Assembly (NCBI GenBank): GCA_963708135.1
Contig: OY970192.1
Location: forward strand, 128,001-192,000
Length of the DNA: 64,000 nt
Source of the DNA: an uncultured Gemmatimonadales bacterium
Lineage (GTDB): Bacteria > Gemmatimonadota > Gemmatimonadetes > Longimicrobiales > RSA9
Direction of reading: 5' to 3'
The notes beneath the pieces were generated by a model. That model was not told the origin of the DNA, made no database searches, and saw only the letters and a program-made list of their open reading frames with translations. Of the stretch, positions 1-64,000 are shown in pieces. The translations under genes and the position numbers were made by a program. How positions within the stretch are numbered: the stretch's first letter is position 1; each line of letters begins with the position of its first letter.

Positions 1-1
1 C

Positions 2-1573
2 CCGGAGGGGATCGCCTGCGCGGAGGTGCTGGAGACGGGCGAGCGGGGCGGGGCGGGGGTGAAGTACATCGTGGGCGCGGGGCTGGTAGCGGCCGCGTTC
101 AAGTTCGCGCAGACGGGGCTCCGGCTGTGGTCGGAGACGTGGGAGGCGGCCACGACGGTGGGCGGCCGGAAGAGCATCGCCTACGTCGGCACGAACCTGT
201 CCCCGGCGCTGCTGGCCGTGGGCTACATCGTGGGGCTCAACATCGCCGTGCTGGTGTTCCTCGGCGGCGCGCTCAACTGGTGGGTGGCGATCCCGATCCT
301 CACGTCGATGCACGGCGGCGTGCCGGCCGGGCAGACGGCGGCCGCCTACGCGGGAGAGCTGTGGTCCACCCAGACGCGCTACCTGGGCGTGGGCGCCATG
401 GTGGTGGGCGGGCTGTGGGCGCTGGTGCGCATGGGCGGCAGCGTGTTCGCGGGGATCCGCAGCGGCCTCGACGCGTATCGCGCGGTGCGGGAGGGCGGGG
501 CGGAGGCGCAAGCGAGGACGGAGCGCGACATGCCGATGCAATGGGTGATCGGCGCGATCGTGCTCTCGATCGTGCCTCTCTTCTTCCTCTACCACTTCCT
601 CGTCGGCCACTGGGGCATGAGCGTGGCCATGGCCGTGATCATGGTCGTGGCCGGCTTCCTCTTCTCCGCCGTGTCGGGCTACATGACCGGGCTCGTCGGC
701 TCCTCGAACAACCCGATCTCGGGCGTCACCATTGCCACGATCCTCTTCGCGTCCCTGCTGCTGCTCGTGCTCTTCGGCCGGGAAGGCGACGTCGGCCCCG
801 GCGCCGCCATCATGATCGGCGGCGTCGTCGCGTGCGCGGCGGCCATCGCGGGCGACAACCTGCACGACCTCAAGACCGGCTATCTGGTCGGCTCCACGCC
901 GTGGAAACAGCAGGTCATGCTCATCGTGGGCACGGTGGTCTCCGCGCTGGTCATCGCGCCCGTGCTCAACCTGCTGCTCGCCGCCTACGGCATCGGCCCG
1001 CAGACGCCGGCGCACCCGCAGTCGCTGACGGCGCCGCAGGCTACCCTCATGGCCGCCGTGGCGCGCGGCGTCTTCCACGGCGGCCTGCCGTGGGGGATCA
1101 TCTTCATCGGCATGGGCGTGGCCGCCGCGATCATCGTCTTCGACCTCTGGCTCGAGGCCCGGAAGGCGAGCTTCCGCGCGCCCGTCCTGGCCGTGGCCGT
1201 CGGGATCTACCTGCCCTTCGAGCTCTCCACGCCGATCCTCATCGGCGGTCTCGTGGCGTGGGCGGTCAAGCGCTCGCTCGCGCGCCGCGCCGCGACGGCG
1301 GGCGGCGCGCTCGGCGCGGCGCAAGGCGAGAGCGGCGCGGCCGCGGAGCCCGGCGTCACCACCGCCGGCGAGGTCGAGCAGCGCGGGCTGCTGCTCGCGT
1401 CCGGCTTCATCACGGGCGAGGCACTGGTCGGGATCGGGATGGCGATCCCGATCGTCATCGCGCAGCGCGCGGACGTGTTCGCCTTCTGGGGCGTGCACGA
1501 GGCGGCGTGGCCGGGGCTCGTCATCCTGGCTGTCATCGTGTACGGGCTGTACCGGGTGGGACGGGGCCGCTGA
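2..1573 (+). CDS. OPT-family oligopeptide transporter (5' truncated by window edge)
   Basis: Frame is open from base 2 (PEGIACAEVL, an OPT motif). GSSNNPISG, DLKTGYLVGSTPWKQQ and APQATLM motifs; many TM helices. Confidence 0.9.
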   Translation, partial: PEGIACAEVLETGERGGAGVKYIVGAGLVAAAFKFAQTGLRLWSETWEAATTVGGRKSIAYVGTNLSPALLAVGYIVGLNIAVLVFLGGALNWWVAIPILTSMHGGVPAGQTAAAYAGELWSTQTRYLGVGAMVVGGLWALVRMGGSVFAGIRSGLDAYRAVREGGAEAQARTERDMPMQWVIGAIVLSIVPLFFLYHFLVGHWGMSVAMAVIMVVAGFLFSAVSGYMTGLVGSSNNPISGVTIATILFASLLLLVLFGREGDVGPGAAIMIGGVVACAAAIAGDNLHDLKTGYLVGSTPWKQQVMLIVGTVVSALVIAPVLNLLLAAYGIGPQTPAHPQSLTAPQATLMAAVARGVFHGGLPWGIIFIGMGVAAAIIVFDLWLEARKASFRAPVLAVAVGIYLPFELSTPILIGGLVAWAVKRSLARRAATAGGALGAAQGESGAAAEPGVTTAGEVEQRGLLLASGFITGEALVGIGMAIPIVIAQRADVFAFWGVHEAAWPGLVILAVIVYGLYRVGRGR

Positions 1574-1632
1574 GGACGTCCTCGCATGCGCATGCGGGCA
1601 CGCATGCGTTCACCAACGAGACGGAGCGGGCG

Positions 1633-3270
1633 ATGGTGAAGGTGACGCGGACGGGCACGGGCAAAGGCACGGGGACACGCACGGGGGCACGCACACGCAC
1701 ACGGGTGCTCGTGGCGCTCGTCGGCTGCTGGATCACGGTCCGGGGGCCGGGGCCGCTCGGGGCCCAGGGGGCGGCGGACGTGCCGGCGGCGGCGGTGCAC
1801 GCGTGGGTAGGCGCGCACGAGCACGCCGTCGTCGATGAGCTCGTCAAGCTGCTGAAGCTCCCGAACGTGGCGGTGGACCAGGCGGACATCCAGCGCAACG
1901 TGACGCTCATCCGACAGATGATGGAGCGGCGGGGGATCCGGACCCGGCTGCTGGAGACGGGGCCGGGGACATCGCCGGTGATCTACGGCGAGCTGCCGTC
2001 GCCGGGGGCGCGCTCGACGCTGCTGATCTACGCGCACTATGACGGGCAGCCGGTGGACAGCGCGAAGTGGGTCGGGAGCGGACCGTTCGACCCGGTGCTC
2101 CGGGCGGGGCCGCTGGACCGCTCGCCGGACATCCTGCCCTGGCCGGCGGCGGGGCAGGCGTACGACCCGGAGTGGCGGGTGTTCGCGCGCTCGGCGTCGG
2201 ACGACAAGGCGCCGATCGTGGCGATGCTCGCGGCACTGGACGCGCTGAAGGCGGCGGGCACGCGGCCGGCGGCGAACCTGAAGTTCGTGTTCGAGGGTGA
2301 GGAGGAGGCGGGCTCGCCGCGGCTCCGGGAGACGCTGGAGAAGAACGCGGCGCTGCTCGCGGCCGACGTCGCCATCGTGGCGGACGGGCCGGTCTACCCG
2401 TCGAACGCGCCCACGCTCTCGTTCGGCGCGCGCGGGATCGTGAGCGTGCAGCTGACCGCGTACGGCCCGGCGCACCCGCTGCACAGCGGACATTACGGCA
2501 ACTGGGCGCCGAACCCGGCGGAGCGGCTGGCGGCGCTGCTGGGCTCGATGCAGGACGCGGACGGGCGGGTCGCGATCCCGGGATGGTACGACGACGTCGT
2601 ACCGCCGGGGCCGGCGGACAACGCGGCGCTGCGGGTGCTCGACGCGATGCCCGAGAACGAGGCGGAGCGCAGGTCGCTGCTGGTGGCGGCCCCCGAGGGC
2701 GGGGGCCGCAGCCGGTGGGCGATGGTGATGCTGCCGTCGCTGAACATCGATGGGTTGGCGAGTGGCTGGGTGGGCGGCGCGGCGCGGACGATCATCCCGG
2801 ACAGCGCCACGGCCAACCTGGACCTGCGGCTGGTGCCGGACGTGCTGCCGGCGGCGCAGGTGAAGCGCCTCGTCGCCTTCATCGAGAAGCGGGGCTGGAC
2901 CGTGACGGGGGACGCACCGGATGCGGCCATGCGCCTCGCCCACGACCGGCTGATCCGGGTCCAGTCGGGCGAGGGGTACCCGGCGGTGCGGACGTCGCTG
3001 GACGATCCGGCGGCGCGGGCGCTCATCGCGGCGCTGCGCACCGTAGCGGGGAAGGATCTGGTGGTGATCCCGACCATGGGCGGCAGCGTGCCGGGCTACG
3101 TCTTCCCGCGCTACACGGGCGCGACGTTCGTGGGCATGCCGATCGTGAACCCGGACAACAACCAGCACTCGCCCAACGAGAACCTGCGGCTGGGCAACCT
3201 GTTCCGCGGCGTCGAGCTGTTCGCCGCGGCCATGCGCATGCAGGTGCCCCGAAAGGCGACGCTGCCGTGA
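1633..3270 (+). CDS. M20/M25/M40-family metallopeptidase, probably exported
   Basis: YAHYDGQP, RSASDDKAP, EGEEEAGSP, HSGHYGN and NQHSPNEN motifs; hydrophobic N-terminal leader. The ATG at 1633 is my choice of start. Confidence 0.88.
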   Translation: MVKVTRTGTGKGTGTRTGARTRTRVLVALVGCWITVRGPGPLGAQGAADVPAAAVHAWVGAHEHAVVDELVKLLKLPNVAVDQADIQRNVTLIRQMMERRGIRTRLLETGPGTSPVIYGELPSPGARSTLLIYAHYDGQPVDSAKWVGSGPFDPVLRAGPLDRSPDILPWPAAGQAYDPEWRVFARSASDDKAPIVAMLAALDALKAAGTRPAANLKFVFEGEEEAGSPRLRETLEKNAALLAADVAIVADGPVYPSNAPTLSFGARGIVSVQLTAYGPAHPLHSGHYGNWAPNPAERLAALLGSMQDADGRVAIPGWYDDVVPPGPADNAALRVLDAMPENEAERRSLLVAAPEGGGRSRWAMVMLPSLNIDGLASGWVGGAARTIIPDSATANLDLRLVPDVLPAAQVKRLVAFIEKRGWTVTGDAPDAAMRLAHDRLIRVQSGEGYPAVRTSLDDPAARALIAALRTVAGKDLVVIPTMGGSVPGYVFPRYTGATFVGMPIVNPDNNQHSPNENLRLGNLFRGVELFAAAMRMQVPRKATLP

Positions 3271-4574
3271 TCAGCTCCCCCCTCGCCCTGGCCGCGGTCA
3301 TCGCGGGCGTAACGTGGCTCGGCTTCTTCCTCGAGCGGAGAGTGCCGGCGCTCTCGCGCGTGGGCGCGTCGCTGCTGATCCTGGCCATGGGCGCCATCAT
3401 CTCCAACGCGGGGCTCGCGCCGGTGAAGTCGCCGGTCTACGACGCCGTGGTCGGGCCGGTCACGTCGCTGGCGATCGTGTGGCTGCTGCTGTCGGTGCAT
3501 CTCGGCGACCTGCGGCGCGCCGGCGGCCGCATGCTCGGCGCGTTCGCGCTCTCGTGCCTGGGCACGCTGGTCGGGGCCGCCGTGGCCACGTTCGTCCTCG
3601 CCACCACCTTCGGTGACGAGACCTGGCGCCTGGCCGGCGCCTTCGTGGGCACCTACACCGGCGGCTCGGTCAACTTCGTGGCGGTGGGCCGCGGCCTCGA
3701 GATCCCGGGGACGCTGTTCGCGGGCGCGAATGCGGCGGACGCTCTGACGACCGGCATCTGGATGGGCGCGTGCCTGCTGCTGCCGATCTGGCTGAGGCGC
3801 TGGTATCCGACGCCGGTGCTGGAGGAGGAGACGCAAGGGCAAGCGCAAGGGCAAGCGCAAACGCAAACGCAAACGCAAACGCAAGCGCAAACGCAAGCGG
3901 GAGACGACCGTGCGCGGGTTGCGGCCGGCGCGGCGGGGGGGGCGGGGCTCGCCGAGATCGGCGGGGGAGCTTCGGCGGCGGTCGTGGCGGAGGCCGCGGC
4001 GGCGGGCGAGGCGGAGGCGGCGCCGGAACGGCATCCGTTCTTCGAGACGGCGCCGGTGTCGGTGCTGTCGCTCTCGTTCCTGCTGGCGCTCGGGCTGGTG
4101 CTGCTGGTGGCCGCGGGATGGCTCGGCGATCGGGTGCCGGCGGTGCCCGCCGTGCTGTGGCTGACCACGCTGGCGCTCATCGTGGGACACATCCCGGGGC
4201 TCACGCGCATGCAGGGCGCCTCGCAGCTCGGCAACCTGGCGCTGAACCTCTTCTTCGTGGTGATCGGCATCTTCTCGCGCGTGGCCGACATCCTGGCCGT
4301 GGGGGTGGCGGTCTTCTTCTTCACCGCCATCACCGTGGCCATCCACGGCCTTATCACGTTCGGCATCGGCAAGCTCGCGAAGCTCGACCTGGGCAGCCTG
4401 TCCGTGGCATCGCAGGCCGCGGTGGGCGGGCCGTCGAGCGCGCTGGCCGTGGCCGTGGCGCGGGACTGGCCGGCGCTCGTGCTGCCCGGGATCATCGTGG
4501 GGCTGCTCGGCTACGCGGTGGGGAACTATCTGGGGTTCGGGGCGGCGTACGCGTTGAGGGGGTTGCTGCACTGA
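3267..4574 (+). CDS. DUF819-family membrane protein with an inserted Gln-X repeat
   Basis: GTYTGGSVNFVAV and ASQAAVGGPSSA motifs; about 10 TM helices; GTG start overlaps the upstream TGA. Confidence 0.82.
   Translation: MISSPLALAAVIAGVTWLGFFLERRVPALSRVGASLLILAMGAIISNAGLAPVKSPVYDAVVGPVTSLAIVWLLLSVHLGDLRRAGGRMLGAFALSCLGTLVGAAVATFVLATTFGDETWRLAGAFVGTYTGGSVNFVAVGRGLEIPGTLFAGANAADALTTGIWMGACLLLPIWLRRWYPTPVLEEETQGQAQGQAQTQTQTQTQAQTQAGDDRARVAAGAAGGAGLAEIGGGASAAVVAEAAAAGEAEAAPERHPFFETAPVSVLSLSFLLALGLVLLVAAGWLGDRVPAVPAVLWLTTLALIVGHIPGLTRMQGASQLGNLALNLFFVVIGIFSRVADILAVGVAVFFFTAITVAIHGLITFGIGKLAKLDLGSLSVASQAAVGGPSSALAVAVARDWPALVLPGIIVGLLGYAVGNYLGFGAAYALRGLLH
3831..3899 (+). repeat. In-frame GCAAAC/GCAAGC/GCAAGG hexamer tract
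   Basis: Directly visible; encodes TQGQAQGQAQTQTQTQTQAQTQA. Confidence 0.9.
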
Positions 4575-4763
4575 ACGGCCGAACGCCGCGCGCGGCGCGT
4601 TCGGGCTCCGCGAGCCGCATACGGATGGTGTCCCGTCCCCGGGCCGCGGCACTGGCACGAAAACCGCACTCGCTGCCGGGCACCCACGCCTCGGGCTGGC
4701 GAGACGGGAGTCGCAGGATGGGGAGGAGCGGCATGGGAGAGTCGAGACGCCGCGGAGGCAGCC

Positions 4764-5330
4764 ATGCTGGCGCAGGTTCTCAGACGCATCGATGAGCCGG
4801 TGGCCGGCCCGGACGGCGCCGACTACGCCGCGGTGGTTTGTGGCGGCCAACGGGCGGATGGACGCTGGGAGGCGTGGCTGGAGTTCGTCCCGCGCGGCGG
4901 CGGGCTGGTGCTCCGCTCGGTGCGCGAGACCACGCAGCCCGATCTGCTGCTGCTTCAGCACTGGGCCGACCTGCTGAGCCGGATCTACGTCCAGGGGGCG
5001 CTGGAACGGACGGTGAATCTGCAGCGCCCCCGGCGCCTCGCGGCCACGGCGCCGCCGCGAACCGGGCACCCCCACTTCGACGGGCCGTGTCCGGACCCGG
5101 TGCTCGGGCAACGTCCCGCCCCGGACGACGCGGCGCTGAATCCCATTCTGCTGTACCGGCAGGGCCTCGACCAGCTGCGCGAGCGGCTGGTGAGGCTCTC
5201 CGTGTACGAGCTGCGCCTGATCGCGCGTGCCTTCCGCTTCGATCGCGAGACCGCGCTGTCCCTGAACGGGCAGTCGGCGGCGGCACTCGTCCGGCTGATC
5301 CTCACCGGCACCGCCAGGCGCATGGAGTAG
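4764..5330 (+). CDS. Hypothetical protein (188 aa)
   Basis: GGAGG RBS upstream; globular-looking sequence (GRWEAWLEFVP...RETTQPD...IYVQGALER). Confidence 0.7.
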   Translation: MLAQVLRRIDEPVAGPDGADYAAVVCGGQRADGRWEAWLEFVPRGGGLVLRSVRETTQPDLLLLQHWADLLSRIYVQGALERTVNLQRPRRLAATAPPRTGHPHFDGPCPDPVLGQRPAPDDAALNPILLYRQGLDQLRERLVRLSVYELRLIARAFRFDRETALSLNGQSAAALVRLILTGTARRME

Positions 5331-5434
5331 ACCCGTGCGGCGACGCCGCTGCCCGGGCGCCGTTTGCCCTTCAGGCGGCCGGCGGGGCCGAGGCCGGCGG
5401 TGGCGCCGACCGGGCAGCTCACTATCATTCGACC

Positions 5435-7702
5435 ATGCAACCCATTCAGCCGACGTCACCCCGGGCCGCCCCACGGCTGGCCGCGACGCGACTCGCCGCA
5501 GCGCTCCTCGCCGGTCTCGCGCTCGCCAGCGCACCGCTCCAGGCGCAGAAGAAGCCGGCGCCGCGGCGGGCGCACGCGGCCGCGCCGGCCGACACCGTCC
5601 CGACCGTGATCCCGAAACGCGGGCTGGTCATCACCCGATCGGTCCGCATCGCGCCCGGTACGTTCCGGCTTCCGGTGCCGCCGGACTCGGCGCTGCTCAC
5701 GATCCGGGGCGACGACATCACGGTGGACTTCGCGGGCGCGACGCTGGAGGGGATCCCGCCGGCTACGGACCCGGACCGGGCGGCGGGCATCGCCGTCCGG
5801 ATCGACGGCGGGACGAACGTGCGCGTCGAGCACGCGGTGATCCGCGGCTACGAGGTGGGGATTCTCGCGCGGGGGACGCGCGGGCTGGCGCTCGTCGCCA
5901 ACGACCTGAGCTACAACTGGAAGCCGCGGCTCTTCAGCGGGATCGAGCACGAGAGCCTCGTGGACTGGCTCAGCCACCACCACAACGAGAAGGATGAGTG
6001 GCTGCGCTTCGGGGCGGCGGCATACCTGGAGGACGTGCGCGGGGGCGAGCTCCGCGGCAACCGGATCGAGCAGGGGATGGAGGGGCTCATGCTCACGCGC
6101 TGCGACAGCGTGCGCATCGTGGGCAACACCATCGCGTTCAACTCGGGGGTGGGGATCGGGCTGTATCGCTCGAGCGGGAACGTGATCACCGGCAACCACG
6201 TGGACTTCAACGTGCGCGGCACGAGCCCCGGCTTCTACCTGCGCGGCCAGGACTCGGCGGACCTGCTGCTGTACGAGCAGAGCTCGGGCAACGTCGTCGC
6301 CTTCAACTCGGTGACGCACGGCGGCGACGGGCTCTTCCTGTGGGCGGGGCAGTCCACGATGGACACGGGCGCGGGCGGCGCGAACGATAACCTGTTCTAT
6401 CGCAACGACTTCAGCTATGCGCCGACGAACGCCATGGAGGCGACGTTCGCGCGCAACACGTTCCTGGAGAACCGCGCGGACGGCTCGACCTACGGCCTGT
6501 GGGGCGGCTACAGCTACGGCTCGTGGATCGTGCGCAACCACTTCGGCGGCGACCGCACGGGCGTGGCGATCGAGCACGGGCAGGAGAACGTGATCGCGGG
6601 CAACACGTTCGAGGACGACTCGACCGCGATCAACCTGTGGGCGAACCCCGTCGAGCGGTCCGACTGGGGCTACCCGAAGCACCACGACACGCGGAGCCGC
6701 GACTACCGGATCTACGACGACACGCTGCGGCGGGTGCGCGTCGGCCTCCGTGTCGCGAACACGAACGGCGTGCGCTTCGCGCGCATCGAGGCAGGCGACG
6801 TCGATACGCTCGTCGCCGGCGACACCGCGGGCGTCGCGGCGACGGACAGCGCCGTGGCGCTCCCGGACCTCACGCTGCCGGAGCCGGACTCGGCCGGGCT
6901 GGATCCCGGGAAGGACCCGCTGGCCCGCCTGCCGCGCTCGGCGATCCTCGTGGACGCGTGGGGCCCGTACGACTTCCGCTCCCCCAAGCTCTGGCCGGTG
7001 GGCGGCCCGCACGCGGTGCCGCTGCCGCTCAGGGTGCTGGGTCCGCGCGGCCTCTGGCGGGTGGTGGAGCAGCGGGGCGTGGCGTCGCTCTCCGACACCA
7101 CGGGCACCACCGGCGACACGGTGGTGGTCACGCCCGCCGAGGGGTCCGAGGGCGACTGGGCGCTCACGCTCGAGTACCGGGGCGCCGCGGTGGTCTCGCC
7201 GCGCGGAAGGACGTGGCGGAAGGGCGAGCCGGTGCGCTTCGGCTACCAGGAGTTCGAGCCGGTCCTGCCGTGGGACGTGCGCTTCTTCGCCTGGTCGGAC
7301 CACACCGACCCGCGCACGCACCCGAAGGAGTTCCAGGCGCTCATCGAGGGGAAGCCCGCCGTGGAGGTCAGGGCGCCGCGGCTGGACTACCTCTGGTACC
7401 GGCCGACGGTCGAGGGGGTGCCGCAGTCGAAGTTCGCGGTGCTCGCGCGCAGCACCGTGACGCTCGGCCCCGGCTTCTACACGCTGCGCGCGATCAGCGA
7501 CGACGCCGTGCGCGTCTGGATCGACGGCAAGCTGGCCATCAACGACTGGGCGCCCCACGAGGCGCGGGTCGACCATGCGCCGATCGGCCCCGGCGAGCAC
7601 CGGCTACGCGTGGAGTACTACCAGGTGGAGGGGTGGACGGACCTGGAGGTGGTGGTGGTCCGGGGGGTCGAGCGGTCGAGGGGCTCGCCCGGCCCGCACT
7701 AG
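5435..7702 (+). CDS. Secreted right-handed parallel beta-helix protein with C-terminal PA14 domain
   Basis: Signal peptide ending LQAQ; repeated GN-x-I/GI-x-L beta-helix units; PA14 motif ISDDAVRVWIDGKLAINDW...EYYQ. Confidence 0.8.
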   Translation: MQPIQPTSPRAAPRLAATRLAAALLAGLALASAPLQAQKKPAPRRAHAAAPADTVPTVIPKRGLVITRSVRIAPGTFRLPVPPDSALLTIRGDDITVDFAGATLEGIPPATDPDRAAGIAVRIDGGTNVRVEHAVIRGYEVGILARGTRGLALVANDLSYNWKPRLFSGIEHESLVDWLSHHHNEKDEWLRFGAAAYLEDVRGGELRGNRIEQGMEGLMLTRCDSVRIVGNTIAFNSGVGIGLYRSSGNVITGNHVDFNVRGTSPGFYLRGQDSADLLLYEQSSGNVVAFNSVTHGGDGLFLWAGQSTMDTGAGGANDNLFYRNDFSYAPTNAMEATFARNTFLENRADGSTYGLWGGYSYGSWIVRNHFGGDRTGVAIEHGQENVIAGNTFEDDSTAINLWANPVERSDWGYPKHHDTRSRDYRIYDDTLRRVRVGLRVANTNGVRFARIEAGDVDTLVAGDTAGVAATDSAVALPDLTLPEPDSAGLDPGKDPLARLPRSAILVDAWGPYDFRSPKLWPVGGPHAVPLPLRVLGPRGLWRVVEQRGVASLSDTTGTTGDTVVVTPAEGSEGDWALTLEYRGAAVVSPRGRTWRKGEPVRFGYQEFEPVLPWDVRFFAWSDHTDPRTHPKEFQALIEGKPAVEVRAPRLDYLWYRPTVEGVPQSKFAVLARSTVTLGPGFYTLRAISDDAVRVWIDGKLAINDWAPHEARVDHAPIGPGEHRLRVEYYQVEGWTDLEVVVVRGVERSRGSPGPH

Positions 7703-7864
7703 CCGCCGCCGAATTCGAGAGTGGGCGAGTGGGCGAGTGGGGGCGCGGCGGCCCTCGCGGCTCGCCGCGGAGCCCCGGGCGCGGAGCGGCTCGCCGCGTG
7801 CGCGCTCTCCCTCTCCCTCTCCCTCTGCTCACCCCAATCCCAATCCACACCCTCCCCCTCCCCC

Positions 7865-8644
7865 TCACCCTCCCTCGCCCACGCCCTTCCCCTCTCCCTT
7901 CGGAGGGCGAGGGCGGATGTAGCGGATGGCCATGATGACCAGCACGACCGAGAAGACGATCCGCAGCGTCGGCGCGGGGAGGCCGAGCGCGGTATGCCCG
8001 CCCAGGAGTGAGCCGAGGACGATCCCGGCCAGGAGTCCGGGCAGGAGGCCGTGGCGGACGCGGCCGGCGCGGTGGTGGATCAGGCTGCCGGTGATGCCAG
8101 CGGGGACCATGGCGGCGAGAGAAGTGCCCTGGGCGATGTGCTGGTCGAGGCCGACGAGGAGGGCGAGGACGGGGACGAGCAGCACGCCGCCGCCGATACC
8201 GAGCAGGCCCGAGAGCGTCCCCACGATGAGGCCGGTCGCGAGCAGCACGGCCAGGGCGAAGGGGGTGGGGAGCGGCGGGATCGCCGGCAGGTACGATTTG
8301 AGGGGGAGCAGCACGGCCGCGAACAGCAGGAAGGTGCCGAACCCCCGCCGGAGCGAGGCCGCGGAGACACGCCCGGCGTAGTCCGCGGCGATCTGCGCGG
8401 CGGCGACGGACCCGACGGAGATCATGAAGGCGGCGCGCCAGTCCACGGCGTCGCCGGTGGCATAGACCCAGCTGCCGACGAGGCCGGTGAAGACGACGGC
8501 CGAGAGGCTGGTGCCGTGGGCCTCGTGCTGACTGACGTGAGCCCAGCCGGTGAGAAGCGGGACCATGATGACGCCGCCGCCGAGCCCGACCAGCCCGCCG
8601 AAGAAGCCCGCGGCGAGCCCGATGAGGAGAGGGAGCAGGATCAT
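7865..8644 (-). CDS. tauE: TSUP/TauE-SafE sulfite exporter
   Basis: Duplicated GLVGLGGGVIMVP / GLLGIGGGVLLVP and AHGTSL / AQGTSL motifs; about 8 TM helices. Confidence 0.9.
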   Translation of the reverse strand: MILLPLLIGLAAGFFGGLVGLGGGVIMVPLLTGWAHVSQHEAHGTSLSAVVFTGLVGSWVYATGDAVDWRAAFMISVGSVAAAQIAADYAGRVSAASLRRGFGTFLLFAAVLLPLKSYLPAIPPLPTPFALAVLLATGLIVGTLSGLLGIGGGVLLVPVLALLVGLDQHIAQGTSLAAMVPAGITGSLIHHRAGRVRHGLLPGLLAGIVLGSLLGGHTALGLPAPTLRIVFSVVLVIMAIRYIRPRPPKGEGKGVGEGG

Positions 8645-9261
8645 GCCTGCGGCGCGGCGCCCTTCTCGACCGCGTAGCCGCGGGCGAGCCAGTCGGTCAT
8701 CCCGCCGAGCACGAGGCGGACCTCGCGGCCGTCGCGCTGCAGGAGCGAGGCGAGGGCGGCGCTGCGCACCTCGTCGCCGCAGATGACGGCGAGCGGCCGG
8801 CCCGGCGGTACCGTGGCCGTCTTCCCCCACGCCTCGGTGTAGGGGAGCAGCGCGGCGCCCGGGATGTGGCCGTACCTGTACTCGAAGGGCTCGCGCGCGT
8901 CGACGACCAGCACGTCCGGGAGGTGGCTCTCGAGCTCGTCCACGGAGATCGGCTCGATGGCGGCCGTGGGCAGGCCAGCCGCGGTCCAGGCGGCGAGGCC
9001 GCCCTCGAGTTGGCCGCGCACGTCGTAGCCGGCGTCGGTCAGGATGCGGGCGGCGATTTTCGCGATCGGCTGCGGCTCTGCGTGGATGACGAGCGGCACG
9101 TCCTTCGGCAGCATCATCTCGGTGCGCTCGGCCAGGTCGGCCCGGTTGAACTGGAGGTTCACCGCGCCGGGGATGTGCGCTGCCGCGAAGGGGCGGGGCG
9201 TGCGCAGATCGATGAGCAGCGCGCCGTCCTCCACGGCGGCGTGGACGTCTGCGGGACTCAT
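8641..9261 (-). CDS. Tandem rhodanese-domain sulfurtransferase (pseudo-domain plus active domain)
   Basis: IDLR..HIPGA and VDAREPFEY..GHIPGA motifs; only the second domain has an active-site Cys (VICGDEVRS). Confidence 0.88.
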   Translation of the reverse strand: MSPADVHAAVEDGALLIDLRTPRPFAAAHIPGAVNLQFNRADLAERTEMMLPKDVPLVIHAEPQPIAKIAARILTDAGYDVRGQLEGGLAAWTAAGLPTAAIEPISVDELESHLPDVLVVDAREPFEYRYGHIPGAALLPYTEAWGKTATVPPGRPLAVICGDEVRSAALASLLQRDGREVRLVLGGMTDWLARGYAVEKGAAPQA

Positions 9262-10046
9262 GCGGGCACCTCCTGGCCGGGGGCGGGGAGTCCGAGGTTG
9301 GCGGCCTTGATGCGCTCGAAGTCCTTGGGGAACGGCTTGGCCGACTCCTTCACGAACGCGGCGAAGCTCTCGGCGTCCGGCTGGCGCATGGCCAGGTTGA
9401 AGCGGCGCTCGAAGCCAATGGTGGAGCTGACCTTGCCGCTCATGTTGACGCCGCCGCAGGCGGAGGCGCCGTAGTGGTTCGGGTAGATCTCGACGTGGTC
9501 GGGGAGCGAGAACAGCTTGCCGCGGATGGACTCCCACTGGGTGCGCGCCCGCTCGCCCTGGTCGATCATGTCGATGGCCTGGTCGCCGAGCAGAAGATCG
9601 GGGCGGCCGACGTCGCCGACGAAGAGCGAGTCGCCGGTGAGCACGAGCCACGGCTCGTCGGTGCGGGCGTGGTCGGTCACCAGGAAGGCGGTATGCTCGG
9701 GCGTGTGGCCGGGCGTGTGGACCGCCTTGACCTCGACCTCGCCGATGCGCAGCGCCTGGCCGTCCTCGAGCGGCGTGAACGGATACTTCACGGGCGCCGA
9801 GGCGTGCAGGTAGTGCGGGGCGCCCGCCATCTCGGCGAGCTCGCGCGCGCAGGAGATGAAGTCCGCGTGCACGTGCGTCTCGAGCACGCCGACGATGGCC
9901 AGGTTGAGGTCCGCGGCCTCCAGCACGTAGAACTCGGTGCCGAGGTTGGCGATCGGATCCACGACGAGGCCCTCCTTCGCGCGCATGCAGCCGATGATGT
10001 AGGAGGCCTGCGCCAGCGGCTCGTAGCGGATCTGCTTGAAGATCAC
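9258..10046 (-). CDS. MBL-fold persulfide dioxygenase-like protein (CstB type)
   Basis: ETHVHADF, HTPGHTPEH, TGDSLFVGDVGRPDL and YPNHYGASACG...STIGFERRFN motifs. Confidence 0.85.
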   Translation of the reverse strand: MIFKQIRYEPLAQASYIIGCMRAKEGLVVDPIANLGTEFYVLEAADLNLAIVGVLETHVHADFISCARELAEMAGAPHYLHASAPVKYPFTPLEDGQALRIGEVEVKAVHTPGHTPEHTAFLVTDHARTDEPWLVLTGDSLFVGDVGRPDLLLGDQAIDMIDQGERARTQWESIRGKLFSLPDHVEIYPNHYGASACGGVNMSGKVSSTIGFERRFNLAMRQPDAESFAAFVKESAKPFPKDFERIKAANLGLPAPGQEVPA

Positions 10047-10315
10047 GGCTCCTCCTCGCCGCAGCGGACGTAGAACACGAAGCAGCCGCCCTCCTCGCCG
10101 GAATGAAGCAGCTCGTTGCCGGTGTCCTCCGCCCAGGCGGGGAAATCGGCCACCGAGCCGCGGTCGGTGGCGAGGATCTTCAGCACCTGTCCCGGGGCCA
10201 GGCCCTTGATGGCCTTCGAGGCCTTCACGATGGGCATCGGGCAGAGTAGCCCGCGGGCGTCCAGCACCTGGTCTTCGCGGAAATCGGCCACGATTCCCTC
10301 CTCGCTCGGGTCCAC
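10043..10315 (-). CDS. tusA: TusA/SirA-family sulfur carrier
   Basis: LDARGLLCPMP motif and ATDRGS..DFPAW. Start codon uncertain. Confidence 0.9.
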   Translation of the reverse strand: MDPSEEGIVADFREDQVLDARGLLCPMPIVKASKAIKGLAPGQVLKILATDRGSVADFPAWAEDTGNELLHSGEEGGCFVFYVRCGEEEP

Positions 10316-10361
10316 CGCCGGGCGCGGCCGGACGCCCGGCCGCGCGCGGCACCGGCCGTCT

Positions 10362-10967
10362 CTAGACGAACAGCGTCACGTGCGCGCGCCTTGCCTCCGA
10401 CAGGAAGGCGGCCGCGCCGGCGAACTCGACGCCGGGCAGGAAGTCGCGCTCCGTGAAGCCGAACACCTCCATGGTCATCTGGCAGGCGATGAGGCGGACC
10501 CCGGTTTCGCGCGCGGCGTCGAGCAGCTCGCGGATCGTGGCCACCCCCTTGCCCCTGAACATCGATTTCATCATGGACGTCGCCATGGTCTGCATCCCCG
10601 GCATGGCCGTGAGCAGGTCCGGCATCGGAACGGGCATCGGCATGGCGGGATTGCCCACCGGCGAGACCCGCAGCCGCTTCTCGAAGTCGCGGTGGATGAT
10701 GTTCAGCCCGTAGAAGGTGAAGAACACCGCCGTCTCCATCCCCGCCGCCGCGGCCGCCGTGGCCAGGATCAGCGGCGGGTAGGCGAAGTCGAGGGTGCCC
10801 TTCGAGGCGATGATGCAGGTCTTGCGGGCGGCCGGGTCCTTCCGAAACGCACGCGCCACCTCCTCGCGCACGATGCGCCGCACGTCCTCCTCGGTGAGCG
10901 CGGCCGCCTGGGTGGCGATGCCGCCTCCGGCGACGCCGCCGTTGCCCGGATCCTTGCGCTCAGGCAT
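10362..10967 (-). CDS. DsrE2-type (DsrE/DsrF/DrsH-like) sulfurtransferase
   Basis: IIASKGTLD, FFTFYGL, IACQMTMEVFG (conserved Cys) and C-terminal TLFV. Confidence 0.87.
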   Translation of the reverse strand: MPERKDPGNGGVAGGGIATQAAALTEEDVRRIVREEVARAFRKDPAARKTCIIASKGTLDFAYPPLILATAAAAAGMETAVFFTFYGLNIIHRDFEKRLRVSPVGNPAMPMPVPMPDLLTAMPGMQTMATSMMKSMFRGKGVATIRELLDAARETGVRLIACQMTMEVFGFTERDFLPGVEFAGAAAFLSEARRAHVTLFV

Positions 10968-11856
10968 GGCTCGGCTCCCTCCTCTCGTCCTCTCGTGCCC
11001 GGCGCGACGCCCGGCGCAGGCCGCCGAGCGCGCGTGTCGTCTGCATGGCGCGGTTGCGCCAGAACGCCGCGATCGGCCCCAGCGCCCGGGGCGCCGTCGT
11101 GTAGCGATCGGCCCGGCGGGCGGCCTCCTCCGCGAACCAGCGGAGCGTGGCCACCGCATCCTGCCGGAGCATGCTCTCGAGCGCGTAGCGCCGCTCGGCC
11201 ACCCGCAGCCCCAGCCCGAGAGCGCGGGCGCCCCGGGCCAGGTCGGCGCGGGCGAGCACCAGCCCGCTCCGCGCCGGCGCGAGCAGGGCGGCCGTCAGCT
11301 CGTGCAGCGAGCCGGCCAGGACGCCCGCGTCGAGCGGCGGCGTCTCGCGCAGGTGGATCGGCAGCGTCTCGGGCGGGCCGAGGCGCTCGGCCTCGGCGAC
11401 GAGGGCGTCCCGGAGCAGCGCGCCCCACGCCGCGTAGCACGGCGGGCCGAGCGCCTCCACGCGCTCCAGGTACGGGATCAGCCAGGAGGCGAGGTGCTCC
11501 CAGAGGAGCGCGTGGCGGGCGCGGCGCCGCAGCGCGCGGCGGGCGGCGTCGCCTTCCGCATTCTCCGCCTCGGCCAGCGCCGCGGCGAGCGAGAGCAGCG
11601 CGGCCAGGTGATCCGGCTCCGCGGGCGGCACGGCGCCGATGGCGCGCCAGAAGCCGGCCACGCGCCCGGCCGCCTCGCCGCCCATCATCCCCTCCGGCCC
11701 GAGGTAGATCGAGGCGTACGGCTGGAGCTGCAGCACGAACAGCGCGGTGTGCGCCTCCGCGTCAGGCAGCGGCGGCAGGCGCAGCAGCCGGGCCACGCGT
11801 CGGCGCTCCCGGTCGGGCGGCTCGGCCAGCGCGCCGAGGGCGCGGAGCAGCTCCAT
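10960..11856 (-). CDS. TorD/DmsD-family Mo-enzyme maturation chaperone
   Basis: PYASIY, EPDHLAALL and EHLASW motifs; lies directly downstream of the Mo subunit. Confidence 0.82.
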   Translation of the reverse strand: MELLRALGALAEPPDRERRRVARLLRLPPLPDAEAHTALFVLQLQPYASIYLGPEGMMGGEAAGRVAGFWRAIGAVPPAEPDHLAALLSLAAALAEAENAEGDAARRALRRRARHALLWEHLASWLIPYLERVEALGPPCYAAWGALLRDALVAEAERLGPPETLPIHLRETPPLDAGVLAGSLHELTAALLAPARSGLVLARADLARGARALGLGLRVAERRYALESMLRQDAVATLRWFAEEAARRADRYTTAPRALGPIAAFWRNRAMQTTRALGGLRRASRRAREDERREPSHA

Positions 11857-14798
11857 CAGCGCGGCTCCTTCCCGGCGCCGGCGAAGGCCACGGGCTCGGG
11901 CAGCCGGTACGCCTCGCGGGTCGGGCGGAGCGGGCGCATGAGCCACCAGGGCCGGCGCGAGCCGTCGGGCGAGACGGCGCCGGCGGGGCGCGCGTGGCCG
12001 AGCCAGCGGCGGTAGACGTCGTGGGCGCGGGCCGTGTCCACGGCGATGTCGCCTGCGGCATCGCCGGGTTCAGCCCTGCGCACGCGCACGGCCTGGTGCC
12101 AGCAGTGGGCGCCGGACACGGGGTCGGGCTGCACGGCAAAGGTCAGGTTCTGGTGGACCCCCACGTCCGTCCACCAGATGCGCAGCGTGTCCGGGTCGGC
12201 GGAGGCGAAGGGGCCGACGCCGGCGCGGCGGTGCAGCGCCCACGCGTCGCCGGTGTGCTCCAGGCCGACGGTGGCCATGCTCTGGCGCTGCCCGGGGCCA
12301 GCCAGCTTCCAGCGGCCCATGTGGTGGCTGCACGCGACGACGCCCGGCCGGATCCCCTCGGTGACCCAGACCTTCACGACGAAATGACCGATCTCCGTCT
12401 CGACCCGCGCGAGGTCCCCCGTACGGAGGCCGAGGCGCTCGGCGTCCCGGGTGTGCAGCCAGAGCGGGTTCGTGTGCGCGATCTCGTCCAGCCACTTGGC
12501 GTTTCCGCTGCGGGTGTGGATCTGGACGGGGACGCGGAACGTGGAGATCAGCGGCATCTGGTCCGGCTCGAGCGCGTCGGGATGAATATGGCTTCGAATG
12601 TAGGTGGGGAGCGCGTACTCCGGCCAGCCCCACGCCACGAGCGTCGGGGAGTAGAACTCGAGGCGGCCGCTCGGGGTGGGGAAGCCGCGCAGCAGCCGGC
12701 CATCGACCTCGACGCCGACGGGGCGGCGGCCTTCCGCGTCCGGCTCCGGCGCGGGCTGTGGCACGATGTTGGGCGAGTCCGGCTTCGGCGCCCGGGTGTA
12801 GGCGCGGCCGTGGCGGCCGACGTGCACGTCGTCGCGCTCCGATGCCGGCACCTCCTGCTCGTGGAGCGGCCCGACCCCCTTCGTCACCTCGAAGGCGCCG
12901 TAGCGGCGCATGTACTCGAGCGGGGTGAGGCCCTCGGCGGCGGCCTTCTCGGGAAGGCCCGGGACGGAGTTCTCGAACATCCAGCCGTAGTACTCGTCGA
13001 CGGTCAGCTTCTCGCCGGGACGGGCGCGGGACTCAAACCAGCGGCGGATGCCGAGGGAGCCGTCGGGGTCGATGCGCCAGGAGAGCTCGATCCAGAACTC
13101 GTTCTCCTCCCATACCTCGCCCGGGTTCACGTCCCGCGTGTCGGCGATGCGCTCGCCGGCGCGCTCCCGCGCCGCGCGCAGCACCGGCTGGCGGAATCCG
13201 ATCCACTGCCCGTCGTACTGCTCGTAGGAGTGGACGTCGTGGCGCTCGGAGCCGAGGCCCATGGGCAGGATGAGGTCGGCGAAGTAGGCGGTCTCGTTCC
13301 ACGTGGGGGTGAGCGCCACGTGCAGCCCGATCTTCGAGGTGTCCGTCAGCATCTCGACCCAGGAGAAGCCGTCCGGGTTCGTCCAGACCGGGTTGTAGAC
13401 GCGCGTGATGTAGACGTCGAGCCGGCCGCGGCCATCCTTCACGAGGTGCGGCAGCAGGAAGGACATCTCGAACATGCCGAGCGGGTACTCCGCGGGCCAG
13501 GAGAGGTCGTTCCAGACGTCGGGGTGCGGCGGCAGATGGATCGGCCGCGGCACGAACTTGTTCCAGCCGTTGGGATAGGTCGATCCGGGCACGGCCACGG
13601 CGCCCATGAGCGCGCTCAGCATGAAGAGCGCGCGCGAGACCTGCCAGCCGCCGAGGTTGCCGGCCGCGGCGCTCCTCCAGTTGTGAGTGGCCAGGCGGGT
13701 CCCGGCCGAGGCGACGAGGTCGGCGACCTGCTCGAGCACCGCGGCGTCCACGCCGCTCTCGCGCGCGGCGAAGTCGAAGGTGTAGTCCTGGTAGATCTCG
13801 GCCAGCACGGTCTCGAAACGGTGGAACGAGGCCTCGAGCCCCGGCTGCTCGTGCTCGAGGTACTCGGCCCAGTTCCACCAGCGGCGCACGAACTCGCGGT
13901 CGTAGCGGCGGCCGACGATCAGGTGGCGCGCGATGGCCAGGAAAATGGCGGCCTCGGAGCCGGGATACGGCGCCAGCCAGTGGTCGGCGTGGGTGGCGGT
14001 GTTGGAGAGGCGGGTATCGAGGACGACGAGCCTGGCGCCCTTCTCCCTCGCCTCGATGATCCGCTGCGCGTGGGGGTTGAAGTAGTGGCCGGCCTCGAGA
14101 TGGCTGCTCACGAGCAGGATCACGCGGGCCTCCGCGTGGTCCGGGCTGGGCCGGTCGAGGCCCATCCAGTAGTGGTAGCCGGCGCGCGCGCCAGCGGAGC
14201 AGACGTTGGTGTGCGAGTTGTGGGCGTCGAGCCCCCAGGCGGCCAGGACGCGCTCGGTGAAGCCGTCCTCGCCCGGCCGGCCCACATGGTACATCACCTC
14301 GCCCTGGCGCTCCTCGAGGATGGCGGCGCGGATCCGGCCGGCGAGCGTGTCGAGCGCCTCGTCCCAGGTCGTGCGTACCCAGCGTCCCTCGCCGCGTGCG
14401 CCGGCGCGCTTGAGCGGGAAGAGGATGCGGTCCGGATCGGTGACCTGGTTCAACGTGGCCGGCCCCTTGGCGCAGTTGCGGCCGCGCGAGCCCGGGTGCT
14501 CCGGGTTCCCCTCGAAGCGGCGTACCTGGAGCGTCTCGCGGTCGACGTAGGCCAGGAGCCCGCACGCGGACTCGCAGTTGAAGCAGGTGGTCGGCACGAG
14601 GGCGTAGCGCCGCTCGACGCGGCGCGGCCAGGCCCTGGAATCGAGCTCGACCCAGTCGTCCCAGCGCTCCTTCGGCGGGAACGCCGCCAGGTGGACACGG
14701 CTGGGCCCGGGATAGAACGTCTCCCCGCGCGCCTCGACCTCCGCGCGCGCCGCGGAGACCCGCTCGTTCAGTCGGTCGAGATCGGCTGGCCTGGTCAT
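11856..14798 (-). CDS. DMSO-reductase-family molybdopterin oxidoreductase catalytic subunit (no Tat signal)
   Basis: CFNCESAC...NCAKG [4Fe-4S] motif; HTNVC putative Cys Mo ligand; ETAYFADLILP; C-terminal HTRSGN...NPLW MGD-binding domain. Confidence 0.9.
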   Translation of the reverse strand: MTRPADLDRLNERVSAARAEVEARGETFYPGPSRVHLAAFPPKERWDDWVELDSRAWPRRVERRYALVPTTCFNCESACGLLAYVDRETLQVRRFEGNPEHPGSRGRNCAKGPATLNQVTDPDRILFPLKRAGARGEGRWVRTTWDEALDTLAGRIRAAILEERQGEVMYHVGRPGEDGFTERVLAAWGLDAHNSHTNVCSAGARAGYHYWMGLDRPSPDHAEARVILLVSSHLEAGHYFNPHAQRIIEAREKGARLVVLDTRLSNTATHADHWLAPYPGSEAAIFLAIARHLIVGRRYDREFVRRWWNWAEYLEHEQPGLEASFHRFETVLAEIYQDYTFDFAARESGVDAAVLEQVADLVASAGTRLATHNWRSAAAGNLGGWQVSRALFMLSALMGAVAVPGSTYPNGWNKFVPRPIHLPPHPDVWNDLSWPAEYPLGMFEMSFLLPHLVKDGRGRLDVYITRVYNPVWTNPDGFSWVEMLTDTSKIGLHVALTPTWNETAYFADLILPMGLGSERHDVHSYEQYDGQWIGFRQPVLRAARERAGERIADTRDVNPGEVWEENEFWIELSWRIDPDGSLGIRRWFESRARPGEKLTVDEYYGWMFENSVPGLPEKAAAEGLTPLEYMRRYGAFEVTKGVGPLHEQEVPASERDDVHVGRHGRAYTRAPKPDSPNIVPQPAPEPDAEGRRPVGVEVDGRLLRGFPTPSGRLEFYSPTLVAWGWPEYALPTYIRSHIHPDALEPDQMPLISTFRVPVQIHTRSGNAKWLDEIAHTNPLWLHTRDAERLGLRTGDLARVETEIGHFVVKVWVTEGIRPGVVACSHHMGRWKLAGPGQRQSMATVGLEHTGDAWALHRRAGVGPFASADPDTLRIWWTDVGVHQNLTFAVQPDPVSGAHCWHQAVRVRRAEPGDAAGDIAVDTARAHDVYRRWLGHARPAGAVSPDGSRRPWWLMRPLRPTREAYRLPEPVAFAGAGKEPR

Positions 14799-14877
14799 CG
14801 CTTCCTTCTCCCGGCGCGGCCGGTCCGGCCGGCGCGGTGGGTCATGGCGTGCGTCATCGATCCCTCTCCCGGCCCGG

Positions 14878-16401
14878 TCACGCCAGCGGCACGGCCTGGC
14901 CCGCCTGCACGTAGGCGTGCTCGTAGGCCAGCACGCCGGCGAGGGCGGCGGCGGCGGTCCACGCGCCGAGCCACGGCGCGCCGATGGCGACGAGCGAGAG
15001 CACGAGCCCCGCGCGGTACCAGAGCGCGTACCGTCCGCTGGTGAGCTCGTGCGCCGCGAGGGCCGCGTGGGCGCTCGCGTGCGGCAGGGCGTGCTCCGCG
15101 AGCAGGAGGAGCAGGTGCGCGAGCGCGCCGCCGCCCACGACGCGCAGGAGCGCCGGCGTCGCGGCCGGTTCGAGCGCGAGCGCCACGGGCACCAGCGCCG
15201 CGGCGCCGAGCAGCACGGCCTGCGCCAGCAGGTGCACGGGAGCGAGCGGGCTCTGCCAGAGGTCGCGGCCCCGCGCCTGCGCGAACAGGAACGCGGTATA
15301 GGCGGCGGTGGCGGCCGCGAGCGGACCGCCGAGCGCCGCGAGCGGCCCTGCCCATCCGGGCGCCCCCGCCAGGGCCGCGACGAAGTGGGCGAGCAGCACG
15401 AGCGCGTAGGCGCCGATGATGAAGCCGCCGCGCACCAGCCAGCTGCGCCACTGCGGGCGGGTGAACAGGTAGTGGAACCGCTCCGGGTGCTCGAGGTCCA
15501 AGATGAGGATCGCGCCCGTGGCGGCCAGGAAGGCGCCGGCCAGCACGGGAGCGGCCCACAGCCAGAGCGGATCGCGGCCGCCGAGGGCGCCCGCCAGCAC
15601 GAGCAGCAGGGGCACGAGGTAGGCGCCCGCGGCGATCCCCTTGGTCCACGTGTAGAGGCCGACGCGCCAGTCCCAGGGCGCGCGGTGGGCCACGTCGTAG
15701 CTGAGCAGCGCCGCCGCCGAGCTGTTCGGCCGGCCCGGATGGCCGGCGGGCACCACGTGCGCGCCGGCCGGCTGCTCGGCCCACATGTACAGCCCGCCGT
15801 CGGGGCGGCGCGCCGCGAGCGGGTCGAGCGTGGCCTGGTGGGCGCCGCGGTAGAACAGCTTCGGGCGCGTCCCTTTCTCCGGGCGCCTGACCTGGACGGC
15901 ATCGCGCTGCACGATGGCCGCCACCTTCGAGCGCGGATCGTCCAGGTCCCCGACCAGGATGGCCTCCGCCGGGCACACCACGACGCAGGCCGGCTCGAGC
16001 CCCACCTCCAGCCGGTGCGCGCACAGGTTGCATTTCTCGGCCGCGTGGTCGTCGGGGTTGATGAAGATCGCGTCGTAGGGGCAGGCTGCGATGCACGCCT
16101 TGCAGCCGATGCAGATGGACTTGTCGAAGTCCACGATGCCGTCGGGCCGCTGGTGCATGGCGGCCGTCGGGCAGGCGGCCACGCACGGCGCGTCCTCGCA
16201 CTGGTTGCAGCGCGTGACCTGGAAGGCGCGGCGCGCCTCCGGGAAGACGCCCACGTCCACGTACTTCACGTACGTGCGGGTCACCGACAGCGGAACGCGG
16301 TTCTCGGACCTGCACGCCGTCGTGCACGCGTGGCAGCCGATGCAGCGGGTCTGGTCGATAACCTTCCCCCAGCGGACCGTCGGCGCGGCCGCGGCTTCCA
16401 T
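14878..16401 (-). CDS. 4x[4Fe-4S] ferredoxin fused to an NrfD/PsrC-type membrane anchor
   Basis: CIGCHACTTAC, CNQCEDAPCVAAC, CIGCKACIAAC and CNLC...PACVVVC motifs, then the NrfD motif DLEHPERF...SWLVRG and about 8 TM helices. Confidence 0.9.
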   Translation of the reverse strand: MEAAAAPTVRWGKVIDQTRCIGCHACTTACRSENRVPLSVTRTYVKYVDVGVFPEARRAFQVTRCNQCEDAPCVAACPTAAMHQRPDGIVDFDKSICIGCKACIAACPYDAIFINPDDHAAEKCNLCAHRLEVGLEPACVVVCPAEAILVGDLDDPRSKVAAIVQRDAVQVRRPEKGTRPKLFYRGAHQATLDPLAARRPDGGLYMWAEQPAGAHVVPAGHPGRPNSSAAALLSYDVAHRAPWDWRVGLYTWTKGIAAGAYLVPLLLVLAGALGGRDPLWLWAAPVLAGAFLAATGAILILDLEHPERFHYLFTRPQWRSWLVRGGFIIGAYALVLLAHFVAALAGAPGWAGPLAALGGPLAAATAAYTAFLFAQARGRDLWQSPLAPVHLLAQAVLLGAAALVPVALALEPAATPALLRVVGGGALAHLLLLLAEHALPHASAHAALAAHELTSGRYALWYRAGLVLSLVAIGAPWLGAWTAAAALAGVLAYEHAYVQAGQAVPLA

Positions 16402-16719
16402 TCCCGACTCCTCTCCTGGGGGGCGTCTCACGGGTGTGGGGATGCGACACCGCCGCCGCGTCTTCGGAGGCGGGGAAGTCGGCGTCCGGGCCGGAATGGT
16501 CACGGTCGCGCGCTCGTTTGTCAAACCCGGGGCGGCGACCTCCGGCAGCGGGCCGGCGCGGCGGCCGCTGGCATGGCCCCTGCACCCTGCCATCGTTCGC
16601 TCGCCCAACGCTTTCCAGGAGGCTCTCACGATGCGCACGATGCCGCCGGACCCAGCCGGGCGGGAGGGCGCGCCCCCGCTCCGCCGCCGGCCCGGCCGGG
16701 GCGGGGAAGGCGTGGCGTG

Positions 16720-17415
16720 ATGCCGCCGCTGTTCCGCGACCGGACGGACGCCGGCCGCCGCCTGGCCGCCGCGCTGTCGGAGTATGCCCGGCGGCCGGAC
16801 GTGATCGTGCTCGGGCTGCCCCGCGGCGGCGTGCCGGTGGCGTACGAGGTCGCGCGCGAGCTGGGCGCGCCGATGGACGTCTTTCTCGTGCGCAAGCTCG
16901 GCACGCCCGGTCACGAGGAGCTGGCGCTCGGCGCCATCGCATCGGGCGGCGTGCGGGTGCTGAACCGCCGGGTCATCGACATGCTGGCCATCCCGGAGCG
17001 CACCGTCGCGGCCGTGGCGGCGCAGGAGCAGCAGGAGCTGGAGCGGCGCGAGCGGGAGTACCGGGACGGGCGGCCGGTGCCGGACCTGGTCGGGCGCACG
17101 GCGATCCTGGTGGATGATGGCCTTGCCACCGGCTCGACCATGCGGGCGGCGGCCGCGGCCGTGCGGGCGCAGGGTCCGGCCCGGACGGTCGTGGCGGTGC
17201 CGGTGGCGGCGCCCGAGACGTGCGAAGCGCTGCGCGGCGAGGTCGACGAGGTGATCTGCGCGGCGACGCCCGAGCCGTTCCGGGCCGTCGGCTTCTGGTA
17301 CGAGCAGTTCGAGCAGACGAGTGACGCGGAGGTCAGGGAGCTGCTCGAGCGGGCCCGGCGCGAGAGGTCGGCGGACGACGCGCGGTCCCCGGGCGCGTCG
17401 GGGCCGCCAGGCTAG
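16720..17415 (+). CDS. Phosphoribosyltransferase-domain protein
   Basis: FRDRTDAGRRLA, LPRGGVPV and VDDGLATGSTM (PRPP-binding) motifs. Confidence 0.88.
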   Translation: MPPLFRDRTDAGRRLAAALSEYARRPDVIVLGLPRGGVPVAYEVARELGAPMDVFLVRKLGTPGHEELALGAIASGGVRVLNRRVIDMLAIPERTVAAVAAQEQQELERREREYRDGRPVPDLVGRTAILVDDGLATGSTMRAAAAAVRAQGPARTVVAVPVAAPETCEALRGEVDEVICAATPEPFRAVGFWYEQFEQTSDAEVRELLERARRERSADDARSPGASGPPG

Positions 17416-17674
17416 TCGAGCGGACCGCTCCCGGGTCCGGTGAGCACCGGGTGCCGTCCGACCTCGACCGGGCGTGCCTCCCGATTCCCGGCGTGGCTCT
17501 CTCTCGCGCAGGCGCGGAGGTTTCGCGGAGGCGCCAAGGCGCCGGTGCGAGAGAAGAGGTACGCCGGCGAGTCCGGGCCCGCCGGGCCCGCGCCCGGCCC
17601 AACAGCCCGGATCGGCCGCATTCTGGCCTGCTTCTTGATCCTCCGCGCCCCCGGAGAGGAGGGTTGCCGCACGG

Positions 17675-18118
17675 ATGCAGGAGTTTTTCCGCAGGTTCGC
17701 GCAGCGCACCTCACGGCTGGTGGGCACGCCGTGGGCGTTTCTCATCGCGCTGGCCGCGATCGTGGCGTGGGCGATCACCGGCCCGCTGTTCCACTACAGC
17801 GACACCTGGCAGCTCATCATCAACACCGCCACGACGGTGGTCACGTTCCTGATGGTGTTCCTCATCCAGAACACGCAGAACCGGGACGCGCGCGCGGTGC
17901 ACCTCAAGCTGGACGAGCTGGTGCGCGCGGTGCACGAGGCGCGCACGGGCATGATCGATGTCGAGAACCTGTCGGACGAGGCACTGGAGCGGCTGCACGA
18001 GGAGTTCCAGGAGCTGCGCCGCCACAAGGAGCTCGAGTCGCGGCTGGCGGTGAGCGGCAGCGACCGGCGGGCCGGCGGGCGGCGCGTGGAGGACCGGGTC
18101 CGCGCCGACGACGAGTGA
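17675..18118 (+). CDS. Low-affinity iron permease (Fet4-like) family protein
   Basis: YSDTWQLIINTATTVVTFLMVFLIQNTQNRD..A.HLKLDEL signature. Confidence 0.88.
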   Translation: MQEFFRRFAQRTSRLVGTPWAFLIALAAIVAWAITGPLFHYSDTWQLIINTATTVVTFLMVFLIQNTQNRDARAVHLKLDELVRAVHEARTGMIDVENLSDEALERLHEEFQELRRHKELESRLAVSGSDRRAGGRRVEDRVRADDE

Positions 18119-18265
18119 CGGCGCGGGCGCTGGCGGCCCCGGGCGCACCCGGCGCCGGGCGGGACGCGGCGTCGCATCCCGGGGACGAGGTGGCGGGGAA
18201 GCGCCGACGCGCCTAACGTACGGCGTCCGCGCGGGGGTTGGCAGATCACGAGTGGGGGGCGGAAT

Positions 18266-19942
18266 TTGGCGGAGGACCGACAGCAGCAACGCCGGCTGAT
18301 CCTGGACACGATCTTTCTGGGCGTGGCCGGCGCCCTGGCCGCGCAGGTGTTCACGTTCATGGTCCGGCTCGCCGACCGGGTCTTCCTCGGCCACATCGCG
18401 TTTTACACACCGCCCGGCATCCCCGCGGAAGGGGGCGCCGCGCAGCAGGTGATCGGGCCGTACGGGCTGTGGCTGGTCCCGCTCGCGACGACGCTCGGCG
18501 GGCTTATCGTCGGGATCCTGATCGAGCGCGTCGCGCCCGAGGCGGAGGGGCACGGGACCGGCACGGTGGTACGCTCGTTCCACCGCGCGGAGGGCTTCCT
18601 GCGGGCGCGCGTGCCGCCGGTCAAGACGCTGGCCTCGGCGATCACGATCGGCTCGGGCGGCTCGGCCGGCCGCGAGGGGCCGATCGCGCTGATCACGGCC
18701 GGCCTCGGCTCCTGGTACGCCACGGCGACGCGCCGCCCGGACTCCGAGCGGCGCCTCCTGCTGCTGATCGGCATGGCGGCCGGCCTGGCGGCGATCTTCC
18801 GCTCACCCGTCGGAACGGCGCTCTTCGCCATCGAGGTGCTCTACTCCGACATGGTCTTCGAGACCGGCGCACTGCTCTACACGATGCTCGCGTCGATCAT
18901 CGCCTATGCCGTGAACGGCATCTTCGTCGGCTACCGCCCACTCTTCCTCGTCCCCGCCAACATCTCGCTCGCCGGCGCGCTGGACTACGCGGGGTACGTG
19001 CTGCTCGGCGTGGCGGCCGGGCTCATGGCGATCCTGATCCCGGTCGTCTTCTACGGCACCCGGGACCTGTTCCGCCGGTTGCCGATCCGCCGCTTTCTGA
19101 AGCCTGCGCTCGGCGGGCTGGGGCTCGGCCTGCTGGCCATCGCGTTTCCACAGGTGATCGGCGGCGGCTACGGCTGGATGCAGATGGCGATCGACGGCCG
19201 GCTCACGCTGCTGACCATGCTGCTGCTCATGTTCGCCAAGCTGGTCGGGCTGAGCCTGACGGTCTCCTCGGGCGGCTCCGGCGGCGTGTTCGCGCCCACC
19301 CTGTTCGTGGGGGCCATGCTGGGAGGGTTCCTCGCGGCGGTGCTGCACGAGCCCGCGGCGCCCTTCGTGGTGGTGGGGATGGGCGCGGTCTTCGGCGGCG
19401 CCGCGCACGTGCCGATCGCCACGCTCATGATGGTCACGGAGATGACCGGCGGCTACACGCTGCTCGTCCCCGGCGCCCTGGCGATCATGATCAGCTACCT
19501 CGTGCAGACCCGCTTCTCCGGCCGGCTCCGCTACCGCAGCCTGTACGAGGCGCAGGTGCCGAGCCGCGCGGACTCGCCCGCACACCATGCCGAGCACCTG
19601 CAGATCGCGCTCAGGATCCTGAAGGAGCGCGGCGTCTCCAACACGCCCGAGATGGGCCAGTTCGACCTGCTCTCCTTGCTGCGCTCCGGGATCCCGGCCG
19701 AGCTGCCCGGAGACCGGCGCCTCACCATCGGCGTGCTCAAGGCGGACAGCCCCTACGCCGGCAAGCCGATCCCGGGCGAGGGTGGCCAGCTGGACCCCGA
19801 CAGCTCGATCCTCGCCATCATCCGCGGCGAGCACATGATGGCCCCCCGGCCGGACACGGTGCTCGAGCCGGGGGACCGGCTCTTCGTCGTGACGACCGCG
19901 GAGGGGCTGGAGCGGCTCAGCGAGCACATGGACCGCTGGTAG
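18266..19942 (+). CDS. ClC-family chloride channel/transporter with C-terminal TrkA-C (RCK_C) domain
   Basis: GSAGREGP, GGVFAP and EMTGGY motifs; C-terminal IIRGEHMMAPRPDTVLEPGD. TTG start. Confidence 0.9.
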   Translation: MAEDRQQQRRLILDTIFLGVAGALAAQVFTFMVRLADRVFLGHIAFYTPPGIPAEGGAAQQVIGPYGLWLVPLATTLGGLIVGILIERVAPEAEGHGTGTVVRSFHRAEGFLRARVPPVKTLASAITIGSGGSAGREGPIALITAGLGSWYATATRRPDSERRLLLLIGMAAGLAAIFRSPVGTALFAIEVLYSDMVFETGALLYTMLASIIAYAVNGIFVGYRPLFLVPANISLAGALDYAGYVLLGVAAGLMAILIPVVFYGTRDLFRRLPIRRFLKPALGGLGLGLLAIAFPQVIGGGYGWMQMAIDGRLTLLTMLLLMFAKLVGLSLTVSSGGSGGVFAPTLFVGAMLGGFLAAVLHEPAAPFVVVGMGAVFGGAAHVPIATLMMVTEMTGGYTLLVPGALAIMISYLVQTRFSGRLRYRSLYEAQVPSRADSPAHHAEHLQIALRILKERGVSNTPEMGQFDLLSLLRSGIPAELPGDRRLTIGVLKADSPYAGKPIPGEGGQLDPDSSILAIIRGEHMMAPRPDTVLEPGDRLFVVTTAEGLERLSEHMDRW

Positions 19943-20036
19943 CGCGCCGCCCCGACGCGCCGCGGGGGCCTGAGAGGCGTCGGCGGAGGTGCGTCGGGGG
20001 ACGGCATCCGGGGGGATGGGCGTGGCGTGCGCGGGC

Positions 20037-20324
20037 TCAGCCCACGATCTGCTTGCGGGGGACCAGGGGCTTCGAGTCGGAGAGGCGCTCCATGAACTGG
20101 AGGCGGTCCTCGATGCGGTCCATCCGGCTGTCGAGCTGCTCGAGCACCGTGTTGATCCGCGTCCACTGCGCGTCGGAGAGCTGCGAGGCGGCACCGCCCT
20201 GCGCGAGGCTGGTGCGCTCGCGCGCGAGCGCCTCCAGCAGCACGCCCAGGCGCTTCGTGACCGGCCGCAGGATCGCCACCGCGGCCACGGAGAGGAAGAA
20301 GAAGATCGGGACGAGCGCGTCCAT
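20037..20324 (-). CDS. Small membrane-anchored coiled-coil protein
   Basis: N-terminal TM helix, coiled coil ending IEDRLQFMERL; AAGGA RBS. Confidence 0.65.
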   Translation of the reverse strand: MDALVPIFFFLSVAAVAILRPVTKRLGVLLEALARERTSLAQGGAASQLSDAQWTRINTVLEQLDSRMDRIEDRLQFMERLSDSKPLVPRKQIVG

Positions 20325-20405
20325 GGCGTACCGTTCCTTTGCCGGGTCGACCTGCCCGGACCCTACGCGCCGCCCCCCGCGCGGGTTTCGCAGGCCGGTC
20401 CGCGC

Positions 20406-20846
20406 TCACGCCTCCGGGTCGATGAGGTCGAGTCCCGTGGTCTCATCCTTCCGCCGTCGCAGCGCTGCCGGGTCCTCCGTGAGCATCAACTCCAGCGTCG
20501 GCCGGACGTGCGCCTCCAGCAGGTGCCCGCCCATGGCGCTGCCGTCGCGGCGGGCCACGACCACGTGCGCGTGGACCATGGCCGAGCCGTCCTCCTTGCG
20601 CGCCACGTTGCCGACGAGGGAGACCACCTCGACCTGCTCATCGACGGGGTTCTCCTCGTAGCTCCTGGTGTCCCAGTTCCAGTAGCCGAGCTTCGCATCC
20701 CGGAAGGCCCCCAGGGCCGTGAAGTGGGCGCCGTCGAGGTCGTTCTCCTCGGCGAAGCGGGTGAGGGTGTCGTTCACCTCGTCGCCGATCTCGAAGATGA
20801 GCGCGTAGGTGCGCTCCGTGCCACTGTCGAGCAGCTTGGACTTCAT
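20406..20846 (-). CDS. PPC/DUF296-domain protein
   Basis: EVVSLVGN, HAHVVV, GGHL and VRPTLE motifs. Confidence 0.88.
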   Translation of the reverse strand: MKSKLLDSGTERTYALIFEIGDEVNDTLTRFAEENDLDGAHFTALGAFRDAKLGYWNWDTRSYEENPVDEQVEVVSLVGNVARKEDGSAMVHAHVVVARRDGSAMGGHLLEAHVRPTLELMLTEDPAALRRRKDETTGLDLIDPEA

Positions 20847-23800
20847 CGGTCCTTCCCGTTCCTCTTCATCAGCCAGGTGATCCCGCCCGCCAGGGCGAGC
20901 GTCGCGCCGACGCCGATGGCGAGGGCGGCGGGGGAGCGCGTCGAGCGCCGCACCTGCGGCGGCGTGAGCCGGTCGAGGCGCCGCTCGGGCGGCTCGCCGG
21001 CCGCGGGCAGGCGCTGCCGGTTCATGCCGAGCCGGATCAGCTCGGCCAGGTGAAGCGGACGGCGTCCGGCGCCCTCCATCACCTGCTCGCGGCAGCTGAA
21101 GCCGTCCGCCACCAGCACGGTGTCGCGGTCGGCGTTCCGGGCGGCGGGGAGCAGCACCTGCTCGCCGATGGCCATGGAGACGTCGTAGTGGCCCTGCTCG
21201 AACCCGAAGGAGCCGGCCAGTCCGCAGCAGCCCGACTGGAGCTCCTCGAAATCGAGGCCGAGCGCGTTCAGCACCTTCTTCTCCGGGCCCATCTTCATGA
21301 TGGCCTTGTGGTGGCAGTGCCCGTGCACGATGGCGCGCATCCCCTCCATGTTCGGGAGCGAGAAGCTCTCGGGCGCACGCTCCGTCAGGAACTCGGCCAG
21401 CGTGCAGGTCTGGTCGCGCAGGCGCTTGGCGTCCTCGTCGTGCGGGAGCATGCCGATCAACTCGTCGCGGAATACGGAGGTGCAGCTCGGCTCGAGCCCC
21501 ACGACGCGCACGCCGGAACGGATGGCGGGGCGCAGCTCGTCCACAATGCGCTCGAGAAACCGCTTCGCCAGGTCGAGCATGCCGTAGTCGTAGAGGGGGC
21601 GGCCGCAGCACAGCTGCGCCTTCGGCACGATGACCTGGAACCCGGCCGACTCGAGCACCTCCGTGGCGGCGATCAGCGTCTCGGGGAAGAAGTGGTTGTT
21701 GAAGGTGTCGGGCCAGAGGATCACGGGCACGTGCCCCTGGTTCACGGGCGCGCGCTCGCCGAACCAGTCGCGGAAGGTATGGTCGGCGAACATCGGGATC
21801 TGGCGCTCCGGCGTGATCCCGGCCACCGCGTGCGCGACTCGCTTGAGCCCGGGCGCGTGGGTGAGGAAGTTGACCAGGCGCGGGATCCGCTTCGCGATGC
21901 GCGCCCACACCATGATCAGCCCGAAGGCGTAGGCGTAGCGGGGGCGTAGCCGCCCCTCGTAGTAGTGCGAGAGGAACTCGGCCTTGTAGGTGGCGATGTC
22001 CACGTTCACGGGGCAGTCGCCCTTGCACCCCTTGCACGCGAGACACAGGTCGAGCGAGTCCTTCACCTCCTCGCTCTTCCAGCCGTCCGTGATCACCTCG
22101 CCCTGGAGCATCTCGAAGAGCAGGTGGGCGCGGCCGCGCGTCGTGTCCTTCTCCTCCATCGTCACCTGATAGCTCGGGCACATCGTTCCGCCGCCCTTGC
22201 GCCGGCACTTGCCCACGCCCACGCAGCGCAGCGTCGCGTGCGCGAAGCTGCCCTGGTCCTGTGGGAAGCTGAAGTGCGTCTCCGGCGTCCACGGCGCGTA
22301 GTCCTCGCCCAGCCGCAGGTTCTGCACGCGCGCGTACGGGTCCACGACCTTGCCGGGGTTCATCTTCCAGTCGGGGTCCCAGGTGCGCTTGAAGTCGCGG
22401 AACGCCTGCACCAGCCGGGGCCCGTACATGACATCGAGCAGGTCGCCGCGCGCCTGGCCGTCGCCGTGCTCGCCGGAGAGCGAGCCGCCGTACTTGTGGA
22501 CGACGAGCTCGGCCGCCTCGCGGGTGAACGCCTGATAGCGCTCGATGCCGTCGGCGGAGGTCAGGTCGAAGTCGATGCGCGTGTGGATGCAGCCCTGCCC
22601 GAAGTGGCCGTAGAGCGAGCACTGGTAGCCGTACTTGTCGAAGAGCTGGCGCAGGTCGCGCAGGTACGGCGCGACGCTGTCCACCGGCACGGCGGAGTCC
22701 TCCCAGCCCGGCCAGGTGTCGGGGTCGCCCGGGATGAACGCGGTCGCGCCGAGCCCGGACTCGCGCACCTCCCAGACCTTCGACTCCTTCTCGTCGTCGT
22801 CGTAGAGGCGCATGGCGGGCGGGTTCTTCTCCGCCTCCAACGCGGCCATGCAGGCGCGGGCGCTGGTGTCCGCCTCCTCCTTGGTGTCGCCGCGAAACTC
22901 GACCAGCAGCCAGCCGTTGCCGTCGGGGAGCAGGTCGAGGTCCTCCACCCGCAGCCCCTTCTCCTTCATGTCGTTGATGAGGTTGTCGTCGATGCCCTCG
23001 AGCCCGATCGGCTTGAAGTCGCGGATGCGGGTCACGTGGCTCGCGGCGTCGTAGACATCGTCGTAGCCCATGACCACCAGGCTGCGCGCGCGCGGGTTCT
23101 CAATGAGCGTGACCCTGGCCTCCAGCACGAAGACGCACGTGCCCTCGGTGCCGACCAGCGCGCGCGCCACGTTGAAGCCGTTCTCCGGCAGCAGCCAGTA
23201 CAGGTTGTAGCCCGAGACGCGGCGCAGGATGTCAGGATAGCCGGTGCGGATGTCCTCGGCGTAGCGGTCGCGCAGGTCGCGCAGGTCGCGGTAGATCTCG
23301 CCCTTCCGCCCGCCCGCGGCGATGATGCGCTCGAGCTCGTCCTCCGCGGTGGGGCCGACCCTCATGCGCACGCCGTCGTAGGTCAGCACCTCGAGCTCGA
23401 GCACCTGGTGCTCGGTGCGCGGGCCGGGCCCGTAGAACTCGGCCATGACCGAGTGGATGCCGCACGAGTTGTTGCCGATCATGCCGCCCAGCACGCAATG
23501 GTTGTGCGTGGCCGGATCCGGCCCGTAGGTGAGGCCGTGCTCGCCCGCCGCGTCGCGCAGGTCGTCCAGGATCGTGCCCGGCTGCACGCGCGCCCAGCGC
23601 TCCTTCGCGTTCACCTCCAGCACGTCGTTCACGTATTTCGAGGTGTCGATCACCACGGCATGGTTGCAGCACTGGCCGCCCAGGCTGGTGCCGCCGCCGC
23701 GCGGCAGCACGGGCGCGCCATGGCGGTGCGCGATCCGGACGGCCTCGACGATGTCCTCCACATCGCGCGGCAGCACCACGCCGATCGGCGGCTGGCGGTA

Positions 23801-23983
23801 GTTCGAGGCGTCCGCGGCCCACAGCGCACGGTCGCCGTCGCCGAAGCGGACTTCGCCGCGCAGCGTGGCCGAGAGCTCCGCCTCGAGCGCGGCGACATCG
23901 ACCTCGGCCGCGCCGGCCCGGGGCGCCGGGCCCACGCCCAGCATCCGCCCGCGCCGCCGCTGGGCCGCCCCGGGGAGGCTCAT
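20843..23983 (-). CDS. FAD-binding and Fe-S oxidoreductase (YdiJ/GlcD-GlcF fusion; D-2-hydroxyacid dehydrogenase-like)
   Basis: RGGGTSLGGQ, SGEHGDG, CVGVGKC, CLACKGCKGDC and two CCG domains; C-terminal hydrophobic helix. Confidence 0.88.
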   Translation of the reverse strand: MSLPGAAQRRRGRMLGVGPAPRAGAAEVDVAALEAELSATLRGEVRFGDGDRALWAADASNYRQPPIGVVLPRDVEDIVEAVRIAHRHGAPVLPRGGGTSLGGQCCNHAVVIDTSKYVNDVLEVNAKERWARVQPGTILDDLRDAAGEHGLTYGPDPATHNHCVLGGMIGNNSCGIHSVMAEFYGPGPRTEHQVLELEVLTYDGVRMRVGPTAEDELERIIAAGGRKGEIYRDLRDLRDRYAEDIRTGYPDILRRVSGYNLYWLLPENGFNVARALVGTEGTCVFVLEARVTLIENPRARSLVVMGYDDVYDAASHVTRIRDFKPIGLEGIDDNLINDMKEKGLRVEDLDLLPDGNGWLLVEFRGDTKEEADTSARACMAALEAEKNPPAMRLYDDDEKESKVWEVRESGLGATAFIPGDPDTWPGWEDSAVPVDSVAPYLRDLRQLFDKYGYQCSLYGHFGQGCIHTRIDFDLTSADGIERYQAFTREAAELVVHKYGGSLSGEHGDGQARGDLLDVMYGPRLVQAFRDFKRTWDPDWKMNPGKVVDPYARVQNLRLGEDYAPWTPETHFSFPQDQGSFAHATLRCVGVGKCRRKGGGTMCPSYQVTMEEKDTTRGRAHLLFEMLQGEVITDGWKSEEVKDSLDLCLACKGCKGDCPVNVDIATYKAEFLSHYYEGRLRPRYAYAFGLIMVWARIAKRIPRLVNFLTHAPGLKRVAHAVAGITPERQIPMFADHTFRDWFGERAPVNQGHVPVILWPDTFNNHFFPETLIAATEVLESAGFQVIVPKAQLCCGRPLYDYGMLDLAKRFLERIVDELRPAIRSGVRVVGLEPSCTSVFRDELIGMLPHDEDAKRLRDQTCTLAEFLTERAPESFSLPNMEGMRAIVHGHCHHKAIMKMGPEKKVLNALGLDFEELQSGCCGLAGSFGFEQGHYDVSMAIGEQVLLPAARNADRDTVLVADGFSCREQVMEGAGRRPLHLAELIRLGMNRQRLPAAGEPPERRLDRLTPPQVRRSTRSPAALAIGVGATLALAGGITWLMKRNGKDR

Positions 23984-25782
23984 CAGGACTCCTCCCCGCC
24001 GCCGTGGGGGAGGTAGCTCTCGACCATGTCCTTGGTGGACTGCTTCAGCACGCGCCAGCGGTGCGGGTCGCCCTTGGCCATGGAAACCACGAAGCCGCGG
24101 GCCTGCTTGAAGGTGATGTGCGGCGGCAGCGGCGGAACCTCGGGGTCCGTGGTCACGGCGACGACGCACGGCCGGTCCGCGGCGAGCGCCTCGCGCAGCC
24201 CGGGCCCGATGTCGGCGGGCTTCTCGATCGAGATGCCCTTGAGGCCGAGCCGCTCGGCGAAGCCGGCGAAGTCCACGTAGGGCAGATCCTGCGAGCCCTC
24301 GAACTTCGGGTCGCCGGACATGACGCGCTGCTCCCAGGTGACCTGGTTCAGGTCCAGGTTGACCAGGATCACGATCATGAGTCGCGGGTCCTTCCACGTC
24401 TTCCAGTACTTGGCGATGGTGATCAGCCCGTTGATGCCGTTCATCTGCATGGCGCCGTCGCCGACACAGGCGATGACGGGGCGGTCCGGGTGCGCGAACT
24501 TGGCGCCGATCGAATACGGCACGCCGGGCCCCATGGTGGCCAGGTTGCCGGAGAGCGAGGCCATCATGCCGCGCCGGACCTTCAGGTCGCGCGCCCACCA
24601 GTTGGCGGCCGAGCCGGAGTCGGAGGCCAGGATCGCGTCGTCGGGGAGCAGCGGACTGAGCTCCCAGAAGACGCGCTGCGGGTTGATCGGGTCGGCGCTG
24701 TTCATCGCGCGCGCCTCCAGCACCTCCCACCAGTCCTTCACTCCGCCCTCGATCTTGTCGCGCCAGGAGCGGTCCTCCTTCCGGTCGAGCATCGGGACGA
24801 GCGCGCGCAGCGTCGGGGCGGCGTCGCCGCACAGGTTCACGTCCATCGGGAAGCGCAGCCCCAGCATGCGCGGCTTGATGTCGATCTGCACGCCCTTCGC
24901 CTGCCCCTCCTGCGGCAGGAACTCCGCGTAGGGGAAGCCGGAGCCGATCATGAACAGCGTGTCGCAGTCCATCATCAGGTCCCAACTCGGCTTCGTGCCC
25001 AGCAGCCCGATGGCGCCCGTGCAGTAGGGCAGCGCATCCGGGATCACCGCCTTGCCGAGCAGCGCCTTGGCGACGCCGGCGCCGAGAAGCTCGGCGACCT
25101 CCTCCACCTCCCTCGAGGCGCCGAGGGCGCCCGCGCCGACCAGCATCGCCACCTTCTGCCCCTGGTTCAGGATGTCCGCCGCGCGGCGCAGGTCCGCCTC
25201 TTCAGGCACCACGCGCGGGAAGGAGTAGCCAACCCCCGTGAAGGTGTTGCCGTGCGCGCGGCTCGGCTCCGTGTAATCCATCTCCTGCACGTCGTTCGGG
25301 AAGATGATCGTCGTGACGCAGCGCTCGGCCTTGGCAATGCGGATGGCGCGGTCCACCAGCTGGCGCGCCTGCGCGGGCGTCGAGCACATGTGCACGTACG
25401 GGCCCGCGACATCCTTGAAGAGCGAGATCAGGTCCACCTCCTGCTGGTAGTCCGCGCCCAGCGCCGTGGTGGCCTGCTGGCCCACGATGGCGACGACGGA
25501 CTGGTGGTCCATCTTCGCGTCGTAGAGGCCGTTCAGCAGGTGGATCGCGCCCGGGCCCGACGTGGCCATGCACACGCCGACCTCGCCCGAGAACTTCGAG
25601 TGGGCGCACGCCTGGAAGGCCGCCAGCTCCTCGTGCCGCGGCTGTACGAACTGGATGGCGTCGCCGGCCCGCTCGATGGCGCCGATGATCCCGTTGATCC
25701 CGTCGCCGGGGTAGCCGAAGATGCGGTGGATGCCCCACTGCTGGAGGCGCTCGATGACGAAGTCGCCGACGGTCTGGCCCAT
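23983..25782 (-). CDS. Thiamine-pyrophosphate-requiring enzyme (pyruvate oxidase/PoxB-like)
   Basis: GYPGDG, RHEE, TSGPGAIHLLNGLYDA and the GDGAMQM...N TPP-binding motif. Confidence 0.9.
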   Translation of the reverse strand: MGQTVGDFVIERLQQWGIHRIFGYPGDGINGIIGAIERAGDAIQFVQPRHEELAAFQACAHSKFSGEVGVCMATSGPGAIHLLNGLYDAKMDHQSVVAIVGQQATTALGADYQQEVDLISLFKDVAGPYVHMCSTPAQARQLVDRAIRIAKAERCVTTIIFPNDVQEMDYTEPSRAHGNTFTGVGYSFPRVVPEEADLRRAADILNQGQKVAMLVGAGALGASREVEEVAELLGAGVAKALLGKAVIPDALPYCTGAIGLLGTKPSWDLMMDCDTLFMIGSGFPYAEFLPQEGQAKGVQIDIKPRMLGLRFPMDVNLCGDAAPTLRALVPMLDRKEDRSWRDKIEGGVKDWWEVLEARAMNSADPINPQRVFWELSPLLPDDAILASDSGSAANWWARDLKVRRGMMASLSGNLATMGPGVPYSIGAKFAHPDRPVIACVGDGAMQMNGINGLITIAKYWKTWKDPRLMIVILVNLDLNQVTWEQRVMSGDPKFEGSQDLPYVDFAGFAERLGLKGISIEKPADIGPGLREALAADRPCVVAVTTDPEVPPLPPHITFKQARGFVVSMAKGDPHRWRVLKQSTKDMVESYLPHGGGEES

Positions 25783-26039
25783 GGGTTCTCCTCTTCCCTG
25801 ATTCGCCGCAGATCCCTGGTTCGCGTCTGTTCCATCGTCGCATCCCCTGTGCCATGGATCCCTGGCTCGGATGCGGATCGGCCGGCCCGTCCTGCGCCCC
25901 GGACGCGGCCGCGCGCGCGGCGACCATCGGATCGCTTCTTGCAATCCGGCAGCGCCGCCTCGAATGGACATTGAAGAAGAAGGAGAAACGAAGGGCCCGG
26001 GCAGCGCATGGCGGCGCGCCCGCGGCGCCGAGAATCTGC

Positions 26040-26690
26040 ATGCCCCAACTATTCTCCCGCACTTCCAACTCCGCGATTCGCGTCGTCCTGTTCGTGGGCA
26101 TTGTCGGTGCGCTGGCCACTCCGGTCATCCTCATGGGCTGGGCCCGCACGCCGTACTACACGGGGCAGGATGATCCCGTCGAGCAGCCGATCCCCTTCGA
26201 CCACCGGCACCACGTCCGCGACGACGGCATCGACTGCATGTACTGCCACTACCTGGCGAAGAGCACGCCGTACGCGGGCGTCCCGCCGACCTCCGTCTGC
26301 CTCAACTGCCACGCCCAGATCTGGAGCCAGTCGGCCTTCCTGCAGCCGGTGTGGAACAGCTACCTGACCGGCCGGCCGATTCGCTGGCGGCGGATCAACA
26401 GCGTGCCGGACTTCGTCTACTTCGACCACTCGATCCACGTGCGGAAGGGCGTCGGCTGCGAGACGTGCCACGGGCGGGTCGATCTGATGGGCCGCGTCTA
26501 CCAGGCCAGGCCTCTGAACATGGGGTGGTGCCTGGAGTGCCACCGTGACCCGGCCAAGTACCTGCGGCCGGTCGAGGATGTGACGGAGATGGGCTACGAG
26601 CCAGCGCGGCCCCAGTCCGTGCTGGGGCCCATGCTGATGAAGAAATACAACGTACGGAGCAGGACCGACTGCACGACGTGTCACCGCTGA
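26040..26690 (+). CDS. actA: Alternative complex III pentaheme cytochrome c ActA
   Basis: Five CxxCH motifs (CMYCH, CLNCH, CETCH, CLECH, CTTCH), N-terminal TM, QPIPFDHRHH. Confidence 0.92.
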   Translation: MPQLFSRTSNSAIRVVLFVGIVGALATPVILMGWARTPYYTGQDDPVEQPIPFDHRHHVRDDGIDCMYCHYLAKSTPYAGVPPTSVCLNCHAQIWSQSAFLQPVWNSYLTGRPIRWRRINSVPDFVYFDHSIHVRKGVGCETCHGRVDLMGRVYQARPLNMGWCLECHRDPAKYLRPVEDVTEMGYEPARPQSVLGPMLMKKYNVRSRTDCTTCHR

Positions 26691-26700
26691 GGTGGAGCCA

Positions 26701-29700
26701 ATGGGGGACGTGAGGGAGGACTGGAAAGAGGCGCTGGACGGCAAGCACCGGGAGGCGTACTGGCGTGGTCTCGACGAGCTGCTGAAGAGTCCGGACTTCC
26801 GGGAGCGCGCCCGCCGGGAGTTCCCGCCGGGGGTGGACGAGAGCCTGGTCCAGCTGGACGGCTTCTCGCGCCGCACGTTCCTCAAGCTGCTGGGCGCGAG
26901 CATGGCGCTCGCGGGCGTGGCGGGCTGCGCGCAGGCCCCGCGCGACGACATCCTGCCCTACGTCAAGCAGCCGCCCGAGCTGCGTCCCGGCGACGCGCTG
27001 CACTACGCCACCACCATGACGCTCGCCGGCTACGGCACGGGCCTCCTCGTGGAGGGCCATGCCGGCAGGCCGACCAAGGTCGAGGGCAACCCGGAGCACC
27101 CCGCGAGCCTCGGCGCCGCCGGCGTCTTCGAGCAGGCGTCCGTGCTCCAGCTCTACAACCCGCGGCGCGCGCGCGGCATCCGCCGCGACACGGACCCCGC
27201 GCTGTGGAGCGACTTCGCCCGCGCCCTCTCGACGGGAGGCGGGCCGGGGGCCGGCACCGGCCTGCACTTCCTGCTCGAGCCGACGGCCTCGCCGCTGCAC
27301 GCCGCGCTCATCGGGAGGATCCGCGCCCGCCTGCCCGGCGCCCGCTTCCACTTCTACGCGCCGCTCTCGCCGAACCACGCGTGGGAGGGCGCGCGCGCCG
27401 CCGTGGGCCAGCCGCTCCAGCCGGTCTACGCCTTCGACCGCGCGGCCGTCGTGCTCTCGCTGGACGCGGACTTCATGGCCTCGGGTCCCTATCACCTGCG
27501 CTACGCTCGCGACTTCGCCGACGGCCGCCGCATAGCGGGGCCCGACGCGACCATGAACCGGCTCTACCAGGCGGAGTCGATGCTCACGCCCACGGGCACC
27601 ATGGCCGACCACCGGCTGCGCCTCCGCACCGGCGAGGTGCCGGCGCTGGCCGCCGCCGTGCTGGCCGCGCTCGGCGGCGCGGGCGCCGGCGTCCCCGCCA
27701 CGCTCGGCGCCGCGCTGCAGCGATTCCGCGCCGCCCCGCGCGCGGCGGAATGGGTGCGCGCCTGTGCCCACGATCTTGCCGCCGCGCGCGGCCGGGGCCT
27801 CGTGGTGGCGGGCGAGCGCCAGCCGCCGGTGGTCCACGCGCTCGCGCACGCCATGAACGCCGCGCTCGGCAGCATCGGCGGCACCGTCCGCTACGTCCCG
27901 TCGCCGCTCGTCAATGCCGGCCAGGCGAGCCACGGCCTCGAGGCGCTGGTGGGCGAGCTCCGCGCCGGACAGGTCGACACGCTCGTCGTGCTCGAGGGCA
28001 ATCCGGCGTACGCGGCGCCCGCGGACCTCGAGGTGGGTCAGGCGCTCGGACGCGCGCGCCGCGTCGCCTACGTGGGCCTCTTCGAGAACGAGACCGCCGC
28101 GCACGCGCACTGGTTCATCCCCGCCAGGCACTACCTCGAGACGTGGGGCGACGCCCGCGCCTACGATGGCACCGCCTCCATCGTGCAGCCGCTGATCCGT
28201 CCGATGTACGGCGGCCGGTCCGTGGCCGAGGTGCTGGCGTTCTTCGCAGGCGAGCCGGAGGCCACCGACTACGCGCTCGTGCGCGGCCTGTGGCGGCAGG
28301 GCCGCGGGGGCTCCGCCTCCGACGCGTACTGGGACGAGGCGCTGCAGCACGGGATCCTGCCCGAGCAGGGCAGCGGGGGCGGGGGTGCAGCGGCGGGAGT
28401 CAGCGGCGGGCCCGGGCAGGCCGCGGCGGCGCCGTCGCCGGCGGGGCAGGGGAGCGTCGCCTGGGATGCCATCGGCCGCGCGCTCCAGGGAGTGGCGAGC
28501 GAGCCGCCGCGGAAGGGCGCCGTCGAGGTGACCCTGCGCGGTGATCCCGGCGTCTACGACGGCCGCTTCGCGGACAACGCGTGGCTCCAGGAGCTGCCGG
28601 ACCCGATGACGAAGGTGACCTGGGACAACGCGGCGGTGCTCGGCCCGAAGACCGCGGACGCCTTCGGTGTCGCCACGGATGACGTGGTCGAGCTCGACGC
28701 GGGCGGACGCAAGCTCCGGCTGCCGGTGTTCGTGCTGCCCGGGCACGCGGACAATGCGGTGACGGTGAGCCTCGGCTACGGGCGGGACGGCGCGGAGCAG
28801 CTGGCGGGCGGGATCGGCGGGAACGCCTACGCGCTCATGACCACGCGCGCGCCGTTCGCGGTGCCCGACGTCAGGCTCACGCCGGTGCTGGAGGAGCACG
28901 GCGCGCACGCGAAGCACGTGCTGGCGACGACGCAGACGCACTGGGCCATGCACGGCCGGCCGATCGTGCTCGGCGCCACGCTCGGCGAGTACCGCGCGAA
29001 GCCGGATTTCACGAAGGAGCATCGCGGCCCCGTCGCCGAGCTCTACGATTCGTTCGCGTACAAGAGTGGCGACCAGTGGGCGATGAACGTGGACCTCTCG
29101 CTGTGCAGCGGCTGCAACGCGTGCGTGGTGGCGTGCCAGGCGGAGAACAACATCCCGGTGGTCGGGCGGGTGGGCGTGCACAACCGGCGCGAGATGTACT
29201 GGTTGCGCATCGACCGCTACTTCAGCGGCGGGGCGGAGGACCCGGACGTGGTGATGCAGCCGATGCTGTGCCAGCACTGCGAGACGGCGCCGTGCGAGTA
29301 CGTCTGCCCGGTGAACGCCACGGTGCACAGCTCGGACGGGCTGAACGAGAATGATCTACAACCGCTGCGTCGGCACCCGCTTCTGCAACAACAACTGCCC
29401 CTACAAGGTGCGCCGCTTCAACTGGTTCGACTACAACCAGAACAAGCCCGAGTCCGAGAAGCTGGAGGAGAACCCGGACGTGACCGTGCGCGAGCGCGGC
29501 GTCATGGAGAAGTGCACCTACTGCGTGCAGCGGATCCGGCGCGCGCAGATCCGGGCGCAGGAGGAGAACCGCGAGCTCGGGGCGGGCGAGGTGTGGACGG
29601 CGTGCCAGCAGGCGTGTCCCACGCGCGCGCTGACCTTCGGCTCGCTCACGAACCCGGAGGCGGATGTGGTGAAGCAGCGGCGCGACCCCCGCCTCTACGC

Positions 29701-29842
29701 GGTGCTGCACGACCTGGGCACGCGGCCGCGCACGATGTACCTGGCGCGCATCGCGAACCCGAACCCCGCGCTGAAGAAGACCTCGGCCGGCCGCTCCGTG
29801 GAGCAGCTCGAGGGCGAGCAGAACACGCGCGAGGAGTACTAG
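26701..29842 (+). CDS. actB: Alternative complex III ActB (Mo-enzyme-like plus Fe-S domain), interrupted by a +1 frameshift at about 29350
   Basis: YWRGLDEL, Tat motif [29 protein letters not shown] and [13 protein letters not shown]. The conserved [16 protein letters not shown] continues only after skipping one A. Confidence 0.88.
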
Positions 29843-29843
29843 C

Positions 29844-31250
29844 GTGAGCGAGGCCGTCCGCTACCACGAGAAGCCGGCGCCGGGCCGGAGCTATGCGCGC
29901 AGCTTCGGCGAGCACCCGATCCTGCTCGGCCGGCCCGGCTACGGCGAGCTCGGCGCCGAGCTGATCGACCCGGTGCTCAGCCCCACCCGCAAATGGTGGC
30001 TCCTCTTCCTCCCCGCGCTGGCCGGCACCGGGCTGTTCGTGCTCCTCGTGAGCTACACGGTCATCACCGGGATCGGCGTCTGGGGCAACAACATCCCGGT
30101 CGCGTGGGGCTTCGCCATCATCAACTTCGTCTGGTGGATCGGGATCGGCCACGCGGGCACCTTCATCTCCGCGTTCCTGCTCCTGCTCGAGCAGCAGTGG
30201 CGCACCTCGATCAACCGGCTCGCCGAGGCGATGACCCTCTTCGCGCTCGTGCAGGCGGCGCTCTTCCCGATGATGCACCTCGGCCGCCCCTGGTTCGGCT
30301 ACTGGCTGATCCCGTACCCGGCCACCATGGGCGTGTGGCCCAATTTCAAGAGCTCGCTGCCCTGGGACGCCGCCGCGGTCTTCACCTACTTCACCATCTC
30401 GCTGCTCTTCTGGTACCTCGGCCTCGTGCCGGACCTCGCGGAGGCCCGCGACCGCTGCGTCTCGCGCGTGAAGAAGAAGCTCTACGGCATCTTCGCCCTC
30501 GGCTGGCGCGGCTCCGCGCGCCACTGGCACCACTACGAGTTCGCCTACGGCATCCTGGCCGGCCTGGCCACGCCGCTCGTGATCTCCGTCCACAGCGTGG
30601 TCTCGCTCGACTTCGCCATCGCGCAGCTGCCCGGCTGGCACTCGACCATCTTCCCGCCCTACTTCGTGGTCGGCGCCATCTACTCGGGGTTCGCCATGGT
30701 GCTGATCCTCGCCATCCCGATCCGCTGGATGTACGGCATCCAGAACGTCATCACCGAGAACCACCTCGACAACTGCGCCAAGCTGCTGCTCGTCATGAGC
30801 GTCTTCATGACCTACAGCTACGTGGTCGAGCCGTTCATCGCCTGGTACAGCGGCAGCCCCTACGAGCGCTACATGGCGCTGACCGCCCGCTGGACCGGCC
30901 CCTACATGGGCGTCTACTGGTTCACGATGTTCGCCAACATCGTCCCCGCCCAGCTGCTCTGGATCAAGAAGCTGCGCACCAACACCTGGTACCTCTTCAT
31001 CGCCAGCGTGCTGATCCTCACCGCGATGTGGACGGAGCGCTTCATGCTCATCGTCACCTCGCTGAACCGCGACTTCCTGCCCTCGAGCTGGCACCTGTAC
31101 TGGCCGAGCTGGGTGGACTGGGGGATCCTGACCGGCTCCATCTGCTTCTTCTTCGCCCTGTTCCTGATCTTCATCCGCTACACGCCGTTCGTGGCCGTGG
31201 CGGAGGTCAAGAAGCTCGCCTACGTGCAGCGGAAGGAGCCGATCCTGTGA
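29844..31250 (+). CDS. actC: Alternative complex III ActC (NrfD-family quinol-binding subunit)
   Basis: [24 protein letters not shown] and [11 protein letters not shown] motifs. Confidence 0.93.
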
Positions 31251-31807
31251 GCCGCGTCGCCCCGCGCGAGTCGCTCCACGACGGCGTCTTCGCCGAGTTC
31301 GATGACCCGGACGAGCTGCTCCACGCCATCGAGCACGTGCGCGGCCTCGGCTATACCGACCTCGATGCCTTCACGCCGTTCCCTGTGCCCGGCGCGAGCG
31401 AGAAGCTCGGCTTCCCGCGCTCGAAGCTGCCGTGGTACGCCTTCGGCGCGGGGCTCGGCGGCGCCGTGTTCGCCTACTTCATCCAGTGGTTCACGGTGGC
31501 CTACAACTTCCCGATCAACGTCGGCAACCGGCCGCCGCACTCGCCGCCGTCGTTCGTGCCGATCACCTTCGAGACCATGGTGCTGTGGGCCGGCTGGATG
31601 GTCTTCATCGCCTTCTTCTTCTTCGTCCGACTGCCGGAGCCGTGGAACCCGGTGTTCGAGATCCCGGGCTTCGAGCGCGCCACGCAGGACCGTTTCTGGC
31701 TGGCCATCGGCAGCGCCGACCCGCGCTTCGAGGCGGAGCGCACGGCCCGGGAGCTGGAGGAGCTCGCGCCGCTGCGCGTCGTGCGGCTGGAGGGACGGGA
31801 CACGTGA
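31247..31807 (+). CDS. actD: Alternative complex III ActD (DUF3341)
   Basis: [19 protein letters not shown] and FERATQDRF motifs; position in the operon. Confidence 0.9.
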
Positions 31808-32631
31808 CGGGCCGCCAGGCGACGTCTCCCGCCGCGGCCCTCGCCGCGCTCCTCCTCGCGCTCGGCGCCGCCGGCTGCCGGGGCGTCAACATCGGCTGGG
31901 ACGTCGGCCTCGAGCGCATGCTGGCCCAGCCCAGCTACCGCGCCTTCCGCACCGGCGTCTTCTTCGAGGACCGCGCCGTGCTCCAGCCGCCGCCGACCGG
32001 CACCATCTCCCGCGAGCAGGAGCTCGGCCCCGCGCGCGTCGTGCGCGGCTACGACGCGGCGGGACCCGCCGACCGCATCCCGATCCCAATGACGCGCGCC
32101 ATGATCGACGAGGGCCGGGCGAGCTTCGAGACCATCTGCGGCGCCTGCCACGGCGTGCTCGGCAATGCCATCACGCCCGTGGCCGACCGCATGCAGCTGC
32201 GCCGCCCGCCCTCGCTGCACCGACCCGACCTGCGGGCGCTGCCGGACGGACGGATCTTCCAGGTCATCCGCGAGGGGTACGGCCTCATGCCCGCCTACGC
32301 CGACCAGCTCTCCGTCCGCGAGGCCTGGGAGGTCGTGGCCTACCTGCGCGCGCTCCAGCTGAGCCAGGCGACCTCGCTCGACTCGCTCCCGGCTCCCGCC
32401 CGCGCCGCCGCGCTGCACGCCCTCGGCGCCGCGCCCCTGCCCGGCGCGCCCGCCACGCCCGACACGTTGCCGCCGGCGCGCGGCACGGCGCCCCCGCCGG
32501 GGCCGGTCGCGCCCGCGACGCCGGCGCCGGCGGGCGGCCGCACGGACACGGCGCGGGCCCTTCGGCCGCGCGGCACGCCGCCGGCGCCGGCGGGTGCGGC
32601 GGCCGCGTCGCCTGGAAGGGGACACAGGTGA
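31804..32631 (+). CDS. actE: Alternative complex III monoheme cytochrome c lipoprotein ActE
   Basis: Lipobox AAGC, CGACH, GYGLMPAY and VAYLRALQLSQ; Pro/Ala-rich tail. Confidence 0.88.
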   Translation: MTGRQATSPAAALAALLLALGAAGCRGVNIGWDVGLERMLAQPSYRAFRTGVFFEDRAVLQPPPTGTISREQELGPARVVRGYDAAGPADRIPIPMTRAMIDEGRASFETICGACHGVLGNAITPVADRMQLRRPPSLHRPDLRALPDGRIFQVIREGYGLMPAYADQLSVREAWEVVAYLRALQLSQATSLDSLPAPARAAALHALGAAPLPGAPATPDTLPPARGTAPPPGPVAPATPAPAGGRTDTARALRPRGTPPAPAGAAAASPGRGHR

Positions 32632-33815
32632 GCGCGACGGGGGAGGTGCCGGTGATCCGGCTGGGACGCCTGCCGCTCTTCTTCCTCGCGGTCGGGGTGG
32701 TCGGGATCGTGGCGTGGGCGCTCGGGTTCCTGTGGGACCCGACCCAGGCCTGGTTCGCCTACCTGACGGCGTACTGCTTCGGGGTGAGCATCGCGCTCGG
32801 CGGGCTGTGGGCGCTCATGGTGACGTACGCGGCCACCTCGGACTGGTTCGTGGTGATGCGGCGGCTGCCGGAGGCGGTGGCCTCCACACTGCCGCTCTTC
32901 CTGCTGCTGTTCGTGCCGCTCATCTTCGGCCTCGGCCGCCTCTACCCGTGGGTGCCGCCGCTGCACCTGTCGGAATCGATGCGCGCCGCGGTCGAGAAGA
33001 AGCAGGCGTGGCTCGACCCCACGTTCTTCGTGCTGCGCGGCTTCGGCTGCCTCGTCGTCTGGAATCTGCTCGCCTTCTTCCTGCTGCGCTGGTCGCGGCG
33101 GCAGGACGAGGAGCCTGGGCTGAACCTGCGCGCGCGGCTGATCGGCCTCGGCGCCGCCGGGCTCGTCATCATGCTGTTCACGCAGAGCTTCGCCGCGTTC
33201 GACTGGATGATGTCGCTCGAGCCGGACTTCTCCTCGACCGTCTACGGCATGTACTGGTTCTGCGGCTCTTTCGAGGCCGGCGCCGCGCTGACCGCCATCC
33301 TGCTCTGGCGCGCGGCCACGCGCGGGCCGCTCGACGGCCGCATCCGGGCGGACCACGCGGGCGGCGTCGGCAAGCTGATGCTCGTGGCCACCATCCTGTG
33401 GGCGTACGCGGCCTTCGCGCAGCTGCTCATCATCTGGATCGCGGATGTGCCCGAGGAGGCGCGCTGGTATGTGATCCGCACCTACGGAAGCTGGCGCGCG
33501 ATCTTCGGCGTGCTCGCCGCGGGCAAGTTCCTGCTGCCGTTCCTGCTGCTGCTGTCCTGGGGGCTCAAGCGCACGCTCCCCGCGATCGCGGCCGTGGGCG
33601 CGTGGATGCTCGTCATGCAGTACGTGGACACGGCCTGGCTGGTGCTCCCCGCGCTGCACCCGGGCGGGGTGCGTCCCAACTGGCTCGACCTGGCCGCGGC
33701 CGTGGGCGTGCTCGGGCTGGCCGCTGCCTGGGGAGCGTGGTGGCTCGACGGCCGCGCGGCCGTCCCCGTCGGCGATCCGCTCCTGCCCAAGTCGATGGAG
33801 TACAGCCATGAGTGA
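32628..33815 (+). CDS. actF: Alternative complex III ActF membrane subunit
   Basis: LYPW, FDWMMSLEP, STVYG and QLLIIWIADVPEE motifs. Confidence 0.9.
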   Translation: MSATGEVPVIRLGRLPLFFLAVGVVGIVAWALGFLWDPTQAWFAYLTAYCFGVSIALGGLWALMVTYAATSDWFVVMRRLPEAVASTLPLFLLLFVPLIFGLGRLYPWVPPLHLSESMRAAVEKKQAWLDPTFFVLRGFGCLVVWNLLAFFLLRWSRRQDEEPGLNLRARLIGLGAAGLVIMLFTQSFAAFDWMMSLEPDFSSTVYGMYWFCGSFEAGAALTAILLWRAATRGPLDGRIRADHAGGVGKLMLVATILWAYAAFAQLLIIWIADVPEEARWYVIRTYGSWRAIFGVLAAGKFLLPFLLLLSWGLKRTLPAIAAVGAWMLVMQYVDTAWLVLPALHPGGVRPNWLDLAAAVGVLGLAAAWGAWWLDGRAAVPVGDPLLPKSMEYSHE

Positions 33816-34449
33816 CGCGCCGGACCGCGCCCGCGCCCCGCTCGCCGCGGGCATGCGACGTCAGGATCCGGAGCGCGATCCGGCCTTCGCGCGCGAGGAG
33901 CGCGCGGCCGCCCGGAACCCGAGCGTCCGGCAGGAGCCGGACTCGCCGGCCTACCGCAGGATCATCCTCACGCTGATCGGCGCCCTCGGGGTGGGCGGGA
34001 TCCTGATCCTGGCCACGACGCTGATCCTCCAGACGCGCGTCCGGGAGCGCCGGCCGGAAGGGCTGCCGCGGCCCGACACCGCGCACGAGGGGCCGGACAG
34101 GGTGGCCGGCGTGTTCCAGACGCAGATCTTCGACGAGGTCTCCGCCACCGAAGTCAAGCGCAAGCGGCTGGACCGGCTCGAGGCCTACGGCTGGGTGAGC
34201 AGGCCGCACGGCATCGTGCGCATCCCGATCGACAGCGCGATCGCCATCGTGCTCGAGCAGCAGGCCGCCCGCGCCGCCGGAGGCGACACGGCGCGCACCA
34301 CGCCCGCGAACCCCGGCCCGCCGCGCGGCCGGCCCACGCTCCTCCCGCCCCCCGGCGGCCTCGAGCGCGGCGGCGTGCAGCGGAAGCGCGGGTCCGGCAC
34401 GGGCGCCGCGAAGCCGCGGCCCGCGGGACACGGGGAGGCGCGCCCATGA
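33808..34449 (+). CDS. actG: ActG-like single-TM protein
   Basis: LEAYGWV...VRIPIDSAI motif, one TM helix, position after actF. Confidence 0.7.
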   Translation: MSDAPDRARAPLAAGMRRQDPERDPAFAREERAAARNPSVRQEPDSPAYRRIILTLIGALGVGGILILATTLILQTRVRERRPEGLPRPDTAHEGPDRVAGVFQTQIFDEVSATEVKRKRLDRLEAYGWVSRPHGIVRIPIDSAIAIVLEQQAARAAGGDTARTTPANPGPPRGRPTLLPPPGGLERGGVQRKRGSGTGAAKPRPAGHGEARP

Positions 34450-35590
34450 GCACCCTCGCGTTCCTGCTACTCCAGGCCGCCGAGAAGCTGCCGCAGGGGG
34501 CGCTGCCCGGCGGCTCGCCGAAGGGGCTGTCGGAGCTGCCCGAGGCGCTCTCGCGCTTCATGCGCGGGCTCCTCTTCCTGCCGCCCGAGGCGTCCACGCT
34601 CGCCGACAACGTGGACACGCTGCACTTCTACGAGTTCATCACGATGTGGGGGCTCGCGGCCATCGTCATGGCGGCCGCGATCTGGTTCGCCATCCGCTAC
34701 CGCCGGCGCTCGGATGACGCGCCGACGCCGCGCGTGATCGCGCCGCTCTGGTTCGAGCTGGGCGGCGCCCTGTTCCTCTTCGCGCTCTGGATCGGATGGT
34801 GGGTGGTCTCGTTCCGGCAGTATGTGGACCTGACCGTGCCGCCGCCGGGCGCGATGCAGGTCTACGTTACGGCCAAGCAGTGGATGTGGAAGTTCTCCTA
34901 CCCGGACGGCTCGAGCTCCGCGGGCATCATGTTCGTGCCCGCCGGCAAGCCGATAAAGCTGGTCATCGGCTCCCGCGACGTGATCCACAGCTTCTACGTG
35001 CCCGCGTTCCGCATCAAGCGGGACGCCGTCCCCGGTCAGTACGAGTCGCTCTGGTTCGAGGCGCCCACGCCGGGCAGCTACCAGATCCTGTGCGCCGAGT
35101 ACTGCGGCGTGGGGCACTCCCGCATGTGGGGCGCCGTCGTCGTGCTGGCACCCGCGGATTACGCGCGCTGGAAGGAGGGCGAGGCGCCCGCGGTGCCGGA
35201 GGCGGACGTCGGGCTGCCGCCCGTCGGCGCCGCGCCGTCCGGCCCGCCGCCGGTCGGCGGGCTGGCCGCGCTAGGGCAGAGGGTCGCCGCGAAGTACGGC
35301 TGCCTCGCCTGCCACAGCGTGGACGGCACGACCGGCCTGCCGCAGCACATCGGGCCGACCTGGCTCGGCCTCTACGGCTCGACCGTCACCCTGTCCGACG
35401 GGACGCAGGTGCAGGCCGACGCGCAGTATATCACCCGCTCGATGATGGAGCCGAAGGCGCAGGTCGTCGCGGGATACCCGCCCGTCATGCCGAGCTTCCA
35501 GGGCCAGGTCTCCAACGCCGAGGCCGCCGCCCTCGTCGAGTACATCCGGTGGCTGCGGAACCCGCAGGCCGCCACGGAAGAGCGCACCCG

Positions 35591-35594
<4 letters not shown>
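34446..35594 (+). CDS. coxB: Cytochrome c oxidase subunit II with fused cytochrome c (caa3)
   Basis: DVIHSF, CuA motif CAEYCGVGHSRM, C-terminal CLACH. Confidence 0.95.
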
Positions 35595-37233
<1,639 letters not shown>

Positions 37234-37237
<4 letters not shown>

Positions 37238-37911
37238 GCACCCTCGCCCAGCGCCTCCGCACCACCGTCAAGCCGCCGGCCGAGCACCTCGAGGCCCAGT
37301 TCCCGAGCCTCGAGCGGCAGGAGCAGGCCGCCAAGCTCGGGATGTGGATCTTCCTGGCCAGCGAGGTGCTCCTCTTCACCGGACTCTTCGCCCTCTACGC
37401 CAGCTACCGCGCCGACTACACCCACGTCTTCCGCCTGGCCGCGAGCCACACCAGCCTCGCCTACGGCACGGCCATGACCTACGTGCTGGTCACGAGCAGC
37501 TTCATCGTGGCCATGAGCATCCACACCACCCGCATCGGCCGCATCGGCTGGACCAAGGCCCTGCTCGCCATCGCCATCCTGATGGGGCTGCTCTTCCTCA
37601 CGCTCAAGGGCCTCGAGTACCGCGAGCACTTCCTCGAGGGCATCTATCCCGGGCCCGCCTACGACTTCCCCGAGCTCAACACCCACGGCGCCGCCATCTT
37701 CTTCACCCTCTACTACCTCATGACCGGGCTCCACGCCCTGCACGTCTTCGGCGGCTCCTGCATGCTCGCCTGGCTGCTCTGGAAGACCCAGCGCGGCGAC
37801 ATCGGGCCCGGCTACTACACCGCCCTCGAGCTCGGCGCCATGTACTGGCACCTCGTGGACATCTTCTGGCTCTTCCTCTGGCCCATGTTCTACCTCGTGA
37901 GGGGAGGGTAG
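37234..37911 (+). CDS. coxC: Cytochrome c oxidase subunit III
   Basis: GMWIFLASEVLLF, TGLHALHV and YWHLVDIFW motifs. Confidence 0.93.
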
Positions 37912-37917
37912 GCGACG

Positions 37918-38241
37918 ATGCCCAGCGACCACGTCTCCGCGCGCGCCTACGTGCTCACCTTCGTCGGCCTGCTCGTGCTCACCTCGCTCACGTTCGCCCT
38001 CTCCTTCGTGCATCTCGGCGTGCTCCAGATGCCCGTGGCCATGGTCATCGCCATCGCCAAGGGCGTCCTCGTCCTGCTCTTCTTCATGCACCTCATCGTG
38101 GCCCGCGGATCCGACCGCCTCGTCCTCGCCATCGCAATCGTGATCGCCTCCTTCCTCGTCCTCCTCGCCGTCACCGATGTGCTCACCCGGACCGGCGTGG
38201 GCGTCCTGCCGCCGCTGCCGAACGTTCCGCTGCCCCGGTAG
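37918..38241 (+). CDS. coxD: Cytochrome c oxidase subunit IV
   Basis: IAIAKGVLVLLFFMHL motif; 3 TM helices. Confidence 0.88.
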   Translation: MPSDHVSARAYVLTFVGLLVLTSLTFALSFVHLGVLQMPVAMVIAIAKGVLVLLFFMHLIVARGSDRLVLAIAIVIASFLVLLAVTDVLTRTGVGVLPPLPNVPLPR

Positions 38242-38317
38242 GCGCCGCCGCCGACGTCTCGCGCCCCACGGCGGACGGTCCGCGCCGCCGCGCGTGCCGC
38301 CCGCGCGGGCGCCGAGC

Positions 38318-38601
38318 GGGCGAGCGGGCGAGTTGGGCGAGTTGGGCGAGTTGGGCGAGTAGGGGACCGGGCGAGCAAGGACCGGGCGAGCAGGGCACCG
38401 GGCGGGCAGGGCACCGGGCGGGCAGGGCACCGGGCGGGCAGGGCACCGGGCGAGTCGAGGACCGGACGAGCAGGGCACCGGGCGAGTCGAGGACCGGGCG
38501 AGTGGGCGACAGGGCGAGCCGAGGACCCGGCGAGCAGGCCACCGGGCGAGTCGAGGACCGGGCGAGCCGAGGACCGGGCGAGTCGCGGACCGGGCGAGTC
38601 G
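38318..38601. repeat. Degenerate tandem repeats: GGGCGAGTT 9-mers, then about 15 units with a 16-bp period (core ACCGGGCG)
   Basis: ACCGGGCG-like cores recur at 38366, 38381, 38397 and onward to 38589. Confidence 0.85.
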
Positions 38602-38802
38602 CGTGCGTGAGCAAAAAGGCGGAATGGAACGCTCGGCTGGCGACCCGATCGAAATTCTGCTCGGTTTCCGAGCAATATCGCGCAACGGGGACGCTCGCGC
38701 GGCCGCGAGATCCCGTTTTTGCTCGGTTTCCGAGATCAATCGGAATCCGGACCGATCGGGTTGCGTCGAATACGCGTTTCTTCTCGCCCGCCGTGCCCAG
38801 TG

Positions 38803-38918
38803 GTGCCGCAGCCCGCCGTGCCGCAGTCCGTGGTGCCGCAGTCGGTGGTGCCGCAGTCCGCCGTGCCGCAGTCGGTGGTGCCGCAGTCAGTCGTGCCGCA
38901 GTCGGTGGTGCCGCAGTC
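38803..38918. repeat. 15-bp tandem array x8 (GTGCCGCAG + 6 variable bases)
   Basis: GTGCCGCAG at 38803, 38818, 38833, 38848, 38863, 38878, 38893 and 38908. Confidence 0.92.
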
Positions 38919-39010
38919 AATCCCCGCGTCCCTCTCCCTTCAGTACGCTTCTTGCGCCCGCCCCGCGGGCAGCGAGATCCACCCCCGCAAACGGAGCCCG
39001 GCGCGAAAAA

Positions 39011-39541
39011 ATGGACGTCGCCCTCACCCTGAACGGCCGCTTCCGCACCTTCGACGTCGATCCCGGCGTGACCCTGCTCGACCTGCTGCGCGAGCGCGTG
39101 GGGCTGACGGGCACCAAGAAAGGGTGCGACCATGGCCAGTGCGGCGCGTGCACCGTGCTCGTGGATGGCCGCCGCATCCTGTCCTGCCTGACGCTGGCCG
39201 CGATGGCCGGGGGCCGCGAGGTCACGACCGTGGAAGGGCTCGCCGAAGGCGACGGCGCCGACGCGCTGCACCCGCTCCAGCGCGCCTTCATCGCGCACGA
39301 CGCCTTCCAGTGCGGCTACTGCACGCCCGGCCAGATCGTCTCCGCCGTGGGGCTGCTCACGGAGCCGTGCGGGCCGGATGACGCCGACGTCCGCGAGGCG
39401 ATGAGCGGCAACCTCTGCCGCTGCGGCGCATACCCGAACATCGTGGCTGCCGTGCAGGACGTGCGCGGGGAGGACGCCGCGGGGACGCTCGCGCGGACCG
39501 CCGCTCCGCCCGCCGCATCCGCGCGCCGGAGGCCGCGATGA
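39011..39541 (+). CDS. paoA: Xanthine-dehydrogenase-family 2x[2Fe-2S] subunit (PaoA/YagT-like, no Tat leader)
   Basis: GTKKGCDHGQCGACT, QCGYCTPG and GNLCRCGAY motifs. Confidence 0.88.
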   Translation: MDVALTLNGRFRTFDVDPGVTLLDLLRERVGLTGTKKGCDHGQCGACTVLVDGRRILSCLTLAAMAGGREVTTVEGLAEGDGADALHPLQRAFIAHDAFQCGYCTPGQIVSAVGLLTEPCGPDDADVREAMSGNLCRCGAYPNIVAAVQDVRGEDAAGTLARTAAPPAASARRRPR

Positions 39542-40551
39542 GGCCCTTCGCCTTCACCACCGCGTCGGATGCGGCGGCCGCGATCGAGGCCGTGGGCGGC
39601 GACGGCGGCGGCCGCTTCGTCGCCGGCGGCACCACGCTCCTCGACCTCATGAAGCTCGAGGTGGAGGCGCCCGCGCGCGTGGTGGACATCAACCGCATCG
39701 CCGAGGCGGACGAGGACCTCGCCGCCATCGCGGAGCTGCCGGACGGCACGCTCCGCATCGGTGCGCTGGTACGCAACAGCGACCTGGCCTGGAGCGCGCT
39801 CGTCGAGCGCCGCTACCCCGTGCTCGCGGAGGCGCTGCTCTCCGGCGCGTCCGGACAGATCCGCAACATGGCCACGACCGGCGGCAACCTCATGCAGCGC
39901 ACGCGCTGCTGGTACTTCCGCGACACCAGCCAGCCGTGCAACAGGCGGGAGCCCGGCAGCGGCTGCGCGGCGATCGACGGGCTGAACCGCATCCACGCCG
40001 TGCTCGGCACGAGCGCCCACTGCATCGCCACGCACCCCTCCGACATGGCCGTGGCGCTCGCCGCGCTGGATGCCGTCGTGCGCGTGCGCGGCCCCGCGGG
40101 CGAGCGCACGATCCCGCTCGTCGACTTCCACCTGCTCCCCGGCGAGCACCCCGAGCGGGAGACCGCGCTCGAGCCGGGCGACCTCATCACCGCCGTGGAC
40201 GTCCCGCCGCTCGCCTTCGGCTGGCGCTCGCACTACCGCAAGGTGCGCGACCGCGCCTCCTTCGCCTTCGCGCTGGCCTCCGCCGCCGTGGCGCTCGACC
40301 TGGATGGCGGCCGGATCCGCGCGGCCAGGATCGCGCTGGGTGGCGTGGCCACGAAGCCGTGGCGCTCCCCCGAGGCCGAGCAGCTCCTCGCCGGGCGCGA
40401 GCCAGGACGCGACGCATTTCGCGCGGCCGCCGAGGCGGCGCTCCGGAACGCGGTGCCGCGCCGCCACAACGCCTTCAAGCCCGAGCTCGCCCGCCGCACG
40501 CTCGCGCGCGCGCTCGAGACCACGGCCGCGCTGCCGGGGAGGGAAGCATGA
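39538..40551 (+). CDS. paoB: Xanthine-dehydrogenase-family FAD subunit with [4Fe-4S] insert (PaoB/YagS-like)
   Basis: AGGTTLLDLMK, RNMATTGGN, RCWYFRD..CN..GSGC..HCIATHPSD and KVRDRASFAFA motifs. Confidence 0.88.
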   Translation: MRPFAFTTASDAAAAIEAVGGDGGGRFVAGGTTLLDLMKLEVEAPARVVDINRIAEADEDLAAIAELPDGTLRIGALVRNSDLAWSALVERRYPVLAEALLSGASGQIRNMATTGGNLMQRTRCWYFRDTSQPCNRREPGSGCAAIDGLNRIHAVLGTSAHCIATHPSDMAVALAALDAVVRVRGPAGERTIPLVDFHLLPGEHPERETALEPGDLITAVDVPPLAFGWRSHYRKVRDRASFAFALASAAVALDLDGGRIRAARIALGGVATKPWRSPEAEQLLAGREPGRDAFRAAAEAALRNAVPRRHNAFKPELARRTLARALETTAALPGREA

Positions 40552-42764
40552 GCATGGGTCCCGCGCTCGACCGCATCGACGGCCCGCTCAAGGTCACGGG
40601 CGGCGCGCGCTACTCCGCGGACGTCGCGCTGGACGGCGTCGCCTGCGGCTACCTCGTCCAGAGCACCATTGCGCGCGGGAGCATTACCGCCATCGACGCC
40701 GCTGAGGCCGAGGCCGCGCCCGGCGTGCTGCGCGTGCTCACGCACGAGAACGCGATGCGGCTGCCCGGCGGCGACCGCGCGGCGTACGACCCGCCCGCGG
40801 GGCGCGTGCTCACGGTGCTCCAGGAGGCGCGCGTCCACTATGACGGCCAGCCCGTCGCGCTGGTGGTGGCGGACACGTTCGAGCACGCGCGCGACGCGGC
40901 CGCGCTCGTCCGCATCGCGTACGAGGCCGAGTCCGCGGTGCTGGAGATGGACGCCGTCATCGATCAGGCGTACGAGCCGGACCCGTCCCTCGCGCTGGGC
41001 CAGCAGCCGGACAGCCGGCGCGGCGATGTGGAGGCGGGGCTCGCGGCGGCGGACGTGTGCATCGAGGCCACCTACACCACGCCCGTCGAGACCCACAACC
41101 CGATGGAGCCGCACGCCACGATCGCGGTATGGGACGAGGGCGGCGAGAGCCTCACCCTCTACGACGCGACGCAGGGCGTGTGGCCGCACCGGCGGACCGT
41201 GGCCCGGGCGCTCGGGATCGACCCCGAGCGCGTGCGCGTGGTCTCCCGCTTCATCGGCGGCGGCTTCGGCTGCAAGGGCTCCGTCTGGTCCCACGTCATC
41301 CTGGCGGCCATGGCCGCCAGGCAGCTCGAGCGGCCGGTGAAGGTGGTGCTGCCGCGTCGCCTGATGTTCGCGCCCGTCGGGCACCGCCCCGAGACCCGCC
41401 AGGTCGTCGCCCTCGGCGCCCGCCGCGACGGCCGCCTCACCGCCATCCGCCACGCCAGCACCTCGCACACCTCGCGGATCGAGGACTGGCTGGAGACCTG
41501 CGCCCTCGTCACCCGCATGCTCTACGAGTGCGACGCCGTGGCCACCAGCCACCGGATCGTCCCGCTCGACGTCGGCACCCCCACCTTCACGCGCGCGCCC
41601 GGCCAGGCCACCGGTACGTTCGCCCTCGAGAGCGCCATGGACGAGCTGGCGTGGGCGCTCGGGATGGACCCCGTCGCCCTGCGCCTGGCCAACTACGCCG
41701 AGCGCGACCCGGCCACCGGCAAACCGTTCTCCAGCAAGTCGCTGCGCGCCTGCTACGAGGTGGGCGGGCGCCGCTTCGGCTGGGCCGGCCGCCCGAAGCG
41801 GCCCCGCTCCATGCGTGACGGGGACGCCCTCGTCGGCTGGGGGATGGCGACGGCGACGTATCCGACCCACCGGCGCGCCGCTTCCGCCGACGCGACGCTG
41901 CTCGCCGACGGCACCGCCGTCGTGCGCGCCGGGACCCAGGACATCGGCACCGGCACCCACACGATCATGGCGCAGATCGCCGCCGAAGCGCTCGGCCTTC
42001 CCATCGAGCGCGTCACCTTCGAGCTCGGCGACACGGAGCTCCCGGAGACCCCGATCTCCGGCGGCTCCATGACCGCCGCCTCCACCGGCTCCGCCGTCCA
42101 CCAGGCCTGTCTCGACGCCCGGCGCGCCGCCGCCCGCCTCGCCCTCGGCGACGAGCGCTCGCCGCTCCACGGCGCGGGCGAGGACGCGCTGCGCTTCGAG
42201 GACGGGCGCGTCGCCATGGCAGGGGAGCCGGCAAGGTCGGAGAGCTACGCGGCCATCGCCGAGCGGAACGGCGGCGAAGTCCGCGGCAGCGCGCACGCGG
42301 AGCCGCCGGAGGACGACCCGTACGCGAAACACGCCTTCGGAGCCGTCTTCGTCGAGGCGCGGGTGGACGCGCAGCTGGGTGAGGTCCGCGTTCCGCGCGT
42401 GGTGGGCGCCTACGGCGTCGGCCGCGTGCTGAACGAGAAGACCGCCCGCAGCCAGCTCATCGGCGGCATCGTCTGGGGGCTCGGCATGGCGCTCATGGAG
42501 AAGACGCTGATCGAGCCGCGCAGCGGCCGGATCGTGAACGCCGACCTGGCCGAGTACCACGTCCCCGTGAACGCCGACGTCGGCTCGATCGACATCACGT
42601 TCGTGGACGAGGACGATCCGCACGTGAACCCGATCGGCGTGAAGGGCATCGGCGAGATCGGGATCACCGGCGTCGCCGCCGCCGTGGCCAACGCCGTCTA
42701 CCACGCCACCGGCGTGCGGGTCCGGGAGCTGCCGATCACGGGGGAGAAGGCGGTCGGACCATGA
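40548..42764 (+). CDS. paoC: Xanthine-dehydrogenase-family Mo-binding subunit (PaoC/YagR-like)
   Basis: RIDGPLKVTG, HNPMEPH, GGGFGCK, TRAPG and KGIGEIG (catalytic Glu) motifs. Confidence 0.9.
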   Translation: MSMGPALDRIDGPLKVTGGARYSADVALDGVACGYLVQSTIARGSITAIDAAEAEAAPGVLRVLTHENAMRLPGGDRAAYDPPAGRVLTVLQEARVHYDGQPVALVVADTFEHARDAAALVRIAYEAESAVLEMDAVIDQAYEPDPSLALGQQPDSRRGDVEAGLAAADVCIEATYTTPVETHNPMEPHATIAVWDEGGESLTLYDATQGVWPHRRTVARALGIDPERVRVVSRFIGGGFGCKGSVWSHVILAAMAARQLERPVKVVLPRRLMFAPVGHRPETRQVVALGARRDGRLTAIRHASTSHTSRIEDWLETCALVTRMLYECDAVATSHRIVPLDVGTPTFTRAPGQATGTFALESAMDELAWALGMDPVALRLANYAERDPATGKPFSSKSLRACYEVGGRRFGWAGRPKRPRSMRDGDALVGWGMATATYPTHRRAASADATLLADGTAVVRAGTQDIGTGTHTIMAQIAAEALGLPIERVTFELGDTELPETPISGGSMTAASTGSAVHQACLDARRAAARLALGDERSPLHGAGEDALRFEDGRVAMAGEPARSESYAAIAERNGGEVRGSAHAEPPEDDPYAKHAFGAVFVEARVDAQLGEVRVPRVVGAYGVGRVLNEKTARSQLIGGIVWGLGMALMEKTLIEPRSGRIVNADLAEYHVPVNADVGSIDITFVDEDDPHVNPIGVKGIGEIGITGVAAAVANAVYHATGVRVRELPITGEKAVGP

Positions 42765-42772
42765 CAACTGCG

Positions 42773-42950
42773 AACGGCGGCACGATCAACGGCGGCACGA
42801 CCAACGGCGGCACGACCAACTGCGGCACGACCAACGGCGGCACGACCAACTGCGGCACGACCAACTGCGGCACGACCAACGGCGGCACGATCAACGGCGG
42901 CACGATCAACGGCGGCACGATCAACGGCGGCACGATCAACGGCGGCACGA
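42773..42950. repeat. 15-bp tandem array x12 (AAC[G/T]GCGGCACGA[T/C]C)
   Basis: Units every 15 bp from 42773 to 42938; the reverse complement resembles the 38803 array. Confidence 0.92.
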
Positions 42951-43484
42951 CGTCGCGGAGCGGAATCCGGGACCCGCCGGTGGACCAAACTCCCACATCG
43001 TCGAGGCGCCAGAAGCGCACTGGCAGAAATGCCTCCTATGTCAACCAAAGTCCCGCCGCGTGGGATGAGGGAGCCAGCCGGTCGGGACTTTGGTCTGCAT
43101 AGCGGCTCAAAGTGCGAGAGGGCTTCTTGCAGGGCAAGCGATCGGGCAGAAGGGTCCGCCCGCCGCCTTCAGAGAAGCCCTTGCGATGCGGAACGGTCAG
43201 CGGCCTCGACAGCTCGAGACTCGCCATGGAGAAGCTCCTCGGCGCTGCCGCCCAACGGCCCCCCCGGATAACAGCACGGCGCCTCGACGCCGGCGAGTGT
43301 TGCCCCGCCACTCCGCCGACCCTATGCTGTTTCGATTCCGGCGCCATTCAACGACCGCTTCCATTCCGTAGGCCCGTACACCGGCGATGAGCCGCAGCGC
43401 ATCCGCCGGTCGGCTCGCCTCCCCATCCGGCGGCCGACTGCGGGAGAGCGGGCCTGCGAACCCTTGGACAGGAGAGCCCCAACG

Positions 43485-45137
43485 ATGCCAAGGCGCGGAG
43501 GGATACGGATCTGGCGGTATCGCAGTGGTGTCTGGCAGTACCGCACCACCTCCTCGAGCCGCGAGAACCAGGACCTCGCGGCGACGGCGGTCGCGACCAC
43601 GGCGCCCCCGCGCGAGGACGACTGGCTGGTGCAGGCCCTGCCCACGGGGTCGAACGGCAAGGTCCAGTCGATCGGCGCCGACCACATCATTGCCACCTTC
43701 CCGGACGCGCGGATGCCCAAGGACGGCAATGTCTGGCACTGGGACGGGGACGAGCTGCGGCGCATCTACCACCGGAGCACGAAGGTGGACAGGGAATCTC
43801 GCGTCGAGGAGGTCAGCGCGGCGCTCGCCGGCTACGATGCGGACGACGAGCTGGTCATCTTCTTTCGCGGGGTGAACCAGCACTGCTTCGTGCTACACTG
43901 CAAGACGAACGCGTGGGAGGAGGCGGAGCTCGAGGAGACGATGGGGACGCTCGAGCTCACGGCGGCCGGCGGCGAGAACGAGGACGCGCTGCTCGACTCC
44001 GACGACCAGGCGCTGATCGTCGTCGCCCAGCGTCTGGCCCGCCGCGAGCGGGAGATCCGGCGCGCCATCCAGGCCGCGGACGATGGCGACGAGGACACCG
44101 CGCTCCGGATCGTCGGCCAGGCCGTCCACGAAGTGCTGATGGGCGCCGAGCCCGCGCCGGTGCAGGGCCACAACGTCCTGACCTCGCTGCCATCCGTGAT
44201 CGACAACGTCGAGAAGCTCGACTCGCTGGTAAAGGGCCACGAGACCCTGAAGCAGGTCAGCGACTCGAAGCGATCGGGGGGCACAGGTGACTTCGGCACG
44301 GGCGTCGGCCTCGTGGACGGCACATGGCAGGCGGTAGGCTCGATCGTGGCCTTCTTCACGAGCGTCGTCGAGGGCGCCAAGATGAACCAGCTGTCCCACG
44401 GGGATCGCCAGGCAAAGCACGGCCACAACGCCCGCGGCCGCCAGGCGCTCACGGTCGGGACCCACGGCATGAAGTCCGCCTCCACCACGGCCGCCGCCGT
44501 CGAGGCCATCGGCAAGGTCGCCTCCTTCTCCACCTCGGTCCCCAGCCCGCTCACGCCCGTGATCGGCACGCTGACGGGGCTCATCGCCACCACGCGCAGC
44601 AGCATCCAGGCGGACAAGTCGCGCCGCCGTGTGGCCAAGCTCAAGCGGGCGCTCGAGCAGCACAGCGGCTCCATCGATTACGACGTCCAGCGGCTGCTCG
44701 CCTATGCCATGCGCAAGTCGAAGCGGAAGTTCGGGACCAGGACCGCCGAGGCCACCACCGCCGCGTTCGGCACCGCGGGATCCACCATCCTCATCGTCGG
44801 TGCCGTCCTCGCCGGCGCCAACGCGTGGAACCCCGTCGGCTGGGGCATCGGCATCGCCGTCTTCATTGCCGGTGCGGGGCTGCTGACGTACAAGATCGTG
44901 CGCAAGGGGACGAGCAACCGCCGCGCCGAGCGGCGCGGGTTCAGCCGGACCGAGTTCCCCGCCAAGCTGCTCGATGAGTTCCACCGGCAGTTCGGCCGCA
45001 GCCCGAAATCATCCAACACCCTCGTCCTCTACAGCGTGCTCCAGGCCTACGGTGTCCACCCCATCGACATCCTCGCCAGCCCGACCACGGAGGTATCGCG
45101 CGCCCGGGACCGCATCGCCCGGCACCTGAAGTCGTGA
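43485..45137 (+). CDS. Orphan 550-aa protein with C-terminal hydrophobic hairpin (putative pore-forming toxin/translocon-like)
   Basis: AGGAGA RBS; long ORF with coding-like GC3; Gly/Ala-rich amphipathic helices and TM hairpin ILIVGAVLAGANAWNPVGWGIGIAVFIAGAGLLTYK. The function is inferred. Confidence 0.75.
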   Translation: MPRRGGIRIWRYRSGVWQYRTTSSSRENQDLAATAVATTAPPREDDWLVQALPTGSNGKVQSIGADHIIATFPDARMPKDGNVWHWDGDELRRIYHRSTKVDRESRVEEVSAALAGYDADDELVIFFRGVNQHCFVLHCKTNAWEEAELEETMGTLELTAAGGENEDALLDSDDQALIVVAQRLARREREIRRAIQAADDGDEDTALRIVGQAVHEVLMGAEPAPVQGHNVLTSLPSVIDNVEKLDSLVKGHETLKQVSDSKRSGGTGDFGTGVGLVDGTWQAVGSIVAFFTSVVEGAKMNQLSHGDRQAKHGHNARGRQALTVGTHGMKSASTTAAAVEAIGKVASFSTSVPSPLTPVIGTLTGLIATTRSSIQADKSRRRVAKLKRALEQHSGSIDYDVQRLLAYAMRKSKRKFGTRTAEATTAAFGTAGSTILIVGAVLAGANAWNPVGWGIGIAVFIAGAGLLTYKIVRKGTSNRRAERRGFSRTEFPAKLLDEFHRQFGRSPKSSNTLVLYSVLQAYGVHPIDILASPTTEVSRARDRIARHLKS

Positions 45138-45265
45138 CGGGGCGGCAGGCGGAATCACCGGCAACGATAGGCTGCCCCGTCGCGCGAACCCGCAGGAACG
45201 GGAGGGCTCAGGCGAACTCCAGCAGCTTTGCGTCCCTACCCGCGCGAGGCTGAACGTTCAAGATC

Positions 45266-45622
45266 TCATGCGCGTTCGAAAAGCGGGCCGCAGCGACCCA
45301 CGTTCAGGATCGTGCCTGGCAGGCAGGTGCACAGGGCCGCCTGGGTGAAGTGCGCCGGCAGCGCACGCGTCCGGAGATACTCGCCGTACGTCTGGATGAA
45401 GTCGCCGATGGCGAGCCAACGGCCTCGCAAGCCTGCCCCCGAAGCGAGGAGCGGGTTCACCGTCGCGGTGTCCGTGGCGCCGACGTGCACGCGCATCCCT
45501 GCCAGCTCGCCATCGAGCTGCACGGTGATGTAGCCGCCGAGCCACGCGTTCGCGGCGCGCGTGGGCCGGCGCGCGACCTGCCGACCCGGGATCTTCGTCA
45601 GGGTTCCTGGAACGATGACCAT
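45266..45622 (-). CDS. Hypothetical protein (118 aa), possibly 3'-truncated
   Basis: GGAGG RBS upstream; globular-looking sequence ending ...RALP...LNVGRCGPLFERA. Confidence 0.55.
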   Translation of the reverse strand: MVIVPGTLTKIPGRQVARRPTRAANAWLGGYITVQLDGELAGMRVHVGATDTATVNPLLASGAGLRGRWLAIGDFIQTYGEYLRTRALPAHFTQAALCTCLPGTILNVGRCGPLFERA

Positions 45623-45698
45623 TTGCAGACCTCCGGCTTGGAGCGGGCGGGGCTATCGCTGCAGCGCGACATCTTCGGGCGAGGCCGGAGAACACGCT

Positions 45699-46211
45699 TC
45701 AGCGTTTGGCGTTGGGCTCCTTCAGCCGCTCCAGTGCAGTATGCAGGATGCGCTCGCCCCACGCCTTCTTCGACGAGTCGGGCACCATGCTCACGGCAAT
45801 GGTGCCCGTGTCCCGCTTCACGGCCATCTGGTGGAGCCGCGGGCTCCACGACGCCGAGTCGGCGAAGCCCGCGAGCGGCGCGGCGCCCGGCGCCGTCGCG
45901 TAGTCCCTGAGGCGGCCCTCGCGGTTCACCACCAGGATGATGCCGTCGCTCTTCCCCGGCGTGACCGACCACTCGCAGCGCGAGTAGCCCTGCAGGTCCG
46001 GGTTCACGGGACCCGGCACGAGCGTCATCCCCGTGATCTTCTCGACCTCCTGGAGCGACAGCAGCCCGCACGTCGCCGCCGGCTTCGGCGCGCTGGCGCG
46101 GGCGGCCGCCGCGCTGTCCTTCGCCGCCGCGCCCTTCGCCGCGTCGCCGCCGCACCCGCCGAGGAGCGCCGCGAGGGGCAGCGCCGCGGCCAGCATGCGG
46201 AAGCCCTTCAT
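45699..46211 (-). CDS. Hypothetical lipoprotein
   Basis: Lipobox LLGGC; Ala-rich linker followed by a two-Cys domain. Confidence 0.7.
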   Translation of the reverse strand: MKGFRMLAAALPLAALLGGCGGDAAKGAAAKDSAAAARASAPKPAATCGLLSLQEVEKITGMTLVPGPVNPDLQGYSRCEWSVTPGKSDGIILVVNREGRLRDYATAPGAAPLAGFADSASWSPRLHQMAVKRDTGTIAVSMVPDSSKKAWGERILHTALERLKEPNAKR

Positions 46212-46244
46212 CTCATGTCCCCTCGTCCCGAGTCTCGCGTGTCT

Positions 46245-46757
46245 TCACAGGCGCATGCGGACGGCGATCCGCGGCCGCCGTCCCGGCACCGCCTGGAGCC
46301 GCAGCCTGCCGGGAGGCGCCGCGCGCAGCGGCGCGGAGTGGATCGCGCCCCCGATGAGGGCGCCCACGCCGGCGCCGACCGCACCGCCGAGCACGACCAG
46401 CCCGAGGCACTCCCGCGGCGCCAGCGCATCCTGGTTGCGGCTGCGGTCGCAAAGGCTGGTCGAGCCTCCAGCGTGGATGACGATCCAGGTCGCGCCCGCG
46501 CCCACCACGAACCCCGCGGCCGCGCCGAGGAGCCGGTGCGAGCGCGCGCGAGCTGGAACGGGTGCGTCGCCTGCCGCGGCCGCGGCAGGCGACGGCGTCC
46601 AGCGCGCGGCGGGGGCGACCTGCGCCATGCTCGCCCCCGGAACCGCCGGAAGCCACAGGCATGCGACAAGCGCGCCCAGCCGGCCACGCGGCGCGCGGAT
46701 CGACCGACGAATCGCCCTGACCCCAGGTCTTCCGGCTGGAAGTTCGGTCGGCGTCAC
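46245..46757 (-). CDS. Hypothetical secreted/membrane protein with glycine-zipper motifs
   Basis: GAAAGFVVGAG and GGAVGAGVGALIGG flank a Cys-containing loop. Start uncertain. Confidence 0.55.
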   Translation of the reverse strand: MTPTELPAGRPGVRAIRRSIRAPRGRLGALVACLWLPAVPGASMAQVAPAARWTPSPAAAAAGDAPVPARARSHRLLGAAAGFVVGAGATWIVIHAGGSTSLCDRSRNQDALAPRECLGLVVLGGAVGAGVGALIGGAIHSAPLRAAPPGRLRLQAVPGRRPRIAVRMRL

Positions 46758-46772
46758 CGGCCGGCCGTGTGC

Positions 46773-47024
46773 TTACGACCCTTCCTGGACCTCGTAGATC
46801 TCGTCCGCCACGAGCCCGTGCGCGTCGTGGTGGACGGTGTTCGCGGCCTCCTTGTTCGGCGCCTCGACGAGACAGAAGATCTTGCCCGCCTTCTCGTCAA
46901 CCCAGTAGCGCAGGTACTTCACACCGTGCTTGCCCTGCTCCTCCAGGTCCTTCATGTGCGCGTCGGCGACGTCCTTTGCCGACACCCCGCCCTCCATGTT
47001 GTGCACGTCGAGAAATAGCGGCAT
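46773..47024 (-). CDS. DUF4242 / SCO4226-family nickel-binding protein
   Basis: MPLFLDVH, AHMKDL, YWVDEKAGKIFCLVEAP and HGLVADEIYEV motifs. Confidence 0.85.
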   Translation of the reverse strand: MPLFLDVHNMEGGVSAKDVADAHMKDLEEQGKHGVKYLRYWVDEKAGKIFCLVEAPNKEAANTVHHDAHGLVADEIYEVQEGS

Positions 47025-47226
47025 TGGTCTCCTCCTCCGGTGGTGCCAGGCGCGACCCGTCTCGTGTGGGCTCGGCCTCGCGGGAAGTTTGCGAACGATC
47101 CTATCCTGATCCTTTCCCGGACCCGGGGCAACCGCGACGAGCGCGTCCAGCAACCCGCCTTCGTCCCGCGCCAGGCGACGCGTGTTGCGGCTCACCCATC
47201 CCGGGCGCCAGACCGGTTCCACCCGG

Positions 47227-47625
47227 CTAATCGAGCTCGTAGCTCAGCGTGAGGGGATGCTCGCTGCCGTGCCCGACCGCCGTCGTGCCTTCGCCGCGCA
47301 GGCCCTGAAGCTCGCCCGTGCCGGAGCCGGGGATCACGAAATAGGACTCCTTCGCCACGCCGCCCTCGAACGTGCCGGTGCGCTGGAGCACGAAGCTGCC
47401 CGCTTTGCCGGCGAGGTGCCCGACGAAGCGCTCGAGCCCGACGAGGCTGGCCGAGCCGTCGCTGCGATACATCATCAGGTACTCGACGTGCCCCTCGCCT
47501 GAGATGTCGCCCGTGAAGGTCCTCGTGACGGCGGCCCGCGTCAGCTTCGGGAGGCCCGGGCCCTCACCATACGGCTCCTCGTCCCAGCCCGTGATGGCGA
47601 ACCGGCACGTCGCGACGTTCTTCAT
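47227..47625 (-). CDS. DUF3224-family protein
   Basis: F.ITGWDE, YLMMY, GSFVLQ and GSGTGELQGLRGEG motifs. Confidence 0.85.
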   Translation of the reverse strand: MKNVATCRFAITGWDEEPYGEGPGLPKLTRAAVTRTFTGDISGEGHVEYLMMYRSDGSASLVGLERFVGHLAGKAGSFVLQRTGTFEGGVAKESYFVIPGSGTGELQGLRGEGTTAVGHGSEHPLTLSYELD

Positions 47626-47692
47626 GTCTCAACCTCCCCTCGTTCGGCCCGCACCATCCGGGTCGGGCTCGCCTGCGCGCGCGCCGTGGACG

Positions 47693-47986
47693 CTACGGGA
47701 TCAGCGACACGATCTTCGCGAACGCATCCGGGTCCCACGCCCGCATGGTGACGCTGTGCACGTTCCCCTGCGCCGCCGTCCCCAGCGCGAACGCGGTCGC
47801 GTTGCTCTCGTCGTCGGCCTCCGAGACGACCACGAGATCGTACGGACCCTGCGTGTAGTACGCCGCCACGACCTTCACGCCGGCACCCTTCCCGGCGTCC
47901 ATGGCGGCTTTCAGCCGCGCCGGCGACTGCTTGACCGTCCGGATTCCCTGCTCGGTGAAGTTGTAGAGCGTGACGTACGTGGCCAT
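47693..47986 (-). CDS. GYD-domain protein
   Basis: FTEQG, YYTQGPYDLVV and GNVHSVTMRA motifs. Confidence 0.85.
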   Translation of the reverse strand: MATYVTLYNFTEQGIRTVKQSPARLKAAMDAGKGAGVKVVAAYYTQGPYDLVVVSEADDESNATAFALGTAAQGNVHSVTMRAWDPDAFAKIVSLIP

Positions 47987-48151
47987 GGCCGGCCTCCTTG
48001 GTGGGCGTGGGTGGGAACGGCTCCAGAATGCCGCCCGGCCCACGTCCCCCGCAAGCCGCGTCGGCAGACGCCGGGTGTACCCTGCGGCTAACGCCCTCGT
48101 CCAGATCGTTGCTGATGCAAGCCGATCCGCCTGCACGGCGAGTGCGCACCC

Positions 48152-48622
48152 CTATCCTGGCTGTGTGCTCATCGGGGCGTCCAGCTGCCGAAGCTCTTGG
48201 GCAAGCCCGATGAGAATTCCCTCGGGGCCCCGAATGTAGCAGAGCCGATACACCTCTTCGTATTGGACCGCTTCGCCGACCAGCTCCGCGCCGCGCCTGC
48301 CGAGCCGGGCGAGCGTATCGTCGAGGTCCTCCACGGTGAACATGACACGTAGATAACCGAGAGCGTTCACCGGGGCGCGGCGGTGGTCGGCAACCGCGGG
48401 TGGCGCGAGGAATCGGGACATTTCGAGCCGGCCGTGACCGTCCGGCGTTCGCATCATGGCAATCTCGACGCGCATGTCGCGCAATCCAGTGACGCCATCT
48501 GCCCAGTCTCCTTCGATCGGGGCGCGTCCCTCGAGCTCCAGGCCGAGCTCGGCGAAGAACTCGATAGCGGCATCGAGGTCTTCTACCACTATGCCGACGT
48601 TGTCCATACGCCTGACCGTCAT
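48152..48622 (-). CDS. VOC/glyoxalase-family protein
   Basis: RMDNVGIVVEDL and RLCYIRGPEGILIGLAQ motifs. Confidence 0.88.
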   Translation of the reverse strand: MTVRRMDNVGIVVEDLDAAIEFFAELGLELEGRAPIEGDWADGVTGLRDMRVEIAMMRTPDGHGRLEMSRFLAPPAVADHRRAPVNALGYLRVMFTVEDLDDTLARLGRRGAELVGEAVQYEEVYRLCYIRGPEGILIGLAQELRQLDAPMSTQPG

Positions 48623-48669
48623 GATTTCTCCTCGGCCTCTAAAACGCCATTATGGCTGCGCCGTACTTC

Positions 48670-49332
48670 TCAGGAGCGCAGCTTGACTGCGTCGCGAGGC
48701 CGTGACCATTCGCGCCAACCGACACCCCCGAGCGGGACCAGGAGAAGCACGGGTCCCAGGTTTGAAAGGATATTCACCGCCAGACTGGCGGCAGGTCCGC
48801 GTGGTGCGATGATCAAATCGCCCACGACCATCCAGACGCCGGAGGCGGCCACCATGTACCCGACCCAGCGGGACTCGATACGGCGGAGCAATGGAATGGC
48901 CACCATGAACGTGCCCCCGCACCACGCGGCAAGTGCGGCGACGAAAGCGACGACAAACGCGACTGGAGGGGGCGCAGACGGAGCGATGAGCCAGGGCGCC
49001 TTTTCCGCCAGCCAGGGCATGACGAGGAGGGCGTAGAAGCTCAGGAATACGCCGAAAAAGATCCACGCGACGGAGATCAGGACCACGCCGATCAGGCCAG
49101 TGGCCCCGCTCGCTTTCGAAATGGAGGCATAGAGTGCGGGCAAGCCCATGAGCACCAGCACGGCACCGAGGAGGCCAACCGCGTTGAGCATCAGCCAGGC
49201 GCCTTCCCTGGCAAGTGTGGCAGTATCCGCGCCCGCCGTGATCACGGACCTGAGCAGGATGTGAATCACGAATAGGGCGGCGCCGATTACGAGACCAAGC
49301 CCGCTGACGTGCACCGCATGAGAATTGGTCAT
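48670..49332 (-). CDS. Hypothetical integral membrane protein
   Basis: About 6 hydrophobic helices; codon usage is less GC-skewed than in the core genes. Confidence 0.7.
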   Translation of the reverse strand: MTNSHAVHVSGLGLVIGAALFVIHILLRSVITAGADTATLAREGAWLMLNAVGLLGAVLVLMGLPALYASISKASGATGLIGVVLISVAWIFFGVFLSFYALLVMPWLAEKAPWLIAPSAPPPVAFVVAFVAALAAWCGGTFMVAIPLLRRIESRWVGYMVAASGVWMVVGDLIIAPRGPAASLAVNILSNLGPVLLLVPLGGVGWREWSRPRDAVKLRS

Positions 49333-49478
49333 GTGCCTGCCTCGATCCGTCCGAGCTCGCCGAGTTCCACGATCGTCGCGCCGGGCGGGGTAAAGGGCCG
49401 GTTCGTTGCCACCGGGACGCGGCCCTCAATCGGCGCGTTCTGGATACCCGTCATCACCCATTCGTCATGAGCGATGTG
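49329..49478 (-). pseudogene. Remnant of a SnoaL-like/ester-cyclase (NTF2-fold) gene
   Basis: Manual translation HDEWVMTGIQNAPIEGRVPVATNRPFTPPGATIVEL; no start codon; stop overlaps the next ATG. Confidence 0.5.
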
Positions 49479-49692
49479 CCCGGCGGCGAGGCGAGCCGCC
49501 GTAGGCGGCGACCCTCGCCGCAGAGGGCATGTCCCACCTGCCCAAGATGCACCCGGTCAGATCCTCACACCACTCCGGCGGGCGAGGCGCCGAAGGCGCC
49601 GCAGCGATCATGGTCCAGTTGGCCGCCGTGCACTCGCGGGTGGCCCCGCCCGGCGCTCCGCGAGCCATTCTTGCATCGTCGTATGCTTTGCG

Positions 49693-50280
49693 TCACGGCG
49701 CGACTTGCAGCCGGCCGACGTGCCTGTACGTGTTGATCAGCACGCCGGTCGGCGTGGTCTTCGTGCTGGCGAGCGTGAGTTCGCGCGCATCGACGCGGTC
49801 CGAAAAGAAGCGTTTGCCCCGGCCCAGCAATACTGGATAGACCATCAGCACCACCTCTTCGACCAGCCCCTGGTCGAGCAGGAGCGACGTCAGGGTCGAG
49901 CTACCGAAGACGATCAGGTCGGCGCCTTCCGTTGACTTGACTCGGCGAACGCCCTCCACGACATCCGTGCCGAGCGTCTCGACCGGGCCCCATTCGAGGC
50001 CATCCGGTCTGTGGGTAGCCACGTACTTGGTGGCGGCGTTCATCGCGTCCGCGAACGGTCCGCCTTTGATCTTCGGCCAGAAGCCGGACCAGAGATCGTA
50101 GGTACGCCGGCCGAGCAGAAAATCGAAACGGTCGCCCTGTGCCTCGGCCACGGCCTGGGCCCCGGTCGGACTGCGATAAGCCGCCTTCCAGTCCCCGTAC
50201 GGGAAGCCGCCGTCGTCGTCGCCGCCGTTCTGGATCACGCCGTCCAGCGAAACGTGTTCAAAGATCCTGATCTTGCGCAT
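49693..50280 (-). CDS. Dihydrofolate reductase-like (RibD C-terminal) family protein
   Basis: VSLDGVIQ, LLGRRTYD, GSSTL and PVLLGRGKRFF motifs. Confidence 0.88.
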   Translation of the reverse strand: MRKIRIFEHVSLDGVIQNGGDDDGGFPYGDWKAAYRSPTGAQAVAEAQGDRFDFLLGRRTYDLWSGFWPKIKGGPFADAMNAATKYVATHRPDGLEWGPVETLGTDVVEGVRRVKSTEGADLIVFGSSTLTSLLLDQGLVEEVVLMVYPVLLGRGKRFFSDRVDARELTLASTKTTPTGVLINTYRHVGRLQVAP

Positions 50281-50322
50281 TTGAGAGCCTCCGTCCGTGA
50301 GTCGAGGAACCTACAACCAGAC

Positions 50323-50349
50323 GACGAACGGAGGCGAAGGGAATCGACA
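50323..50349 (-). promoter_or_regulatory. Putative ECF-sigma promoter TGTCGAT-N16-CGTC
   Basis: About 45 bp upstream of the DHFR-like start; spacing matches the ECF41-type TGTCACA-N16-CGTC. Confidence 0.4.
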
Positions 50350-50469
50350 CGCCAATGCGGGCGCCCGGAGGTTGAGATCGCTCTACGAAACCGCGACGCA
50401 GAACACGTCCGCGACGTGGACGGTGGGCAGGTGATGCCTGACAGGAACTGAGGTGACCCCGGGATCCTG

Positions 50470-50638
50470 GCCGGGATGCGGCGTCGAGTTCGCGGCCGAG
50501 GACGTGGCGGAAGTAGAAGCGGAGCGCGCTCGTCGCCTGGCTCTGGTACGTGGCGGAGGCGCCGCTGGAGGCGAGGTGCGCCGGCGAGGCGGACACGCCG
50601 TCGGCTCCTTCGAGGGCCTCGGACCGGCTGCCCGCCGG
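50470..50638 (-). pseudogene. Fragment of the N-terminal SAM-like domain of a tyrosine recombinase (integron-integrase-like)
   Basis: Translates ADGVSASPAHLASSGASATYQSQATSALRFYFRHVLGREL, resembling FL.HLA...VSASTQNQALSALLFLYR.VL; no catalytic domain follows. Confidence 0.6.
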
Positions 50639-50927
50639 CTAAAGCTCGGCCATTACCTCCAGCATCGCCGGCGAGAGGTCCGTGTGGTGGTGGACGATCT
50701 TCCAGGCGTCGCCTTCACGGCGGTAGACGTTGGTGACGCGGTGGTCGACGGACACGTCCTTGCCGGCGAGCTGGAAGTGTCTCGCGGCCGCCGATGGGGT
50801 GCATGGTCGTCACGCCCGCACCGTGGGACCAGACTTCGCCCATGGGGCCGGGATCCCCGTTGGCCATGCGGTTGAGCGCGGCGTAGAAGCGTTGCGAAGC
50901 CTGGCGTACCTGATCTTCCGTGGACAT
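50639..50927 (-). pseudogene. SnoaL/NTF2-like (YybH/DUF4440-type) gene with internal deletion and frameshift
   Basis: N-half FYAALNRM...WSH...MHPIGGRE; after a frame change at about 50780 the C-half reads HFQLAG...RVTNVYRREGDAWKIVHHHTD. Confidence 0.75.
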
Positions 50928-51054
50928 GGCTGGTCCCTCCCCGCTGAGTAAGTGAGGCAGGAGCGTTGGTTGCGCTTACGCGGGCCGGTACCATTGCGCG
51001 AGGCTCGATGGATCTCTCTCCAGCGACTTCGCCCTGGCCGCGCCCACGCCCGCC

Positions 51055-53859
51055 CTACGGCTTCACCGAATCCGTCCCCGCCTTCCGCCGCGCCGCCGCC
51101 ATCACCGAGTCCGCCCGCGCATCCGCCGCCTTCACCAGCGCGTCCGCCTTCGCGTCGGTCTCCTTCTTCAACCTCGTCGCGGCAGCGTTGGCGGCGATCC
51201 TGGCGACGGGGTTCGTCGCCTTCGCGGCGAGGGAATCGATGCGCACGGCGGCCTGTGCGCGCAGGGTGTCCGCCCGGGCGCGGGCCTCGGCCCGGATCGC
51301 GGCGGCCTTCTGCTCGGCGTCGGCGAGGGCGCGGTCGGCTTCGGCCCTGGCCTTCGCGGCGGCGGCCGTGGCGGTCGAGTCCACGCGCGCCTGGACCAGC
51401 TCCTTGCCGCGGGCGGCCTGCTGCTCGAGGCCCTGCTTCACGGCCTGCACCGCGCCGCCGGCCACCTCGCCCAGGCTCGTGCTGATGGTTGGCTTCGTGA
51501 TGGTGCCGCCGATCTTCACGCTGAGGCCGACGGTCGCGGCGCTGTCGATGTTCACGCCCACGCGGCCGGCGCGCTCGGCGATGGCGCGGACGGCGTCGGC
51601 CGCCTGGGGGCCCAGCACGGCGCGCGGGGCGCGCAGGCCGACGGTGTAGTCGAGGCTGCCGTCGGTGCCGTTCGAGCCGGCGATGTTCAGGCCGACCTGG
51701 CCGACGCGGGTCTGGAACGGCTGCACGTGCAGCCGGCCGTCGCGGATGCTGAAGGATGACTTGAGGTCCTGGAAGCCGGGGTTCTGCAGGAGCTGCAGCT
51801 TGAGCGTACGGGCCAGCGCGTCGAGGGGCGGGAACTCCTGGAGCACGAGGCCGCTTGTGGCCAGGGAGCCGGCGCCGGTCAGGGTCTTGAGCACGGGCAT
51901 CATGTCCTGGCCGAGCGCGCCGCTGACCTGGAGCTGGACGGACGCGTGGCCCTGGGCGTAGCGCGCCACGGGCGCGAACGCCTGCACGGTGCGCATGCCG
52001 GCGAACGCGGCCGGCACCTCCACCTGCTTCAGCGCCACGGTGCCATCGAAGGTGGGCTTCATCGGGTCGAGCGTCTCGTAATAGCCGTCCACGCTGAGGC
52101 CGCCGCCGAGCGTTCCCGCGCTGAAGTTGTCGAGCGTCAGGCGACGGTTCCGCACCCGCAGCGCCCCGCGCGCGTCGCGCAGCGTGAGCGTACCGTACTT
52201 CACCGTGTCCGCGGAAGCGTCGAGGGCGAAGTCGATGCGGCCCGGCACGGGGACGGCCCGCGTGGCGTCCTCGGAGCGCCACTCGTTCAGGTCCACGCGC
52301 GTGCTGGCCACGCGCGCGCTGCCGCGCAGGTCCTCACGGCCGAGCACGAAGCCGAGGACGTTGTCCAGCGCGCCGGTCATGCGCACGTCGCTCGCGCCCG
52401 CCCGGGCGCGGAAGGCGGCCAGCTCCGCGCGCTGCGGCGTGAGGCGGAGCAGGGCGGTGTCGATGGCGACGGGGCGGCGCAGCCCCGCGGCGCTCGCGCC
52501 GAGCCCGCTCACGGCGAGGTTGCCGCTCGCGGCCACGCGCTCGTAGCGCTTCGCGCGCACGTCCGAGAGGCGGGCGCGCATGGCGGCGTCGGCGCTCACG
52601 ATGCCGCGGAGCTCCCGCACGCTGTCCATCCGGATCGTGCGCGGCAGGTTGGCCAGGTCGAGCCGGCCCGCGACGCGGAACGCGACGTCGGGATCCGAGA
52701 GCGGCGTGCGGAGCACGAGCGAGCCGTCCACGGGATCGTCGCCGATGCGGATGTGAAAGCGGTCCAGATTCAGCACGGTGGCGTCCGCGCTGCCGCCCGG
52801 GTTGGTCACGGCCAGGTGCAGCGCGATGTCGCGCGCGGGGAGCGGCAGGCCCGGGTAGCGGAAGCTGGCGTTGCCGACGTCCGCGCTCACGCCGAAGGAC
52901 GGGAACGCGCCCTTGCCGAGCCGGCCCTTCACCTTGCCCTGCACCGAGACCTGCCCGTCGGCCTGGAGCCTGGCGAAGCTCCGCGTGTAGATCAGGGGCA
53001 CCAGCGAGAGGATCTGGCGGAAGCCGGCGCGCGGCGCGGCGAAGGTGAGGTCGAGGGCGACGTCGCCTTCCTCCTGCTGCACGGACCCCGCGGCCACGAG
53101 CGCCAGTTCGTTCACGCGCACGGTGTCGTCCTTCAGCGTGAAGCGGTGCGCCGCCATGTCGGCGTCCAGCGCCGCCACGAGCCCAAGCCGCTCGCCGGAG
53201 AGGTACGGCACGCCGCCGAAGCGCAGGAACGCGCTGTCCACGACCGTGCGCGTGCGCAGGTCGAAGCGCCTCTCGGAGAAGTCGCCGGAGAGGGTGTGCC
53301 GGAGGCCGGCCAGCGTGGCGCTGGTGCCGGTCTTCCGGTTCTCGAGCGTGATGCGGCCGTCCGTGATCTCGAGGCCGCGCAGGCTCACGGCCAGCGCGCG
53401 GCCCGACGTGGCGCCGGAGCCCGCGGCGGGTGCGGCGCTCGGGCGGGTGATGTCCCAGCTGGCGGCGCCGTCGCCGAGCACCAGCAGGCGGAGCCGCGGC
53501 TCTGTCAGGGAGACCGAGCGCACGACGATCGGGGAGCCGCCCCGCAGGCTGGAGACGACGCTTCCCAGGTCGAGGACGAGCGCGGCCTCGGGCACCGTCA
53601 GCAGCGTGTCGCCGGCGAACCGGTCGATGCCCGTCACGCTCAGCCCGGCGAGGCGGAGGGTGAGGTTCGGGAAGTGGCGGAACAGGCCCAGCTCGAGCCC
53701 CGTCCAGTCCACGCGCGCCCGCAGCGCCGAGGAGGCCGCCGTCTTCACGCGCGCCTGGACCGGGCCGCGGAACAGGATGGGGACCACCACCAGCAGGCCG
53801 AGCACCAGGAGGACGGCGACCCCGCCCGCGTACAGGATCCTGCGACTGCGCTCCTTCAC
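51055..53859 (-). CDS. AsmA-family protein with coiled-coil C-terminus
   Basis: N-terminal TM, LFRHFPNLTL, beta-rich body, GSNGTDGSLDY, Ala-rich helical tail. Confidence 0.82.
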   Translation of the reverse strand: MKERSRRILYAGGVAVLLVLGLLVVVPILFRGPVQARVKTAASSALRARVDWTGLELGLFRHFPNLTLRLAGLSVTGIDRFAGDTLLTVPEAALVLDLGSVVSSLRGGSPIVVRSVSLTEPRLRLLVLGDGAASWDITRPSAAPAAGSGATSGRALAVSLRGLEITDGRITLENRKTGTSATLAGLRHTLSGDFSERRFDLRTRTVVDSAFLRFGGVPYLSGERLGLVAALDADMAAHRFTLKDDTVRVNELALVAAGSVQQEEGDVALDLTFAAPRAGFRQILSLVPLIYTRSFARLQADGQVSVQGKVKGRLGKGAFPSFGVSADVGNASFRYPGLPLPARDIALHLAVTNPGGSADATVLNLDRFHIRIGDDPVDGSLVLRTPLSDPDVAFRVAGRLDLANLPRTIRMDSVRELRGIVSADAAMRARLSDVRAKRYERVAASGNLAVSGLGASAAGLRRPVAIDTALLRLTPQRAELAAFRARAGASDVRMTGALDNVLGFVLGREDLRGSARVASTRVDLNEWRSEDATRAVPVPGRIDFALDASADTVKYGTLTLRDARGALRVRNRRLTLDNFSAGTLGGGLSVDGYYETLDPMKPTFDGTVALKQVEVPAAFAGMRTVQAFAPVARYAQGHASVQLQVSGALGQDMMPVLKTLTGAGSLATSGLVLQEFPPLDALARTLKLQLLQNPGFQDLKSSFSIRDGRLHVQPFQTRVGQVGLNIAGSNGTDGSLDYTVGLRAPRAVLGPQAADAVRAIAERAGRVGVNIDSAATVGLSVKIGGTITKPTISTSLGEVAGGAVQAVKQGLEQQAARGKELVQARVDSTATAAAAKARAEADRALADAEQKAAAIRAEARARADTLRAQAAVRIDSLAAKATNPVARIAANAAATRLKKETDAKADALVKAADARADSVMAAARRKAGTDSVKP

Positions 53860-54068
53860 GTCCCCCCCCTCCACGTCGAGTCTCTCGTGCGCGCCCCAGC
53901 ACCCGCGCGGCCGGGGCGCGCCGCCACCGCGTCGCGCTCGAAGCCCTCCACCGGCGAGGGCCGTCGACGGACGCGGCTCCCACGAATCTAGCGGCGCGCG
54001 ATCCGCCGCGGGAACGGCGCGCACGAGTCTTGCCCGACGTGAGCCATAACCCCTTTGCGGAGGCGGAG

Positions 54069-54233
54069 ATGCCTGAATCATGGAGCAGGAAGGACGAGCG
54101 GCAGTACGAGCACGTGAAGGAGAGCGAGAAGAAGGAGGGCCGCTCCACCAAGCGAGCCAAGGAGATCGCGGCCCGTACGGTGAACAAGCAGCGCTCGAAG
54201 GAGGGACGGACGAAGAGCAAGAAGAAGTCGTAG
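54069..54233 (+). CDS. Small basic conserved hypothetical protein
   Basis: WSRKDERQYEHVKES...AKEIAARTVNK motif; GGAG RBS. Confidence 0.78.
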   Translation: MPESWSRKDERQYEHVKESEKKEGRSTKRAKEIAARTVNKQRSKEGRTKSKKKS

Positions 54234-54625
54234 GAGCACGGTCCCAAACTGCCTCGACACGGAGCGCTCGGGGGGCGCGGAGGCAACGGAGCCGGGCTCT
54301 TGCCGGGGCGAGGCCGGGGGGAAAAAGAAAATCCGTTCTCCGTGTCCTCCGTGTCAAAGCACTTGGAGCTGCGAGGCCGCCGCGTGGATGAGGCCCCTCG
54401 AGGTCTGAACCCCGGCCTCCAACCCGCCAGGGGGACGACGCGGCCCGGCAGCGGCTCTTGGTGGGACAATTCACGACCGCGCCGGGCAGCGGCAGGACAT
54501 CCTGTGACCATCCCGCGCCGCGGCGGGCAATCCGCCACATTGCGTAAATTCCTGCAATGGACTTGCTTACAGGGCATCTCCGATGCCGCCGGGCGGAGGC
54601 ACGCCTGGTGCAACAAAGGGCCGTC

Positions 54626-54644
54626 GTTGAGACCCGTTCGCAAC
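54626..54644. promoter_or_regulatory. Fur-box-like 19-bp imperfect palindrome GTTGAGACCCGTTCGCAAC
   Basis: 7-5-7 near-palindrome about 85 bp upstream of feoB. Confidence 0.5.
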
Positions 54645-54727
54645 TAGCAGATCGAACAGCCGTTGGAGGCGATGTGGCCGGCTCGTGTCATGGCGGGGGC
54701 GCCGGGAATTCGGGTGAGGTCGGGCTC

Positions 54728-56743
54728 GTGGAGGCCGTGCGCGCGCGTGGGAGCGCGGAAACGGCGGACGCGCGCGCGGGCGGCGTGCCGGCGCAGGCGT
54801 CGCCGTCGGGCGGCCGGCTGCGGGTGGCGCTGGTGGGCGCGCCGAACGTGGGGAAGAGCGCGCTGTTCAACCGGCTGACGGGGCGGTATGTGACGGTGTC
54901 GAACTATCCGGGCACGTCGGTGGAGGTGGCGCGGGGCGCGGGGCGCCTTGGCGGGTGGGATGTCGATGTCATCGACACGCCGGGGATGTACTCGCTGCTC
55001 TCGACGACGGAGGAGGAGCGGGTGGCGCGGGGGATCGTGCTGCGGGGCGAGGCGGACGTGCTGGTGCACGTGGTGGACGCGAAGAACCTCGACAGGATGC
55101 TGCCGCTGACGCTGCAGCTGGCGGAGACGGGGCGGCCGCTGGTGCTGGCGCTGAACATGGCGGACGAGGCGGAGCGGCTGGGGGTGGTGATCCGGACGGA
55201 GCTGCTGGCGAGCCGTCTGGGGGTGGAGGTGGTGCCGCTGGTGGCGATCACGGGGCGGGGGCTGGCTGCGCTGTCGGCTGCGGTGCTGCGGGCGGCGGCG
55301 GGCAGGGCGCCGCGGCTGCCGGCCTACCTGGACGGGGTGGGCACGGCCATGAAGGGTGTGGGGTCGCGGCTGGCGGGCGTGTACCCGGTGGATCCGGCGG
55401 CGCTGGTCTCGCTGGTGATCCAGCGGGATGCGGAGGTGATGGCGCTGGTGGCGGCGGGGGAGCCGGATGGCGGCTCGTCGGTGCTCACGGCGGCGGCGGA
55501 GGCGGGGGAGGAGCTGGGCGGTGCGCCGGGCTACCGGGTGGCGGTCGAGCGGCAGCGCGCGGCGGCGGCCCTGCTGGACGGAGTGGTGGAGCGCACGGGC
55601 GGACGTAGGATGGCGTTGGCGGACCGGCTGGGCCGGCTGCTCTCTGAGCCGCTGACGGGGGTGCCGGTGCTGCTTCTGGTGCTCTACCTGGGGCTGTACA
55701 AGTTCGTGGGGCAGTTCGGCGCGGGGACGGTGGTGGACTGGCTGGAGGGGACGGTGTTCGAGGCGCACGTGAACCCGTTCTTCGAGCACCTGTTTGCGGG
55801 CATCCCGTGGCCGGTGGTGCGGTCGCTGTACGTGGGGGAGTACGGGATCCTGACGCTTGGGCTGCGCTACGCGGCGGCGATCGTGCTGCCGATCGTGGGC
55901 ACGTTCTTCCTGTTCTTCTCGGCGGCGGAGGACAGCGGCTACTTCCCGCGCCTGGCGCTGCTGGTGGACCGGATCTTCAAGCGGCTCGGCCTGTCGGGCC
56001 GGGCGGTGATCCCGATCGTGCTGGGCTTCGCGTGCGACACGATGGCGACGATGGTGACCCGCACGCTCGAGACCCGGCGCGAGCGCGTGCTGGCCACGCT
56101 GCTCCTCGCCCTCGCCATCCCGTGCTCGGCGCAGCTCGGGGTGATCCTGGCCATCCTGGCCTCGCAGCCGCTGACGCTGGTGGTGTGGAGCGTGGCGATC
56201 GTGCTCGTGCTGCTGCTGGTGGGCGCGATCTCGGCCCGGCTCATGCCCGGAGAGCCGGCCACGTTCCACATGGAGCTGCCGCCGCTGCGCCGGCCGCGCC
56301 TCGGCAACGTGCTGGTGAAGACCTACACGCGCATGCACTGGTACTTCCTCGAGGTGCTGCCGCTCTTCCTCTTCGCCAGCGTGCTCATGTGGGCGGGGAA
56401 GCTGACCGGCCTCTTCGACCTGGCCGTGCGCGGGCTCACGCCCGTGGTCGGCGCGCTCGGGCTGCCGGCCCGGACCGCATCGATCTTCCTGTTCGGCTTC
56501 TTCCGCCGCGACTACGGCGCCGCGGGCCTCTACGAGATGACCCGCACCGGGGCGCTCACGCCGCGGGAGCTGACCGTGGCCGCCGTCACCCTCACGCTGT
56601 TCGTCCCCTGCATCGCGCAGTTCCTCATGATGGTGCGCGAGCGCGGCAAGGCGACGGCGATCGGGATGTTCCTCTTCATCACGCCCTTCGCCTTCGGCGT
56701 GGGCTGGGCGCTGAACCTCGCCTTGCGGGGGCTCGGATGGTGA
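54728..56743 (+). CDS. feoB: Ferrous iron transporter FeoB
   Basis: G1 GAPNVGKS, NYPGTSV, DTPG and NMAD; EDSGYFPR and IPCSAQ. Start uncertain. Confidence 0.93.
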   Translation: MEAVRARGSAETADARAGGVPAQASPSGGRLRVALVGAPNVGKSALFNRLTGRYVTVSNYPGTSVEVARGAGRLGGWDVDVIDTPGMYSLLSTTEEERVARGIVLRGEADVLVHVVDAKNLDRMLPLTLQLAETGRPLVLALNMADEAERLGVVIRTELLASRLGVEVVPLVAITGRGLAALSAAVLRAAAGRAPRLPAYLDGVGTAMKGVGSRLAGVYPVDPAALVSLVIQRDAEVMALVAAGEPDGGSSVLTAAAEAGEELGGAPGYRVAVERQRAAAALLDGVVERTGGRRMALADRLGRLLSEPLTGVPVLLLVLYLGLYKFVGQFGAGTVVDWLEGTVFEAHVNPFFEHLFAGIPWPVVRSLYVGEYGILTLGLRYAAAIVLPIVGTFFLFFSAAEDSGYFPRLALLVDRIFKRLGLSGRAVIPIVLGFACDTMATMVTRTLETRRERVLATLLLALAIPCSAQLGVILAILASQPLTLVVWSVAIVLVLLLVGAISARLMPGEPATFHMELPPLRRPRLGNVLVKTYTRMHWYFLEVLPLFLFASVLMWAGKLTGLFDLAVRGLTPVVGALGLPARTASIFLFGFFRRDYGAAGLYEMTRTGALTPRELTVAAVTLTLFVPCIAQFLMMVRERGKATAIGMFLFITPFAFGVGWALNLALRGLGW

Positions 56744-57039
56744 ATGCGACGCCGGCGTCCGCCGCTGCCCGGCGCGGTGCGGGCCCCGCGTCGCCGGAAG
56801 GCGACGGTGCCGCGGCCGCCGCCGCGTCGCCGATCATCCGCTGCGGCTTCTGCGGCACGGAGTTCCGCGAGGACCGGGGGCAGCCGACGTGCGCGGCGTG
56901 CCCGCTTAGCACCCGCGTCTGCCGGCACATCCGCTGCCCGCAGTGCGGCTTCGAGAACCCCGCCACGCCGGACTGGGTCGGGCGCGCGCCGGCGGCCCTG
57001 CAACGCCTGAAGGAGTGGCTCCGCCATGACTCCGATTGA
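56737..57039 (+). CDS. Cys-rich putative metal/Fe-S-binding protein
   Basis: CGFC...CAAC...C...CPQC (7 Cys); overlaps both feoB and feoA. Confidence 0.72.
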   Translation: MVNATPASAAARRGAGPASPEGDGAAAAAASPIIRCGFCGTEFREDRGQPTCAACPLSTRVCRHIRCPQCGFENPATPDWVGRAPAALQRLKEWLRHDSD

Positions 57040-57376
57040 CCGCGTGATGGAACGGCTGCGCGCCCTGCGGGGCCGCGGGGCGGCCTGGGGCGAGGGCTGC
57101 CCGGCGGGTGAGCCGCTGCCCGAGACGGAGCGCTGCGCCGGCACCGACTGCGACTCCCTCGCGCTCACCGAGCTGGGCGTGGGCGAGGAGGTCAGCGTGA
57201 CCTGCCTCCAGGCCGCGGCCACCCCGGCCAGCGCCAAGCTCGCCGCGCTCGGCGTGCTTCCCGGTGCCCGGCTGCGCCTCGTCCAGCGCTACCCCGCCTT
57301 CGTCTTCCGCATGGGGTACTCGGAGTTCGCGCTGGACGCGGAGCTCGCCGGCAGGGTGAGGGTGAGGCGCGACTGA
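57026..57376 (+). CDS. feoA: FeoA-domain protein
   Basis: LTELGVGEE, KLAALGVLPG and FALDAELAGRVRV motifs. Confidence 0.85.
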   Translation: MTPIDRVMERLRALRGRGAAWGEGCPAGEPLPETERCAGTDCDSLALTELGVGEEVSVTCLQAAATPASAKLAALGVLPGARLRLVQRYPAFVFRMGYSEFALDAELAGRVRVRRD

Positions 57377-57421
57377 TCGAGTCGGGCACCGGTCAGGGGC
57401 AGGGGCGGAGACTGGCGCCGG

Positions 57422-58750
57422 CTAGCGGCCGGCCCCCTCCACGAACGCGGCGATGTCGTCCAGCACCTTCCCGGCGACGTGCTTCCGCTCGGACATGTAC
57501 TCGGACGGCGTCGCCTTGCCGGTTCCCGCCATGAAGAGGTGGCTCAGGTCGGGGTAGAGGTGGAAGGCGACGTTCTTCCGCGAGCCGAGCGCCTGCTTCC
57601 AGAGCGCCAGGTCCTTCTCCGTCACCTGGTAGTCCCGGCCGCCCTGGAGGAAGAGCATCGGCGCCGTCACCTTCCTCGCGAACGCGATGGCATCCCGCTT
57701 CTCCAGGTCGTAGTAGTAGCTGGCCGGGGCGCCCATCGCCACGGAGTCCGCGGGCACCTCGTGGCGCTCGAGCCTGGCCATCAACGCCCGCACGTCCGCG
57801 AGCTGCTTCTGAGCCTCCGGGGACTGGTTGTCCGGCAGCGTGCCAATGTAGCCGAGCTGCTCCGAGACCAGCTCCTCCAGCTTCCGCGGCGAGCCCGCCA
57901 TCACGATGACGCCGGCCAGGTGGCCGTCGCGGTCGGCGATCTCGGGCGCCAGCATCCCGCCCAGTGAGTGGCCGAGCAGGAAGACGCGGGCGGGGTCCAC
58001 GCCCGCCTCATGGCGCACCCTGCCCAGCGCGGCGAGCGCGTCGACGATCGTCTCCTCGTCCACCGTGATCGGCCCCTTCATCTGCGCGCCGTACGCGTGC
58101 GTCCGCTTCTCGTAGCGGAGCACCGCGACGCCTTTCGTGGCCAGCCCCCAGGCCAGGTCGTGGAACGGCTGGTTCGGGCCGATCGTCTCGTTCTCGTCCT
58201 GCGGACCCGAGCCGTGCACCAGCACCACGACCGGCGCGGCCGCCGCGCCCTTGGGCAGCGTCAGCGTCGCCTTCAGCGGGTACTCCTTCGTGCCCACCGT
58301 GAGCTCCCGCTCCGTGAATTTCGCGGTGTCCACGTAGGCCGGCGCCTCGTACGCCGGCGGCGCCGGCGGCAGCACGAAGTAGCCGCCCACCCGGTGGTCG
58401 CCGTCCACGGCCACGCGGAAGCGGAGCTTCTGCGGGCCGAAGCTCGCCGCGAGGTCCACCACGTGGTAGCCGCCCGCCTCCTGAACCTGCTCCACCGCGA
58501 CGGCGCCCAGCGGGCCCGCCGCGCCGAGCTGCTTCCAGATCGCCTCCAGCTTCCCCTCGCCCAGCGCCGACGCCGTCTCCGGCGCGAGCATCGACTCCGC
58601 ACCCTTGAAGTCGCCCGCCTCCTGCTTGCGGATGAATGACTCCGCCGCCCGCGTCCACTCCGTCTCCATGGCCTGCGCCGCGATGGCCCCGGGCACCGTC
58701 CCCGCCCCGAGCACCAGGCCCGCGATGGTGGTCCTGAGCAAGCTCCGCAT
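57422..58750 (-). CDS. Secreted alpha/beta hydrolase with N-terminal DUF3887-like domain
   Basis: Signal peptide, HGSGPQD, GHSLG nucleophile, QGGRDYQV and LSHLF motifs. Confidence 0.88.
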   Translation of the reverse strand: MRSLLRTTIAGLVLGAGTVPGAIAAQAMETEWTRAAESFIRKQEAGDFKGAESMLAPETASALGEGKLEAIWKQLGAAGPLGAVAVEQVQEAGGYHVVDLAASFGPQKLRFRVAVDGDHRVGGYFVLPPAPPAYEAPAYVDTAKFTERELTVGTKEYPLKATLTLPKGAAAAPVVVLVHGSGPQDENETIGPNQPFHDLAWGLATKGVAVLRYEKRTHAYGAQMKGPITVDEETIVDALAALGRVRHEAGVDPARVFLLGHSLGGMLAPEIADRDGHLAGVIVMAGSPRKLEELVSEQLGYIGTLPDNQSPEAQKQLADVRALMARLERHEVPADSVAMGAPASYYYDLEKRDAIAFARKVTAPMLFLQGGRDYQVTEKDLALWKQALGSRKNVAFHLYPDLSHLFMAGTGKATPSEYMSERKHVAGKVLDDIAAFVEGAGR

Positions 58751-58763
58751 GGTGACATGCTCC

Positions 58764-58787
58764 ATATTTAGAAGGTGGTCTAAATAT
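58764..58787. promoter_or_regulatory. Perfect inverted repeat ATATTTAGA-N6-TCTAAATAT (operator-like)
   Basis: AT-rich 9-bp arms in a very GC-rich context, about 14 bp upstream of the hydrolase start. Confidence 0.7.
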
Positions 58788-59144
58788 CTGGCGTCGAGGG
58801 GTTCGGGGCAAGGGGCTCGGAGGGTCGAGCGAGCGCTGAGCCCGTATGTCGGGGCAAGCGCTCGGTCCGGGGGAGGAGTCGCCGCGAGAGGCGGCGTTCT
58901 CGGCAATATCGTCCTCCCGCCGGGGCCGGGCGGTGTGGCGAGCCGCCCCGGACCGCGTGGGGCCAGCTTCCCTCGAGTCTCCGAAGCGAGTGGCGCAAGT
59001 TGTTGTGCCCGAACGTCCTGGCGCCGAGCGTCGGCCTGCCGGCTCAGACGGCGGGCGCGGGTGTGCTTCCTGCCCCGTCAGAGCGTGACGATCCGCCCGC
59101 CGCCGGATTGGGTTCGGCGGCGGCACTCTCCAGGGAGGCGAACC

Positions 59145-60203
59145 ATGAAGAAGATCGGCGCGGTCCTGCTCCTCGCCTCGCTCGCGGCGGCGTGCGGTCA
59201 GGGCGAGCGTCCGCGCGCGGCGCGGACAGGCGTCCCCGCGCTCGCGGCGACGGAGCTCCAGGGGTACGAGGCGCTGCCGGCGGTGATCGAGTCCTCGCGG
59301 AACCCGGTGACCGCGGAGAAGGTGGCGCTGGGTCGGATGCTCTACTTCGACACGCGCCTTTCGGCCCACGGCGACGTCTCTTGCTACGTGTGCCACCCGC
59401 TGCACGACTACGGCACCTCGCACCGGGCGCGCGGGGTGGGCGACGAGCACCAGCAGGGCGGGAGGAACGAGCCCACCGTGTACAACGCGGCCGGGCACGT
59501 GGCGCAGTTCTGGGATGGGCGGGCGCCGGACGTGGAGGCGCAGGCGCTCGGCCCGGTGCTGAACCCGGTGGAGATGGGCATGTCGAGCGGGGCGCTGGTG
59601 GTGTCGCGGCTGAAGGCGATCCCGGGTTACGAGGCGGCGTTCCGGGCGGCGTTCCCGGGCGAGGCGGATCCGATGACGTTCGAGAACTTCGGCCGTGCGG
59701 TCGGGGCGTTCGAGCGGGGGCTGGTCACGCCGTCGCGGTGGGATGACTACGTGGCGGGCGACCACACGGCGCTTACGGCCCGCGAGGTGGCGGGCTTCCG
59801 GGAGTTCGCGAGCACGGGGTGCGGCTCCTGCCACGGAGGCCGGTACGTGGGCGGCGGGGCCTACCAGAAGCTGGGGCTGGTGAGGGCATGGCCGGGGCTC
59901 ACGGATCCGGGGCGTTTCCAGGTCACGGGGCAGGCGGCGGACCGCGGGGTGTTCAAGGTGGCGTCGCTGCGCAACGTGGAGGAGACGTGGCCGTACTTCC
60001 ACGACGGCTCGGTGCAGCGGCTCGAGGACGCGGTGCGGCTGATGGCGCGCCATCAGCTCGGCCGGGATCTGACGGACGCGCAGGTGACGTCGATCGTGGC
60101 GTGGCTGAAGACGCTGACGGGCCGGATCCCCGAGTCCTACATCCAGGAGCCGGTGCTGCCGGCCTCGGTGCCGCAGTCGCCGCTGCCGTTCGCGGGCGGC
60201 TGA
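59145..60203 (+). CDS. Di-heme cytochrome c peroxidase (lipoprotein)
   Basis: Lipobox AAAC, CYVCH, QFWDGRA, NPVEM, CGSCH and FKVASLRNV..TWPYFHDG. Confidence 0.92.
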   Translation: MKKIGAVLLLASLAAACGQGERPRAARTGVPALAATELQGYEALPAVIESSRNPVTAEKVALGRMLYFDTRLSAHGDVSCYVCHPLHDYGTSHRARGVGDEHQQGGRNEPTVYNAAGHVAQFWDGRAPDVEAQALGPVLNPVEMGMSSGALVVSRLKAIPGYEAAFRAAFPGEADPMTFENFGRAVGAFERGLVTPSRWDDYVAGDHTALTAREVAGFREFASTGCGSCHGGRYVGGGAYQKLGLVRAWPGLTDPGRFQVTGQAADRGVFKVASLRNVEETWPYFHDGSVQRLEDAVRLMARHQLGRDLTDAQVTSIVAWLKTLTGRIPESYIQEPVLPASVPQSPLPFAGG

Positions 60204-60314
60204 GCGGATAGCCGGCCGGGCGCGTGGGCGGGGCGGTGAGAGCTGGCCGGGGCGCCGGTCTGCGGCGGAGGCGAGCCGCCGGCCGGCGCCCGGTGCGCGC
60301 GGCGGCGGCGTCGC

Positions 60315-61997
60315 CTACTCGTCCTTCATGAGGATGGTCACGGCGAGGGCGACGCCGCCGCCGGCGGCGAGGATGAAGGCGAGGATCGCGAAGCCGGGGT
60401 AGCCGAAGAGCTGGAAGCGCGTCTCGACGCGCATGAGCATTGCGGCGCCCACGATGAGGGCGGCGAGCAGCAGCCCGAGGGTGATGCGGTTGGCGATCTT
60501 CTGGAGCCCGGCCATGAGCCGGGCTTCGTCGATGGCGTGGACGCGGAGCTCGAGGCGGTTGCCGACGGCGGCGTCGAGCAGGCGGTTGAGGCGGCCGGGC
60601 AGCTCCTCGACGAGCTCGCTCATCTGGAGGGCGTGGGAGAGGACGTTGCCGGGGGAGAGGCCCTTGAGCATGCGGCGTCGCATGGTCTCGGCGGCGTGGC
60701 GGCGGATGGCGGCGTCGGTGTCGAAGGTCGGGTCGAGGCTGCGGGCGACCCGGTCGAGGTCGAGGAGCGTCTTGCCGAGGAGGGCGAGCTCGGGGGGCAG
60801 TCGGAGCCCGTCGCGGGCGGCGATGCGCGAGAGCTGGAGCACGACGCGGCCGGCCTGCAGCTCCTCGGTGGGCGAGGCGTGGAATCGTGCGACGAGGCCG
60901 GCGAGGTCGCTGCGGGCGCGGCGCTCGTCGAAGCCCTCGGTACGCTCGGCCATCTCGAGGACGACGTCGGCGGCGGCGTCGGACTCGCCCTCGCCAAGCG
61001 CGAGGAGCACCCGCAGCAGGCGGTCCTGGAGGCGCGAGGTGACGTGCGCCATCATGCCGAGGTCGAGCAGGGCGAGACGGCCGTCGTCGGTGAGGAAGAC
61101 GTTGCCGGGGTGCGGGTCGGCGTGGAAGAAGCCATCGACGAGGATCTGCTGGAGGTAGGCGCGGAAGAGGTCGTCGGCCAGCCGGTGGCCGTCGAGCTCG
61201 AGCCGGCGGAGCGGCGAGAGGGCGGTCACCTTGCGGCCTCGCACGAGGTCCATGGTCAGGACCCGCGAGGTGGTGTAGTCCTGGACGGGCGCCGGCACCA
61301 CGATGCTCTCGAACTCGGCCAGGTTGCGGCCGAGCATCACGAGGTTCGCGGCCTCCTGCCGGTAGTCGAGCTCGCGCACGATGGCGCGGCGGAACTGCTC
61401 CATCGCTTCCGCCACGGCGTAGCGGCGGCCGATCTCGCTGTGCTCCTGCATGAACGCGGCGATCTCGCCGAGCGCCTCGAGGTCGTCGTGCACGGTCTGG
61501 CGGATGCCGGGGCGCTGGACCTTCACGGCGACGGCGCGCCCGTCGCGCAGCGTCGCCCGGTGCACCTGCCCGAGCGAGGCCGCGGCCATGGGCTCGCGGT
61601 CGAAGAAGGCGAAGGCGCGGTCCACGGGGACGCCGAGCTCCTCCTCGACGATGCGCTCGGCCTCCTCGCCCGGGAACGGCCGGGCGCTGTCCTGGAGCGG
61701 CTCGAGCGCGCGCGTGTAGGGCTCCGGCAGCAGGTTGTGGCGGGTGGAGAGCAGCTGCCCGAGCTTGATATAGGTCGGCCCCAGGGCCTCCAGGTCCTCG
61801 GCCAGCGACGCGGCCTCCACTTCCGCCGCGCGGACCTCCGCCGCCACGGGCTCCTCGCCCTCCGCGAACACCTCCTCCAGCCCGGCGTGCGCGATCAGGT
61901 CGGCGCGGCCGTGGCGGGCGAGCAGGAGCGCGATGTCCTTGTAGCGCTTGAGGTGCGCCGGGTTGACGGCCACGATGCCTCCGGCGTGCCGCGGCAC
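60315..61997 (-). CDS. ABC1/UbiB/AarF-family atypical kinase
   Basis: LGPTYIKLGQLLSTR, AASLGQVH, VAVKVQRP, FHADPHPGN and DLG motifs. Confidence 0.92.
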   Translation of the reverse strand: MPRHAGGIVAVNPAHLKRYKDIALLLARHGRADLIAHAGLEEVFAEGEEPVAAEVRAAEVEAASLAEDLEALGPTYIKLGQLLSTRHNLLPEPYTRALEPLQDSARPFPGEEAERIVEEELGVPVDRAFAFFDREPMAAASLGQVHRATLRDGRAVAVKVQRPGIRQTVHDDLEALGEIAAFMQEHSEIGRRYAVAEAMEQFRRAIVRELDYRQEAANLVMLGRNLAEFESIVVPAPVQDYTTSRVLTMDLVRGRKVTALSPLRRLELDGHRLADDLFRAYLQQILVDGFFHADPHPGNVFLTDDGRLALLDLGMMAHVTSRLQDRLLRVLLALGEGESDAAADVVLEMAERTEGFDERRARSDLAGLVARFHASPTEELQAGRVVLQLSRIAARDGLRLPPELALLGKTLLDLDRVARSLDPTFDTDAAIRRHAAETMRRRMLKGLSPGNVLSHALQMSELVEELPGRLNRLLDAAVGNRLELRVHAIDEARLMAGLQKIANRITLGLLLAALIVGAAMLMRVETRFQLFGYPGFAILAFILAAGGGVALAVTILMKDE

Positions 61998-62061
61998 GCG
62001 TCAAGGTCCGCCCGGGCGCCCCCGCGGCGCCCGGTCCCGGGGGTCCGTTGGGCGAAACCCG

Positions 62062-62268
62062 TGCCGGGCGGCGGCTGCGGGTTGCCTCGCGTCCTTCGCG
62101 CGCCTCACCAGCCGGGCGGCGAACCGCGGGTTGCCTCGCGTCCTTCGCGCGCCTCACCTGCCGGGCGGCGAACCGCGGGTTGCCTCGCGTCCTTCGCGCG
62201 CCTCACCTGCCGGGCGGCGAACCGCGGGTTGCCTCGCGTCCTTCGCGCGCCTCACCTGCCGGGCGGCG
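62062..62268. repeat. 49-bp tandem repeat x4
   Basis: GCGGGTTGCCTCGCGTCCTTCGCGCGCCTCACC(T/A)GCCGGGCGGCGAACC at 62077, 62126, 62175 and 62224. Confidence 0.93.
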
Positions 62269-62423
62269 CTCCGGCGGGGAGGCCCTCTCCGGCCCTGCGG
62301 AACGCTCGGCCCTCCCCCGGCCCCACTCCTCCACCGGCCACCCCCCTGCCTCGCGGACGGCAGTCCTCGGTCCTCCGAGGGCCTCCCCACCTGCGCGATC
62401 GTCCATGGGCGCGAGTCGCGCCT

Positions 62424-62604
62424 GGCGCATCGAACCGCCGGATCGTGCTCGGAGCCCGGGAGGTTCTGGCGCTTGTGTGCGCCCGGCGCATCGAACCGCC
62501 GGGTCGTGCTCGGAGCCCGGGAGGTTTTGGCGCTTGTGTGCGCCCGGCGCATCGAACCGCCGGATCGTGCTCGGAGCCCGGGAGGTTTTGGCGCTTGTGT
62601 GCGC
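62424..62604. repeat. 61-bp tandem repeat x3
   Basis: GGCGCATCGAACCGCCGG...GGCGCTTGTGTGCGC at 62424, 62485 and 62546. Confidence 0.93.
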
Positions 62605-62630
62605 AAAAGCATGGGACCGGGCTCGGACTC

Positions 62631-62738
62631 GCAAACGCAAGCGCAAACGCAAGCGCAAACGCAAGCGCAAGCGCAAACGCAAGCGCAAACGCAAGCGCAA
62701 ACGTAAGCGCAAACGTAAACGCAAACGCAAGCGCAAAC
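62631..62738. repeat. GCAAAC/GCAAGC hexamer tract (18 units)
   Basis: Directly visible; flanked by CGGACTCGCA direct repeats. Confidence 0.93.
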
Positions 62739-62912
62739 CGGACTCGCACAACGCACCCGGACCCGGACCCGCACCCGCACCCGCACACGGACCCCGCACC
62801 CGGCACCCCGCGTCGGGGGCGGGAAGGGCGGTGTGGCGTCAGCCGGTGTTGCCGCGCCAGGTCCCCTCGGCGCACTTTCGGCGAACATCGATCCTCCAGC
62901 CGCCGGGTGGGA

Positions 62913-64000
62913 ATGCCGAGTCGTCCGATCGCACACGTCGTCGCCGCGGAGCTCTCGCTGACCGTGCCGCAGGTCGAGCGCACGCTCGAGCTGTTTGGGG
63001 CGGGCAACACGCTGCCGTTCATCGCGCGCTACCGGAAGGAGGCGACGGGGGGGCTGGACGAGGTGCAGCTGCGTGACGTGCGGGACCGCGCCGCCTACCT
63101 GGAGGAGCTGGACGCGCGACGGGCGGCGATCCTGGAGTCGGTCGCGGCGCAGGGGAAGCTGGACGCGGCGCTGCGGGAGCGGCTCGAGCGGGCGACGACG
63201 AAGCAGGAGCTGGAAGACCTCTACCTCCCGTACCGGCCGAAGCGGCGCACGCGAGCGACGATCGCGCGGGAGCGCGGACTTGAGCCGCTGGCGGAGCTGC
63301 TCTGGGCCGGGGGGGCGGGGGAGCGCGAGGCGCGCGAGGCGGCGGCGTCGCATGTGGATCCGGAGAAGGGGGTGCCGGATGTGGAGTCGGCGCTCCAGGG
63401 GGCGCGCGACATCCTTTCGGAGCGGGTGGCGGAGGACGCGGGGCTGCGCGGGTGGGCGCGGACGCTCACGCGGGCGAAGGGGGTGGTGCGCTCGCGCGTG
63501 GCGAAGGGAAAGGAGGCGGAGGGCGCCAAGTTCCGGGACTACTTCGAGTACGAGGAGCCGCTGGCGCGGATCCCGTCGCACCGGGTGCTGGCGCTCCGGC
63601 GAGGCGAGTCGGAGGGGGTGCTGTCGTGGGGGATCGAGGGGCCGGCGGATGAGCTGGCGGCGGGGATCCGGCGGCGCGTCGTGGCCGAGCGGCGCGCGCG
63701 GGAGCAGATGGAGCGGGTGGCGGACGATGCGTACGCGCGGCTGCTCGGGCCTTCGATCGCGGGGGAGCTGCGGGGGGAGCTCCGGGCGGCGGCGGACGAG
63801 GACGCGATCGCCATCTTCGGCCGCAACCTCGAGCAGCTGCTGCTGGCTCCGCCGGCCGGCGAGCGGGTGGTGCTCGGGCTTGACCCGGGCTACCGCACGG
63901 GGGTGAAGGCGGCGGTGGTCTCGCGCACGGGGGCGGTGCTCGAGACGGACACGCTCTACCTGCACCGGGAGGCGGCGTTCGCGACGGGGGTGCGGCGGCT
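62913..64000 (+). CDS. tex: Tex-family transcription accessory protein (3' truncated by window edge)
   Basis: Manual translation, absent from the ORF track: GNTLPFIARYRKEATGGLDEVQ, LEDLYLPYRPKRRTRA, SHRVLALRRGE and GLDPGYRTGVK. Confidence 0.93.
   Translation, partial: MPSRPIAHVVAAELSLTVPQVERTLELFGAGNTLPFIARYRKEATGGLDEVQLRDVRDRAAYLEELDARRAAILESVAAQGKLDAALRERLERATTKQELEDLYLPYRPKRRTRATIARERGLEPLAELLWAGGAGEREAREAAASHVDPEKGVPDVESALQGARDILSERVAEDAGLRGWARTLTRAKGVVRSRVAKGKEAEGAKFRDYFEYEEPLARIPSHRVLALRRGESEGVLSWGIEGPADELAAGIRRRVVAERRAREQMERVADDAYARLLGPSIAGELRGELRAAADEDAIAIFGRNLEQLLLAPPAGERVVLGLDPGYRTGVKAAVVSRTGAVLETDTLYLHREAAFATGVRR

Follow-up and report, generated by a model that had tools for sequence, protein, structure and literature searches.

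The window analysed here, a 64,000-nucleotide stretch of contig OY970192.1 from an uncultured Gemmatimonadales bacterium, contains eight minus-strand genes that occupy positions 16401..7865 end to end, as established from a GC3 frame plot, inspection of start codons and Shine-Dalgarno sites, and Pfam. Their order is FeS-NrfD, Mo subunit, TorD-like, DsrE2, TusA, persulfide dioxygenase (PDO), double rhodanese and TauE. An earlier note on this DNA had described eight co-oriented genes at 7865..16401, and these coordinates run exactly from the TauE stop to the FeS-NrfD start. Five of the seven junctions are overlaps of 1-8 nt and two are gaps (in order: 79-nt gap, 1-nt overlap, 8-nt overlap, 70-nt gap and three 4-nt overlaps). 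A convergent plus-strand gene stopping at 7702 bounds the operon on one side and a divergent phosphoribosyltransferase gene (16717..17415, plus strand) on the other. A Pfam scan of the window ORFs revealed no regulator flanking the operon and, as the note had stated, no SQR, Sox or Dsr genes. The ACIII-caa3 cluster that it had also reported is present at 26040-38241.

The first gene (14878..16401), preceded by an SD-like AGGAGAGGAG, encodes a 507-aa fusion protein. Its N-terminal ferredoxin domain contains 16 Cys in four cluster motifs (Pfam Fer4_11, 1e-22), and a membrane anchor of the NrfD/PsrC type makes up the C-terminal remainder (Pfam NrfD, 1.2e-14). The best NCBIfam match was TtrB, at 181 bits and under the cut-off of 416. 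The Mo-bisPGD catalytic subunit (980 aa, 11856..14798) is recognised by Pfam Molybdop_Fe4S4, Molybdopterin and Molydop_binding. Its stop is overlapped by 1 nt by the start of a TorD/NarJ-like chaperone gene (298 aa, 10960..11856; Pfam Nitrate_red_del, 1e-10), the product of which has an uncharacterised C-terminal half.

The DsrE2-type sulfur carrier (201 aa, 10362..10967; Pfam DrsE_2, 1.3e-50) scored 199.7 bits against the NCBIfam model SulfCarrDsrE2, slightly below the cut-off of 210, and matched PDB entries 2qs7 and 3pnx. The TusA sulfur carrier (82 aa, 10043..10291; Pfam TusA, 1.1e-22) contains a CPMP motif. The 262-aa MBL-fold protein P0006 (9258..10046), with the metal motif HVHADF, was assigned from PDB matches as a CstB-type (type III) persulfide dioxygenase domain protein: it aligns to residues 10-258 of 3tp9 (2.8e-47), with further matches to 3r2u (8.9e-39) and human ETHE1 (9.6e-14). 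The double rhodanese P0007 (206 aa, 8641..9261; Pfam Rhodanese in two stretches) lacks the active-site Cys in domain 1 and carries CGDEVRS in domain 2, and its residues 9-199 align to 3tp9 residues 282-473. By these alignments, the PDO and the double rhodanese are a split PDO-RHD-Rhd, collinear with the solved fusion 3tp9, which bears out the gene list and cst-like domain content given in the note. The last gene encodes a TauE/SafE-family anion exporter (259 aa, 7865..8644; Pfam TauE, 2e-45).

The conserved synteny that the note had proposed looking for was found. The whole eight-gene order is repeated in a Gemmatimonadales MAG (locus L006), with per-protein identities of 52-81%, and the first seven genes stand in the same order in a Gaiellaceae MAG (locus L030), where a SulP permease gene takes the TauE position. 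The eight-gene grouping is thus more than chance.

The molybdoenzyme and its relatives

The Mo subunit (P0001) contains the FS0 motif C72-x2-C75-x3-C79...C109, and its Cys200 lines up with PsrA Cys173, the Mo ligand Cys. The N-terminus is conserved among relatives, and a Tat or twin-arginine motif is absent from P0001 and its ten aligned relatives; RRxFLK is present in the more distant relatives P0132 and P0182. The FeS-NrfD protein likewise contains no signal or Tat motif, its FeS domain starting at residue 1. These features uphold the cytoplasmic placement suggested earlier: the Mo and FeS parts are predicted to face the cytoplasm, with the NrfD part in the membrane.

By profile and structure, the polysulfide/thiosulfate reductases and ArrA come nearest among named proteins. 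The best NCBIfam match of the Mo subunit, PhsA, scored 177 bits where the cut-off is 694; no model reached its equivalog cut-off, and no SoeA model was among the 22 NCBIfam matches. The best PDB matches were PsrA (2vpw, 4.8e-32) and ArrA, and we found no named, full-length Tat-less representative above ~50% identity. PsrABC (Thermus thermophilus, PDB 2vpz) and PhsABC, the best structural and profile relatives, share with the operon enzyme the cofactor motifs, the Cys ligand and the logic of the A-B-C modules. However, Psr and Phs are Tat-exported and face the periplasm. The Mo subunit here shares ~30% identity with them, exceeds them in length by ~200 residues, and has insertions peculiar to its family as well as a C-terminal extension that is conserved. 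In the tree, a long, fully supported branch parts the family from Psr/Phs-like representatives.

The family is very large and highly conserved, with 69-81% identity over at least 8 phyla and 761 or more occurrences in species-representative genomes. When 401 genomes of a single GTDB class were sampled, a Gemmatimonadales MAG among them, 160 had it. The tree of the window's clade is at odds with taxonomy, indicating that the genes move between lineages. In the well-flanked set, the 46 related loci that have 5 kb or more of sequence on either side, FeS-NrfD adjoins the Mo gene in all 46 and a TorD-like gene follows it directly on the 3' side in 35; this three-gene core frequently stands alone. 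The B and C modules are likewise fused in Thermomicrobium roseum, Rhodococcus jostii and Natrinema. The family to which the Mo enzyme belongs is widespread, unnamed and Tat-less, and joins its B and C subunits in one chain.

We propose a likeness to SoeABC, the cytoplasmic sulfite:quinone oxidoreductase of Allochromatium vinosum, Aquifex aeolicus and Ruegeria pomeroyi, which disposes of cytoplasmic sulfite. The Mo-bisPGD subunit of SoeABC is ~109 kDa. Both enzymes combine such a subunit, which bears an FeS site at its N-terminal end and lacks a Tat signal, with an FeS module of four clusters and a membrane anchor of the NrfD type. In the operon enzyme, B and C form one 507-aa polypeptide, whereas SoeB and SoeC are separate, and a TorD-like gene is part of the core. 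The peripheral parts of SoeABC are described as facing the cytoplasm, and SoeC, in the survey cited, was confined to Proteobacteria, three Clostridia and Aquificae (PMC8076601), whereas the hosts here are Gemmatimonadota, Acidobacteriota, Actinomycetota, Chloroflexota and others.

Gene neighbourhoods and genome content

PDO genes lie within 10 kb of the Mo enzyme genes in 17/46 well-flanked loci, against a chance expectation of ~0.8-2.3% per window (p < 1e-16). The other neighbours are Rhd-Rhd (15 loci), SulP permeases at the place of TauE (10), DsrE2 (7), TusA (7) and SQR-like genes (4); L006, L013 and L039 also have TauE itself next to the Mo genes. The PDO may be downstream, upstream or on the opposite strand, and these arrangements span Gemmatimonadota, Acidobacteriota, Actinomycetota and Binatia. 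No PDO, TusA or DsrE2 was found within 10 kb in 29/46 loci. The linkage to PDO, TusA and DsrE2 on which the note had relied is therefore far above chance and spread over many phyla, but PDO linkage is frequent rather than the rule.

Across the 401 genomes, PDO is present in 131/160 genomes with the Mo enzyme and 166/241 without it, no PDO match being found in 29 of the 160; this association is weak (odds ratio 2.0, uncorrected for phylogeny or genome completeness). In the window's genome, searches with PF07992 and NF049943 found no SQR, and SoxB, DsrA and AprA gave no match above cut-off, so that the absences noted earlier for the window hold genome-wide for SQR, SoxB and DsrA. No SorA/SUOX-type enzyme was found there either. 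With AprA and SorA/SUOX-type enzymes among those missing, no other sulfite oxidiser was found in this genome, and neither was a second copy or locus of TusA or DsrE2. The sole SQR candidate proved to be an NDH-2, and the sole SUOX-fold protein is 236 aa long and MsrP-like.

SQR genes do occur beside the Mo enzyme elsewhere. L042 carries, in a row on one strand, an SQR-like gene followed by a PDO-Rhd fusion, FeS-NrfD, Mo and TorD. The distance between an SQR-like gene and the Mo enzyme genes is 5-6 kb in L052 and L039, the L052 neighbour being a type II SQR (3.4e-104 to human SQOR). This indicates that the Mo enzyme complements SQR and does not replace it, and places it after the SQR/PDO steps. 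The note's phrase "in place of SQR" is hence apt for position in the window's operon but not for function.

Proposed sulfite oxidation and its alternatives

The note had offered two functions for the Mo enzyme. The Soe-like one, from sulfite to the quinone pool, appears to fit the gene contexts better than the Psr/Sre-like one. We give a little better than an even chance to the Mo enzyme being a SoeABC-like cytoplasmic sulfite:quinone oxidoreductase that completes a route from sulfane sulfur to sulfate, a route that the operon would then encode as a self-contained cytoplasmic unit. Rhodanese may mobilise sulfane sulfur from thiosulfate, polysulfide or the persulfides of cysteine breakdown, and rhodanese, TusA and DsrE2 would relay it between cysteines as persulfide. 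The CstB-type dioxygenase would convert persulfide and O2 to sulfite, which the Mo enzyme would oxidise to sulfate in the manner of SoeABC. FS0 and the four [4Fe-4S] clusters would carry two electrons to a quinone bound in the NrfD domain, and the quinone would hand them on to the ACIII-caa3 chain; the anion would be exported by TauE, or by SulP in relatives. Across aerobic soil and sediment heterotrophs, the family probably has the general function of detoxifying cytoplasmic sulfite and supplying electrons.

Counted in favour of sulfite oxidation were the cytoplasmic orientation and cofactor motifs, the PDO linkage in its varied arrangements, the SQR genes near the Mo enzyme, the SulP and TauE exporters adjoining the core, the CsoR- and ArsR-family neighbours (ArsR in 9/80 loci), the sister-clade locus of R. 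jostii, the failure to find another sulfite oxidiser in the window's genome and the PDO counts over the 401 genomes. Counted against it were the identity of the closest named relatives (polysulfide/thiosulfate reductases and ArrA), the loci and genomes in which no PDO was found, the weakness of the genome-level association, a possible thiosulfate product of the dioxygenase, and the immediate adjacency of TusA/DsrE2 to the Mo genes at a number of loci, since a plain sulfite oxidase has no obvious need of these carriers.

Alternatively, the Mo centre might act on carrier-bound sulfur, with TusA/DsrE2 presenting persulfide or thiosulfonate for stepwise oxygen-atom transfer and the electrons passing to quinone. 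We consider this unlikely. The Mo enzyme would then be an O2-independent, third cytoplasmic sulfur-oxidising unit beside rDsr and sHdr, comparable to them in role, fed by TusA/DsrE2, with quinone as acceptor and sulfite or sulfate as product; the dioxygenase would be a parallel aerobic branch, and such capacity would extend to a sizeable fraction of the soil and sediment heterotrophs from which current sulfur-cycle annotation takes it to be missing. The same three carrier families form the rhd-tusA-dsrE2 relay of rDsr/sHdr oxidisers, and known sulfur oxidisers encode carriers beside the oxidising unit that they feed (PMC11094781). In the window, L008, L019, L085, L026, L029, L030 and L062, carrier genes adjoin the core on the same strand. 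The sister-clade plasmid pRHL3 of R. jostii also carries DsrE, TusA, FeS/NrfD and Mo consecutively on one strand, with three MBL-fold genes, a pair of ArsR genes and a thioredoxin gene around them. The window's carriers, unlike those of rDsr/sHdr oxidisers, are unlinked to dsr or shdr, and neither DsrA nor a second TusA or DsrE2 was found in the window's genome. Against this reading, DsrE2 or TusA is nearby in only 7/46 well-flanked loci, compared with 17/46 for PDO, and the core often has no carrier gene nearby. Moreover, we know of no Mo-bisPGD enzyme that takes a protein persulfide, and of no precedent for a four- or six-electron oxidation at a single Mo site.

It is similarly improbable that the Mo enzyme is a cytoplasm-side polysulfide/sulfur reductase or reverse sulfide dehydrogenase that exchanges electrons between quinone and sulfide/polysulfide and substitutes for the missing SQR. 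Among named profiles and structures PhsA and PsrA come closest, the Cys that ligates Mo is retained, the window's genome yielded no SQR, and sulfide oxidation by quinone is thermodynamically favourable. However, the SQR-like genes of L042, L052 and L039 indicate that the two enzymes are not alternatives, SulP/TauE beside the core point to an oxyanion product, and both the low PhsA score and the long branch separate the family from Psr/Phs.

Least probable, in our estimate, is action on another cytoplasmic oxyanion or metalloid (thiosulfate, tetrathionate, arsenite or selenate), in which the persulfide genes would be linked by shared regulation or co-transfer and not by a shared pathway: ArsR-family genes are common neighbours (9/80 loci) and the genes are mobile between lineages, but no ars, selenium or tetrathionate genes are among the recurrent neighbour families and the PDO linkage persists over many arrangements and phyla. 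The fused CstB of Staphylococcus aureus reportedly yields thiosulfate rather than free sulfite; the split form may do likewise, so the true substrate could be thiosulfate. In Thioalkalivibrio, a second "Soe-like" cluster of three genes was induced by arsenite (PMC6620896), showing that Tat-less SoeABC relatives need not act on sulfite. That chemolithoautotroph's cluster, compared here by description only, resembles the present family in its unproven substrate.

Significance and likeness to the cst operon

Many aerobic heterotrophs have SQR and persulfide dioxygenase with no recognised sulfite oxidase. A sediment metagenome study reports that SoeABC went undetected and that direct sulfite oxidisers were few (PMC12345210). 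If the Mo family is a cytoplasmic sulfite:quinone oxidoreductase, it would fill this gap, "detoxifying" sulfur oxidation would gain an energy-conserving step, and sulfur-cycle inventories would change for Gemmatimonadota, Acidobacteriota, Actinomycetota, Chloroflexota and others. The question is directly testable in cultured holders, namely a Mycobacterium sp. isolate from the window's clade and R. jostii RHA1 and T. roseum from the sister clade.

The S. aureus cst operon (CstR; TauE, CstA, CstB, SQR) shares with the window's operon TauE, a PDO with pseudo-rhodanese and rhodanese, and TusA and DsrE-type carriers. In the window's operon, by contrast, the CstA and CstB equivalents are each split into separate genes, a membrane molybdoenzyme is added, no SQR was found in operon or genome, and no regulator is adjacent. 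CsoR-family genes, a further likeness to cst, are neighbours of the Mo genes in three relatives (T. roseum, L039 and L034), and two of the three regulators have the two Cys without the copper-binding His. The one CsoR-family gene of the window's genome lies 3.8 Mb from the operon and keeps the copper-type His.

Organization of the operon and its encoded proteins

Because the G+C content of the window is 72%, raw ORF lists are rich in spurious frames. The gene model combines a frame plot of third-position G+C with Pfam matches and with scrutiny of start codons and the Shine-Dalgarno-like sequences ahead of them. It contains eight genes on the minus strand, running from 16401 to 7865, which encode an FeS-NrfD fusion (507 aa), a Mo-bisPGD catalytic subunit (980 aa), a TorD-like protein (298 aa), DsrE2 (201 aa), TusA (82 aa), an MBL-fold dioxygenase (262 aa), a double rhodanese (206 aa) and TauE (259 aa). 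Five junctions overlap, by 1, 8, 4, 4 and 4 nt, and two contain gaps of 79 and 70 nt. The predicted operon lies between a convergent gene, whose end is at 7702, and a divergently oriented phosphoribosyltransferase gene, which starts at 16717. The frame plot, starts, Pfam matches and flanking genes confirmed the operon coordinates and gene list of the earlier note. A promoter and terminator scan found no promoter-like site and a single terminator-like site, inside the Mo gene, with no excess over shuffled sequence.

The dioxygenase matches the persulfide dioxygenase (PDO) domain of two solved PDO-rhodanese fusions (3tp9 residues 10-258, 2.8e-47; 3r2u, 8.9e-39), and human ETHE1 is a weaker match. 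Residues 282-473 of 3tp9 align with the double rhodanese along its full length, and the active-site cysteine of the double rhodanese is present in the second domain only. Thus, the two genes together are a split form of the PDO/pseudo-rhodanese/rhodanese architecture, which is that of Staphylococcus aureus CstB. TusA contains the CPMP motif, and DsrE2 scores 199.7 bits against the NCBIfam DsrE2 equivalog cut-off of 210. The PDO/rhodanese, TusA and DsrE2 domain content makes "cst-like", as the operon had been called, a fair label, with the difference from S. aureus cst that the counterparts of CstA and CstB are each split into separate genes. In genome G000, a second double-rhodanese gene (C1:1816764-1817375; L143:8764-9381) shares 75% identity with that of the window, and a 42-aa fragment (C1:1821244-1821369) shares 83%. 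Both are embedded among transposase genes of the IS91, IS4, IS21 and Mutator types, which suggests that the sulfur module, or part of it, was moved by mobile elements.

The Mo subunit contains the FS0 cysteine motif, and its Cys200 aligns with Cys173, the Mo ligand, of Thermus PsrA. A twin-arginine motif is absent from the Mo subunit and from ten aligned close relatives; the more distant relatives P0132 and P0182 carry RRxFLK. No signal precedes the FeS domain, which begins at residue 1, has sixteen cysteines in four groups and is joined to an NrfD-type anchor. Given the lack of a twin-arginine motif or signal, the peripheral parts of the enzyme should face the cytoplasm. Two full-length relatives without a Tat motif (P0129 and P0133, 46-48% identity) have no cysteine at the Mo-ligand position, and P0133 also lacks the FS0 cysteines. 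These may be degenerate, non-catalytic paralogues.

Gene neighbourhoods and the genomic context of SQR

We searched 80 loci, retained at 66-81% identity among the matches listed in species-representative genomes, with the eight operon proteins and four neighbour families, and took counts from the 46 that had 5 kb or more on each side. FeS-NrfD was adjacent in all 46, followed in frequency by a TorD-like gene (35), PDO (17), double rhodanese (15), SulP permease (10), DsrE2 and TusA (7 each), and ArsR-family and SQR-like genes (4 each). Any of PDO, DsrE2 or TusA occurred in 17 of the 46 loci, and in 22 when an exporter is counted as well. The PDO count of 17 is very unlikely at a chance rate of 0.8-2.3% per window, with the proviso that the loci are mutually related, so that the p-value overstates their independence. 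The arrangements vary: the gene order of the window recurs in L006, L030 and L062, the carrier genes are upstream in L008, L019 and L085, and PDO-Rhd lies on the opposite strand in L014, L026, L028 and L029, and directly downstream in L035, L066 and L071. Pfam matches among 128 neighbours on the same strand further identified TauE in L006, L013 and L039, regulators of the CsoR family in L034 and L039 and, in the Mycobacterium locus, an Mrp/NBP35 gene; no other sulfite-producing enzyme was found among these neighbours.

In the sister clade, Thermomicrobium roseum has consecutive CsoR-family, FeS-NrfD and Mo genes. Rhodococcus jostii pRHL3 has DsrE, TusA, FeS-NrfD, Mo and Mrp/NBP35 genes in succession, with three MBL-fold genes, two ArsR genes and a thioredoxin gene in the vicinity, and in Natrinema the fused anchor occurs with Mo and Mrp/NBP35. 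In two of the three CsoR-family neighbours both cysteines are retained and the histidine that precedes the second cysteine by four residues is missing, which is the pattern of persulfide sensors rather than of copper sensors. The Mrp/NBP35 FeS-cluster carrier gene is 3' of the Mo gene in L055 (Mycobacterium sp.), L123 (R. jostii) and L125 (Natrinema); in the sister clade it stands where the TorD-like gene would be, and the Mycobacterium locus has both genes. The window also has a CLC-type anion channel gene near the operon (18266-19942), and in two related loci such a gene is immediately downstream of it (L062:15321-16547 and L079:13764-15770); these channels may form a third recurrent type of anion transporter, in addition to TauE and SulP. 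In nine loci from Pyrinomonadaceae and other Acidobacteriota (L014, L033, L043, L045, L046, L051, L059, L060 and L084), 0.7-3 kb lies between the FeS-NrfD gene and the Mo gene; in L014, L045, L046 and L059 at least, this stretch contains a DUF1905/OmdA gene.

The earlier note placed the Mo enzyme in the operon "in place of" sulfide:quinone oxidoreductase (SQR). This was not borne out by the related loci. L042 encodes, on a single strand, an SQR-like protein and a 452-aa fusion of PDO and Rhd together with the FeS-NrfD, Mo and TorD-like proteins, and L052 has a type II SQR as neighbour (3.4e-104 to human SQOR). Thus, the Mo enzyme accompanies SQR and is not a stand-in for it. The genome of the window comprises 5.45 Mb in one contig and is 97.65% complete by marker genes. 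As the note had proposed, we searched it for sqr, sox and dsr: no SQR was found among its ten Pyr_redox_2 proteins, no SoxB scored above cut-off, and DsrA, AprA and the RuBisCO large subunit were not found. The sole SQR candidate was an NDH-2 (9.4e-113). The genome encodes one CstB-type PDO, one SUOX-fold protein (236 aa, MsrP-like) and no second copy of TusA or DsrE2.

In a 401-genome sample of one GTDB class, 160 genomes had a Mo enzyme match at 1e-40. PDO was present in 131 of these 160 and in 166 of the 241 others (odds ratio 2.0, p = 0.004; 2.1 without six flagged unpublished genomes), a weak association that is uncorrected for phylogeny or genome completeness. The sample is centred on a MAG labelled Gammaproteobacteria; since it also contains a Gemmatimonadales MAG (G002), we read the class as Gemmatimonadetes. 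The public labels of the L022 (G001) and L012 MAGs, Gammaproteobacteria and Enterobacteriaceae, look wrong, and the L022 genome shares the class sample with the Gemmatimonadales MAG.

Predicted function of the Mo enzyme

The neighbourhoods point to a substrate that would be a sulfur oxyanion formed after the SQR and PDO steps, with sulfite as the simplest candidate. The architecture proposed for SoeABC (PMC8076601) is that of the Mo enzyme. Taking these two lines together, the reading that we on balance favour is a cytoplasmic sulfite:quinone oxidoreductase of the SoeABC type whose B and C subunits are fused. That the enzyme directly oxidises sulfur bound to a carrier seems improbable. A Psr-like reductase or a sulfide dehydrogenase is likewise unlikely. 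Among solved structures, PsrA (4.8e-32) and ArrA are the best relatives of the Mo subunit. It reaches no NCBIfam equivalog cut-off (top match PhsA, 177 bits against 694), and a long branch with support of 100 splits the window's clade and the forms near it from Psr/Phs-like representatives. Another oxyanion or a metalloid as substrate is quite unlikely.

A tblastn search of plasmids yielded no Rhodobacterales SoeA. The Pseudosulfitobacter matches were formate dehydrogenases, the Thioclava match was a different 712-aa enzyme, and the Azoarcus match belonged to an arsenic-linked cluster adjoining an ACR3 arsenite-efflux gene, which we read as Arx-like. Among the shorter relatives of the FeS domain, mostly contig-cut fragments, there was no named SoeB. 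Sulfur disproportionators have a different system in their MOLY cluster, whose large subunit carries a signal peptide and whose FeS subunit, of 191 aa, lacks NrfD (PMC9676032). In a published survey, the occurrence of SoeC was limited to Proteobacteria, three Clostridia and Aquificae (PMC8076601). Thioalkalivibrio has a second, uncharacterised "Soe-like" cluster (PMC6620896). A KO-based sediment study detected SoeABC in none of its samples, and one of its supplement files contained neither K21307-K21309 nor soeA (PMC12345210). The isolate labels of five of our loci bear the station codes of that study, a putative link. The papers searched, a limited set, contain no description of this fused Tat-less Mo family or of its link to PDO, TusA or DsrE2.

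Distribution of the family and other features of the window

A word-indexed search with the Mo enzyme scored at least 8000 candidates, with 8000 of 8000 past 1e-10. The best 120 of these share 72-81% identity, and their named sources include Armatimonadota, Gemmatimonadaceae, Dormibacteraceae, Gaiellaceae and Limnocylindrales. ESM Atlas relatives carried generic names only. In species-representative genomes, at least 761 Mo-enzyme stretches were confirmed (761 of 774 candidates). In a tree of 37 rows, read without the L010 and L062 rows (wrong ORFs with long branches), 16 rows of the window's clade form a single group with full support, in which branches are short and do not track taxonomy; for example, a Gaiellaceae row adjoins Gemmatimonadales rows. 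Near this clade lie T. roseum, R. jostii, Natrinema and P0128 (48-62% identity), as well as Tat-bearing forms (37-48%). Sulfurovum is represented by a 713-aa piece only, as its gene is interrupted. On the Sulfurovum mangrovi plasmid (L142:8001-11061), this Tat-clade relative matched in two pieces, with a longest open stretch of 742 aa and no entry in the record's gene table; the gene may be broken or contain a recoded stop.

The ACIII-caa3 cluster noticed earlier in the window is present at 26040-38241, as a complete alternative complex III (ActA-F-like, including ActD) with the genes for subunits II, I, III and IV of a caa3-type oxidase directly after it. Just downstream, at 39011-42764, three genes encode the 2Fe-2S, FAD and MoCo-binding subunits of a xanthine-dehydrogenase/CO-dehydrogenase-family molybdoenzyme. 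The minus-strand region 20843-25782 includes the gene for a 1046-aa FAD-linked oxidase to which FeS and CCG domains are fused. This gene overlaps that of a TPP-dependent enzyme, upstream of it, by a single base (23983) and is followed downstream by a PCC-domain gene.
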